Assembly: GCF_044704955.1 (NCBI RefSeq)
Contig: NC_091984.1
Coordinates: 146,258,001 to 146,322,000, forward strand
Direction: 5' to 3'
Length of the DNA: 64,000 nucleotides
Origin: Pristiophorus japonicus
Lineage: Eukaryota
In this document: positions 1-64,000 of the stretch, piece by piece
Layout: each line of letters begins with the position of its first letter
Position numbering within the stretch: the first letter of the stretch is position 1
Made by a program: the position numbers and the translations under genes
The notes under the pieces: model-generated
Told to the model about the DNA's origin: nothing
What the model saw: the letters and a program-made list of their open reading frames with translations, nothing else
Databases searched by the model: none

Positions 1-670
1 CGGGAGAGGTTTTAATCTGCTTGCGATCAGTTTGGTCACATTTACTGCCTTTGGTCAAGGTCACACAGGAATCAAAACCCTGCGTCCAATTCATTCCTGA
101 CCCGAAATCCTGTCATTGTCGTTTAAAAACAATCCCCACACCTCCCCTGCATTTCTGGCTAGATCCAACCACACAGACATAAATCCCTTATTCCTCCTTC
201 CACCACTTTTCCCAACACAATTTCACCCCTTCTCTTGTTCCTGTGCTCCGCCTGTTTGAGTTATTACCCAGTTTCTCCCATTCTGTGGATGCATTAACTT
301 TTCTCCTGTCTGTTTTCTGTAACCACCACCACCCTCCCATGGGGGTAATCCCTTTACATTCCAGACAAACTCGTCTCCCCTCTCTCACCCGTACATTCCT
401 GGCCGTGATGTTTAGCCTGGGGCAGGACACTGACACCTCCCCAAGTTTACCCTCGGTTTGTCTGGAGTACTTGGTCGAATTTGACCCCAACCACCCTGGC
501 CAGCTCCCAGTGTGAGCATCGGTGTTTGTGCCCTTGTTGCTCCGTATGGCTCCCCCTTGAGTTACAGTGGGGCCGGTTCCTCCCATACACCCGTGTGTAA
601 GGAATGTCTCGGTGTCTCCCCGATCTCCCAATCCTTTAATAATAATGGCCATCCACAGGCCTATCCACAA
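1..670 (-). pseudogene. env-position ORF of A1: signal peptide + Ig-like domain, interrupted by stops
   Basis: MWIGLWMAIIIKG... VRVREGRRVCLEC...WWWLQ...KEE*GIYVC. Homologous to 20740-21294. Confidence 0.7.
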
Positions 671-3600
671 CGTCCACCTCCTCTCGTACCCTTGGCTCGA
701 TTCGCTCCTATAAAGACAAAAATTAAAGAAATACCTTTGCTCTGTGGGGCCTCCCCCTCACAGGTCCTCCTTCAGTTATTCACAAATGTACGTAACTCCT
801 TTTTACAACCACTGCTTCCCTCTCCTTTTATCCCAATGCTTGGGCTTACAGAGGCTCGGGGGTGGAGATGGAGGAGGTGTCCAGGGCACCCTAGGTCACA
901 GTACCTGACCACTCCACCTTACTGCTCCGTCCCTTACTTCTCCATCCTCATCATCCCACAGTATTGGTGGGAGGCTTACACTGATCAAACTCATTATTGT
1001 TCGTGGGGCCTTGGCCCACTTTTTACGTTTCTCTCCGGGGTTGTACAGCTTACACTGGTTTATATGGAACCATTTTATATGTTTTGGCAGCTGGATCATG
1101 TACACCATAGGGCTTGCCTTGTCTACAATGCTATATGATCCTTTGTACAATGGTTCAAATGCCCCTATTCTGGCATAATTCCTGACCATTACCTGATCTC
1201 CTGCCCTCCATTCCTGTGTAACCCAGAGTTCCAGCAGCAGTTTATTCTGCTGGTGCTGCCTGCCCATATTGTTAGCTGCTTCCCAATGCAGCCCCTTCAG
1301 AGTACCATACAGATCTAACAAACCTGCCCCATGTGATCTCTTTAACCTGCGTTTCAGTCAGGACTGGTGCTAGGATATGGGTCGGGGTCATCATTAGTCT
1401 CCCTGTCATCATCACATGTGGGGAGTGTCCCGTACTCTTAGAGAGACTGGCTCAGTGGCTCATCAGTATTCGGGGTAGGGTCTCACCCCATTTCTTCGGG
1501 GTATCTCCTATTTCCTTCCTAAGCCTCTCTTTTAAGGTCCGGTTTGTCCTCTACTGGATCTAACGATTGGGGGTTATACGCCACATGCCATTTCCCCTGT
1601 ATCCCTAACAGCTTTAGGGTGGCCTGCATTACTGCTCCGGTGAAATGACTCCCTTGATCTGATTCCACTATCAGGGGCAGTCCCCATTGAGAAAATACTT
1701 CTCGCACCAGAACCTTTGCTGTGACTATCGCGGTGGCCGCCCGACATGGAAAAGCTTCAACCCATTTTGTAAAGAGATGTATTAACATAAGCAATATTTA
1801 TTGCCTCTGCCTGAGGTGGGCAGTGACCCAATTAAATCTATCTGTATAGACTGCCATGGCCCCTCTACCCTCCTCGTGTGTCCCAATGGAGCCTTCCTCG
1901 GTGGGGGTCTGGATTGTTTGTGGCACATACCAGACAATTCTGGCAATAATCCCTGACATCACTTCTAAGCCCGGGCCACCATCCCACGGCTTCTACTTTA
2001 TTCCACATTGTTTCTGGCCCTGGATGTCCAGCTCCTGGACCCACATGCACCAGCTGCAAGAATTCTTCCCTGCACTGCCCTGGCACGATCCAACTATCTC
2101 CCTTGAACAACATTCCTTGCTTTACTGCTATGTCTGCAGCTCCCAAAGGTCCCACTGCAGACTTCCCGTCTATTTTGTCCCTAATCGCTGCTCTAAGGTT
2201 TGCATCCCGTAGCTGAGCCTGTTTTAAATCAGGCGGCAATGGGACTTCTTTGGGCCTCTCTCTGCCTGTTACAGCCGTGATCTGTCCACAGTGATATGGG
2301 TCCCAAGGTGTCTCTTCTCCTGCCCCTGTTTTAGCCAGTGTGTCTGCTTTCTCATTCCCTTCCCACTTGGGCTCTGTCTTAGAGTGTGCTTTGACCTTTT
2401 GGATGTCGTCACCCTTCTGGTCCGTACCCTTGACGTGCAAAATGACTTTTAACAATGGAACCATCACCAACCATTTTCCATCTGAGGACTTAAACCCTCG
2501 CCTCGCCAATATGGCTAAATACTCTGTTCAGGAGTTAGAAATGAACATGGAGTCTGAACATATCGTATAGGGAGTTGGGAATTCGTTCGGGTGTGTGACT
2601 ACATACGCTACTGCTGCTAGCTCGGTCTGCTGCGTACTTAAAGTGTTGGGGATTTTATGGCTTTCTCCATCACTGCCTCTGGATCGTAAATCCCACAGCC
2701 TGTCTTTCTCTCTCTGTTTATTACTGAACTAGACCCATCTACATAGACGTCCCTGCCTGTCAGGTGTTCTCCTGCTCAGAATCCCACATCTACATCCCAC
2801 ACTCCTTCCACTGAACACACATGAGCTGCTCCCGGATAAACCAGGCTCGGGGCGAGCTTTGGTTCTCCTGACCTCTCGACCTTCAGGTCTAACTGAGTAA
2901 GCAACAATGTCCAGCGGGCAATCCTGTTACTGCTCACTGTCCCATCTTTCATTCTACCATCCAGTAACACTTGTGTCGTGGTGTGACAGGTCAGTAAAGT
3001 TACTGTAGCTAACCCTGTGAGCGACCGAAAATGCTTCACTGCCCAAAATGTTGCTAACAGATGTCGTTCGCAATTCGAAAAGCTCTTTTCTATTTCGATG
3101 AGATCTCGGGAGGCGTAGGCCACTGGTCTCAGCTTGTCGTGTCGCTCCTGGAATAACACTGCACTCAAACTGTCCCCAGTCATTGCTACCTCCAGACTAA
3201 AATCCTGGTCCCCATTTACTGCTCTCGATGCTGGTGCTGTCTGTAACACCGCTTTTAACCAAATGAAAGTTTCCTGACAAGTCTCACTCCATTCCCACTC
3301 TACTCCTTTCCGAAGAAGCCTCAACAAAGGAGCTGCCACGGTTACATAATCCTCTATGAATTCCCTGCAGTAACCCTTTTTCCCAGGAAAGACCTTACTC
3401 CAGACACGTCCTTAGGAACAGGTAGTTCCTGGACTAACTTTCTCTTAGCTCTATCTATGGCCCTTTCTCCTGCCCCAATGGTCAAACCTAGAAACTGCAC
3501 CTCCTCTTTGCCTATTTGAACTTTCTTGGGACTGACTTTAAAATCTGCTTCTTTCAACAAATGCAGTAACTCACTGAATAATGGCCCGTGGTCCTCCGCA

Positions 3601-6459
3601 CTTTCGGAGAATAACAACAGGTCGTCCACGTATTGGACCAACCGATCTGGCTGACTAAAACCGTTTAATGCCTCGGCCATACTCTGGTGGAAGATCGAGG
3701 GACTGTTGTGAAACCCTTGTGGAAGACATGTCCACGTATACTGCTGACCTTTAAAGGTAAAGGTAGATTTATACTGGTCCTCCCGTCTCAGCGGAATGGA
3801 CCAAAACCCGTTTGAAATGTCCCGCACTGTGAAAGTTGTTGTGGCCGCAGGGATACTCCCGATCAAATCCGCTACCACTGCTACCGTGGGCGCACAGGCT
3901 GGAATATTTTTTATTCAGGATTCGGTCATCTACCGTGGCCCTCCATGAGTTATCGGGCTTCTTTACTGGCCATAGGGGTGAGTTTACATGTGTGGCTATG
4001 GTCCTCAACGCACCTTGATCCACCAGGGAATTTATAGCAGTTTCCAAATCACTTTCTGCTTCCCGGGGAAAATTATACTGTTTCTGGGGTCGTGTCATCG
4101 GATCCCCATCTATCTTCACCTCTACCCCAGATACTATCCCGCAATCGTGCTTGTGCATTGCAAACGCATCCATATTCTCCCGTACATACCTTGATACCGG
4201 GCCGGAATGTTATCGACTAATCGTTCTCAGTCATAACTCCCTTTCGGCTTCATCGTGCAGGTGCTGCCTTTGTCTGTACTGTCCCTGGGAATCACTACGA
4301 TCTCTCCCATATTATCTGCATCAAATGCCCCCCATAGACAATTGTTTTCCATATCCACTATGGTGTGGTGTGTCAACATGTAGTCGGCCCCGAGAACTCC
4401 CGAACCGGGCTGTTCCCACTTCATTAAAATGCCCTCCCATTTCATTATGTTCGGTCCTAACTCTACGGTTAAGGGTTTCCACACTGCCCCAGCCTGCTCA
4501 TTACCCGTAAAACCCACCAGTGTAAATGGTACTCTGCTCGACCACGGGGAAGTGGTCGGATTCGGTGAGTGGACAACCGTGCTAGAGGCTCCTGTATCTA
4601 CTAGATCCCTTCCCCTAACTGTTTCCACCTTCACATCCACACATGGCCTGCCCCACCCATCATATATGAGCAGACACAGGTATTCTGGCTGGGTGCACCG
4701 TCACAGAGGGGGTGCCAACACATTGGGTCCCTTTTCTCCCACTGCTGCGTCCAGCTTTCCTCCACCCGTGCCCATAACCTGCTGTAATGCGGCCACTAAA
4801 ACCTGCACTGGGTCGTCGGCTACCTTCTTCTGGCCTTTTCCTGCCTCAGCACCTCGTACCCTGGCTTCCCTCCTTTAGAGAGCCTACAATCCTTGCTCCA
4901 GTCTCCCAACTTCCCACAGTTAAAACACTCACCTTTAGATCGACCCGCATTACCTCCCTCTTGTCTCCATTCTTTCTATGGCCGAACCTCTCCTTTTACT
5001 TCGTGCACCTTCCCGTTTAGTTTCTCCTCCTCCCCTTGCCTAGACTTAAAGCTAGAGTTAGTCTTCTCAGCACCCCTGCCTCTGTATTCTGGAGATGGTC
5101 TGGGTCAAACCATGCTTCAACCTTTGCTCTGAGCCGTGGCAAACTGTTACCATTACGGTTCTCAGCCAATGGTCCCTGGGTTCCCCTATTAAATCTGCCC
5201 GTACCAGATTTCCTCCAGCGGCCCTGAATAAATCGCCCACAGTCTGTCTGCAAACGTATCGGGTGATTCGTTTACTTGCTGCCTAGTCTGTTCTACCTGC
5301 CAGAACGGACTACCCTGACTGTACCCGAGCACTGCCATCATTTGCTCCTTTAAGCCCTGTGGGGTTCCTGCACCTAACTTGGTGGCTGTCGACAAGCTCT
5401 GATAAAGCTTCCCCTCCAGCGAGAGCAGTGTTAGCTTCACTTTCTCCTCCTCGCTGCAGTTATTGATACCCCCTATCTGCTCTATATTAGTAAAATGAAC
5501 AGAGACATCTCCTCCTTGCTTTAACTATACTACACCCGTCAGCATCTCTTGCAGCTGAAGCGGTGTGTATGGGATCACTAGTCGCTCTGTAATGGTGCCG
5601 GACCACCATTTGGTGGGGGTGGGCTGAATTTCTGCTGTCTCAAAGGACACATCGGTTTCAGGGGTCCCGGTGCCTCAGGAGCCGGCCGATGCTCGCGATA
5701 CTCGGGCCCATCGTCTGACTCTTTCCCCTCTGGATCCCAATCTTCCTCACCTGTTCCGGGTGCCCTGAGACAAACCATCCCTTTGGTCCCGTCTAACTCT
5801 GCCGTTAATTGGTGGATCTTTTCCTTACAAGGTCCGTGATCTGCTCTTGCGTAACCCTGTTTCTGAGCTACCTGATAGGCTATCGACTCTCCTGAGCTGG
5901 TCCTCTGCCTCTTTGGCTCTTTCTAAATGCCTTTCACTTTGTTCAATGTGGGTCTGCTGCTGCTTTTTGCACTCGGTCACCTGGCATTGTAAATACTCAA
6001 AGTGATTCCGTGCCGTTTCTTCCTTCCCACCCTGGTCCTGCCTTTCCTTCTCCAAACTGCCTACCTCGCCCTTTAACCCTTTATTCTCCTTCTCCAGCTT
6101 TCCTATCCTTTCTCTTAACAGTTGTGTCTGCTTCTGCAGGCACATGAGCCAAACCTCCTTCTCTTTTGACCCTTTGTGGTTACTACTGACTGTCCACTCT
6201 GCTGTTTGTTCCTGCGGATCCCCAGAGTGCAGCATTTCCCGTGCCCATGGCCCTGAAATGTTCAATTTATTGCCTATATATCCAGCTACCTTAGCCTCCA
6301 TGGACTCCCTACGACTGCTCTTACCCGCGGACTCTGCCACGTTTTGCTGCGGTGAGTCCATTTCCAGTGCCTCTGGCTGAGAAATTCTCCCTGACTACCT
6401 TGGTGTCCCCTGAGACCACCTCGCAGTGACCTGCGGTTCCTGTTACTCTGGCTTCTCTC

Positions 6460-7080
6460 TGTGGCTACCCTAGTCAACCCGAGACTACTTCGGCCTGTCA
6501 GAGACTTTCTCTCCTGGTCCCCTAGTCGCCCTTGAGATCACCCTTGGCCTCCCTGAGACTACCCGTGGCAATATTGGCTTTTCTCTGTGACTACCCCAGT
6601 CAACCCGAGATTATTCCAGCCTATCCGAGACTGTTTCTCTCCTCAGGCTGCCCTGGCCGCCCGTGAGATTATCCCTGGCCTCCCTGAGACCCCTGTGCAG
6701 ACTACCTGCGATTACTTCACCCGGTGGCTGCCCTAGTCAGTCGGAGCTCTTCGGCTACTCCTGGTCCCCCTTGAGATTCCCTTGGTCTCCCTGAGACCCC
6801 TTCGCAGACTACCTGCGGCTTTCTCGGTGGCTACTTTAGTCAACCTGGGATTATTCCAGCCTACCCAAGACTGTTCCTTCCTCTGCTGGCTGCCCTAGCC
6901 GCCCTTGAGAGTACAATGGTCTCCCTCAGACCACTGAGCAGCTACCTGAGACTTCTTTTCTCAGTGGCTACCCTAATCGACGGAGACGACTCAAGCCTAT
7001 CAGACCCTGTTACTCTCCTGGTCGCCCTAGTCGCCCTGGAGAAGATCCTTTTCGACCACCTTAGCCGACCTTTGACATAA
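6460..7080 (-). repeat. Imperfect ~110-130 bp tandem repeats in the retroviral 5' leader
   Basis: Recurring gtggctaccctagtcaacccgaga...ccagcct...gagac...ccctagtcgcccttgaga blocks, about 5 copies, between the PBS and the gag ATG. Confidence 0.7.
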
Positions 7081-7141
7081 CCAAGCCTCCCTCGGGGTTT
7101 TTGCTCTGGTATGTGTCCGTGATACGATTCCCAAAGCCGAG

Positions 7142-7159
7142 GTCCTGCTGCGGTCACCA
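7142..7159 (-). promoter_or_regulatory. Primer-binding site (TGGTGACCGCAGCAGGAC)
   Basis: Begins with TGG 5 nt after the LTR end (...CTACA at 7165). The first 8 nt match the tRNA-Trp-type PBS (TGGTGACC). Primer identity is uncertain. Confidence 0.65.
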
Positions 7160-7829
7160 ATTTCTGTAGGTAGTTTATTTTTCACTCTACTCTGATTCTT
7201 CGACCTGGGAACTTGTAGTGGGAAAGGACAACATGTGGCACAACATTTAGGCTTTACCCAGTGTCAGTTTTATTGTGCACAGAAACCGTCGAAAACTACA
7301 GGACTAGACTTCTGAGAGAAATCGACTGAAATCATACAATTGCCCTTCCTGGCTGTAGCTATTGTAGGTTCGTGGTCATTGGTTCCGTGACCGGTTGGTT
7401 CTTCTTCTGGCCGTTCTCTGCAGTGCTGTTACTTCTGTGTACGTTCCATACAACATGTTCCTCCGTCCATTCGTCTGTTCGTGCTTTCGACCTGTGTCCA
7501 TCGGTACATGTGTCCTTCTACTTCTCCTGTGTGCTTCTTCTTCCGTCTGTTCCTGTCCTTCTTCCATCTCCTGCTGAGCTGCTTCTAGCTCACATATTTA
7601 TATCCAGGTTATGACTGATCTCCCGCCACTGCGCTTTCTGATAAAGTGTTTGCATCAATACATTGTTTTGTGGTTCTCTTGTTTGATTGATTACAATAAT
7701 GAACTCGTCTGTTTTCCCATTTGCACACTGAGTCTGCAAGGCTCAAGTTGATTTCTCATCTTAACACCTCATCCTAAAAAATGTGCAACTGTTGTGGTTC
7801 CTTTGTTGTCAGGTCCTTTTACAGATTTG

Positions 7830-10712
7830 GGGCTAGAACCTCCTCTTTTATTGCCTGTTTAATGCCCACTTAACACCCATTTTACCACTGAAATGACATA
7901 TAACGCCCAGATATCACCCATTTTGGCAAAAAATGGAAACTGACAGGCTTTTTTAGGAGACTTGTCGCCGAGCGTTACTTTCCCAATGGGCTTAACGCAG
8001 AGAATAAATATTATCGCCCACCTACTTTTTTGGGGCGGAATCAGCAGAATGGGCAAATTCAGCGCCCATAGTATCACCCAGCGTTACTTTCCTCATGGAA
8101 TTAATGCCGAGATTCAATATTAACACCCGGCGACTGTTTTTTGTCATGAACAGCATATTTACCCAAAGTAACGGCCATGGAGATCACCCACCGTCAATTT
8201 CACCACCTCGTACACATATCGCCCACAATATCGCTCGCTCAAAAAACCGCCCACAAAAAGTGGAACTAACCAGAACGAATCACAGCGTTCTGGACGCCGT
8301 GATGTTGATCACATGTCGCGTCCTTTCACCTCGGCGGAGTTCAGATGTACTCTGCAGGTCGTTGGAGTTGATGTGAACATCTCTGAAGACATCTTGACCA
8401 CACTGTGACCGATTAGAATTGAAGAGGTGTGCTCGTCGGGACATTCTTTGCTTGTGTGCAATTGGTGACAGACAGAGAGCTACTGCAATGGGGCCTGTCC
8501 TTTCTCACCCTCTCTTGGTGACCAAATATAAGCAGCAGACTCAACATCACTGAAGGAACGCGACATTGCATTATGTGCCCAATGTACGAAATAACAGTCA
8601 GATGAGGAGGACCAGACGTTACACCCCCGCAAGTACAAGGAGAAGCATTCTTACCTCGACTTGCCCGACACCACCTGCCTTCGGAGACTGCGCTTCCACA
8701 AAGAGGTTATCACTGAGGTATGCCAGCTGATAAGGGCAGGCCTACAGCCTACCAGCACCATCAGAACTGCACTGTCCGTCGAGGTCAAAGTCACCACGCC
8801 ACTATCGTTCTATGCCTCGGGTTCTTTTCAGGCCACAGCTGGCGACATTTGCAGACTTTCTCAGCATGCCACACATTGCTGCATTAGACAGGTCACTGAA
8901 GCCCTGTACGCACGCAGGAGGGACTTGATCAGCTTCCCTATGACCAGGGAGGCACAGAGTGAGAGGGTTCGAGATTTCTCCAGAATTTCAAACGTCCCCA
9001 AGGTGCAGGGAGCAATAGACTGTACGCACATCGCGATGTGGGCACCTTTTCAGGATGCTGAGGTTTTCAGGAACCGCAAGGATTCCACTCCCTGAATGTC
9101 CAGCTGGTTATCGACCACCAGCAAATTATACTGGCAGTGAATGCTCAATTTCTGGGCAGCATCCATGCTGCACACATCCTGCGTGAGAGCATTGTATCTG
9201 ACTTGTTTAACAATGAGCTACAAGGTCCATACTGGATGCTTGGGGACAAAGGATATGGCCTCGCCACCTGGCTGATGACCCTCCTGCGTGACACCCACAC
9301 TGAGGCTGAGAAGTGATACAATGAGAGCCACAGAGCAACTCGCAAAACCATTGGAGTGCTGAAGCAGAGCTTTAGATGCCTGGACCACTCAGGTGGTGAG
9401 CCTCAATACCACCCCGAGCAGGTAGCTCAATTCATGGTGATGTGCTCCATGCTGCACAACTTGGCTATCAGGAGGGGACAAGAATTGCCTGATGAGCCTG
9501 ACAGTCCACCTCACCAGAGAGAGGAAGAGGAGGACGAGGAGGCGGACGCCGACATCGGGTCAGACAATCAGGCTGACGCTGAAGCCATGCCCCCGCCCTT
9601 CTGTAGACCGCATGAAAGGGCCCATGGTGGCATGATAGCTGCAAGAGCCTTACGCCAGGAGCTCATCAATAATCGCTTTGCCTGAAAGAACGTTGGTGTT
9701 ATTTCCACGGCTGACACACTGCTGTGTGTGCAGGTTATAAATTAATCGTGGGCATCACCTTGGTGACCGTTAAAAAGTTTACTTTGATTATATCCTTTGA
9801 TGTTAACGAATCACCAGCGTGTAACGGTACAGCTATCTGAGCCAATGTGCTGCAAGGTTTTGTTCAATAAAAAACATTTAAACCGAACAATAGTCTGAAA
9901 TCATCAGTATTTCTGTACAAACCAACCTTTCCCCCACCCACCCCGCTTCTCCTCCCCAACTCTACCCATTTCCCTTCCCCGCCTGACTCCAAGCCGCCTG
10001 ACCGTGGAGGTTCTCAGGCGATGCTTCATTGGGAGGTGGGTGGTGATGGACAAAGCACTGCTTGGACGGATATGGGAGAGGATGGTCCCAAGGTGGGAAT
10101 GTGCTTCGAGCCAGAAACGAGATGTTGCTCCTGGCTCTCATGTGTGGTTGGCAATGGGGTTGCGTCACCTTGGGGTGCAGTGCGGCTCTCCGGGACCACT
10201 GGGAGCCCTCTGCCACCAGTGTTCCTGGCTACCAGCTCCAGGGCCTCCTCTATCCCTTACATTTTATATGTTATTTGTGGGACAAAAACTTGATGCCAAC
10301 TATGTTCTTGGTGCTTAGTGCGCTTTTTGCTGCTGGTGAATCTCCCTCGTGCCTCCCACAACAGCCAAACAAACACACACCACAGCCACACACGCTTTCA
10401 GTGCCTCTGAGCTCCCTCTCTCTCTGTCTCCTCTTCTGCGTATGTCATGGTGACCCTTGACCTCCAGAATCGAGGGAATGGACCATTGCCATGCTGTTGC
10501 GAAGGACGGCCACACTTCACAACAGAAGGTCAGAAAAGTTTAACGCTACTGCCCATTTGATATCACTCGCGGTAACGCACATTTTCAAAGATGTAAACTA
10601 AGTGTTTTGAGAATGGGCGAGAAGCCGGCGATCTAAAAACCCTTTTTTACCGTCCACGCCGGAAATCACGCCCAGTTTTGGGCGCTAAGCTCAAAAGTGG
10701 AGGTTCTAGCCC
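7830..10712 (+). mobile_element. PIF/Harbinger DNA transposon
   Basis: 20-bp TIRs GGGCTAGAACCTCC(T/A)CTTTT, 3-bp TSD TTG (7827-7829 and 10713-10715), and an internal Harbinger DDE transposase. Confidence 0.92.
8488..9685 (+). pseudogene. Harbinger (HARBI1-like, DDE_Tnp_4) transposase, frameshifted
   Basis: Motifs GAIDCTHIA, WMLGDKGY, YNESHRATR, LKQSFRCLD and CSMLHNLAI spread across several frames. Confidence 0.88.
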
Positions 10713-11849
10713 TTGGTGTCTCCAGTGAGCTTGTTTTCCCCACCCTGGTCAATCAACTTCAGGGCCTCATGTAACAACTCCATTCTTGTTATGCATGGAG
10801 TCAGTTTTGGTCCCTGACCACAGAATGTCATTAATTGTCCAGCTTCATTCCAAAAGCTGGTATTAAGCAATTTTTAGTTCATGATCTCCTTCTGTGCTTT
10901 TCTGAAGTTTGGTAACCTTACACACAACACTCACCTATCCACCTCCAAAACTGCCCCTCTCCCAACCCCAACACCGCCCCCAACACAACCCCTCTCCACC
11001 CCCCAACACCCACCTTAAACTGACACACACAGCGGGCAAGACTTATATGGGCACATGACCCCCTGCAGGACACATCACCACTGAGGGCTCATGTCCCCTG
11101 GCCTCACAATGGAAACCATGGCAACACAGAAACCGCAGCGGTGGACCAATCACAGCAAAGTGCTACAGACTGTGCATTTGTGCCTGAGAGAGCAACGAGG
11201 AGAGAGCTTCAATCTATTTAACCCTTCGATCCCTGGCTGCCGTCTGAAAACTAAGCCTGAGTTGGCAGAGGCAGTGACAACATTATTCCTGCTATTATTC
11301 TGCGCCCTGCTCATTCATCTCAACCCCTGTGTTAATGTTTCTCTGCTCAATGGTACTGCTCCCCACGGCAAATCCAAGCAGAGAGATTGCTCAGCTGGGT
11401 GTGAAACATGGAGAAGCAGAGATGGGCATGGACTGTGTGGGGGCACTAAAGGACCCACTGGCTCCGACCAATAATAAAACAGTCGGTAAGGACACGGTGA
11501 AAAGGGGGGGATGGGACCAGATGATGGACCTGGGCATGTCCGACAAGGAGGCTGTCCTGCCGGCCAGAGCAATGGTGAAATACACTGGCCTCAGCCTGCC
11601 TGGCATTGTGGAAGGGCAGGCAGCTCCGATCCTTACCGTCCCAGACTGTCAGCCAATCACCGTGGCTTCCTCCTTCGGAGAGCTGTTCAAATCTCCACGG
11701 GTTTCACAGCTGCAGCTCACAGACACGCTGGTGAGCAGATTGTTGGGGTGTTTGCTCTACACTTGTCCAGTTGCTGTGTGTCACGGGCCTGGGCAACATT
11801 ACAACTGGAGCCCATTACTGGTCTCATAAAGTGACGGGCACATTGATTA

Positions 11850-12540
11850 GTCTGAGCTTTCGACCTCACATACGCAGCATAACTAAGACCATCTATTTCC
11901 ATCTCCGTAACTTCGCCCGTCACCACCCCTGCCTCAGCTCTTCCGCTGCTGAAACCCTCATCCATGCCTTTGTTACCTCTGGACTCGACTATTCCAATGC
12001 ACTCCTGGCTGGCCTCCCACATTCTACCCTTCGTAAACTAGCGGTGATCCTAAACTCTGCTGCCCGTGTCCTAACTCGCACCAAGTCCCGCTCACCCATC
12101 ACCTCTGTGCTCACTGACCTACATTGGCTCCCGGTTAAGTAACGCCTCGATTTCAAATTTCACATCCTTATTTTCGAATCGCTCCATGACCTCGCCCCTC
12201 TCTACCTCTGTAATCTCCTCCAGCCCCACAACCCCCTCGAGATGTCTGAGCTCCTCTAATTGTGCCCCCCTGATTATAATCGCTTAACCATTGGTGGCCA
12301 TGCCTTCTGTTGCCTGGGTCCCAAGTTCTGGAACTCCCTCCCTAAACCTCTTCACCTCTCTACCTCTCTTTCCTCCTTCAAGATGCTCCTTAAACTCTAT
12401 CTCTTTGACTAAGCCCTGCGCTAATTTCTATTTATGCTGCTCAGTTTCAAATTTATATCGCATAATACTCCTGTGAAGCACCATGGGACGTTTCACTACG
12501 TTAAAGGCGCTCTATAAATACAAGTTGTTGTTGTTGTTGG
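11850..12540 (+). mobile_element. L2 LINE 3' fragment
   Basis: HIRSITKTIYFHLRN...LIHAFVTSGLDYSNALL...LHWLPV, ending in ataaatacaag(ttg)n. Confidence 0.85.
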
Positions 12541-12829
12541 GAAACACAGAACCAGAAGGAGGCGCTGTCGACCCTCTCCAAGAACACAATCCAGTTGAGA
12601 GCAGACACCATCCAACTGTTTGTAGACAAAACCCACGCAAGGATCCAACCGCTCTGCGATGCCGTGTGATAAAGTGCGGGCTGAAGCTCTCAGTGTGCTG
12701 GGGAACTTGGCCATGGGGGGAATCGGAGGGTCCAGGTGTTGCTGCACCTGGATGGAAACAGTGAGCAGGTCACCAGGTCCTGTCGTTCAACACTGCGCTC
12801 CGTATTCCCACGTATTGGATCTGCTCAGT

Positions 12830-13075
12830 CTTCCTCAATAACTGAGAATGATCCAGGCGAACCCAACAGGGGCTACATGGACTTCCTCAGTAACTGAGAA
12901 TGATCCAGGGGAACCCAACAGGGGCTACATGGAGTTCCTCAGTAACTGAGAATGATCCAGGGGAACCCAACAGGGGCTACATGGACTTCCTCAGTAGCTG
13001 AGAATGATCCAGGGGAACCCAACAGGGGCTACATGGACTTCCTCAGTAACTGAGAATGATCCAGGGGAACCAACA
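12830..13075. repeat. 52-bp minisatellite, ~4.7 copies
   Basis: Unit cttcctcagtaactgagaatgatccaggggaacccaacaggggctacatgga, with copies starting at 12830, 12882 and onward. Confidence 0.9.
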
Positions 13076-14210
13076 GGAACATACCATTATTGTCCCTGGG
13101 GGTGCAAGAGGATGAGGAGAGGTGAGGAACATACAATTGTTTTCATCGTGGGTGGAGAAGAGGTGAGGACATGCTATTATTGTTCCCGGGGGAAGGAGAG
13201 AATGGGGAGAGGTGAGGAACATACCATTATTGTCCACAGGGATGGGGGTGGTGGAGAGGAGACGGAGACTTGAGGAACATACAATTATTGACCCGGGGAG
13301 ACGACGAGAGAGAGAGAGCGGTGAGGATCATACCATTATTGTCCCTGGGGTGGGGGAGAGGGAGAGGTGCGGAACATACCATTATTTTCCCAGAGAGGGA
13401 GGGGGGTAGAGGAGAGGCAGAGGTGAGAAACATACCATTATTGTCTCCGGGGGGGCGAAGAAGGAGAGCGGGTTGACTTATGAGGAATGGTTGAGTAGGT
13501 TGGGCCACCGCTCATTGGAATTCAGAAGAATGAGAGGTGATCTTATCAAAACATATAAGATTATGAGGGGGCTTGACAAGGTGGATGCAGAGAGGATGTT
13601 TCCACTGATGGGGGAGACTAGAACTAGAGGGCTTAATCTGAGAATAGGAGGCTGCCCATTTAAAACTGAGATGAGGAGGAATTTCTTCTCTCAGATGGTT
13701 GTAAATCTGTGGAATTCGCTGCCTCAGAGAGCTGTGGAAGCTGGGACATTAAATACATTTTAGACAGAAATAGAGTTTCTTAAATTATAATGGGTTATGG
13801 GGAATGAGCAGGGAAGTGGACCTGAGTCCATGATCGGATCAGCCATGATTGGATTAAATGGGGGAGCAGGCTCGAGGGGCGGTGTGGCCTACTCCTGCTC
13901 CTATTTCTTCAGTTCTTATGAGAGGTGAGGAACATACCATTATTGTCCCCTGGAGGGGGTGGGAGAGGAGAAGGAGAGGTGAGGAATAAACCATTATTGT
14001 CCCCGGGAGGGGGTGGGAGAGCAGAGGGAGAGGTGAGGAACATCCCATTATTGTCCCCGGAGGGACAGGAGAGGGAGAGGTGAGGAGCATCCCATTATTG
14101 TCTCCGGGTGAGGGGAGGGAGGGAGAGAGAGAGAAAGAGAGAGGGAGGGGAGCGTTGAAGAACATACGTTATTGTCCTGGGGGGGTGGGGTGAGTGGAGA
14201 GGTGAAGAAT
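13076..14210. repeat. Degenerate purine-rich minisatellite (gagaggtgaggaacataccattattgtccc...), interrupted by a CR1 3' end at ~13470-13920
   Basis: More than 10 copies of the gaggaacataccattattgtcc core. The CR1 fragment encodes RRMRGDLIKTYKI...RNFFSQ. Confidence 0.8.
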
Positions 14211-14218
14211 TGTAGCTC

Positions 14219-14988
14219 CAGCTTTCTGGCCATTTCTATCAACAATACTTTAAATCCTTAAATCCAAATCCCCAAGAAAGAACTGTCCTGTTTGGCGAGT
14301 TTGTGGGGGTGGCACTGAGGTGCATTCATATACAACCGGACATTTCACACTGACAGGCTGGGTGGCTGGGAACCCAGGCCCATTGATGTCATCACCATCT
14401 AAAGTGATTCCTGGGAACAATACCCCGAGAGGTAACTCAGAGACACTGTGCCCTCACATTATTAAAGCACAGTCACGACTCAGTCCCAACCCAAACTGGT
14501 GCGAGGCAGGAAATGGCCGGCCCGTTTTCTTCCAGGAGATAAGCCGGTTAAGCAAGATCGGTTTGTGATCGAAACCCATTACCTGCTAATGGGGGCCATC
14601 AACTCAGGAAACGACAGACATCCAGTAATCAGCACCCATTGTCTCTCCAGAGGCAAGGCCTGGGAGCGGGAAAACAAAATATCATTTTTCACAAAGATTT
14701 CAAAGGCTACGAGCCACTCCAGGCCACGGGGGGAGGGAGTCCAGACAGATCACCGTTGTCAATCCATCGGTCAGTATTGGCGGGAAGAAAGGTGATGGGT
14801 TTTGGGGATATAAGGAGCCGCTTTGCAACAAGCTCCAGCTCAGGAGGAAGAAAGCCCCGGAAAAAGCCCAGGAAAAAGCTCAGGAAAAAGCCCAGGAGCG
14901 AGACGTTCAGGAAGAAGCTGCAAGCAAGACAACGGGCAATCAGGGTGAGCATATTGCCTGCGCCTACACATCCACAAGACCACTTAGC
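14219..14988 (+). repeat. Duplicate of the 3' region of LTR element B (second copy at 23632-24453)
   Basis: About 90% identical by eye to 23632-24453. Joins the ERV A2 leader at a TAGC microhomology (14985-14988). Confidence 0.85.
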
Positions 14989-17258
14989 CACAGAGAGAAG
15001 CCAGAGTAACAGGAACCGCAGGTCACTGCGAGGTGGTCTCAGGGGACACCAAGGTAGTCAGGGAGAATTTCTCAGCCAGAGGCACTGGAAATGGACTCAC
15101 CGCAGCAAAACGCGGTCGAGCCCGCAGCTAACAGCCATCGTAGGAAGTCCATGGAGGCTAAGGTAGCTGGATATATAGGCAACAAATTGAACATTTCAGG
15201 GCTGTGGGCACGGGAAATGCTGCACTCTGGGGATCCGCAGGAAAAAGCGACAGAGTGGACAGTCAGTGGTAACCACAAAGGGTCAAAAGAGAAGGAGGTT
15301 TGGCTCATGTGCCTGCAGAAGCAGACACAACTGTTAAAAGAAAGGGTCAGAAAGCTGGAGGAGGAGAATAAAGGGTTAAAGGGCGAGGTAGGCAGTTTGG
15401 AGAAGGAAAGGCAGGACCAGGGTAGGAAGGAAGAAACGGCACGGAATCACTTTGAGTATTTACAATGCCAGGTGACCGAGTGCAAAAAGCAGCAGCAGAC
15501 CCACATTGAACAAAGTGAAAGGCATTTAGAAAGAGCCAAAGAGGCAGAGGACCAGCTCAGGAGAGTCGATAGCCTATCAGGTAGCTCAGAAACAGGGTTA
15601 CGCGAGAGCAGATCACGGACCTTGTAAGGAAAAGATCCACCAATTAACGGCAGAGTTAGACGGGACCAAAGGGATGGTTTGTCTCAGGGCACACGGAACA
15701 GGCGAGGAAGATTGGGATCCAGAGGGGAAAGAGTCAGACGATGGGCCCGAGAATAGCGAGCATCGGCCGGCTCCTGAGGCACCGGGACCCCTGAAACCGA
15801 TGTGTCCTTTGAGACAGCAGAAATTCAGCCCACCCCCCCAAATGGTGGTCCGGCACCATTACAGAGCGACCAGTGATCCCATACACACCGCTTCAGCTGA
15901 AGGAGATGCTGATGGGTGTAGTACAGTTAAAGCAAGGAGGGGATGCCTCTGTTCATTTTGCTAATATAGAGCAGATAGCGGGTATCAATAACTGCAGCGA
16001 GGAGGAGAAAGTGAAGCTAACACTGCTCTCGCTGGAGGGGAAGCTTTATCAGAGCTTGTCGACAGCCACCAAGTTAGGTGCAGGAACCCCACAGGACTTA
16101 AAGGAGCAAATGATGGCAGTGCTCGGGTACAGTCAGGGTAGTCCGTTCTGGCAGGTAGAACAGACTAGGCAGCAAGTAAACGAATCGCCCGATACGTTTG
16201 CAGACAGACTGTGGGTGATTTATTTCAGGGCTGCTGGAGGAAATCTGGTGCGGGCAGATTTAATAGGGGAACCCAGGGACCATTGGCTGAGAACCGGCTC
16301 AGAGCAAAGGTTGAAGTATGGTTTGACCCAGACCATCTCCAGAATACAGAGGCAGGGGTGCTGAGAAGATTAACTCTAGCTTTTAAGTCTAGGCAAGGGG
16401 AGGAGGAGAAACTAAACGGGAAGGTACACGAAGTAAAAGGAGAGGTTAGGCCATAGAAAGAATGGAGACAAGAGGGAGGTAATGCGGGTCGATCTAAAGG
16501 TGAGTGTTTTAACTGTGGGAAGTTGGGAGACTGGAGCAAGGATTGTAGGCTCTCTAAAGGAGGGAAGCCAGGGTACGAGGTGCTGAGGCAGGAAAAGGCC
16601 AGAAGAAGGTAGCCGACGACCCAGTGCAGGTTTTAGTGGCCGCATTACAGCAGGTTATGGGCACGGGTGGAGGAAAGCTGGACGCAGCAGTGGGAGAAAA
16701 GGGACCCAATGTGTCGGCACCCCCACTGTGACGGTGTGCCCAGCCAGAATACCTGTGTCTGCTCATATATGATGGGTGGGGCAGGTCATGTGTGGATGTG
16801 AAGGTGGAAACAGTGAGGGGAAGGTATCTGGTAGATACAGGAGCCTCTAGCACGGTTGTCCACTTACCGAATCCGACCACTTCCCCGTGGTCGAGCAGAG
16901 TACCATTTACACTGGTGGGTTTTACGGGTAATGAGCAGGCTGGGGCAGTGTGGAAACCCTGAACCGTAGAGTTAGGGCCGAACATAATGAAATGGGAGGG
17001 CATTTTAATGAAGTGGGAACAGCCCGGTTCGGGAGTTCTCGGGGCCGACTACATGTTGACACACCACACCATAGTGGATATGGAAAACAATTGTCTATGG
17101 GGGGCATTTGATGCAGATAAGATGGGAGAGATCGTAGTGATTCCCAGGGACAGTACAGACAAAGGCAGCACCTGCACGATGAAGCCGAAAGGGAGTTATG
17201 ACTGAGAACGATTAGTCGATAACATTCCGGCCCGGTATCAAGGTATGTACGGGAGAAT

Positions 17259-18623
17259 ATGGATGCGTTTGCAATGCACAAGCACGATTGCGGGATAGTA
17301 CCTGGGGTAGAGGTGAAGATAGACGGGGATTCGATGACACGACCCCAAAAACAGTATAATTTTCCCCGGGAAGCAGAAAGGGATTTGGAAACTGCTATAA
17401 ATTCCCTGGTGGATCAAGGTGTGTTGAGGACCATAGCCACACATGTAAACTCACTCCTATGGCCAGTAAAGAAGCCCGATAACTCATGGAGCGCCACGGT
17501 AGATGACCGAATCCTGAATAAAAATATTCCAGCCTGTGCGCCCACGGTAGCAGTGGTAGCGGATTTGATCGGGAGTATCCCTGCGGCCACAACAACTTTC
17601 ACAGTGCTGGACATTTCAAACGGGTTTTGGTCCATTCCCCTGAGATGGGAGGACCAGTATAAATCTACCTTTACCTTTAAAGGTCAGCAGTATAAGTGGA
17701 CATGTCTTCCACAAGGGTTTCACAACAGTCCCTCGATCTTCCACCAGAGTTTGGCCGAGGCATTAAACGGTTTTAGTCAGCCAGACCGGTTGGTCCAATA
17801 TGTGGACGACCTGTTGTTATTCTCCGAAAGTGCGGAGGACCACGGGCCATTATTGAGTGAGTTACTGCATTTGTTGAAAGAAGCAGGTTTTAAAGTAAAT
17901 CCCCAGAAAGCTCAAATAGGCAAAGAGGAGGTGCAGTTTCTAGGTTTGACCATTGGGGCAGGAGAGAGAGCCATAGATGGAGCGAAGAGAAAGTCAGTCC
18001 AGGAACTACCTGTTCCGAAGGACGTGTCTGGAGTAAGGTCTTTCCTGGGAATAACGGGTCACTGCAGGGAATTCATAGAGGGATATGTAACCATGGCAGC
18101 TCCTTTGTTGAGGCTTCTTAGGAAAGGAGTAGAGTGGGAATGGAGTGAGACTTGTCAGGAAACTTTCATTTGGTTAAAAGAGGTGTTACAGACAGCACCA
18201 GCATCGGGAGCAGTAAATGGGGACCAGGACTTTAGTCTGGAGGTAGCAATGACTGGGGACAGTTTGAGTGCAGTGTTACTCCAGGAGCGACACAGCAAGC
18301 TGAGACCGGTGGCCTACGTCTCCCGAGTTCTCACCGAAGTAGAAAAGAGCTTTTCGAATTGCGAACGACATCTGTTAGTAATATGTTGGGCAGTGAAGCA
18401 TTTTCGGTCGCTCACAGGGTTAGCTACAGTAACTTTACTGACCTGTCACACCACAACACAAATGTTACTGGATGGTAGAATGAAAGATGGGACAGTGAGC
18501 AGTAACAGGATTGCCCGCTGGACATTGTTGCTTACTCAGTTCGACCTGAAGGTCGAGAGGCCCCGAGCCTGGTTTATCCGGGGACAGCTCATGTGTGTTC
18601 AGTGGAAGGAGTGTGGGATGTAG
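17259..18623 (+). CDS. pol: Retroviral reverse transcriptase + first RNase H (tether-like) region, part of a disrupted pol
   Basis: 454-aa ORF with LDISNGFWSIPL, WTCLPQGFHNSP, QYVDDLLL and RPVAYVSR...CERHLL. Confidence 0.9.
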   Translation: MDAFAMHKHDCGIVPGVEVKIDGDSMTRPQKQYNFPREAERDLETAINSLVDQGVLRTIATHVNSLLWPVKKPDNSWSATVDDRILNKNIPACAPTVAVVADLIGSIPAATTTFTVLDISNGFWSIPLRWEDQYKSTFTFKGQQYKWTCLPQGFHNSPSIFHQSLAEALNGFSQPDRLVQYVDDLLLFSESAEDHGPLLSELLHLLKEAGFKVNPQKAQIGKEEVQFLGLTIGAGERAIDGAKRKSVQELPVPKDVSGVRSFLGITGHCREFIEGYVTMAAPLLRLLRKGVEWEWSETCQETFIWLKEVLQTAPASGAVNGDQDFSLEVAMTGDSLSAVLLQERHSKLRPVAYVSRVLTEVEKSFSNCERHLLVICWAVKHFRSLTGLATVTLLTCHTTTQMLLDGRMKDGTVSSNRIARWTLLLTQFDLKVERPRAWFIRGQLMCVQWKECGM

Positions 18624-20739
18624 ATGTGGGATTCTGAGCAGGAGAACACCTGACAGGCAGGGACGTCTATGTAGATGGGTCCAGTTCAGTAATAAACAGA
18701 GAGAGAAGACAGGCTGTGGGATTTACGATCCAGAGGCAGTGATGGAGAAAGCCATAAAATCCCCAACACTTTAAGTACGCAGCAGACCGAGCTAGCAGCA
18801 GTAGCGTATGTAGTCACACACCCGAACGAATTCCCAACTCCCTGTATGATATGTTCAGACTCCATGTTCATTTCTAACTCCTGTACAGAGTATTTAGCCA
18901 TATTGGCGAGGCGAGGGTTTAAGCCCTCAGATGGAAAATGGTTGGTGATGGTTCCATTGTTAAAAGTCATTTTGGATGTCACGGGTACGTACCAGAAGGG
19001 TGACTACATCCAAAAGGTCAAAGCACACTCTAAAACAGAGCCGAAGTGGGAAGGGAATGAGAAAGCAGACACACTGGCTAAAACAGGGGCAGGAGAAGGG
19101 ACACCTTGGGACCCATGTCACTGTGGACAGATCATGGCTGTAACAGGCAGAGAGGGGCCCAAAGAAGTCCCATTGCCGCCTGATTTAAAACAGGCTCAGC
19201 TACGGGATGCAGACCTTAGAGCAGCGATAAGGGACAAGATGGATGGGAAGTCTGTAGCGGGAACTTTGGGAGCTGCAGACATAGCAGTAAAGCAAGGAAT
19301 ATTGTTCAAGGAGATAGTTGGATCGTGCCAGGGCAATGCAGGGAAGAATTCTTGCAGCTGGTGCATGTGGGTCCAGGAGCTGGACATCCAGGGCCAGAAA
19401 CAATGTGGAATAAAGTAGAAGCCGTGGGATGGTGGCCCGGGCTTAGAAGTGATGTCAGGGATTATTGCCAGAATTGTCTGGTATGTGCCACAAACAATCC
19501 ACACCCCCACCGAGGAAGGCTCCGTTGGGACACACGAGGAGGGTAGAGGTGCCATGGCAGTCTATACAGATAGATTCCATTGGGCCACTGCCCACCTCAG
19601 GCAGAGGCAATAAATATTGCTTGGTGTTAATACATCTCTTTACAAAATGGGTTGAAGCTTTTCCATGTCGGGCGGCCACCGCGATAGTCACAGCAAAGGT
19701 TCTGGTGCGAGAAGTATTTTCTCAATGGGGACTGCCCCTGATAGTGGAATCAGATCAAGGGAGTCATTTCACCGGAGCAGTAATGCAGGCCACCCTAAAG
19801 CTGTTAGGGATACAGGGGAAATGGCATGTGGCGTATAACCCCCAATCGTTAGATCCAGGAGAGGACAAACCGGACCTTAAAAGAGAGGCTTAGGAAGGAG
19901 ATAGGAGATACCCCGAAGAAATGGGATGAGACCCTACCCCGAATACTGATGAGCCACCGAGCCAGTCTCTCTAAGAGTACGGGACACTCCCCACATGTGA
20001 TGATGACAGGAGACTAATGAGGGCCCCGACCCATATCCTAGCACCAGTCCTGACTGAAACGCAGGTTAAAGAGATCACATGGGACAGGTTTGTCAGAGAT
20101 CTGTATGGTACTCTGAAGGGGCTGCATTGGGAAGAAGCTCACAATATGGGCAGGCAGCACCAGCAGGATAAACTGCTGCTGGAACCCTGGGTTACACAGG
20201 AATGGAGGGTAGGGGATCAGGTAATGGTCAGGAATTATACCAGAATAGCGGCATTTGAACCATTGTACAAAGGACCATATAGCATTGTAGGCAAGGCAAG
20301 CCCTATGGTGTACACGATCCAGCTGCCAAAACATATAAAATGGTTCCATATAAACCAGTGTCAGCTGTACAACCCCGGAGAGAAAAGTAAAAAGCGGGCC
20401 AAGGCCCCTGGAACAATAATGAGTTTGATCAGTGTAAGCCTCCCACCAATACTGTGGGATGATGAGGATGGAGAAGTAAGGGACGGAGCAGTAAGGTGGA
20501 GTGGTCAGGTACTGTGACCTAGGGTGCCCTGGACACCTCCTCCATCTCCACCCCCGAGCCTCTGTAAGCCCAAGCATCGGGATAAAAGGAGAGGGAAGCA
20601 GTGATTGTAAAAAGGAGTTATGTACATTTGTGAATAACTGAAGAAGGACCTGTGAGGGGGAGGCCCCACAGAGCAAAAGTATTTCTTTCATTTTTGTCTT
20701 TATAGGAGCGAATCGAGCCAAGGGTACGAGAGGAGGTGG

Positions 20740-21891
20740 ATGTTGTGGATAGGCCTGTGGATGGCCATTATTATTAAAGGATTGGGAGATCGGGGAGACA
20801 CCGAGACATTCCTTACACACGGGTGTATGGGAGGAACCGGCCCCACTGTAACTCAAGGGGGAGCCATACGGAGCAACAAGGGCACAAACACCTATGCTCA
20901 CACTGGGAGCTGGCCAGGGTGGTTAGGGTCAAATTCGACCAAGTACTCCAGACAAACCGAGGGTAAACTTGGGGAGGTGTCAGTGTCCTGCCCCAGGCTA
21001 AACATCACGACCAGGAATGTACGGGTGAGAGAGGGGAGACGAGTTTGTCTGGAATGTAAAGGGATTACCCCCATGGAAGGGTGGTGGTGGTTACAGAAAA
21101 CAGTCAGGGGAAAAGTTAATGCATCCACAGAATGGGAGAAACTGGGTAATAACTCAAACAGGTGGAGCAGAGGAACAAGAGAAGGGGTGAAATTGTGTTG
21201 GGAAAAGTGGTGGAAGGAGGAACAAGGGATTTATGTCTGTGTGGTTGGATCTAGCCACAAGTGCAGGGGAGGTGTGGGGATTGTTTTTAAATGACAATGG
21301 CAGAATTCTGGGTCAGGAATGAATTGGACGCAGGGTTTTGATTCCTGTGTGACCTTGACCAAAGGCAGTCAATGCGACCGAACTGATCGCAAGCAGATTA
21401 AAACCTCTCCCTAAAATGCTGAAAGATTCTTCCTTTTGTTTCAAACCCCAGGTTGAGGCACAAGTAGCACAAGAAAGAATAATTCCTATCTCAGACCACA
21501 AACATATCCATATTACAGTCAATGATACGTTACGAACCTCCAGGGATACATATCGCGTGTTGGATACTATATCCCACCGTTACCCAAACATTTGACTGAA
21601 CTGTTAAAGAACATCGAGTTGTCCCACAAACATTATTACACGTTACAACAAAAGAATGAAAAAGTAAGGGCGGAAATTGAGGAAATGATTGCCCCTCCAC
21701 AGTGGGATGTGGGACTCAATATTGAGATCCCCTCCTGGGTTCGAATTGTATCACACTTGTTAGTAATTGTACAGTTGGTAATAGTGTTGTATCTATTCGT
21801 CTTGTCCTGTTAATTAAAGCAAAAGATGAGGGAAGGGAATCTTGAAAGGTTATTAAAATCAACCAAGGCGAAAGTGTTTGTAAAAGTATAA
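20740..21891 (+). pseudogene. env-position gene of A2: signal peptide, Ig-like domain, coiled coil, TM
   Basis: 20740-21294 carries an Ig-like C...W...GxYxC pattern. After stops and frameshifts, 21592-21813 gives LTELLKNIELSHKHYYTLQQKNEKVRAEIEEM followed by hydrophobic IVSHLLVIVQLVIVLYLFVLSC. Confidence 0.72.
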
Positions 21892-22047
21892 ACTGAAGTC
21901 AGATGGATTAAGGCCAAACATTGTTTTGTTGTAAAAAGTATGTAATGTGGAGATTTGACTGAAGACTGCAATACACCCAAAAGAGCTCAAGGGAAAGAAG
22001 AAGAAGTCACCTAGAGTAATGTCTCTGAGTTTATAACAAGAGATATT

Positions 22048-22058
22048 AAAGGGGGAAG
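22048..22058 (+). promoter_or_regulatory. Polypurine tract
   Basis: AAAGGGGGAAG immediately precedes the TGTAAG LTR start. Confidence 0.8.
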
Positions 22059-22875
22059 TGTAAGGGTTATATGTTTCATGATCGAGGCACAGCAAGAGGC
22101 CATGGACTAAAATGGCTGAAAAGAAAACCTTTGGGACTGTTGGGCAGGAGAAAGAGCACCAGCCTGGGGAAGGTGATGATTGATCACTGATTAATGTGAT
22201 TTCTGGGGTCAGGAGTGAGACCCGATTAACATCGAGACAAAGGGTTTGATACAATCAAGCAGAGCAGCCCATGGATTCATTGGCCGGAGGGGAAAACCAG
22301 TTCCCTCTGGAGACTCCAAGTCTGCGAAAACCCAGGACAACAAAGGATCCCACAAGGCATGCATTCTTGGATAACGGGGCACAAAAGATAAGGAGTTATC
22401 TTTTGCCCCGTCGATTCCATGTGTGAATTGTGGCCATCCGAACAGATCCAGACCCATCACCACAGCCATCGAGGCTCATCCAGCTGCATTAACTGAAAGG
22501 CAGCCGAGCAGGAGATGTGTATAATCAAATGGATATATCTGTAAGAGCTGAGAACAAAGGTTCAGAGAGAGGAAGAACAGGTCGAAGAAACATCTCAAAC
22601 CAGCAGGTCAATGAACTACAGCCACGAAGCAGCAGCAGGGCCACAACACCTTCCCTCGCTCCACGAGCCGACAATGGACAACAGTAGCAACTGGCTGGAT
22701 GGGCGATTGTATGTCTTCGGTCAATCTCTAAGAAGACTTGTTCTGTAATGTTTAATTGTTTTTTGTGTAATAAACTAACAGTTGGGTTTAAGCCTAAACT
22801 TTGCATTACATGGAGTCCTTCCTGTAATTCCCGAGGTCTATGAATCAGAGTAGAGTGGAAAACCAACACCCTACA
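22059..22875 (+). repeat. 3' LTR of A2 (817 bp)
   Basis: Bounded by TGTAAG...CCTACA, with AATAAA at ~22768. Homologous to the A1 5' LTR. Confidence 0.82.
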
Positions 22876-24747
22876 GCACATGAGCTCATGACCGCGAGGT
22901 AAACCGGGACAGGTTTGTCCAGAATCTGTTTGATGTTTTAAAACAGATTCACTGGCAGGCAGCCAGTAACCTGGGGAACCAGCACCGGGAAACATCGGTT
23001 GCTACTTGAGCCCCGGAGAAGCCACGAGTGGAAGGTGGGAGACCAGGTAATGTTCAGGAACTGTGCTCGAGTGGGGGCATTCGAGCCACTGTACATGGGG
23101 CCTTATAACATCGTAGATAAGGCCAGCCCCATGGTATATGCAGTCAGACTCCCGAAACATACAAAATGCTGCCATATCAACCAATGCAAGTTGTTTAACC
23201 CCAAGGAGGGGGGAAGACAAAGGCAAAGAGAAACCAGGGCACGATAATGAGCCTGGTGGACACGGGTCTTCCTCCCATGGTGTAGGACGATGATGATGAC
23301 CCAGAGGGCGGGACAGTAAGGAGAAACAGTCAGATACCACGGCCTAGGGCGCCTTGGACGCCTCCTTACTCACCGGCCGCGAGCCGCAAGGTGCCCCAAC
23401 AGGAGAGATTTTAACCGGGGGCACTCGATAATGCGGAACGAACTGTATATATATGCAAATAACGAAAGCCCGACCTGTGGAGGGAAAAAGCGCTCAGAGA
23501 ACGGTCTTAATCAGGAAATCAGAAGAAACGGGAGCCTGGGTGTAATTGATCAGTAATGGACCCACAATGCACCTCCCGCAGCAGAAGATGACGGAATCGA
23601 GATATTTCTGGTTTTGGTGATAAAATATCATCAGCTTTCTGGACATTTCTATCAACAATACTTTAAATCCTTAAATCCAAATCCCAAGAAAGAACTGTGC
23701 TGTTTGGCGAGCTTGTGGGGGTGGCACTAAGCTGCATTCATATACAACCGGACATTTCACACTGACAGGCTGCGTAACAGGGAACCCAGGCTTATTGATG
23801 TCATCACCATCTAAAGTGATTCCTGGGAACAATACCCCGAGAGGTAACTCAGAGACACTGTGCCCTCACATTATTAAAGCACAGTCACGACTCAGTCCCA
23901 ACCCAAACTGGTCCAAGGCAGGAAATGGCCGGCCCATTGTCTTCCAGGAGATAAGCCGGTTAAGCAAGATCGGTTTGTGATCGAAACCCATTACCTGCTA
24001 ATGGGGGTCATCAACTCAGGAAACGACAGACATCCAGTAATCAGCACCCATTGTCTCTCCAGATGCAAGGCCTGGGAGCGGCAAAACAAAATATCATTTT
24101 TCACAAACATTTCAAAGGCTATGAGCCGCTCCAGGCCACGGGGGGAGGGGGGGGGGGGGGAGGAGGGGTCCAGACAGATCACCGGAGTCAATCCATCGGT
24201 CAGTATTGGCGGGCGGAAGAAGTGATGAGTTTTGGGGATATAAGGAGCCACTTTGCAACAAACTCCAGCTCAGGTGGAAGAACGCTATGGAAAAAGCTCC
24301 GGAAAAAGCCCAGGAAAAAGCTCCGGTAAAAGCTCCAGAAAAGCCCAGGAAAAAGCCCGGGAGTGAGACGTTCAGGAAGAAGCTGCAAGCAAGACAACGG
24401 GCAATCAGGGTGAGCATATTGCCTGCGCCTACACATCCACAAGACCACTTAGCTGTGTGAGGGGGTGATTGTAAGTCCCAACCAAACCCAAGGGGTTTAG
24501 TGCTGGGGGGGGGTCCTGTGTTAGTTTATTTCACGGGAGGGTTCTTTTATTAAGCCGTGGTAACTTAACACGGCAGGGCTTATTGGACAAGCCAGGGTTG
24601 TACTGTTTTGCACTGTTTATGAGTGGTGTTGTTAATCTTATTTGGTTGAGCCTGAAAAATGTGAGTCTGATCTGTCCATATAATCCCTATCGTCCAGAAC
24701 TTGTAGTAGGAGGTGCATTTACGTTACGCCCGAGAAAACCACCTACA
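22876..24747 (+). mobile_element. 3' part of related LTR element B (integrase C-terminus, 3' region, short LTR 24470-24747)
   Basis: EWKVGDQVMFRN...EPLYMGPYNIV...HINQCK is a paralog of the A integrase tail. A G-run precedes TGTAAG (24470), and the LTR ends CCTACA (24747). Confidence 0.7.
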
Positions 24748-24749
24748 GG

Positions 24750-25325
24750 CACCCCCTCAGTACTGCCCCTCCGATAGTGCGGCACTCCCTCAATATTGCC
24801 CCTCTGGCAGTGCGGCACCCCCTCAGTACTGCCCCTCCGATAGTGCGGCACTCCCTCAGTATTGAACCTCCGACAGTGCGGCACTCCCTCAATACTGCGC
24901 CTCTGACATTGCAGCACTCCCTCAGTACTGCCCGTCTGACAGTGCAGCGCTCCCTCAGTACTGCCCCTCTGACAGTGCGGCACTCCTTCAGTACTGCCCC
25001 TCTGACAGTGCGGCACTCCCTCAGTACTGCACCTCTGACAGTGCGACACTCCCTCAGTACTGCCCCTCTGACAGTGCAGCACTCCCTCAGTACTGCCCTT
25101 CTGACAGTGCAGCACTCCCTCAGTACTGTCCCTCTGACAGTGCAGCACTCCCTCAGTACTGGCCGTCCTGACAGTGCGGCACTCCTTCAGTACTGCCCCG
25201 ACAGTGCAGCACTCCCTCTGTACTGCCCCTCTGACAGTGCAGCACTCCCTCAGTACTGCCCCTCCGATAGTGCAGCACTCCCTCAGTACTGCCCCTCTGA
25301 CAGTGCAGCACTCCCTCAGGACTGC
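24750..25325. repeat. 33-bp minisatellite, ~17 copies, SINE-derived
   Basis: Unit cactccctcagtactgcccctctgacagtgcgg. The same motif occurs once within the SINEs at ~27520 and ~35690. Confidence 0.9.
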
Positions 25326-26739
25326 ACAGTAGTGTATGTCTTTATTTTACACTCAGGTCCCTAGAGTGGGGCTTGAACCCACGATACAACATTGCATCAC
25401 TGGATGCCGCACAGTCTGAGCTGTGAGTCATATCCCGACCTCAGTTGGAACAGCTAACTCAGAACAAACAACAACAACAACTTTTATACAGCACCTTTAA
25501 CACAGTAAAACTCCCCAAGCACTTCACAGGAGCGTTATAGAATAAAGATTGACAGCGAGCCACGTAAGGAGACATTGAAAATTGCAGCTCAGTCAAATTG
25601 TGAGGGAAATTGGCAGTGTTGTCTTCATACCAAAAGGGGGCGATGTTGGTTCTGAAAAGACCAAATTTTTGGACAATTTCTGTGTCACTCAATTGATTGG
25701 TTTGTAAAACGCGTTTGGACCAAACCTCCAGTCAGGTTTGCAGAATAATTTCCAGTTCCCCACGTGACATTTGATGGTGGATCTCAGCAGGTATCTCCTC
25801 GTCCGCTCGTGAGGCGGTGTCTCAGACCGATTGGGGGTCAGAAGCCACTCTGCACTGCAGTGAGCATCGGCAGGCCATTCACTGTGGGAGGCCTCACCGC
25901 GGAGCTCGGTGCACGGGGTATATCCACACAGAGACAGCCAGGAACGGCAGCAACAACCTGCATTGCTACAGTAACTGGAACATTAGAACAACATCCCGAA
26001 GCAGCTGACAGAGGCGTAATCTGGTCAAAGTGGTGCTGAGCCAAAGGGGGAGGGGCTGGGAGGGTGATCAAAACGCTCAGTCACAGATTGGGTTTGAGAG
26101 GGAGGTCTTAAAAGAGGAGAGGGGTGGAGTGGCAGAGAGGTTTAGGGAGCAGGGAGTTAGGGCCCAGGCAGCTGAAGGCACGGCCCCCAATGGAGGGGGA
26201 AGGGAAGGGGGGATGGATAAGAAGCCTGAGCCAGATACAACGGCCCCTGAACACAACAACAACTTGCATTTATATAGCGAGTGTTGTGACAATGACAGAC
26301 AGTGAGAATATAACCCTGATAATGTAACACAGTATTTGCAGCACTTGACACTGTTGGGAAAGCTTGTAATTTTAAATCCATGAGCTGTACCTAAGCGAGA
26401 GCAGGACCTGTTTGTGGCCGGTGCGGAGATCACCACTTACAGAAGGTAGTTACTGCAGGGAATTCAGGGCCACAGTGACCTCCTGGACTAGTTTCCATCG
26501 CCTGGGGGCGGGGCTGGAGAGGAGTTTCCCAGATTTATTTCCCCCAATGGGTTTTTTCCCTGGTTTTTTGCCTCTCCCAGGAGGTCAGGTAGTTTTGGGT
26601 GGGGTGGAGAGTCTATACTGTGATACACAAGGTATCACAATTGTGTGGGACGGGCTGGATGGACCACAGGGTCTTTACCTGTCCGTCACTGTCTGTGGGT
26701 TTGGGTTTCAAAGATGTAGAGCTGAATTGGAAAGAAAGA

Positions 26740-27690
26740 CTTGCATTTATATAGCGCCTTTCACCACCTCAGGACATCCCAAAGCGCTTTACAGCCAATG
26801 AAGTACTTTTGAAGTGTAGTCACTGCGGTAATGGAGGAGACACGACAGACATTTTGTGCACAGCAAGCTCCCACAAGTTACTTTGGGCCCAAATTGCGTA
26901 TCGCCCCGGTTGGGGCGGTAACTTTTCCATGCCGAAGTCACGCCCCGGAAGCGAAATTGGGGTCACAGCCCCTGACAGGAAGTGGAGTGCAATGTGGTGT
27001 ACAGCATTTCCCCTGGGGGCGGGCTCAGGGGCCAGTGTCAGGCTGCACCATCGCGGCACTGACCCCGTCACATCGGCATAGAAAGGCCCGACCGGTTAGT
27101 TGTCCAAAACAAATGTCGGGGCGCAGAGGCGCGCACCGCCTGTAACTTTCACCCCGTGAGTGAAATGCGGCCCGGTTCGTGACCCGCAGGCCTGGTGCGG
27201 ACACGGCTCACGGGGCATTCTCCGTTTCGCGTCTCTGCTAAATCGCGCGGGTAGCTCCCCCCTCCACCGCCACTCCATACCCTCGGGGAAAACACTGTCA
27301 CACCCCGTAAGCGCCCTCCGGAGCCACTAATGGCAGGCACACAGCGGGGGAATTTCATCCTCAGTCTGTTTTTGTGATGTTGATTGAGGGATAAATATTG
27401 ACCAGGACACTGGGGAGAACTCCCCTGCTCTTCTTCAAAACATTGGCATGGGATCGTTAACGCCCACCTGAGAGAGCAGATGGGGCCTTGGTTTAACCTC
27501 TCGCCTGAAAGACGGCCCCTCCGACAGTGCGTCACTACCTCAGTTCTGCACTGGGACTGTCAGTGTGGATTTCTGAGAGTCTCTGGAGTGGACCATCTCC
27601 CCAGCCACGCATTCATCTATTCTATCCTCCTATTCTGGAGTGGACCTTCGGACTCAGAGGTGAGTGTGCTGCCCATTGAGCCACAGCTGA
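26740..27690 (-). mobile_element. Shark tRNA-derived SINE interrupted by a GC-rich insertion (~26885-27360)
   Basis: Colinear with the SINE at 35350-35820 on both sides of the insertion. Confidence 0.65.
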
Positions 27691-27799
27691 CTGAGCTGGA
27701 AACTTAAGGCTCATTAATGGCCCATCGACGGTGTTCGCCCTCAGTGGGGTGAACAAATCCAGAAATTATGGCCAGAATGATGTAGGCTAGGCCATTATT

Positions 27800-30700
27800 T
27801 GCTTTTTTTTTTTAGTTTTAAATTTATTTCTGCTAAGTTAGTCCTTAGTCTATTAAATAGAGGCATGGCAGGGCAGTTCTGTCCCGTGGAGAGCACATCC
27901 TGTGCCATGTGGGAAGTCCTGGACACTTCTCGTGGCCTGGACGACCACATGTGCAGGAAGTGTCACCAGCTACAGCAACTCGAGCTCCGCGTTTCGGAGA
28001 TTGAGCGGCGGCTGGAGTCACTGCGGTGCGTCCGCGAGGCTGAGAACTTCGTGGATAGCACGTTTCTAGAGGTGGCCACCCCGCAGCTTAAGAGTGTGCA
28101 GGCAGAGAGGGAATGGGTGACCACCAGACAGAAGAGGAGGTCCAGGCACGTAGTGCAGGAGTCCCCTGAGTCAAACTCACTCTCCAACCAGTATTGTGTT
28201 CTGAGTACTGGTGGGGGCGATGGTTCCTCCAGGAAGTTCAGCCAGAGCCAAGTCCACGGCACCACGGGTGGCTCAGCTGCACAGGGGGGAGGAAGAAGAG
28301 TGGAAGAGCAATAGTGGTAGGGGATTCGATAGTTAGGGGAACAGACAGACATTTCTGCAGCCACAGACGTGACCCCAGGATGGTATGTTGCCTCCCTGGT
28401 GCCAGGGTCCAGAATTTCACTGAGTGGCTGCAGTACATTCTGAGGGGGGAGGGTGAACAGCCAGAGATTGTGGTCCATATCGATACCAATGACATAGGTA
28501 GAAAGAAGTATGTGGTCCTACAGGCAGAGTTTCGGGAGCTAGATTAAAAAGCAACACAGCAATGGTAGTAATCTCCAGATTACTCCCGGTGCCACGTGCT
28601 AGTGAGTACAGAAATAGGAGGATAGAGCAGATGAATGCATGGCTGGAGAGATGGTGCAGGAGGGAGGGCTTTAGTTACCTGAGAAATTGGGACCATTTCT
28701 CGGGGAGGTGGGACCTATACAAGTCGGACGGGTTACACGTCAACAGAGCCAGGACCAATATCCTCGCGGGAGATTTGCTAGTGCTGTTGGGGAGGGTTTA
28801 AACTAGCTTGGCAGGGGATGGGAACCGGAGAATAGATTCAGTGGGGAGAGAAGCAAATCTGGAATTTGAAAGCAGAAAAGTAGAAAGTGAATTTGGAAGA
28901 CAGAGGAAACAAAGCCCAGAAAATAGACAGCAAAGATGGTTGGCATTGGTCAATGGTGTATACTTCAATGCAAGGAGTATAGGGAATATTGCAGATGAGC
29001 TGAGAGCACAGATAGACAATTGAGAGAACGATATTGAGGTGGAAATTCTGACGTCCCGGGGCCCGTACGTGGTTTCTATGGACCCGGGAAGGCATCGGAA
29101 AAGCCAGTTTTCAGCGTGCAATGCGCATGCACTGAAAACCTGCTTTTCCGATCTGTCAAGCTGGAGCTGGAGAGATCATAGCCAGATCATGAGCGAGGAC
29201 ATTTGTACGGGCAAGATGGGACTATTTACCCATATCTTTCCCAGCAAATGTCCTCAAAAATCATAGCCTACTTTTACAGGCGTAAGTGTTTTAAAACATA
29301 CAGAAACAATTGTAAAATAACATTATAGACACATAGTTTATTGTTCAAAAACCTCCCCACTACAGTAAGTTTATTACCATAATTTTAAAAACTTTTTTAG
29401 CAATCGGGAAAATATTTTATTTCTATAAGACCATAATAACTTTAATTTCAAATAATTTTAAGTATGTGTGGTCTATTTTTTATTTTTTTATTATTTTGTG
29501 TGTTTGGTTTTGTCCCCATTAATAGCACTGAGAACTGGTAGATACGCGAGTCTTAGTGCTATTAATGGGAACCTGTGAACTACCTACCTGATTGGCTAAG
29601 CAGTCACTCGTGACTGCATCTTCTGCGTGGGAACCCTCTGGACTGGATCACACTTAAATGCATTCAGGAGAACTTTATCAGTGAGTATGTAACAAGCCCA
29701 ACAAGGGAGGGGACGGTTCTGGACTTGGTTTTGCAGAATGAAGAGGGGCAGGTGGAAGGGGTATCAGTGGGAGAGAATTTTGGTGCCTGTGATCATAATT
29801 CAGTTAGATTTAGTGTAGTTATGGAAAAGGACAAAGATAGACCAGGAATAAAGATTCTCAATTGGGGAAAAGCCAATTTTGCTGAGCTGAGATGAGATTT
29901 GGCCAAAGCGGGCTGGAAATGGCTACTTGATGGTAAATCAGTGTCAGAGCAGTGGGAGGCATTCAAGGAGGAAATCCTGTGGTTTCAGAGTAAGTCTGTT
30001 CCCTTAAAGAAAAAGGGTGGGACTAACACATTTAGAGGCCCATGGATGTCAAGGGATATACAGTGTAGGATAAAGTAAAACAGGGAGAGTTATGACAGAT
30101 ACTGAGGGCTCAATACTGCAGGAACTTTAGAGGAGTATAGAAAGTGCAGGGGTGCAATTGGAAAGGAAATTAGGAAAGCAAAGAGAGAGCATGAAAACAT
30201 TTTGGCAAGTAAAATCAAGGAAAACCCAAAGATGCATTAAGAGCAAGAGGATAATTAAAGAAAGTGTCGGGCCTATTAGAGACCATAAAGGTAATCTGTG
30301 TGTGGAGGCAGAAGATGTGGATATGTTTCTTAATGAATACTTTCCGTCTGTTTTCACAAAAGAGAGGGGCGATGCAGACATTGCAATCAGGGAGGAGGAG
30401 TGTGAAATATTAGATGAAATAAACATTGTGAGAGAGGAAGTATTAAGGGGCTTAGCAGCTGTGAAAGTGGATAAATCCCCTGGTCCTGATAAAATGTTTC
30501 CCAAGCTGATAAGTGAAACAAAAGAGGAAATAGCACAGGCTCTGACCAACATTTTCCAATCCTCTCTGGTTGCACGTGTGGTGCCAGAGGTCTGGAGGAC
30601 TGCTAATGTTGTACCTTTGTTTAAAAAGGGAAAAAGGGATAGACCGAGTAATTGCAGGCCAGTCAGCCTAACCTCATGGTGGGAAAGTCATTGGAGAAAA

Positions 30701-32165
30701 TTCTGAGAGACAGGATAAATCTTCATTTAGAAAGACACAAATTAATCCAGGAAAGTCAGCATGGATTTGTTAAGGAAAGATCGTGTCTGATTAACTTAAT
30801 TGAATTCATCGAGGAAGTAATAAGGAGGGTTGATGAGGGCAGTGCATATGATGTAGTGTATAAAGATTTTAGCAAGACTTTTGGTAAGGTCCCACATGGC
30901 AGACTGGTCATGAAAGTAAAATCCCTTGGGATCCAGGGCAAAGTGGCAAGTTGGATCCAAAATTGTCTCAGAGGCAGGAAGCAAAGGGTAATGGTTGGTG
31001 ATTTAATGATTGGAAGGCTGTTTCCAGTGGGGTTCCGCAAGGCTCAGTACAAGGTCATTGCTTTTTGTGGTATATATCAATGATTTGGACTTGAATGTAT
31101 GGGGCATGATAAAGAAGTTTGCAGATCATACTAAAATCGGCCGTGTGGCTGTTAATGAAGAAGAAAGCTGCAGACTGCAGGAAGATATCAATAAAATGGT
31201 CAGGTGGGCAGAACAGTGGCAAATAGAATTTAATCCAGAGAAGTGTGAGGTAATGCATTTGGGGAGGGCTACCAAGGCAAGGGAATACACGTTAAATTGT
31301 AGGATACAGAGAAGTTTATAGGAACAAAGGGATCTGTCCACAGATACCTGAAGGTAGCAGGCCAGGTAGATGTGAGGTTATCCACTTTGGCAGAAAGAAT
31401 AGAAAAGCAAATTATTTTTTAAATGGAGAATAATTGAAACTGCTGCAGTACAGAGGGATTTGGGGGTCCTTGTGCATGAAACACAAAAATTTAGAATGCA
31501 GCAAGTAATCAGGAAAGCAAATGGAATGTTGGCTGTTATTGCAAGGCGGGTGGAGTATAAAAGCAGGGAAGTCCTGCTACAATTGTACAGGGTATTGGTG
31601 AGACCTGGAGTACTGTGTGCAGTTTTGGTCTCCATATTTAAGAAAGGATATGCTTTCATTGAAGGCAGTTCAGAGAAGGCCCACTAGGTTGATTCTGGAG
31701 CTGAGGGGGTTGACTTATGAAGACTTGTTGAGTAGGTTGGGCCTATACTCATTGGAGTTCAGAAGAATGAGAGTTGATCTTATCGAAACATATAATATAA
31801 TGAGGGGGCTTGACAAGGTGGATGCAGAGAGGATATTTCCACTCATAGAGGAAACTAAAACTAGAGGGCATAGTTCCAGAATAAGGGGTCGCCTATTTAG
31901 AACTGAGATGAGGAGGAATTTCTTCTCTCAGAGGGTTACAAATCTGTGGAATTCTCATGCCGCAAAGAGCTGTGGAGGCTGGGTCATTGAATATTTTTAA
32001 GGCAGAGATAGACAGATTTTTGAACAATTAGTGGATAAAGGGTTATGGTGAGCAGGCAGGGAAGTGGAGCTGAGTCCACGAACACATCAGCCAAGATCTC
32101 ATTGAATGGTGGAGCAGGTTCGAGGGGCAAAATGGACTCCTGCTCCTATTTCTTATGTTCTTAAT
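27800..32165 (+). mobile_element. Composite CR1 LINE (ORF1 zinc finger/SGNH esterase + ORF2 RT fragments)
   Basis: CRKC...LELRV, IVVGDSIVRG and CCLPGARV in ORF1; DKSPGPD, QHGFVK and KFAD in ORF2; 3' tail cctatttcttatgttctt. An unrelated insert lies at ~29035-29650. Confidence 0.85.
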
Positions 32166-32849
32166 CCGTAATACCCTTACCCAACAGGGTGCTGATGGTG
32201 CCGGAGAACCAGCCTGAGCCTCAGATCCTGAACTGCCCACTGCAACATTGGACTGAGACACAGAGGGAGCAGAGTGTGTGCAGAGTGGTGACTGGCTGGT
32301 TTGCTGGTCCCCGAGACCCCTCCCCGACCCCACAGTCCCAACAGGATCCCCCCCCTCGATACCCAGCACCCAGTCCCCCCCAGAGCCCCTGGCCTCCCCG
32401 TGACCCCCATGATCCCCCCCACCCCCCGATCACTCCGCTCCCCCCCGTTCCACGCACAGTCAGCCCCCGATAAAGCCCACCCTCCCCCGGCCCGGTCTCC
32501 CCTCTCCTGGGTAACAGTCTTGCACACACACACACACACCTTCAGGCGGTACTGGGTAACAGTCACACACACACACACACCTACAGGCGGTGCTGGGTAA
32601 GTCACACGAACACTCAGCGACATGTACACGGTGATACACTGACTGCTCCTCTCCCTAAGCTGAGGCCTCACTTGGTACAGTTTTGTGCTGCTGCCATGAG
32701 CCACCCGTTAAGGAGAGAGAATGCAACATTGTGACTGTGGCCTCCTGCCCCCAGATTGCTCCCAGCAGTCAGCACATAGTGCACAGTACGATCCCACCAT
32801 CGGGGGCAGCCCCAACAACCCCAGTGTGCAGAGTGAGAGCCAACAAGCT

Positions 32850-33950
32850 CCCCGCTGGAGTGGAACTAAACTACAGAACCAGTGGGAACCTGTTCAACCT
32901 GCGCAGTCTCCAGGCCAGATCCAAGGCCACTCCAACCTCTGTCGTCGAGCTACAGTATGTGGACGATGTCCGCATCTGCGCACATACAGAGGCCGCACTC
33001 CAGGACATAGTCGACGTATTTACTGAGGCGTACAAAAGCATGGGCCTTACGCTAAACATCTGTAAGACAAAGGTCCTCCACCAGCCTGCCCTCATCACAC
33101 AGCACTGCCCCCAGTCATCAAGATCTATGGCGCTGCCCTGGACACCGTGGACCACTTCCCATATCTCGGGAGCCACCAATCAACAAGAGCAGGCATCGAC
33201 GACGAGATCCAACACCGCATCCAGTGCGCCAGTGCAGCCTTCGGTCGCCTGAGGAAAAGAGTGTTTGAAGACCAGGCCCTCCAAACTGCCACCAAGCTCA
33301 TGGTCTACAGGGCTGTAGTAATACCTGCCCTCCAATATGGCTCAGAGACATGGACCATGTACAGCAGACACCTCAAGTTGCTGGAAAAATATCACCAACG
33401 ATGTCTCTGCTAGATCCGACAAATCCCCTGGGAGGACAGGCGCACCAACATCAGCGTCCTCAGTCAGGCTAACATCCCCAGCATTGAAGCACTGCCCACA
33501 CTCGATAGCTCCGCTAGGCAGGCCACATAGTCCGCATGCTAGACACGAGACTCCCAAAGCAAGTGCTCTACTCGGAGCTCCTTCATGGCAAACGAGCCAA
33601 AGGTGGGCAGCGGAAATGCTACAAGGACACCTTCAAAGCCTCCCTGATAAAGTGCAACATCCCCACTGATACCTGGGAGTCCCTGGCCCAAGACCACCCG
33701 AAGTGGAGGAAGTGCATCCGAGAGGGCGCTGTGCAACTCGAGTCTCGTCGCCAAGAGCATGCAGAAACCAAGCGCAGGCAGCGGAAAGAGCGTGCGGCGA
33801 ATCTGTCCCCACCCACCCCTTCCCTCAATGACTGTCTGTCTCACCTGTGACACAGTCTGTGGTTCTCGTATTGGACTGTTCAGCCACAAAAGAACTCACT
33901 CCAGGATGGAAGTAAGTCTTTCTTGATTCCGAGGGACTGCCGATGATATG
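32850..33950 (+). mobile_element. RTE-clade LINE 3' fragment
   Basis: LFNLRSLQA...ELQYVDD, FPYLGS, YGSETWT and RLPKQVLYSEL...GGQRKCYKD. Confidence 0.88.
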
Positions 33951-34507
33951 ATGAGACTGGGATGGTTTAATCCCAGCAGCTTTTAATGTCTCTGTATTTC
34001 ATCTTGTGCACTCCAGGGGTTCGAGGTCAAATTGATCGTTTTAAAATGATTGATAATTGGCTTTGAATCAAATCTCCTGCTGACGTGCCAATGATTGACA
34101 GCCCACTCAGCCAATCAGGACAGACACTTACTGAAATGCAGCCAATCCAGCTGAGGGGGAGGTGGGACATTTCCAAAGCACTCGCCAGACACAGACTGAA
34201 TATTCTTCACATTTATTGCCTTTTATAGATTCACATTTACAGAAACAAGACTTGAATAAACAGCCCAGCGAGAGCGAGCTGGAGACATTCACAGGGAGAA
34301 TGCAGCTTTATTAAAACAGTTGTGGGGATTTCCTCCACACCGTGAGAATCCTGTCCCTTCAAACGGGGACTAAACCTTGAATTGTAACAGCAGGGTGAGC
34401 AGGGAGAAGGTCTGCTCACTGAAGAGGCACTTCATAGTTTAACATTAGTTTTACTCTGCTGACAGTCTTCAGCATTTTCGAGAGGTTTTACTTGGCAGCA
34501 CGAGTCA

Positions 34508-34650
34508 ACACTGTCCCATCAAACGCTCCCAGGGAAGGTACAGCACGGGTTAGATACAGAGCAAAGCTCCCTCTACACTGTCCCATCAAACACTCCCAGG
34601 GCAGGTACAGCATGGGTTAGATACAGAGTAAAGCTCCCTCGACACTGCCC
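34508..34650. repeat. ~67-bp tandem repeat (2+ copies) downstream of the C exon
   Basis: acactgtcccatcaaac(a/g)ctcccaggg...ggttagatacagag(c/t)aaagctccctc repeated. Confidence 0.7.
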
Positions 34651-34809
34651 CAATAATGTGCCTTACCCCCTGACCCTCAGATGCTTTCCCTGACCCAGTC
34701 CCGAGAAGGAAGAGAGTAGAAATGCAGTGCTGACAATGACCTTTGCCCTCCCGGCTCACCCCCTGTTCTATTTAAAGTTGCGTCTCCCCCGCGGACTGTC
34801 CCTGACACA

Positions 34810-35137
34810 CTACACACATTCTGCTCTCCTGACCCCCTTGCTGAGGGGAGAGGAGAGGCTCTCGTGGGTGAGGCTGCAGGAGAAGCTGGCGTTGGATCCC
34901 AGTCGGAGCCAGAGAGGGTCAGCAGGCTGCTGACACTGTAGGTGTTGTCCGAAGCTCGCAGGTAGTCGCTGGTCTGGACCCCGGCCGAAATGGTCACCCC
35001 GTCCTTCTTCCACTCCACCTCCAGCGCATCGGGGTAGAAGTGATCGGCGAGGCACACCAGGGTGGCAGTGCCCTTGGTCGTGACCTCCTCCGGGGAGGGG
35101 GGCAGCAGGGTCAGTGTGGGTGGTGTCTTCCCTCGGC
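34810..35137 (-). pseudogene. IGKC: Ig light-chain kappa (NS4/type III-like) constant exon with a 1-nt deletion
   Basis: Acceptor tttcag|GC, then (S)RGKTPPTLTLLPPSPEEVTTKGTATLVCLADHFYPDALEVEWKKDG...YSVSSLLTLSGSDW, a frameshift at ~34896, then SNASFSCSLTHESLSSPLSKGVRRAECV*. Minus-strand AATAAA at 34307-34312 and 34212-34217. Confidence 0.92.
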
Positions 35138-35349
35138 CTGAAAGGGAGGAGAAGGATGTTTAATAGATTTATATTAGTGTCTGTGTGTCTCTGTTAGTGT
35201 TTCCGTGTGGAGATAATTCACATCTGATAATGGAGAGCTGGGTTAATGAACTCCTGGATGGCGATTAACCATTCGAAGCGAGCAACACTAATTCTTAATC
35301 TTCTTTGCCTCGCTTGATAAGTTTAATATAAATATAAATGCGTTTGATG

Positions 35350-35820
35350 TTAAGGTTTTTAAAAAAAAATCTTGCATTTATATTACGCCTTTCACAACCA
35401 CCGGACATCTCAAAGCACTTTTCAGCCAATTAAGTACTTTTGGAGTGTCGTCACTGTTGTAATGTGGGAAACACGGCAGTCAATCTTCGCACAGCAAGCT
35501 CCCACAAACAGCGATGTGATAACGACCTGATAATCTGTTCTTTTGTCATGTTGGTTGAGGGATAAATATTGACCAGGGCACCGGGGAGAACTCCCCTGCT
35601 CTTCTTCAAAATAGGGGCATTGGATCTTTTACCTGAGAGGGCAGACGAGGCCTCAGTTTAAAATTTCAAGTGAAAGACGGCATCTCCAACAGTGTTGCAC
35701 TCCCTCAGCACTGCCCTGCAGTGTCAGCCTAGATTTTTGTGCTCAAGTGCCTGGTGTGGGACTTGAACCCACAACATTCTGAATCAGAGGCGAGAGTGCA
35801 ATGCACTGAGCCATGGCTGA
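35350..35820 (-). mobile_element. Shark tRNA-derived SINE
   Basis: tRNA-like head on - (tggctcagt...gggttcaagtccc) and an L2-like tail (gcgtaatataaatgcaag). Confidence 0.7.
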
Positions 35821-36059
35821 TGCTCAAAATCATACCGGGGTGAGGTCAAAGGAGAGACTACAATTAGCCTAAGTGTACCGAGGTCAGGCCGGGTCACTGC
35901 TCTCAATATTCCCGTGACCTCCTGGAAGGTCAGAGTGCGCCGACAATGGGCGAGGGTCAGGATCAGGGCCCTCCCACTTCAATGAAAGAAAGCCTTGAAT
36001 TTATATAGCGCCTTTCACAACCTCAGGATGTCCCAAGGTGCTTTACAAGCAATTGTACA

Positions 36060-39000
36060 CAGGAAGATTTACAACGATGTTGCCTGGACTGGAAAATTTT
36101 AGCTATGAGGAAAGATTGGATAGGCTGGGGTTGTTTTCTTTGGAATAGAGGAGTCTGAGGGGAGACCTTATTGAGTTGTATAATATTATGAGGGGCCGAG
36201 ATAGAGTGGATAGGACGGACCTATTTCCTTAAGCAGATTGGCCAACAACCAGGGCATAGATTTTAAAGTAATTGCTAGGAGGTTTAGAGGGGATTTGAGG
36301 GGAAATATCTTCACCCAGAGGGGGTGGGGGGTCTGGAAGTCACTGACTGAAAGGGTGGTAGAGGCAGAAACTCTCATCACATTTAAAAATTACTTGGATG
36401 TACACTTGAAGTGCTGTAACCTACAGGGCTATGGACCAAGAGCTGAAAAGTATGATTAGGCTGGATAGATCTTTGCCGGCCAGTGCAGACACGATGGGTC
36501 GAATGGCCTCCTTTCATGCTGTAAATTTCTCTGATTCTATGAAGCTCCCAGACTGCAATGAGATCATGACCAGATCATCGGCTTTAACTATGTTAGTTGT
36601 GGAATAAATATTGGCCAGGACACTGGGAAGAACCCCCATGCCCTTCCAATAATGATTATGAGATCTTTCATGTTCACTTGAGAGGGCAGATGGGACTTCG
36701 GTTTAACATCTCATCTGAAAGACGGCACCTCTGACAGAGGGAGGATATGTTTGAAGGATCATCAAATGAGGCCATATGGTTTAAAATGATGAACAGAAAA
36801 GGGGCGATCACACTGCTGGGAGTGTACTATAGACCCCTAAACAGTCAGAGGGAGATAGAAGAGAAAATATGTCGGCAATTTGCTGAGAAGTGCAAAAACA
36901 ATCGGGCAGCAATAGTCGGGGATTTCAACTCCCCTCACATTAACTGGGATGGAATCAGTGTCAAAGGTATAGAGGGTGCATAATTCTTCAAATGCATTCA
37001 GGAGAACTTTTACAGCTAGTACGTAGCAAGCCCAGCAAGGGAGGGGGCGGTTCTGGGCTTAGTTTTCGGGAATGAAGCTGGGCAGGTGGAAGGCAGATCA
37101 GTGAGAGAGCATTGTGGTGCTCGTGATTATAATTCAGTTAGATTTAGTGTAGTTATGGAAAAGGACAAAGGTAGAGCAGGAATAAAGGTTCTCAATTGGG
37201 GAAAGGCCAATTTTACTCAGCTGAGAGGTGATTTAGCAAAAGTGGGCTGGAAACAGCTACTTGAAGGTAAATCAGTGTCAGAGCAGTGGGAGGCATTCAA
37301 GGGGGAGATAGTGAGGGTTCAGAGCAAGTATGTTCCCACAAAGGAAAAGGGTGGCACTCCCAAATCTAGAGCCCCCTGGATGGCAAAGGGCATACAGGGT
37401 AGGATAAGGCAAAAAAGGGAAGCTTATGTCAGATACCCAGAGCTAAATACTGCAGAAAGCCCAGAGGTGTATAGAAAGTGCAGGGGTGAAATTAAAAAGG
37501 AAATTCGAAATGCAAAGAGAGGTCATGAAAAAATACTGGCAAGTAAAATCAAGGGATACTCAAAGATGTTTTATAAATACATAAAGAGCAAGAGGATAAC
37601 TAAAGAAAGAGTTGGGCCTATTGGAGACCAAAAAGGTACCCTGTGTGTGGAGGCGGAAGACGGTGGAATGGTTCTTAATGAATATTTTCCATCTGTCTTC
37701 ACAGAAGAGAGGGACGATGCAGACATTGCAATTAAGGAGGACAAGTGTGAAATATTAGATGAGATAAACATAGTGAGAGAAGAAGTATTAAGGAACTTAG
37801 CATCTTTGATTGTAGAAAAATCACCAGGCCCGGATGAAATGTATCCCAGGCTTTTAAGAGAAGCAAGCGGGGATATAGCAGAGGCTCTGACCATCATTTT
37901 CCAATCTACTCTGGCGACAGGTGTGGTGCCGGAGGACTGGAGGACTGCTAACGTGTACCTTTGTTTGAAAAGTGAGAACGGGATAGACCGAGTAATTACA
38001 GGCCAGTCAGCCGAACCTTGGTGGAGGGAAAATTATTGGAAACAATAATTGTCATATAGAAAGGGACATATTAATCAAGGACAGTCAGCATGGATTTATT
38101 CAGGGAAGGTCGTGCCTGACTTACTTGATTTAATTTTTTGCGGAGATAACATGGAAAGTCGATGAGTTTTGCATCTTTGATGTCGTACACATGGACTTTT
38201 GCAAGGTTTTTGGTGAGGTCTCACATGGCAGAAAAGTAAAATGCCCAGGGATCCAAGGAAAAGTGGCAAGTTGGATCCAAAATTGGCTCAGTGGCAGGAA
38301 GTTAGTGTAATGATCAACGGTGTTTTTGTGACTGGAAGGCTGTTTCATGTGGGGTTTCAAGCCAGGTTTGCTGATAATACAAAGATGGGAGGAAAAGCAA
38401 TGTGTGATGAGGATACAAAAAACCTGCAAAAAGACATAGACAGGCAAAGTGAGTGGGCAAAAATTTGGCAGATCGAGTATAATGTTGGAAAGTGTGAGGT
38501 TATGCACATTGGCAGAAAAAATCAAAGAACAAGTTATTATTCTAATGGAGAAAAATTGCAAAGTGCTGCCGTACAGCGGGACCTGTGGGTACTTGTGCAT
38601 GAAACACAAAAGGATAGTATGCAGGTACAGCAAGTGATCAGGAAGGCCAATGGAATCTTGGCCATTATTGCAATGGGGATGGAGTATAAAAGCAGGGAAG
38701 TCTTGCTCCAGTTATACAGGGTATTGGTGAGGCCATAGCTGGAATACTGCGTGCAGTTTTGGCTTCAATATTTAAGAAAGGATAGACTTGCTTTGGAGGC
38801 AGTTCAGAGAAGGTTCACTAGGTTGATTCCAGAGATGAGGGGGGTTGTCTTTTGAAGAAAAGTTGAGTAGGTTAGGCCTCGACTCATTGGGATTCAGAAG
38901 AATGAGAGGTGATCTTATCGAAACATGTAAGATTATGAGGGGCCATGCAAGGTGGATACAGAAAGGATGTTTCCACTGATAAGGGAGACTAGAACTAGGG

Positions 39001-40890
39001 GGCTTAATCTTAGAATAAGTGGACGCCCATTTAAAACTGAGATGAGGAGGAATTTCTTCTCTCAGAATCTTTAATCTCTAATTATTCTCTAATCTCTGGA
39101 TTACTCCCGATGCCATGAGCTAGTGAATACAGAAATAGGAGGATAGAGCAGATGAATGCGTGGCTGGAGAGATGGTGCAGGCAGGATGCTTTAGTTTCCT
39201 GAGGCATTGGGACCTGTACAAGCCGACCGGGTTGCCCCTCAACAGAGCCGGGACCAATATCTACGAGTGGAACATTTGCTCGTGCTGTTGGGGAGGGTTT
39301 AAACTAGCTTGGCAGGGGGATGGGAACCGGAGAATAGATTCAGTAGGGAGGGGAGTAAAGCTGGAATTAGAAAGCAAAAATAAGGAAAGTGAGTTTGAAG
39401 GAGAGAGGAAACAAGCAGATAAAAAGGATAAAAAAACAAATTTAAAGGCTCTTTGCCTAAATAACAAAATAGCTGAGTTGATGGCACAAATAGATACAAA
39501 TAAATATCATCTGATAGCCATTGCAGAGACGTGGTTGCAAGGTGACCAGGACTGAGAACTAAATACTCAGGGGTGCTTGACAATCCGGAAAGGACAGACA
39601 GAAAGGTAAAGTAGGTGGGGTAGCTCTGTTGACAAAGGATGGAATTACTGCAATCGTGAGAAATGATATTGGCTCAAATGATCTGGATGTTGAAACTGTT
39701 TGGGAGGAGATAAGGAATAATAAGGGGAAAAAGTCACTGGTGGGCATAGTCTATAGGTCCCCTAACAGTAGCAACTCTGTTGGTCGGAGAATAAACCAAG
39801 AAATAGTGGGGGCTTGTAAAAATGGAACAGCAATAATTATGGGTGATTTTAACCTCCACATTGATTGGATAAATCAAATTGGTCAGGGTAGTCTTGAGGA
39901 AGAGTTGATAGAGTGCATAAGGGACGGGTTCCTTGAGCAGTATGTAATGGAACCAACCAGGGGGCAAGCTATCTTAGATCTGGTCCTGTATAATGAGACA
40001 GGATTAATAAACAATCTCCCAGTAAAGGATCCCCTTGGACTGAGTGATGATAACATGGTTCAATTTTAAATTCAGATGGAGGGTGAGAAAGGTGGATCTC
40101 TAACCAGCGTACTGAGCTGAAATAAAGGAGACTACAAAGGTATGAGTGCAGAGTTGGCTAAAATGGACTGGGAAAATAGATTAAAGTGTAGGACGGCTGA
40201 TGAACAGTGGCGTACATATGAAGGAGATATTTCACAACTCTCAAGAAAAATATATTCCAGTGAGGAGGAAAGGGTGCAAAAGAAAAGATAGCCATCCGTG
40301 GCTAACTAAAGAAATAAAGGACGGTATCCAATTAAAAACAAGGGCATACAAAGTGGCCAAAACTAGTGGAAGGACAGAAGATTGGGAAGCTTTTAAAAGC
40401 CAACAAAGAATGACTAAAAAAATGATTAAGAAAGGGAAGATAGACGATGAAAGTAAACGAGCACAAAATATAAAAACAGATAGCAAGAGTTTCTATCAGT
40501 ATATAAAAAGGAAAAGAGTGGCTAAAGATGGTCCCTGAGAGGACAAAACCAGGGAATTAGTGATGAGGAACATGGAGATGGCAGAAACTCTGAACAAAGA
40601 TTTTGTATCAGTCTTTACGGTAGAGGACACTGAGATGAGGAGGAATTTCTTCTCTCAGAGGGTTGTAAATCTGTGGAATTTGCTGCCTCAGAGAGCTGTG
40701 GAGGCTGGGTCATTGAATATATTTAAGTCAGAGATAGACAGTTTCATAACCGATAAGGGAATAAGGGGTTATGGGGAGCGGGCAGGGAAGTGGAGCTGAG
40801 TCCATGATCGGATTGGCCATGATCGTATTAAATGGTGGAGCAGGCTCGAGGGGCTGTGTGGCCTACTCCCGCTCCTATTTCGTATGTTCT
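36060..40890 (+). mobile_element. Cluster of CR1 LINE fragments
   Basis: Endonuclease YRP/GDFN motifs, RT KSPGPD and FADNTK, and several 3' ends. Confidence 0.82.
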
Positions 40891-40904
40891 TAAAGTGAGG
40901 AGGA

Positions 40905-41352
40905 GTGGGACTAATTGGGTAAATCTTTCAAAGAGCCGGCACAGGCACGATGGGCCGAATGGCCTCCTTCTGTGCTGTAAGATTCTAGGCTGTCAGCGCG
41001 GTTCACAGTTTTCTCCCGTGTCATTAACAAACGTACAGCTGTGACAACCTCCCTCTTTCACTTCCTCTGTGGGTGAAGTTTCATTCTTCCGATCTGACAA
41101 TCTCTTCAGTTTTTTTTGCACGGGGGATTTCTGCTGTGGTCTGAGCCTCTAATAATAACCGTCCAATCAGGCAGAATAACAGCAGCTCGGACCGGCTAGG
41201 ACAGTGAACCCAGGCTCAGTGCTGACCCTGCAACGTCCTCCTCACCAACATCTGGGGACTTGTGCCAAAAGTGGGAGAGCTGCCCCACAGACTAGTCAAG
41301 CACCAGTTTGACATAGTCCTACTCACAGAATCAGACCTTTCAGCCAATGTCC
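40905..41352 (+). repeat. Inverted duplication arm 1 (partner 50996-51441), candidate Ig enhancer
   Basis: About 90% reverse-complement match to arm 2. The core has an EICE TTTCACTTCC (41056-41065), E-box CAGCTG (41036), kB-like GGGGGATTTC (41122) and CCAAT (41163). Confidence 0.85.
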
Positions 41353-41459
41353 TACTGCACCCCCACCCCTGACCTTCCTTCCCCCAAAATCCGTGAATCC
41401 TTAAACAGGAACCCTTTTGAAGAACAGTTTGTATTGAAGTTCTGGGTGAGAAAACAATC

Positions 41460-44400
41460 ACTATCACGAGAGAAAAGGTTACTCGGTAAAATAATGGAAC
41501 TAAAGGTGGACAAGTCCCCTGTACCTCATGGCCTGCATCCTAGGCTCTTAAATGAAGTGGCTGCAGAGATAGTGGATGCATTGGTTGAAATGCATCAGAA
41601 GGTCTAGTGAGGAGGAGGAACTGAAGGATATCCTTATTAGGCGGGAAATTGTGTGAGGGAAATTGATGGGATTGAAGGCCGATCAATTCGCTGGTGCTTG
41701 ATAGTCTGCATCCCAGAGTACTTAAGGATGTGGCCCGAGAAATAGCGAATGCATTTGTGATAATTTTCCAACAGTCTACTGACTCTGGATCAGTTCCTTT
41801 GGACTGGAGGGTAGCTAATGTAACACCACTTTTTAAAAAGGGAGGGAGAGAGAAAGTGGATAATTATGGACCGGTTAGCCTGACATCAGTAGTGGGGAAA
41901 ATGTTGGAATCAATTATTAAAGATGAAATAGCAGCGCAATTGGAAAGCAGTGACAGGATCGGTCCAAGTCAGTATGGATTTATAAAGGGGAAATCTTGAC
42001 AAATCTGGAATTTTTTGAGGATGTAACTGGGAGAGTGGACAAGGGAGAACCAGTGGATGTGGTGTATTTGGACTTTCAAAAGGCTTTTGACTAGATCCCA
42101 CACAGGAGATTGGTGTGCAAAATCAAAGCACTTGGTATTGAGGGTAATATACTGACGTGGATAGAGAACTGGTTGGCAGACAGGAAGCAGAGAGACGGGA
42201 TAAATGAGTCCTTTTCAGAATGGCAGGCAGTGACAAGTGGAGTGTCGCAAGGCTCAGTGCTGGGACCCCAGCTCTTTACAATATACATCAATGATTTGGA
42301 TGAAGGAATTGAGTGTAATATCTCCAAGTTTGCAGATGACACTAAACTGGGTGGCAGTGTGAGCTGTGAAAGGGACGCAAGGAGGCTGCAGGGTGAATTG
42401 GATAGGTGAGGTGAGTAGGCAAATGCATGGCAGATGCAGTATAATGTGGATAAACGTGAGGTTATCAACTTTGGGGGTTAAAAACGCGAAGACATGGTGG
42501 CAGATTAGAAAAAGGGGAGGTGCAACGAGACCTGGGTGTCATGGTTCATCAGTCATTGAAAGTTGGCATACAGGTACAGCAGGCGGTGAGGAAGGCAAAT
42601 GGTATGTTGGCCTTCATTGCTAGGCGATTGGAGTACAGGAGCAGGGAGGCCTTACTGCAGTTGTACACGGGCCTCACCTGGAATATTGTGTTCAGTTTTA
42701 GTCTCCTAATCTGAGGAAGGACGTTCTTGCTATTGAGGGAGTGCAGCGAAGGTTCATCAGACTGATTCCCGGGATGGCTGGACTGACATATGAGGAGAGA
42801 CTGGATCAACTGGGCCTGTATTCACTGGAGTTTAGAAGGATGAGATGGGATCTCATAGAAACATATAAAATTCTGACGAGACTGGACAGGTTAGATGTGG
42901 ATAGAATGTTCCCGATGTTGGGGAAGTCCAGAACCAGGGGACACAGTCTTAGGATAAGGGGTAGGCCATTTAGGACTGCGATGAGGAGAAACTTCTTCAC
43001 TCAGAGAGTTGTTAACCTGTGGAATTCCCTGCCGCAGAGGTTTGTTGATGCCAGTTCATTAGGTATATTCAAGAGGGAGTTAGATATGGCCCTTACTGCT
43101 AAGGGGATCAAGGGATATGGAGAGAAAGCAGGAAAGGGGTACTAAGGGAATGATCAGCCATGATCTTATTGAATGGTGATGCAGGCTTGAAGGGCCGAAT
43201 GGCCTACTCCTGCACCTATTTTCTCTGTTTCTATGTAAATCTACCAAAGTTCCCTGGATTCTGGAGATGTCCCAGCAGATTGGAAAACCGCAAATATAAC
43301 GACCCTATTTAAAAAAGGAAGGAGACAGAAAACAGTAAACTATAGACCAGTTAGCCTAACATCTGTCGTTGGGAAAATGCTGGTGTCCATTATTAAGAAA
43401 GCAGTAATATGACATTTGGAAAAGCATAATTCAGTCAAGCAGAGTCAGCATGGACTTATGAAAGGGAAATCATGTTTGACACATTTGCTGGAGTTCTTTG
43501 AGGAAGTAATGTGCAGGGTGGATATGGGGGAACAAGTGGATGCGGTGTATTTGGATTTCCAGAAGGGATTCAATAAGGGACCACATAAAAGAATACCGGA
43601 CACGATAAGAGAACACGGGGTTGGTGCTAATACATTAGCATGGTTAGAGGATTGGCCAACGAACAGAAAACAGAGAGTCAAGATAAATGGGTCATTTTCT
43701 GGTCGGCAACCAGTAACTAGTGGGGTTTCACAGGGATCGGTGTTGGGGCCTCACCTATTTACAATCTATATTAATAACTTGGATGAACGGAATGAGTGTA
43801 AAAAATAGAAGAGCAAATTATTATTTAAATGGAGAAAGATTACAAAATGCTGTTGTACAGAGGGACCTGGGGGCCCTTGTGTATGAAACACAAAAAGTTA
43901 GTATGCAGATACAGCAAGTAATCAGGAAGCAAATGGAATGTTGGCCTTAATTGCAAGGGGATGGAGTATAAAAGCAGGGAAGTCCTGCTACATCTGTACA
44001 GGGTATTGGTGAGACCAGACCGAGAGTACTGTGTACAGTTTTGGTCTCCTTATGTAAGGAGGGATATATTTGCACTGAAGGCAGTTCAGAGAAGGTTCAC
44101 GAGGTTGATTCCTGAGATGAAGGGGCTGACTTATGAAGAGAGGTTGAGCAGGTTAATCTGAACATAAGAAATAGGAACAGGAGTAGGACATACGGCCCCT
44201 CCGCCATTCAATAAGATCTTGCCTGATCTGATCATGGACTCAGCTCCACTTCCACGCCCGTTCCACATATTCTTGTAAACGCCAAAGAGTATGAGAGGTG
44301 AACTTATTGAAACATATAAGATTCTGAGGGGACTCGGTAAGATAGATGCAGTGAGGATGTTTCCACTCATAGGGGAACCTAGAACGAGCGGGCAGAGTTT

Positions 44401-44690
44401 AAGTATAAGGGGTCGGTCATTTGGAACTGAGATGTGGAGGAATTTCTTCTCTGAGGGTTGTAAATCTGTGCAATTCTCTGCCCCAGAGAGCTGTGGAGGC
44501 TGGGTCATTGAATATATTGAAGGTGGCGATAGACGGATTTTTGAACGATAAGGCAGTAAAGGGTTCTGGGTAGCAGGCAGGGAAGTGGAGCTGAGCCCAT
44601 TATCAGATCAGCCATAATCTTATCGAATGGCAGAGCAGGCTCGAGGGGCCAAATGGCCTAGTCCTGCTCCTATTTCTTATGTTCTTATGA
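41460..44690 (+). mobile_element. Nested CR1 LINE fragments (~41605-43235 inserted into another copy)
   Basis: RT motifs [10 protein letters not shown] and KFADDTK. The outer copy resumes at ~43236. Confidence 0.82.
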
Positions 44691-45899
44691 TTCTTTGGCC
44701 TAGAATTTCCCCGGACAAGCACCAGCCAATAAGAGGGTTTTGTTCAACTAATCGCAGCCGCCTTGCTTGCGGCCCGGGACACGTCATCCACCATTTTGGT
44801 AAGGGCCTTACCGCTGTCGTTGGCAGCACTCGCCTCACAATGAGGATTGTCAGATGGTGACACCAATGCCTGGCTCGAGCCATGACTGTTAATTGGGGCG
44901 TTTGCGCTCACCATATGGCCCTGCCCTAAGCACACACAGAAAAGCAGGCGTGAAGCAGCCCTGCACAGATGCTGTTGGTGCTTCTTAATGGGGCACACAT
45001 CTTTCAGGTATGTTTGCATTTAAGCTCTGGTCTGTTTTAAACAATATATTTTATGGAAGTAGTAGCTTGGTGCAATAAATGTTAAATATTTTTTCAGTGT
45101 GCAGGGAATGCAAGGTGTGCTGCTGGACGTGTTCAAGGCCTTGGGTGGTAAAGAAAGGTCCCTGGAAAGACCGGGAATGCTGGAAATACTCAGCAGGTCA
45201 GGCAGCATCCATGGAGAGAGACAGAATTAACATTTTAGCTCAAGCTGCTGTCTGACCTGCTGAGTATTTCCAGCATTTACTGTCTTTATTTCAGATTTCC
45301 AGCTTCTGCTCGCAAAGGGAGGAGGAGGAAGTGGAAGGAAGGAGGCAACCCAGACAGCCACTTTCTGGCCGGGATATCCGGGATCGAATCATCCGCCTGT
45401 GGTCCCAGTGACCACATCCCCAATCCCCTTTCAACATTAGTCCCACACCTTAGCGTCCCTCTGTTACTGACCATCACAGCGTCCTCTTGGCCACAGTGCT
45501 GAAATAAAATCGTGAATCTTCGGAAATCTCTATTCCAGAGAGCTGTGGAAGCTGGGTCATTGAATATATTTAAGATGGAGATAGACAGATTCTTGAACTA
45601 CGGGGAGTCACGGGTTGTGGGGAACAGGTAGGGATGTGGAGTTGAGGCCAAGATCAGATCAGCCATTACCTTATTGAATGGTGGACCAGCTCGAGAGGCC
45701 ATACGGCCCACTCCTGTTCCTTTTCCTTATATTCTTGTGTACGAGTCCTGATTGCTGGAGTTTGTTGGTAGGTGGGTGATGGGGGCGTGGTGCATTGAGC
45801 AGCGTGTGAGGCTAGTGGTGCTGTTGGTGGGACACGGACTTTGAAGATGAATTTGCTGACCTTGACCACTCCGTTAGGTCATTGAACGTTTGGCGGCAC

Positions 45900-47000
45900 T
45901 GCATCCAGGTCCTCAGGTCCTGGTCTCACTGCCTTTGAAACGTTTGTCTGGTGCAGCCTCCTCGCTCCCTTGGATAGAGAACATCTCTACCCCCTCTGCA
46001 CCTCCTCGCTTGGTGGCAACACTGTTTCAGACCCTGATGAGTTCCTGGTAAAAGACATGCAGCCCCACATGGTGCTCCTGATGCCCCCAGGCTCACAAAC
46101 AGGAGCTGCGTGTCATAATTGAGGCAGTACTGCTGGCGGAAGAAATATGTCATCAGCGCACACCATCTAGGAAGGGGCTCGACGTACAGGTATCTCTGCA
46201 GGATCTGAAGATGGAAATTCGCATGCTGGGTACTGACGCACACCAACGCCTGACCTCCCTCCCTAAACAGGAGACTCAGAACCACAGCAGAGACCCAGTG
46301 CTTCCTGTTGTCCAGAAGAAGTCCACCAGCTTCTTCTGTATCTTGGCGACAAAAGCAGGGGGGGGGGGGGGGCAAAGTGACCAGCCGGTACCACAGCATT
46401 GCGGCCACTAGCTGGTTTATGACTAGTGCTCGACCCCTGTAGGACAGCACTTGGAACAGTCCTGTTCAGCGCCCTCGGCGAGCGGCAACTTTGTCCTCCA
46501 GCTCTTGCCAGTTCACCAGCAAGGCTTCCTCATCAGGGCTAAGGTAGACTCCCACATAGAGGAGATGGGTCATGCTCCAGGAAAAAGACCTGGACTCCTC
46601 TGGCAGGGAGTTCATCTGCCAGTGACCGACCAGGAGTCCGGAACATTTCTCCCAATTGATCTTGGCGGAGGATGCGGCCGAGTAAATCTCCTGGCACTCA
46701 TGCATCCTCAGTAGGTCAATGGGATCCTCGACCATGAGGAGCACATCATCAGTGTAAGCCGAGAGGACAACCTCCACGCACGGCCCTTACAGAGCCAGTC
46801 CCGTCAACCTCTTCCGCAAGAGGCGCAGGAAAGGCTCCACTCAGATGGCATATAACTGGCCAGGCATTGGGCATCCCTGGCACACCCCTTTCCCAAAGCG
46901 AAGGGACGCCGTCAAAGACCCGTTAACCTTAATCAGACAATCCATGCGGCATACAAAAGTCAAATCCGGGCGACGAAATGTGTCCCAAACCCGAAAGCAT
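45900..47000 (-). mobile_element. Tx1-clade LINE RT fragment
   Basis: GCPMPGQLY, SAYTDDV, SSAKINWEK and LSYRGRALVINQLVAAMLWY. Confidence 0.8.
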
Positions 47001-47004
47001 GCAG

Positions 47005-48010
47005 AGCCTCTCTGGCTACAGGTGTGGTGCCGGAGGACTGGAGGACTGCTAATGTTGTACCTTTGTTTAAAAAGGGAGAAAGGGATAGACCGAGTAATTA
47101 CAGGCCAGTCAGCCTAACCTCAGTGGTAGGGAAATTATTGGAAAAAATCCTGAGGGACAGGATAAATATTCATTTAACAAAACACGGATTAATCAAGGAC
47201 AGTCAGCATGGATTTGTTAAGGGAAGATCGTGTCTGAATAAAGTGAATTTTTTGAGGAGGTAACCAGGAGGATTGATGAGGGCAGTGCATATGATGTAGT
47301 GTGTATGGATTTTAACAAGGCTTTTGATAAGGTCCCACATGGCAGACTGCTCGTGAAAGTAAAAGCCCATGGGATTCAGGGCAAAGTGGCAAGTTGGATC
47401 CAAAATTGGTTCAAAGGCAGGAAGCAAAGGGTAATGGTCAACGGGTGTTTTTGTGACTGGAAGGCTGTTTCCAGTGGGGTTCCGCAGGGCTCAGTACTAG
47501 GTCCCTTGCTTTTTGTGGTATATATCAATGACTTGGACTTGAATGTAAGGGGCATGATCAAGAATTTTGCAATTGAAACTAAAATTGGCCGTGTGGTTGA
47601 TAATGAAGAAGAAAGCTGTAGACTGCAGGAAGATATCAATGAAATGGTCAGGTGGGCAGAACAGTGGCAAATGGAATTCAATCCGGAGTAGTGTGAGGTA
47701 ATGCATTTGAGGAGGGCTAACAAGGCAAGGGAATACACATTAAATGGTACGACACTGAAAAGTGCAGAGAAACAAAGGGACCTTGGAGTACAGGTCCACA
47801 GATTCCTGATGGTAGCAGGTCAGGAAGGTAAGATGGTTAAGAAGGCAGATGGAATACTTGCCTTTATTAGACGAGGCATGGAATACAAGAGCAAGGACAT
47901 TATGCTTGAACTGTATAAAACACTGGTTAGGCCACAGCAGGAGTACTGCGTGCAGTTCTGGTCACCACATTACATTACAAGAAAGATGTGATTGCTCTGG
48001 AAAGGGTGCA
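47005..48010 (+). mobile_element. CR1 LINE RT fragment
   Basis: VPEDWRTANV, DFNKAFDKVPH and GVPQGSVLGP. Confidence 0.85.
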
Positions 48011-49619
48011 GAGGATGCAGAGGTTACAGGGCTACGGCCAGAGAGCTGGAAAGTGGGATGAGGCTGGATAGCGCTTGGTTGGCCGGCGTGGGTCGAAACG
48101 GATTCCCTCCGTGCTGTGAATTTCTATGATTCTATCATGGACAGATGCATCTACAACAGGCAGATTGTTGAGGACGAGGTCAAGTAGGTTTTTCCTCGTG
48201 TTGGTTCTCTCCCCACCTGCTCTGGGCCCAGTCTGGCAGATATATCATAGAATCATAGAATCACAGAGGTTTACAGCACAGAAGGAGGCCGTTTCAGACC
48301 ATCACATCCACTTTCCAGCTCTGGGTCCATAGCCCTGCAGGTTACGGAACTTCAAGTGCACATCCAAGTACTTTTTAAATGTGGTGAGGGTTTCTGCCTC
48401 TACTAATGAAGGACCTAATATTCCAGGTCCTGACCTACATCCTGAAGGGTGGAAGATGCTTGTGCGTGGATTTTTTTTAACATGTGGTGACCGTTGCACA
48501 CCAGCCTTCACACGGGCTCGACAGAGCTAGGTCTTGGTCCAGTGGCAAGGGTTAACCAGGACGACTGGAGACCTGCTCTGCTGTACGGACCGAGTGTGCA
48601 CACATATCGCAGTGTGGGCTGGCCCGTGCTACCCCTGGGCCCCTGGCCACACCCCCACGACCCTCTGGGTGAAGAAATTTCCCCTCAAGTCCCCTCTAAT
48701 CACTTTAAATCTATGCCCCCTGATTGTTGAGCTGGAGGAGGAAATTCAGAAACTCCAACCCTGAGTTCAAGCACAGACCATTGCTTCCTTGAGTATGAAT
48801 TGAAGCATAATTAAAGTTACATGCTCTGTTGAAGATTTTGTTCATGGGAATAAAACTTATTTTATTGTAGGAGAGAGCAATTTCAGGTCATATTTTTGTG
48901 CCTGGCTAACAGAAATAGGTCCATCCTACCAACTCTTTCCAGGCCCCTCATAATTTTATACACCGCAATCAAGTCTCCCCTCAGCCTCCTCTGTCCAAAG
49001 AAAACAAACCCAGCCTATCCCATCGTTCCTCAGAGTTAAAATTCTCCAGTCCAGGCAACATCCTCATATATCCTCTCTACCCTCGGTTTAATGTCTCATC
49101 CGAAGAAATCGTACTGTTAATTAAACACTGAAGGCAAGAACTTTGAAGTGTTGGGAATACTCAATGTATCAAGACAGGAACATTGTAAACATTGATTGTG
49201 GCATCATGCACTCACAACCTCCCCATAGTATGCACAATGTGAGCACCAGACCCGAGGACAGAACCCAAGGAGATGTGCCCAGCACCAATCCAGGACAATG
49301 ATCAATGTAAAGCCAAAGCTGAATGTTATCAGGGCTGCTTTGCCGATGATTGCCCTGTGATCGCGGGCACCAGCAGCACACACACCTCTTGTGGGTACAG
49401 TCGTGTTGTGGTTATGTTGCTGCAGAGCACTCCACAGGCCTGCACTAATAATCCCCACAATCTCACCATGGCCCTTTGACTATTTCAATTCAGCTCTTTT
49501 TTAAATTCTAGAAATAAAAAGCTGGTCTCAGTAAAAGTGACCACAAAGCTGTCAAATTGTCACAAAAGCCCAATTGGTTCAGTGACATTCTTTCGGGAAG
49601 GAAACCTGCCGTCCTCGAC

Positions 49620-50655
49620 TCATAAAAGGTTACTGCCCAAGATAAGAGCTCACGGGGTTGTGGGTAATATATTAGCATGGATAGAGGATTGGCTAACTAA
49701 CAGCAAACAGAGAGTCGGGATAAATGGGTCATTTTCAGGTTGGCAAACTGTAATTAGTGGGGTGCCGCAGGGATCAGTGCTGGGGCCTCAACTATTTACA
49801 ACCGAAATTAATGACTTGAATGAAGGGACCGAGTGTAATGTAACCAAATTTGCTGATGTACAAAGATAGGTGAGAAAGCAAGTTGTGAGGAAGACACAAA
49901 GATTCTGCAAATGGATATAGACAGGCTGAGTGAGTGGACAAAGATTTGGCAGATGGAGTATAATGTTGGAAAATGTGAAATTATCCACTTTGGTAGGAAA
50001 AATAAAAATTATTATTTTAATGGGGAGAGATTACAAAATGCTGTGGTACAGTTCATTGATATCTTCCTGCAGTCTACAGCTTTCTTCTTCATTATCAACC
50101 ATAGCCGAGTTTAGTATCATCTGCAAACTTAGTATCATCTGTAATCATTCTCCCTACATTCAAGTCTAAATCACTGATATATACCACAAAAAGCCAGTGA
50201 CCCAGCACTGATCCCTGCCGAGCCCCACTGGAAACAGCCTGCCAGTCACAAAAACACCCATCAACCATTACCCTCTGCTTCCTGCCTCTGAACCAATTTT
50301 GGATCCAACTTGTCACTTTGTCCTGGATCCCATGGGCTTTTACTTTTGTGACCAGTCTGCTATGTGGGACCTTCTCAAAAGCCTTGTTAAAATCCAAATA
50401 CACTGCATCATATGCACTGCCCTCATCAACCCTCCTGGTTATCCCCTGAAAAAATTCAATCAAGTTATTCAGACACGAACTTCCCTGAACAAATCCATGC
50501 TGACTGTCCTTGATTAATCCGTGTTTTGTTAAATGAAGATTCCTCCTATCCCTCCCCGGAGGTTAGGCTGACTGACCTGTAGTGACTCGATCTATCCCTT
50601 GCTCCCTTTTTAAACAAAGGTACCACGTTTGCAGTCCTCCAGTCCTCCGGTACCT
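49620..50655. mobile_element. Two CR1 RT fragments joined in opposite orientation (+ 49620-50050; - 50051-50655)
   Basis: GVPQGSVLGP on +; DFNKAFEKVPH and KFADDTK on -. Confidence 0.75.
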
Positions 50656-50995
50656 GGGATTGCAATGTCAGCATCGCCCCTCTCGGCCAGCTCGGTCAGT
50701 AGTGGTGCTACCGAGACACTCTTGGTGATGGACAGTGAAGTCCCCCACCCAGAGTACATTCTGTGCCCTTGCTACTCTCAGTGCTTCTTCCAAGTGGTGT
50801 TCAACATGGAGGAGTACTGATTCATCAGCTGAGGGAGGGCGGGAGGTGGTAATCAGCAGGAGGTTTCATTGACCGTGTTTGACCTGATGCCATGAGACTT
50901 CATGGGGTCCGGAGTCAATGTTGAGGACTCCCAGGGCCACTCCCTCCCGACTGTATACTACTGAGCCACCACCTCGGGTGATGGAGGAGTCTGGG

Positions 50996-51441
50996 ACATT
51001 GGCTGAAAGGTCTGATTCTGTGAGTAGGACTATGTCAGGCTGGTGTTTGACTCGTCTGTGGGGCAGCTCTCCCACTTTTGACACAAGTCCCCAGATGTTG
51101 GTGAGGAGGTCGTTGCAAGGTCAGCACTGAGCCTGGGTCCGCTGTCCTAGCCGGTCCGAGCTGCTGTTATTCTGCCTGATTGGACGGTTATTATTAGAGA
51201 CTCAGACCACAGCAGAAATCCCCCGTGCAAAAAATAACTGAAGAGACTGTCAGATCGGAAGAATAAAACTTCACCCACAGAGGAAGTGAAAGAGGGAGGT
51301 TGTCACAGCTGTACGTTTGTTAATGACGCGGGAGAAAACTGTGAACCGCGCTCACAGCCTCGAATCTTACAGCACAGAAGGAGGCCATTCGGCCCATCGT
51401 GCCTGTGCCAGCTCTTTGAAAGAATTACCCAATTAGTCCCA
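50996..51441 (-). repeat. Inverted duplication arm 2, candidate Ig enhancer
   Basis: Reverse complement of 40905-41352. EICE GGAAGTGAAA at 51282-51291. Confidence 0.85.
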
Positions 51442-51989
51442 CCCCCCCTCTATTTCCCCGTAATCCAGCAAATTGTTCCTTTTCAAGTATATATCCAATT
51501 CCCTCTTGTAGACCTGGGCCCACAGCATTAGACTGCCCCTAACCTGGGCACAACATTGGCATCTCATTCATTCACTGGGACAGGAAATGCCTGGTGTGGG
51601 AAATGGAGTCCAGGGCTCTGAACATTCCCTCTCCTCTCCTGAGGAAGGCTTCATGCTGGGGTCCAGTTCCATTGTCCCCGACAGCACATTCCGACCTCAC
51701 CTACTTCCTCATTCCACGTGTGTAAGCCTGGACCCTATCACCATATCACCAGGATATCTGACTGCAGGAGGCCTCACCACTGTGTCCAGCACTGTCCTCA
51801 CCCGAAATCCACACACAGTCTGCATTGATCTGGGGCCTTTAACGTGCCAAAGGTCACAAGACACTTCACATCGCTGCTGTAAGAATGTGGGGAGCGGGGG
51901 TTCGGGGGGCTTTAGGAAGGGTGATTGAAGGCCTGGGTGAAAGGATGGCGTTAGATGGAGGAGAGAGAGCTGGAGAGGAGGAGGGATTA

Positions 51990-54435
51990 GAACATAAGAA
52001 ATAGCAGGAGTAGGCCTACGGCCCCTCGAGCCTGCTCCGCCTTTTAATATGATCATGGCTGATCCGATCATGGACTCAGGTCCACTTCCCTGCTTGCTCT
52101 CCATAACTCCTTATTCCCTTATCAGTTAAGAAACTGTCTATTTCTGTCTTAAATTTATTCAATGACCCATCTTCCACAACTCTCTGAGGCAGCGAATTCC
52201 ACAGATTTACAACCCTCAGAGAAGAAATTCCTCCACATTTCAGTTTTAAATGGGCGGCCCCTTATTCTAAGATTATGCCTCCTAGTTCTTGTCTCCCCTA
52301 TCAGTGGAAACAACCTCTGCATCCACCTTGTCAAGCACCCTCATAATCTTACATGTTTCGATAAGATCACCTTTCATTCTTCTGATTTCCATTCAGTATA
52401 GGCCCAACCTACTCAACCTTTCCTCATAAGTCATTGCCCTCATCTACGGAATCAACCTAGTGAACCTTCTCTGAATGCCTCCAAAGCAAGTGTATCCTTT
52501 CTTAAATATGGAAACCAAAACTGCACGCAGTATTCCAGTTGTGGCTTCACCAATACCCGGTATAACTGTAGCAAACACTTCCTTGCATTTATACTCCATC
52601 CCCTTTGCAATAAAGGCCAAGATTGCATTGGCCTTCCTGATCACTTGCTGAACCTGCATAATAACCTTTTGTGTTTCATGCACCAGGACCCCCAGTTCCC
52701 GCTGCACTGCAACACTTTGTTATTTTTCTCCATTTAAATAATAACTTGCTCTTTGATTTTTTTCTGACAAAGTGTATAACCTCACACTTTCCAACATTAT
52801 ATTCCATCTCCCAAATTTTTGCCCATTCACTTAGCCTGTCTATGTCCTTTTGCAGGTTTTTTGTTTCCTCCTCATACCTTGTGTTTACTCCTTTCTTTAT
52901 ATTGTCAGCAAACTTGGCTACATTACACTCGGTCCCTTCTTCCAAGTCGTTGATATAGATTGTAAATAATTGGGGTCCCAGCACTGATTCCTGCAGCATC
53001 CCACTAGTGACTGATTGCCAACCCGAGAATGAACCATTTATCACGACTCTGTTTTCTGTTAGTTAGCCAATCCTCTATCCATGTTTATATATTACCCCCA
53101 ACTCCGTGAACTTTTATCCTGTGCCTTTAATGTGGCACCTTATTGAATGCCTTCTGGAAATCCAAATACACCACATCCACTGGTTCCCCTTTATCCACCC
53201 TGCTCATTACATCCTCAAAGAATTCCAGCAAATTTGTCAAACATGACTTCCCCTTCATAAATCCATTCTGACTCTGCCTGACTGAATTATGATTTTCCAA
53301 ATGTCCTGCTACTATTTCTTTAATATTTCCCCAACTGTTCTATAGTTTCCTGTTTTTTGTCTGCATCCTTTTTTTAATATGGGCATTACATTTGCAGTTT
53401 TCCAATCTGCTGGGATCTCCCCAGAATCCAGGGAATTTCGGTAAATTACAACCAATGCATCCACTATCCCTGTCGTTACTTCTCTTAAGACCCTAGAATG
53501 CAAGCCATCAGGTCCAGTGGATTTATCCGCCTTTAGTCCCATTATCTTACTGAGAACCACCTCCTTAGTGATTGTGATTGTGTGAAGTTCCTCTCCCCCC
53601 CATAGACCCCTGACTATGCACTGTTGGGATATTTTTAGTGTCCTCTACTGTAAAGATTGCTACAAAATATTTGCTCAGTGTTTCTGCCATCTCCATGTTC
53701 CCCATGTTCCCCATGACTAATTCCCCAGTCTCGTCCTCTAAGGGACCAACATTTATTTTATCCGCTCTTTTCCTTTTTATATACCTGTAGAAACTCTTGC
53801 TATCTGTTTTTATATTTTGTGCTAGTTTACTTTCATCTTCCATTTCTTAATCATTTTTTTAGTCATTCTTTGCTGGATTTTAAAAGCTTCCCAGTCTTCT
53901 GTCCTCCTACGAATTTTGGCCACCTTGTATGCCCTTGTTTTTAAATTGGATACCGTCTTTTATTTCTTTAGTTAGCCACGGATGGCTATCTTTTCTTTTA
54001 CATCCTTTCCTCCTCACTGGAATATATTTTTCTTGAGAGTGATTAAATATCTCCTCAAATGTTCATTAACCGTCCTACATTTTAATCTATTTTCCCAGTC
54101 CACTTTAACCAACTCTGCCCTCATACTTTTGTAGTCTCCTTTATTTAATCTTAGTATACTAGTTTGAGATTCAACTTTCTCGCCCTCGATCTAAATTTGA
54201 AATTCAACCATGATATGGTCACTCATTCCAAGGGGATCGTTTATTGGGAGATTGTTTATTAATCCTGTCTCATTGCACAAGACCAGATCTAAGATAGCCT
54301 GCCCCCGGTTAGTTTCTTTACATACTGTACAAGGAACCCGTCCCTTATGCACTCGATCAACTCTTCTTCAAGGCTACCCTGACCAATTTGATTTGTCCAA
54401 TCAATGTGTAGGTTAAAATCACCCACTACAATCAT
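51990..54435 (-). mobile_element. CR1 LINE ORF2 fragment with 3' end
   Basis: GDFNLHIDW, DKSTGPDGLH and KFADN, with the 3' tail at ~51990. Confidence 0.85.
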
Positions 54436-56309
54436 ACCATGAGAACTTCCAGCGCGAGCTGCTCCAAGTGAGCGATGGCTTCGAGGTGGGTGATTGGGTG
54501 ATGTCATCAGGACCCAGGTCGGCATTTGGAGCGTGGGCAGGAACATCGGCGGACCCAGGTAAAGCAGAGGAGTGGGAAGGTCGCGGGGAAGTGTGGTGAG
54601 TGATCGAGGTGGAGGAGCGATGAGGGATCGTGGCTGAGATTCGGTTGGTGATCGTGGCGGAAGTCCGGCAAATGTTTGGTGCGGAGGTGCGGCGGGAGAT
54701 CGTGGTGGAGGTCAGGCGACTGTTTGGCGCAGAGGTGCGGCGAGAGATCGTGGCGGAGGTGCGGCGAATGTTGGTGGCGGAGGAGCGGTGAGGGATCGTG
54801 GTGGAGGTGCGGCAAATGAGGGATCGGGGCCCAAAAGAGCCGAGGGCCCAGGGGCAGCACGGGCCAGCCCATACTGCGATATGTAAGCGCACTGGGTCCG
54901 TGCAGAGCAGGCCTCCAGTCATCCGGGTTAATCTTTGCCACTGGATAAAGGCCTAGCTCTGTCAAGCCCGTGTGGTGGCTGATGTGCAACGGTCACACAT
55001 GTTAAAAAAAATCCACGCACAGGCATCTTCCAGCCCCTCAATTGGAGTTCAGGATCATCGGGTCCTTCATTGAAACATCTGTGAACTAATTTGGAAGCAA
55101 GTCATCCTCGTTCGAGGGACCGCCAATGATGATGATGAGTAGGTCAGTGAGGTCAGGGGCAGTCGGTCAGTGAGGTGAGAGGTAGTAGGTCAGTGAGGTC
55201 AGGGTTCATATTGGAGTGAGGCAGGGTACGGACACTGCATTTTGGAAAGTTGGGGTTTATGGAGAGCGGATGAAGGAAGCCAGGAGGGGACAACGAAATA
55301 ATCGAGTTCAGAGATGAGACTGCACACAGGGAGGTTAAATTAATAGTGACCTCAGTCTTTATCAAGACACTCCAGAGTGAGGAACAGGCCTTAGGGACTG
55401 GCTTATATACAGTGCTCCCAAGGGATGCTGGGATCCCTTGGGACTTCAGGGGATGTGCTCCCTGGTGGCAGAACATGGGAGTGCATGCTTTACAGATACA
55501 CAACAGAGCCAAGCAGAGCCATGGGTTTCTTCCATCAAGGGACTGATGTAGGGCGGAGATGGGCAGCGTTGGAGATGGAAATAAGAGGATGTGGCGTTCG
55601 AAGCTCAGTCTTTGGAGAACCAATAGGAAGGAGCCATGTTTCCTGGTCTCTAGTGGAGGAGCGGCATCATTCAGTGAGAAAACCAAGGCCTATCTGAGGG
55701 CAGGTATTGTGATGGTCAGAGATCCATTTTGTGGAAGGAGGAAAGGTCAGAGAGACCACAGACATTGTGCTCACCATGGACTCCGCCGCTGAGTGGGGTC
55801 AGCGGCCGGAAGGAGGCCCGAGCGTCGCCGGGAGTGAGGGAGGCACGAGTGTCACTGGGGGGGGGGCGGGGGGAGGGAGGGAGGCCCGAGCATCGCCTGG
55901 GGGGGAGGGAGGGAGGGAGGCCCGAGCATCGCCGGGGGGGAGGGAGGGAGGCCCGAGCATCGCCGGGGGGGAGGGAGGGAGGGAGGGAGGCCCGTACGTT
56001 AGGGTGAGGAGTGAAGGTCGGGCCCAAACCTGTGGATGGGGCGGGTCGGAGGCTCCCAGCCGTTGAGTTCGCCGGGATAGGTTGGAGCAGCTGAGTCGGC
56101 CAACGGGGAGTGAGCAGCGAGGGTTCAGCTGGAGGGACATGGCAGCAGGCAGGTCGACCTGGAAGGTAGGCCGAGGATGGGCGATGGGTAGTGGGACCTT
56201 GCGTACGGGATTTTAGGGATTTAGGGGTCGGTAAAATACTTACACCGCAGTCAATCCACCTACGGCCCAAGCACCCAAGGCCCCACCCCACTGCTGGCCA
56301 AGAACGAGG

Positions 56310-57135
56310 AGACACCCATCAAGGACACTGAGGCAGTCAGAACCTGCTGGAAGGAACACTTTGAAGATCTCCTTAATCGAGAATCTGCCTTAGATCTGAG
56401 TGTCCTCGACTCCATCCCGCAGCATGCTACCCATCACCTTCTCAGTAAAACCCCAGCCCTGCACGAGGTTGAAAAGGCCATCTGTCAGCTCAAGAGCAAC
56501 AAGGCATCGGGGACGGATGGAATCCCCGCTGAGGCATTAATGTATGGCAGAGCGTCACTATTGACATGAATGCATGACCTCATCTCTCTCATCTGGAGGG
56601 CGGAGAGCATGCCGGGAGATCGCAGAGATGCAGTAATCGTGATCCATCTTTAAAAAAGGGGACAAGTCCGACTGCGGCAACAGCAGAGGAATCTCCCTGT
56701 TATCAGCCACTGGGAAAGTCATCGCGAGAATCCTCCTCAACAGTCTTCTCCCTGTGGCTGAGGAGCTCCTGCCGGAGTCAAAATGCGGATTCCGTCCACT
56801 ACGGGGTACAACGGACATGATATTTACGGCGCGACAACTGCAAGAGAAAATCAGGGAACAGCACCAACCCTTGTCCATGGCCACCTTTGACCTTACAATG
56901 GCCTTTGACACTGTTAACCGCGAGGGTCTGTGGACCATCCTCCTCCATTTCGGCTGCCCCCAAAAGTTTGTCCCCATTCTCAGCCTGCACCACGACGACA
57001 TGCAAGCCATGGTCCTAACCAACGGATCCATCATAGACGCAATCCACATTCGGACCGGAGTCAAGCAGGGCTGCATTAACGCACAAACCCTATTCTCGAT
57101 CTTCCTAACGACAATGCTCCACCTCACACTATTGG
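56310..57135 (+). mobile_element. RTE-clade LINE RT fragment
   Basis: LPESKCGFRPLRGTTDMIF, FDLTMAFDTV and GVKQGC. Confidence 0.85.
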
Positions 57136-57139
57136 AAAA

Positions 57140-57550
57140 CCAGTAGGAAGGAGCCATGTTTCCTGATCCCTATTGGAGGACCAATAGGAAAGAGCCATGT
57201 TTCTTGGTCCCTATTTGGGGATCAACAGGAAGGGACCATGTTTCCTGGTTCCTATTGGGGGACCAATAGGAAGGTATCATGTTTCACGCGACCTATTCGA
57301 GGACCAGTAGGAAGGAGCCATGTTTCCTGGGCCCTATTCGAGGAACAATAGGAAGGAGCCATGTTTCCTGGGCCCTATTCGAGGACCAATAGGAAGGAAC
57401 GATGGTTCCTGGTCCCTATTGGGGGACCAATAGGAAGGATCGATGTTTCCTGGTCCCTATTGGGGGATCAAAAGGAAGGAGCCATGTTTCCTGGCCCCTA
57501 TTGGAGGACCTATAGGAAGGGGCTATGTTTTGTGGGCCCTATTGGAGAAG
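57140..57550. repeat. 41-bp minisatellite with an internally palindromic unit, ~10 copies
   Basis: Unit ccaataggaaggagccatgtttcctggtccctattggagga. An isolated copy lies at ~55620-55660. Confidence 0.88.
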
Positions 57551-58141
57551 CAGTGTGATGTGGAGTGTGCATCCTTCCTGTTGTAAATGTTGGATCGTCG
57601 GCACCTGATCCCAGCAAAAACTCCTGACCTGGAGCGGGGCCATGGAAGGGGAAAGGATTCGTAGGTGTTCTGAGCGGACAGGATGGGGCAGTGGGTCAGA
57701 CTCTGTCCTGTCGCTCCAGCTCACACTGATGGGGTGAGGATCTCCTCCCTCTGCTGGGCCTTCATGAAATCAGCTTTCTGTCCAAACTGGTCTCCACTGA
57801 GAAAAGGCCCTTAATTGGGCAATAAACAGCCAGTGCACTGAGAGAGGCCAAGGGATGGCCACTGTGGGGAATGGGGCCTTACTCCAGGAGAATGCATTTT
57901 CTGGGGTCAACGGTTAACATCCATTGATGGGGCAGGGCACAGGGAGGTTTACTCTGCATTTTAGTGTGCTGCACCGGGAGTCTGTGGGGAAGGGAGAGTG
58001 ACACAGAGAGTGAAACGGGGAGAGAGAGGCTATGAATCAGAGACAGAGAGGTGTAGAGGAAAGCTGTGAGACATAGGGCAATGAAGGCTGAGAGAGAGAG
58101 AGAGAGAGAGGAACCGGGAAGGAGATGGAGGGAGAGAAGAA

Positions 58142-58238
58142 GAGGAAGTGAAATGTGCTGACGTGGCTTTCTCTGTGTGAAGACATTTACATACTGAGGG
58201 ATGGGCAGTGAGACTCTCACAGGCTGCAGGTTTATAAA
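58142..58238 (+). promoter_or_regulatory. V-kappa promoter: EICE, TGACGTGG, octamer variant, TATA
   Basis: GGAAGTGAAA 58144-58153, TGACGTGG 58159-58166, ATTTACAT 58185-58192 and TATAAA 58233-58238, upstream of the ATG at 58298. Confidence 0.7.
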
Positions 58239-58297
58239 GCAGAGCCCAGTGAAGGGCAGTTTATCAGTAAGCAGGCACAGGGACAGGAGCAGACACC

Positions 58298-58346
58298 ATG
58301 ATTTCACCCATCCAGCTGATCTGGCCTTTGGCATTCTGTGTCGCAG
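58298..58346 (+). CDS. IGKV: Ig kappa leader exon (MISPIQLIWPLAFCVAG)
   Basis: Hydrophobic leader resembling shark NS4-type light chains; phase-1 donor G|GTACC. Confidence 0.92.
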
Positions 58347-58535
58347 GTACCAATCTCTCTCCTTCCGCGTTTAATATCTCCCTGCTGTCGATTTCTGTCC
58401 AACTTGACTGACCAGTGATTGAAGGGCAAATGCTGACACTAGAGGAGAGCTCAGTGTCTCGAGCAATCTCTCATTTTACAGCGTCTTTCTGTGACAGTGC
58501 TTACTTCACTTTCTTTCCCCATTTCCCCATTTCAG

Positions 58536-58837
58536 GTATCAGTGGGGACATCATCATGACCCAGTCTCCCCCGGTGCTGTCAGTGAGTGAGGGACAGACT
58601 GCAACCATCACCTGTACCGCCAGTGCATCTGTTAGCAGCGGTTATGTTGCTTGGTACCAGCAGAAAGCTGGGCAGAAACCCACTCTGCTGATCTATGCAG
58701 CAACAGCTCGTTTCACTGGAACCTCCAATCGCTTCACCGGCAGTCAACAGTCCAACATGTTCACCCTGAGCATCAGCAACGTGCAGAGCGAGGATGTCGC
58801 AGACTATTACTGTCAGCAATATAGCAACTACCCTCTA
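58536..58837 (+). CDS. IGKV: Ig kappa V exon, intact and unrearranged
   Basis: Acceptor ttcag|, then [26 protein letters not shown]...WYQQ...LLIY...[16 protein letters not shown]. Confidence 0.96.
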
Positions 58838-58865
58838 CACTGTGATACACAGCCGTACAAAAACC
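58838..58865 (+). other. 12-bp-spacer recombination signal sequence
   Basis: CACTGTG + 12 nt (atacacagccgt) + ACAAAAACC. Confidence 0.95.
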
Positions 58866-59430
58866 TCAATATACACAGCCCCACCTCCTGTACTGACTCA
58901 CCCCACAGTTATATATAATATATAATAATGGACACACAGCCCCACCTCCTGTACGGTTTTACACATGACTGACACACAGCTCGATGGGAGTGACGGCAGG
59001 AATATTCAGCTGGAAGCTGCAGTGAATTGGGAAAGGATGGGGTGGGTCAGAGAGGAGTTGGGGCTGTGTCTTCATCACTGAGAATCTCACAGCTCTACTC
59101 TGTACATTCAGACAGCACGGAGACACTGGGTGGTCCTGTGTCCTCAATCCAAATAATCTCACAAACCCCCCACTATTGAGAGGGCCACAACTTATTAAAC
59201 CCAAAGCATAAACATGATAGGACAGTGAACAAGTGAAATGGTCATGCTCTTTCCCTGCCCACCCCACACTCAAGGCCCTGCGGTGCCCACCCATCGCAGA
59301 AGGCCTCAGACCTAACCTGGGCTCCGTCCCCAGGTCCACCCGGGTGTGGACAAAGCCCCCGAAGGGAGACAGGCAGGCAGTGCGGCCACCCCATGGGCCC
59401 CTTCCAACTGCGACCTGTGGATGGTCACCT

Positions 59431-59922
59431 CCGACCTGCCCACTCCACCCGCAGCGGGTGACCAGACCCAGGAGCAGGCCCACGGGGAGGCCCTTCGACC
59501 TGCCCACTCCCCCGGCACTGGGTGGCCAGGCCCAGGAGCAGGCCCACGGGGAGGCCCTCCGACCTGCCTACTCCACCCGCAGCGGGTGACCAGACCCAGG
59601 ATCAGGCCCACGGGGAAGCCCTCCGACCTGCCCACTCCACCCGCAGCGGGTGACCAGACCCAGGAGCAGGCCCACGGGGAAGCCCTCCGACCTGCCCACT
59701 CCACCCGCAGCGGGTGACCAGACCCAGGAGCAGGCCCACGGGGAAGCCCTCCGACCTGCCCACTCCACCCGCAGCGGGTGACCAGACCCAGGAGCAGGCC
59801 CACGGGGAAGCCCTCCGACCTGCCCACTCCCCCGGCACTGGGTGGCCAGGCCCAGGAGCAGGCCCACGGGGAGGCCCTCCGACCTGCCCACTCCCCCCGC
59901 ACCGGGTGACCAGGCCCAGGAG
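59431..59922. repeat. 64-bp GC-rich minisatellite (~7.7 copies) between V and J
   Basis: Unit ccgacctgcccactccacccgcagcgggtgaccagacccaggagcaggcccacggggaagccct. Confidence 0.9.
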
Positions 59923-60537
59923 CGTGGGACTGAAGTGAGCCAGAAATCGAGGAGCAGCCCCTTCAAATAGTGGAAGAGGGGCTGCATCCTCTCACACTCC
60001 ATGTGCACACGAGTCACGGACTGAGCAAACAGGTTTCTAAAGCCCCTAAAACTCGTTATTTTATAATGATCCCCGAGGAAGGCCTGTGTCAGCAACACAA
60101 ACATCTCGCTTGCAGACGGAGCCCGTTGTTCAAGGGGCACAAAGAGGTGAGCCCTGTGTGACGGAGACTTTCATTCTCCAGCAATTCCATGGCCCCAGGG
60201 TTACCGTCTCATGGGGCGGGAAGGGCAGCTGGGAGATTTGTCCCAAACACGTCGGATCTCCTGGGCACTGCCACAGACAGCTCGGACACAGGGAGAGGGA
60301 GGGAGAGAGAGAATGAGGGAGAGAGAGAGATAGAGGGATTGAGTGAGAGAGGGAGTGAGTGAGGGGAAGATGCAGAGAGAGAGTGAAGGAGAAAGGTGAG
60401 AGAGAGAGAAAAAATGAAGGAGAGTGAGAGAGAAACCGAGAGAGCAACAGATAGAGTGAGACACTGAGAAAGAGACACACACACACACACACACAGACAG
60501 AGAGAGGGGGAGAGAGACTGAATGAGCCAGGGACGGA

Positions 60538-60576
60538 GGATATTGTACAGCCGCTGCACTGGAAACTGTCACTGTG
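60538..60576 (-). other. 23-bp-spacer RSS of J, with a variant nonamer
   Basis: GGATATTGT + 23 nt + CACTGTG on +. Confidence 0.9.
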
Positions 60577-60611
60577 GCTCACGTTCGGTAAAGGAACCAA
60601 GCTCAGACTGA
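60577..60611 (+). CDS. IGKJ: Ig kappa J segment (LTFGKGTKLRL)
   Basis: FGxG motif and a phase-1 donor A|GTAAGT. A plus the GC that begins a C exon like the one at 35137 gives Ser. Confidence 0.95.
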
Positions 60612-60719
60612 GTAAGTAAACTCCAATGCTCCGTTATTAACACTTTAAATACTGAATCTTTCTTCGATACAAATGCTGAATATGCGAAGGTGTTAGTTTA
60701 CAAATGATTACACTCGATC

Positions 60720-61135
60720 CTCCCGTCTTTCCTCATCTAAATCTATCAGCATAACCCTCTATTCCCTTCTCCCTCATATCCCTGTCTAGCCTCCCCTTAA
60801 ATACATCGATACTATTCACTTCAATCACTCCCTGTGGTAGCCAGTTCCACATTCTCACCACTTGCTGGGTAAAGAATTTTCTCCTGAATTCCCGATTGGA
60901 TTTCTTGCTGACTATCTTATATTGATGGCCTCTAGTTCTGCTCTTCCCCACAAGTGGAAACACTCTCTCTGTATCCACTCTATCAAAACCTTTCCTAATG
61001 TTAAAGACCTCTATCAGGTCACCCCTCAGCCTCAAGAGAAAAGAACCCCAGTCTGTTCATCCTTTCCTGATATGTACACCCTCGCATTTCTGGTCCCATC
61101 CTTGTAAACCTTCACTGCACCCTCTCCAGTGCCTG
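60720..61135 (-). mobile_element. CR1 LINE 3' fragment
   Basis: RLRGDLIEVF...TRGHQYK...FFTQQVV. Confidence 0.8.
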
Positions 61136-61699
61136 TGTATGGGTTATATAATATGGTGGGGAGCTGCGGTGAATGAAAGGGTTAATTGAAGAGTGCTGTG
61201 TATGACAGGGAGCCCGGCTGTATTCCTTTACCCACACTCCCCCTTCACCCAGCAAAGTATAAGTAACGAACTGTTACCCACCGTGTGGAGGAGATCTGGA
61301 CGTTGGCACACTGCGGTCCCATCCCTGCACCATCCACGGAAATCGCTCCCGAGCCTCCTGCCTGTCTCAGTGTGACAGACACGGTGTGTGAGACACGGGC
61401 AGAGTGTGGGTGTGAGTGAGTGAGCTCGCTGGGGGAAGTCTGTGCTCCTGTCACAGTCTCTGATATAACTGAGCTCAGCCTCAGCACACTGACACTCCCG
61501 AGGTCCCACCTCCCCCAGCTCCAACTCTGATCTGTCCAGCCCCCGCTCACCTCCTGTCCAACTTCTGATCACAAACAGGGGCAGCAGGGCTCGCAATCCG
61601 GCGGCTGCAGTGCTCCAGGGTTGTGGGGAGACTCTCAGTTGCTGTTTCTGTGGCTCGAGTTCAGGCCGATATTTATCCCTCAACCTACATCACTTAAAC

Positions 61700-63600
61700 A
61701 TAGAAAATAGGAGCAGTAGTAGGCCATTCGGCCCTTCGAGTCTGCACCGACATTCAATATGATCATGTCTGATCCCCTGTCTCAACACCATATTCCCTCT
61801 TTTTCCCTATACCCTTTGATGCCTTTTGTAAGCCAAGGGGTAAGCCATTTAGGACCGAGATGAGGAGAAACTTCTTCACCCAGAGAGTGGTGAACCTGTG
61901 GAATTCTCTACCACAGAAAGTTGTTGAGGCCAATTCACTAAATATGTTCAAAAAGGAGTTAGATGAAGTCCTTACTACTAGGGGGATCAAGGGGTATGGC
62001 AAGAAAGCAGGAATGGGGTACTGAAGTTGCATGTTCAGCCATGAACTCATTGAATGGTGGTGCAGGCTAGAAGGGCCGAATGGCCTACTCCTGCACCTAT
62101 TTTCTATGTTTCTATGTTTCTAGAAATCCATCGATCTGCCTCTTAAATATATTCAGTGACTTGGCCTCCACAGCCTTCTGTGGTAGAGAATTCCACAGGT
62201 TCACCACCCTCTGAGTGAAAACATTTCTCCTCATCTCGGTCCTAAATTTCCTGCCTCGTATCCTGAGATTGTGACCACTTATTCTAAACTTCCCAGCCCG
62301 GGAAAACATCCTCCCCAGATCCAGTCTATCCAACCCAGTCAGAATTTTTTACGTTTCACTGAGATCCCCTCATTCTTCTAAACTCCAGTGACTGCAGGCC
62401 CAGTCGACCCAATCTCTCCTTATACGACTGTCCTGCCATCCCAGGAATCAGTCTGGTGAACCTTCGCTGCACTCCCTCTATGGCAAGGATATCCTTTCTT
62501 AGTTAAGGAGACCAAAGCTGCACATAATACTCCAGGTGCGGTCTCACCAAGGCCCTGTAGTAAGACCTCGTTGCTCAAATCTTCTTCCAATGAAGGCCAA
62601 CGTACCATTTGCTTTCCTAACTGCTTGCTGCACCTGTATGTTTGCTTTCACTGACTGGTGTACAAGGACACCCAGGTCCCTCTGTACATTGACACTTCAC
62701 AAACCATCACCATTTAAATAATACTTTGTCCTTATGTTTTTCCTACCAAAGTGAGTAATTTCACATTTATCCACAATATGTTACATCTGTCATGTGTTTG
62801 CTCACTCACTCAACCTATCTAAGTTTCATTGCATCCTCCTCACAACTCATAATCCCATCTAATTTTGTGCTGTCAGCAAACTTGGAAATATTACATTTGG
62901 TTCCTTAATTCAAATCATTTATTTATACATTGTGAATATCTGGGGCCCAAGCACTGATCCCTGTGGTACCCCACTCGTCACTGCCCGCCACCCTGAAACA
63001 CACCCATTTATTCCGACTGTTTCCTGTCAGTTAACCAATTTTCAATCCATGCCAATACATTACCCACAATCCTATGTGCTTTAATTTTGCACACTAACTT
63101 CTTATGTGGGATTTTTATCGAAAGCCTTCTGAAAATCCAAATATGCAACATCCACTGTGTTCTCCATTATCTATTCTATCAGTTAGATCCTCAAAAAACT
63201 CCAGTAGGTTCCTTTCATAAATCCACGTGACTGTCTTTAACCCCGTTGATGTTATCTAAGTGCGCCGTTATCACATCCTTTATAATAGACTCTAGCATTT
63301 TCCCTATTAATGACCGGTCTGTAGTTCCCCGTTCTCTCTCCCTCCTTTTTTAAATAGTGGGGTTACATTTGCCACCCTCCAATCTGCAGGAACTGTTCCA
63401 TAATCTATAGAATTTTGGAAGATGACAATCAATGTATCTACTATTTCCATGGCTACCTCTTTTAATACTCTGGGATGCAGATCATCAGACCCTGGGGATT
63501 TATCGGCCTTCAGGCCCATTAGTTTCTCCAGCACTATTTTCTTACTAATAATCATTTCCTTTAATTCCTCTTGTTCACTGGACCCATGGTTCACGAGCAT
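61700..63600 (-). mobile_element. CR1 LINE fragment with a nested plus-strand CR1 3' end (~61835-62117)
   Basis: DKSPGSDDLHPRVLKE, further RT remnants and 3' tails. Confidence 0.78.
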
Positions 63601-64000
63601 TTCTGGGAAGTTATTTGTATCCTCCTCCGTGAAGAGATCATTTACCTCAGTGCTGTGTGTGGGAGCTTGCTGTGCACAAATTGGCTCCCGTGTTGGCCAC
63701 ATTACAACAGTGACTACACTTCAAAATGTACTTCATTGGCTGTGAAGCACTTTGGAACATCCTGAGGTGTGAAAGGTGCTATATAAATGCAGGTCTTTCT
63801 TTAATTTCTCTTTTCTTTTTGTTAACTGGGACTCACACAATTCCCCTGCTGATTAAACTTGGACCCAGCAGAAAATCCCCAGATCACGGACTAACATTCC
63901 ATAAGAACATGGGAATTAGGAGCAGGAGGAGGCCATTTGGCCCCTCGAGCCTGCTCCACCATTCAATGAGATCATGGCTGATCTTCTACCTCAACTCCAC

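Follow-up and report, generated by a model that had tools for sequence, protein, structure and literature searches.

A shark endogenous retrovirus whose env gene has a predicted immunoglobulin-like domain ahead of a predicted F-type fusion protein

Introduction

A 64,000-nt stretch of the Pristiophorus japonicus genome, here called the window, contains an LTR element whose env-position gene carries residues typical of an immunoglobulin (Ig) domain. The locus raises the question of what kind of envelope protein (Env) this gene encoded and where its Ig-like part came from. A preliminary description proposed either a captured host Ig-superfamily domain fused to an Env remnant or a new Env type, on the premise that retroviral Envs are not built on the Ig fold. 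This premise does not stand, as the receptor-binding domains (RBDs) of gamma-type Envs are described as modified IgV domains that have been transferred between Envs (bioRxiv 10.1101/2024.03.17.585361), and domain II of F is itself an Ig fold (PMC11468914). The Env of ERV-S.1-Dbi contains a SIRP-like IgV domain captured from the host, with a clear donor (bioRxiv 10.1101/2024.03.17.585361). F-type Envs are known from lokiretroviruses (PMC7947760, PMC9040795), foamy viruses (PMC11468914) and errantiviruses (bioRxiv 2023.10.26.564294).

The element and its env gene

The window holds two copies of the element, A1 and A2 (Table 1), which together retain the LTR, primer-binding site (PBS), gag, protease, RT, tether, RNase H, integrase, env and polypurine tract (PPT) of a retrovirus. 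The pol order of RT, RNase H-like tether, second RNase H and integrase is the retroviral layout. The broken gag of A2 consists of a coiled coil and one zinc knuckle, and this copy is missing its 5′ LTR and PBS. The PBS of A1 is complementary to the 3′ end of tRNA-Arg(UCG) genes in the same genome; two of the four matching tRNA loci scanned are Arg-TCG, and in the other two the anticodon is unresolved at the same place. A1 and A2 had been taken as two supporting copies. The flank past the 3′ LTR is common to both (94% identical), and they are therefore duplicates of one insertion rather than independent witnesses.

Table 1. Coordinates of the env gene, the element and neighbouring exons in the window
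Feature	Position	Strand	Remark
Copy A2 of the LTR element	14985-22875	+	inverted relative to A1
Inverted duplicate A1	1-6467	-	96% identical to A2; env from ~673, runs off the window
A1 remnant 5′ LTR end and PBS	7140-7365	-	
A2 gag/pol: broken gag, protease, RT, tether, second RNase H, integrase	14985-20517	+	
Pyrimidine tract and AG, likely env splice acceptor	20682-20705	+	read from sequence; acceptor use putative
env frame	20740-21891	+	between integrase (Pfam rve) and PPT/LTR
Signal-peptide-like segment	20740-20787	+	ATG private to A2
Conserved N-terminal arm ahead of Ig-like domain	20788-20991	+	pLDDT < 50
Ig-superfamily-like domain, V/I-set pattern	20992-21291	+	B-strand Cys 21055, F-strand Cys 21238, extra conserved Cys
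Premature stop	21292-21294	+	in 13/17 copies on contig C8
Junction of ~1.15 kb deletion	21420-21429	+	common to 14/17 copies on contig C8
F ectodomain end and membrane-proximal heptad (HRB)	21430-21744	+	frameshift near 21530
Transmembrane segment, premature stop at its end	21745-21813	+	hydropathy peak 2.76 at residue 340
Short cytoplasmic tail and terminal stop	21814-21891	+	
PPT	22048-22058	+	read from sequence
3′ LTR of A2, TG...CA, 817 nt	22059-22875	+	same end in 7 dispersed copies
Ig light-chain V exon with 12-spacer signal	58547-58865	+	
Ig light-chain J with 23-spacer signal	60549-60614	+	
Frameshifted Ig C exon	about 34815-35140	-	inverted neighbouring cluster

The env frame contains all the parts first reported for it, namely VRVREGRRVCLEC, WWWLQ, KLCW, EQGIYVC, several sequons (four in the arm), a heptad stretch and a transmembrane segment. 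Its 383 codons do not make up a continuous coding frame, as they are interrupted by five stops and by two small frameshifts, one near 21355 and the other near 21530. The two stop differences between the copies (TGA at 21292 in A2 for CGA in A1, and TAA after KEE in A1 for CAA in A2) were confirmed, and the ancestral N-terminal frame was indeed longer. The signal peptide, described as hydrophobic, is present and only moderately so, with no 19-residue window above 1.5. The ATG at 20740 occurs in one of the 17 copies on contig C8; a start a few codons upstream is present in seven of eight dispersed copies inspected and absent from all 17. A similar pyrimidine tract was also observed in seven of eight dispersed copies inspected. 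A second surface gene was not found in the window copy.

The remnant 5′ LTR of A1 (7164-7365, minus strand) is 70% identical to the 3′ LTR of A2 (22681-22876, plus strand), compared with 96% for the internal parts, which suggests a recombinant or a neighbouring older element. A stretch of ~800 nt, 89% identical, lies on both sides of A2 (23632-24453 and 14219-14988) and occupies the place of its 5′ LTR and leader.

The Ig-like domain

The B- and F-strand cysteines (C106 and C167), the C-strand tryptophan (W116/117) and the GxYxC motif (G163, Y165, C167) are all present. In nine relatives that are 42–48% identical, Cys103, Cys106, Cys153, Cys167 and Cys175 are kept wherever covered, and the C-strand Trp and GxYxC are also kept among distant relatives. 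Profile and fold searches on this part return Ig domains, and in sequence as in fold the top neighbours are V/I-set domains of cellular proteins. All scores for Ig are weak; the Ig_3 profile reaches 15.4 bits in A2 and 24.5 in the best copy, below the curated cut-off of 30. The Ig pattern goes beyond chance, and the original call of an Ig-like domain is upheld by the five conserved cysteines and by the Ig domains that the searches return. The fold itself is predicted, as is the F fold described below.

The deletion and the fuller copies

From a genome search for env, the best 150 of 8,679 candidate matches were taken, and 20 of these (19 dispersed, one on contig C8), picked for high score or long frames, were retrieved with longer flanks. 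None of the 20 loci aligns unbroken across 21420-21429. Ten contain an extra 1.11–1.19 kb at this junction; among the other ten, three have larger inserts at the same break, two break nearby and five have no right flank within the retrieved sequence. The family is abundant, and A2 is a dead, internally deleted member of it. LTR pairs, found in four of nine copies examined, are 79–93% identical, and the subfamily is therefore old. Further subfamilies, 57–63% identical and with longer open frames, are found in the same genome.

The sequence missing from A2 codes for one strand and one helix of F2, for an RxKR site and a segment resembling a fusion peptide, and for a long heptad and a body rich in Cys. 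A2 has thereby lost F2, its furin site and fusion peptide, HRA and the greater part of the F1 body. The RxKR site, followed by fusion peptide and heptad, is present in fuller copies and in relatives, and the transmembrane segment remains in the window. The preliminary description saw no furin site or fusion peptide, which is correct for A2, because of the ~1.15 kb deletion, but not for the fuller copies. Similarly, the term ‘Env remnant’ fits the A2 copy only, since a complete F-type fusion protein is predicted for the family. Nor do the fuller copies reveal an ordinary Env that would make the Cys and Trp spacing coincidental; they carry a predicted F-type fusogen behind the Ig-like domain.

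An F fold comprising domains I–III, HRA and HRB is predicted over about 400 residues of the fuller Env. The fold would be shared with paramyxovirus and pneumovirus F (PF00523) at 10–15% identity and with no Pfam match; those proteins have no N-terminal Ig arm. No TLV_coat or similar Pfam domain was found in the env copies scanned, the predicted fold being F-like instead.

Selection

Selection was assessed on 22 dispersed copies, with changes in at least three copies classed as shared, most of which stem from replication. Measurement of dN/dS, suggested at the outset, gave 0.23 for shared changes in the Ig part and 0.68 for private changes (p 0.015). In the fusion-core regions the value for shared changes is 0.12–0.22, not different from the Ig part (p 0.55). 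CpG decay shared between copies could join the shared class, which would be expected to raise rather than lower dN/dS. The Ig part was under purifying selection during viral replication. The Ig arm was also found in seven of eight loci of distant subfamilies.

Relatives and exchange of the N-terminal domain

Named relatives come from sharks and a skate, which points to a cartilaginous fish as host. In a fusion-core tree of 17 rows, from which fragments shorter than 140 residues were left out, the window element and a skate protein form a clade (99/99). A clade of shark Envs (99/98) carries a different, Cys-rich N-domain, and a third (100/98) unites a Chiloscyllium Env, labelled Ig-like in UniRef, with two frog Envs and one other. 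The N-domains of this third clade do not align with the arm of the window element and point weakly, and independently of one another, to antibody VH (E 0.003) or CEACAM/SLAM/TIGIT (E 0.2–1.5). Either one ancient Ig head has diverged past recognition and was replaced once, or there were several separate acquisitions; the Ig head was probably exchanged between lineages. A host donor gene for the arm was not found among the 39 matches listed. Host capture is thus unproven, and that the head came long ago from a host Ig-superfamily gene is probable only to the extent of a roughly even chance.

In the sister shark clade (P0009, P0018, P0025) the N-domain that replaces the Ig arm has ~110 residues and no Pfam match. 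The frog Envs P0017 and P0034 have a second furin-type site ahead of the Ig-like domain, and P0017 also has a hydrophobic segment there that recalls the foamy leader peptide. The cluster of P0034 includes 16 members from a single species, and many of these are equally long. The public gene models P0001, P0006, P0012, P0013, P0023 and P0039 either splice env pieces into host genes (zinc finger, cadherin-like, F-box) or remove part of env as an intron. Such models are probably annotation artefacts, although exonisation may occur.

Placement of Pol and comparison with known systems

In the RT tree, which has no named SnRV, ERV-L, foamy or loki rows, the element lies with the retroviruses, separated from the gypsy-type rows at 100/100, and is part of a grade that includes ‘NYNRIN-like’ Pols of coelacanth and frog. 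In comparison with PDB entries, MLV and foamy RT score above Ty3. The primer of the snakehead retrovirus (SnRV) is tRNA-Arg, and a tRNA-Arg primer site is likewise present in the element. In a hand count over the first 134 RT positions, made on sequences from the PMC7947760 supplement, the element agrees with SnRV at 65 and with one loki Pol at 46; it is therefore tentatively called SnRV-like and assigned to the class III-related clade Huo (PMC8922424). The single zinc knuckle in its gag also agrees with that reported for SnRV Gag (PMC1224870).

The lokiretroviruses described in PMC7947760 have in common with the element an Env with signal peptide, RxKR site, fusion peptide, coiled coil, transmembrane segment and F-likeness, together with a dual RNase H in Pol and a similar F2 start. 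Although the element has both the F-like Env and the dual RNase H, these traits are not unique to loki. The RT motifs, which differ when compared by eye, and the hand count speak against identity as a lokiretrovirus. The short loki Env given there has no N-terminal arm, unlike that of the element, and the words ‘immunoglobulin’ and ‘Ig-like’ do not occur in the main text of that paper; six chondrichthyan assemblies were found in its table, all without the star that marks a loki carrier. In foamy virus Env the RBD is described as a novel fold inserted just ahead of the furin site (PMC11468914), whereas the extra domain of the shark Env is Ig-like and N-terminal to the whole F fold. The gamma-type RBD-C and ERV-S.1-Dbi similarly have an N-terminal IgV-like head that moves between lineages; those heads sit on gamma/avian-type Envs, whereas the shark head sits on an F-type fusogen, and the SIRP case has a clear donor whereas the shark arm has none. 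The combination of Ig head and F-type fusogen was not found in the published literature searched, including the available text of PMC11521997, PMC12583693, PMC1224870 and PMC12287698.

Interpretation

From the copy number, the deletion, the order of parts, the RxKR site and the purifying selection on the Ig part, the env is best explained, with somewhat better than even confidence, as an old ERV gene, deleted and stop-ridden in A2, whose fuller copies encode a predicted F-type fusogen behind a predicted Ig domain that likely acted as the attachment head. A spliced env mRNA would give a type I glycoprotein, and furin would cut it at RxKR into an outer subunit (N-terminal arm, Ig domain and F2) and a membrane subunit (fusion peptide, HRA, body, HRB and transmembrane segment). 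The trimer would then display three Ig heads that bind a cell-surface partner, after which the heptads would refold and the membranes fuse. Paramyxoviruses give attachment to a separate H, HN or G protein; the Ig heads would take the role of this protein and of the inserted foamy RBD.

The selection data are silent on function, and the conserved domain may instead have been a glycan shield, a folding aid or an immune decoy, carried by virions or by infected cells, rather than a receptor binder. The four sequons and the many extra conserved cysteines that tie the domain to its flanks agree with such a role, as do the Ig-like immune modulators of large DNA viruses, some of which appear weakly among the matches. 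This is nevertheless judged unlikely, since the outer N-terminal place and the swapping between lineages fit the gamma-type RBDs (bioRxiv 10.1101/2024.03.17.585361) and the window copy has no other surface gene. A little less likely again is an arm without host capture, either a viral β-sandwich resembling Ig or an Ig module of viral origin (from duplication of F domain II, or from a gamma-type RBD gained by recombination). The weak Ig scores and the missing donor are in keeping with this, as are the Ig fold of F domain II (PMC11468914) and the documented transfer of RBDs (bioRxiv 10.1101/2024.03.17.585361); against it stand the cellular V/I-set neighbours, the conserved canonical residues and the two other lineages whose N-domains independently point to cellular V domains.

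Co-option by the host of the truncated signal-plus-Ig frame, as a secreted Ig-like protein of the light-chain locus, would account for the open N-terminal frame of A2, the common stop right behind the domain and the amplification inside an immune locus. However, N-terminal frame variants among 14 deleted C8 copies comprise 28 nonsynonymous, four synonymous and four stop changes, and therefore indicate no constraint after insertion (p 0.21 against neutral); 16 of the 17 C8 copies have no start codon at the place of 20740, and A2 lacks a 5′ LTR. Co-option is thus largely refuted and very improbable.

The attachment-head reading can be extended to a shark, skate and frog SnRV-like lineage in which the F-type fusogen bears a plug-in head, whose place was taken anew on several occasions by domains from different host Ig-superfamily genes and in one case by a non-Ig module; this extension is offered as a possibility, and a rather doubtful one. 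If it were true, F-type Envs would, with loki and foamy, occupy three deep retroviral branches, the F-type Env would become a candidate ancestral retroviral envelope, and F would be seen to work without a separate attachment protein. An N-terminal Ig head would be a third way to give an F-type fusogen specificity, and would connect receptor binding through IgV, as in gamma-type Envs, with the F-type class. Should the Pol placement hold, F-type Envs reach beyond loki and foamy, which bears on the number of times that env was acquired by retroviruses. It is the family that is of interest, the locus itself being a dead duplicate.

The Ig light-chain neighbourhood

The window also contains Ig light-chain exons, which we take to be kappa-like. 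The best 24 genome matches to the env are 93–100% identical, 17 of them within one 5-Mb part of contig C8 and seven on small contigs. From this clustering and the light-chain exons it follows that the element multiplied with the light-chain clusters; the A2 copy was dead before this multiplication. The position beside an Ig locus had been regarded as possibly coincidental. This is borne out for the origin of the domain, as the Ig part of env is no closer to the V and C exons of the window than shuffles are (z 1.1 and -0.4), but not for the local amplification, which the locus explains.

Elsewhere in the window, LINE fragments take up much of 29–55 kb, and minisatellite arrays lie at 24683-25406, 57088-57620, 59364-59987 and 12779-13090, with units of 33, 41, 64 and 52 nt.
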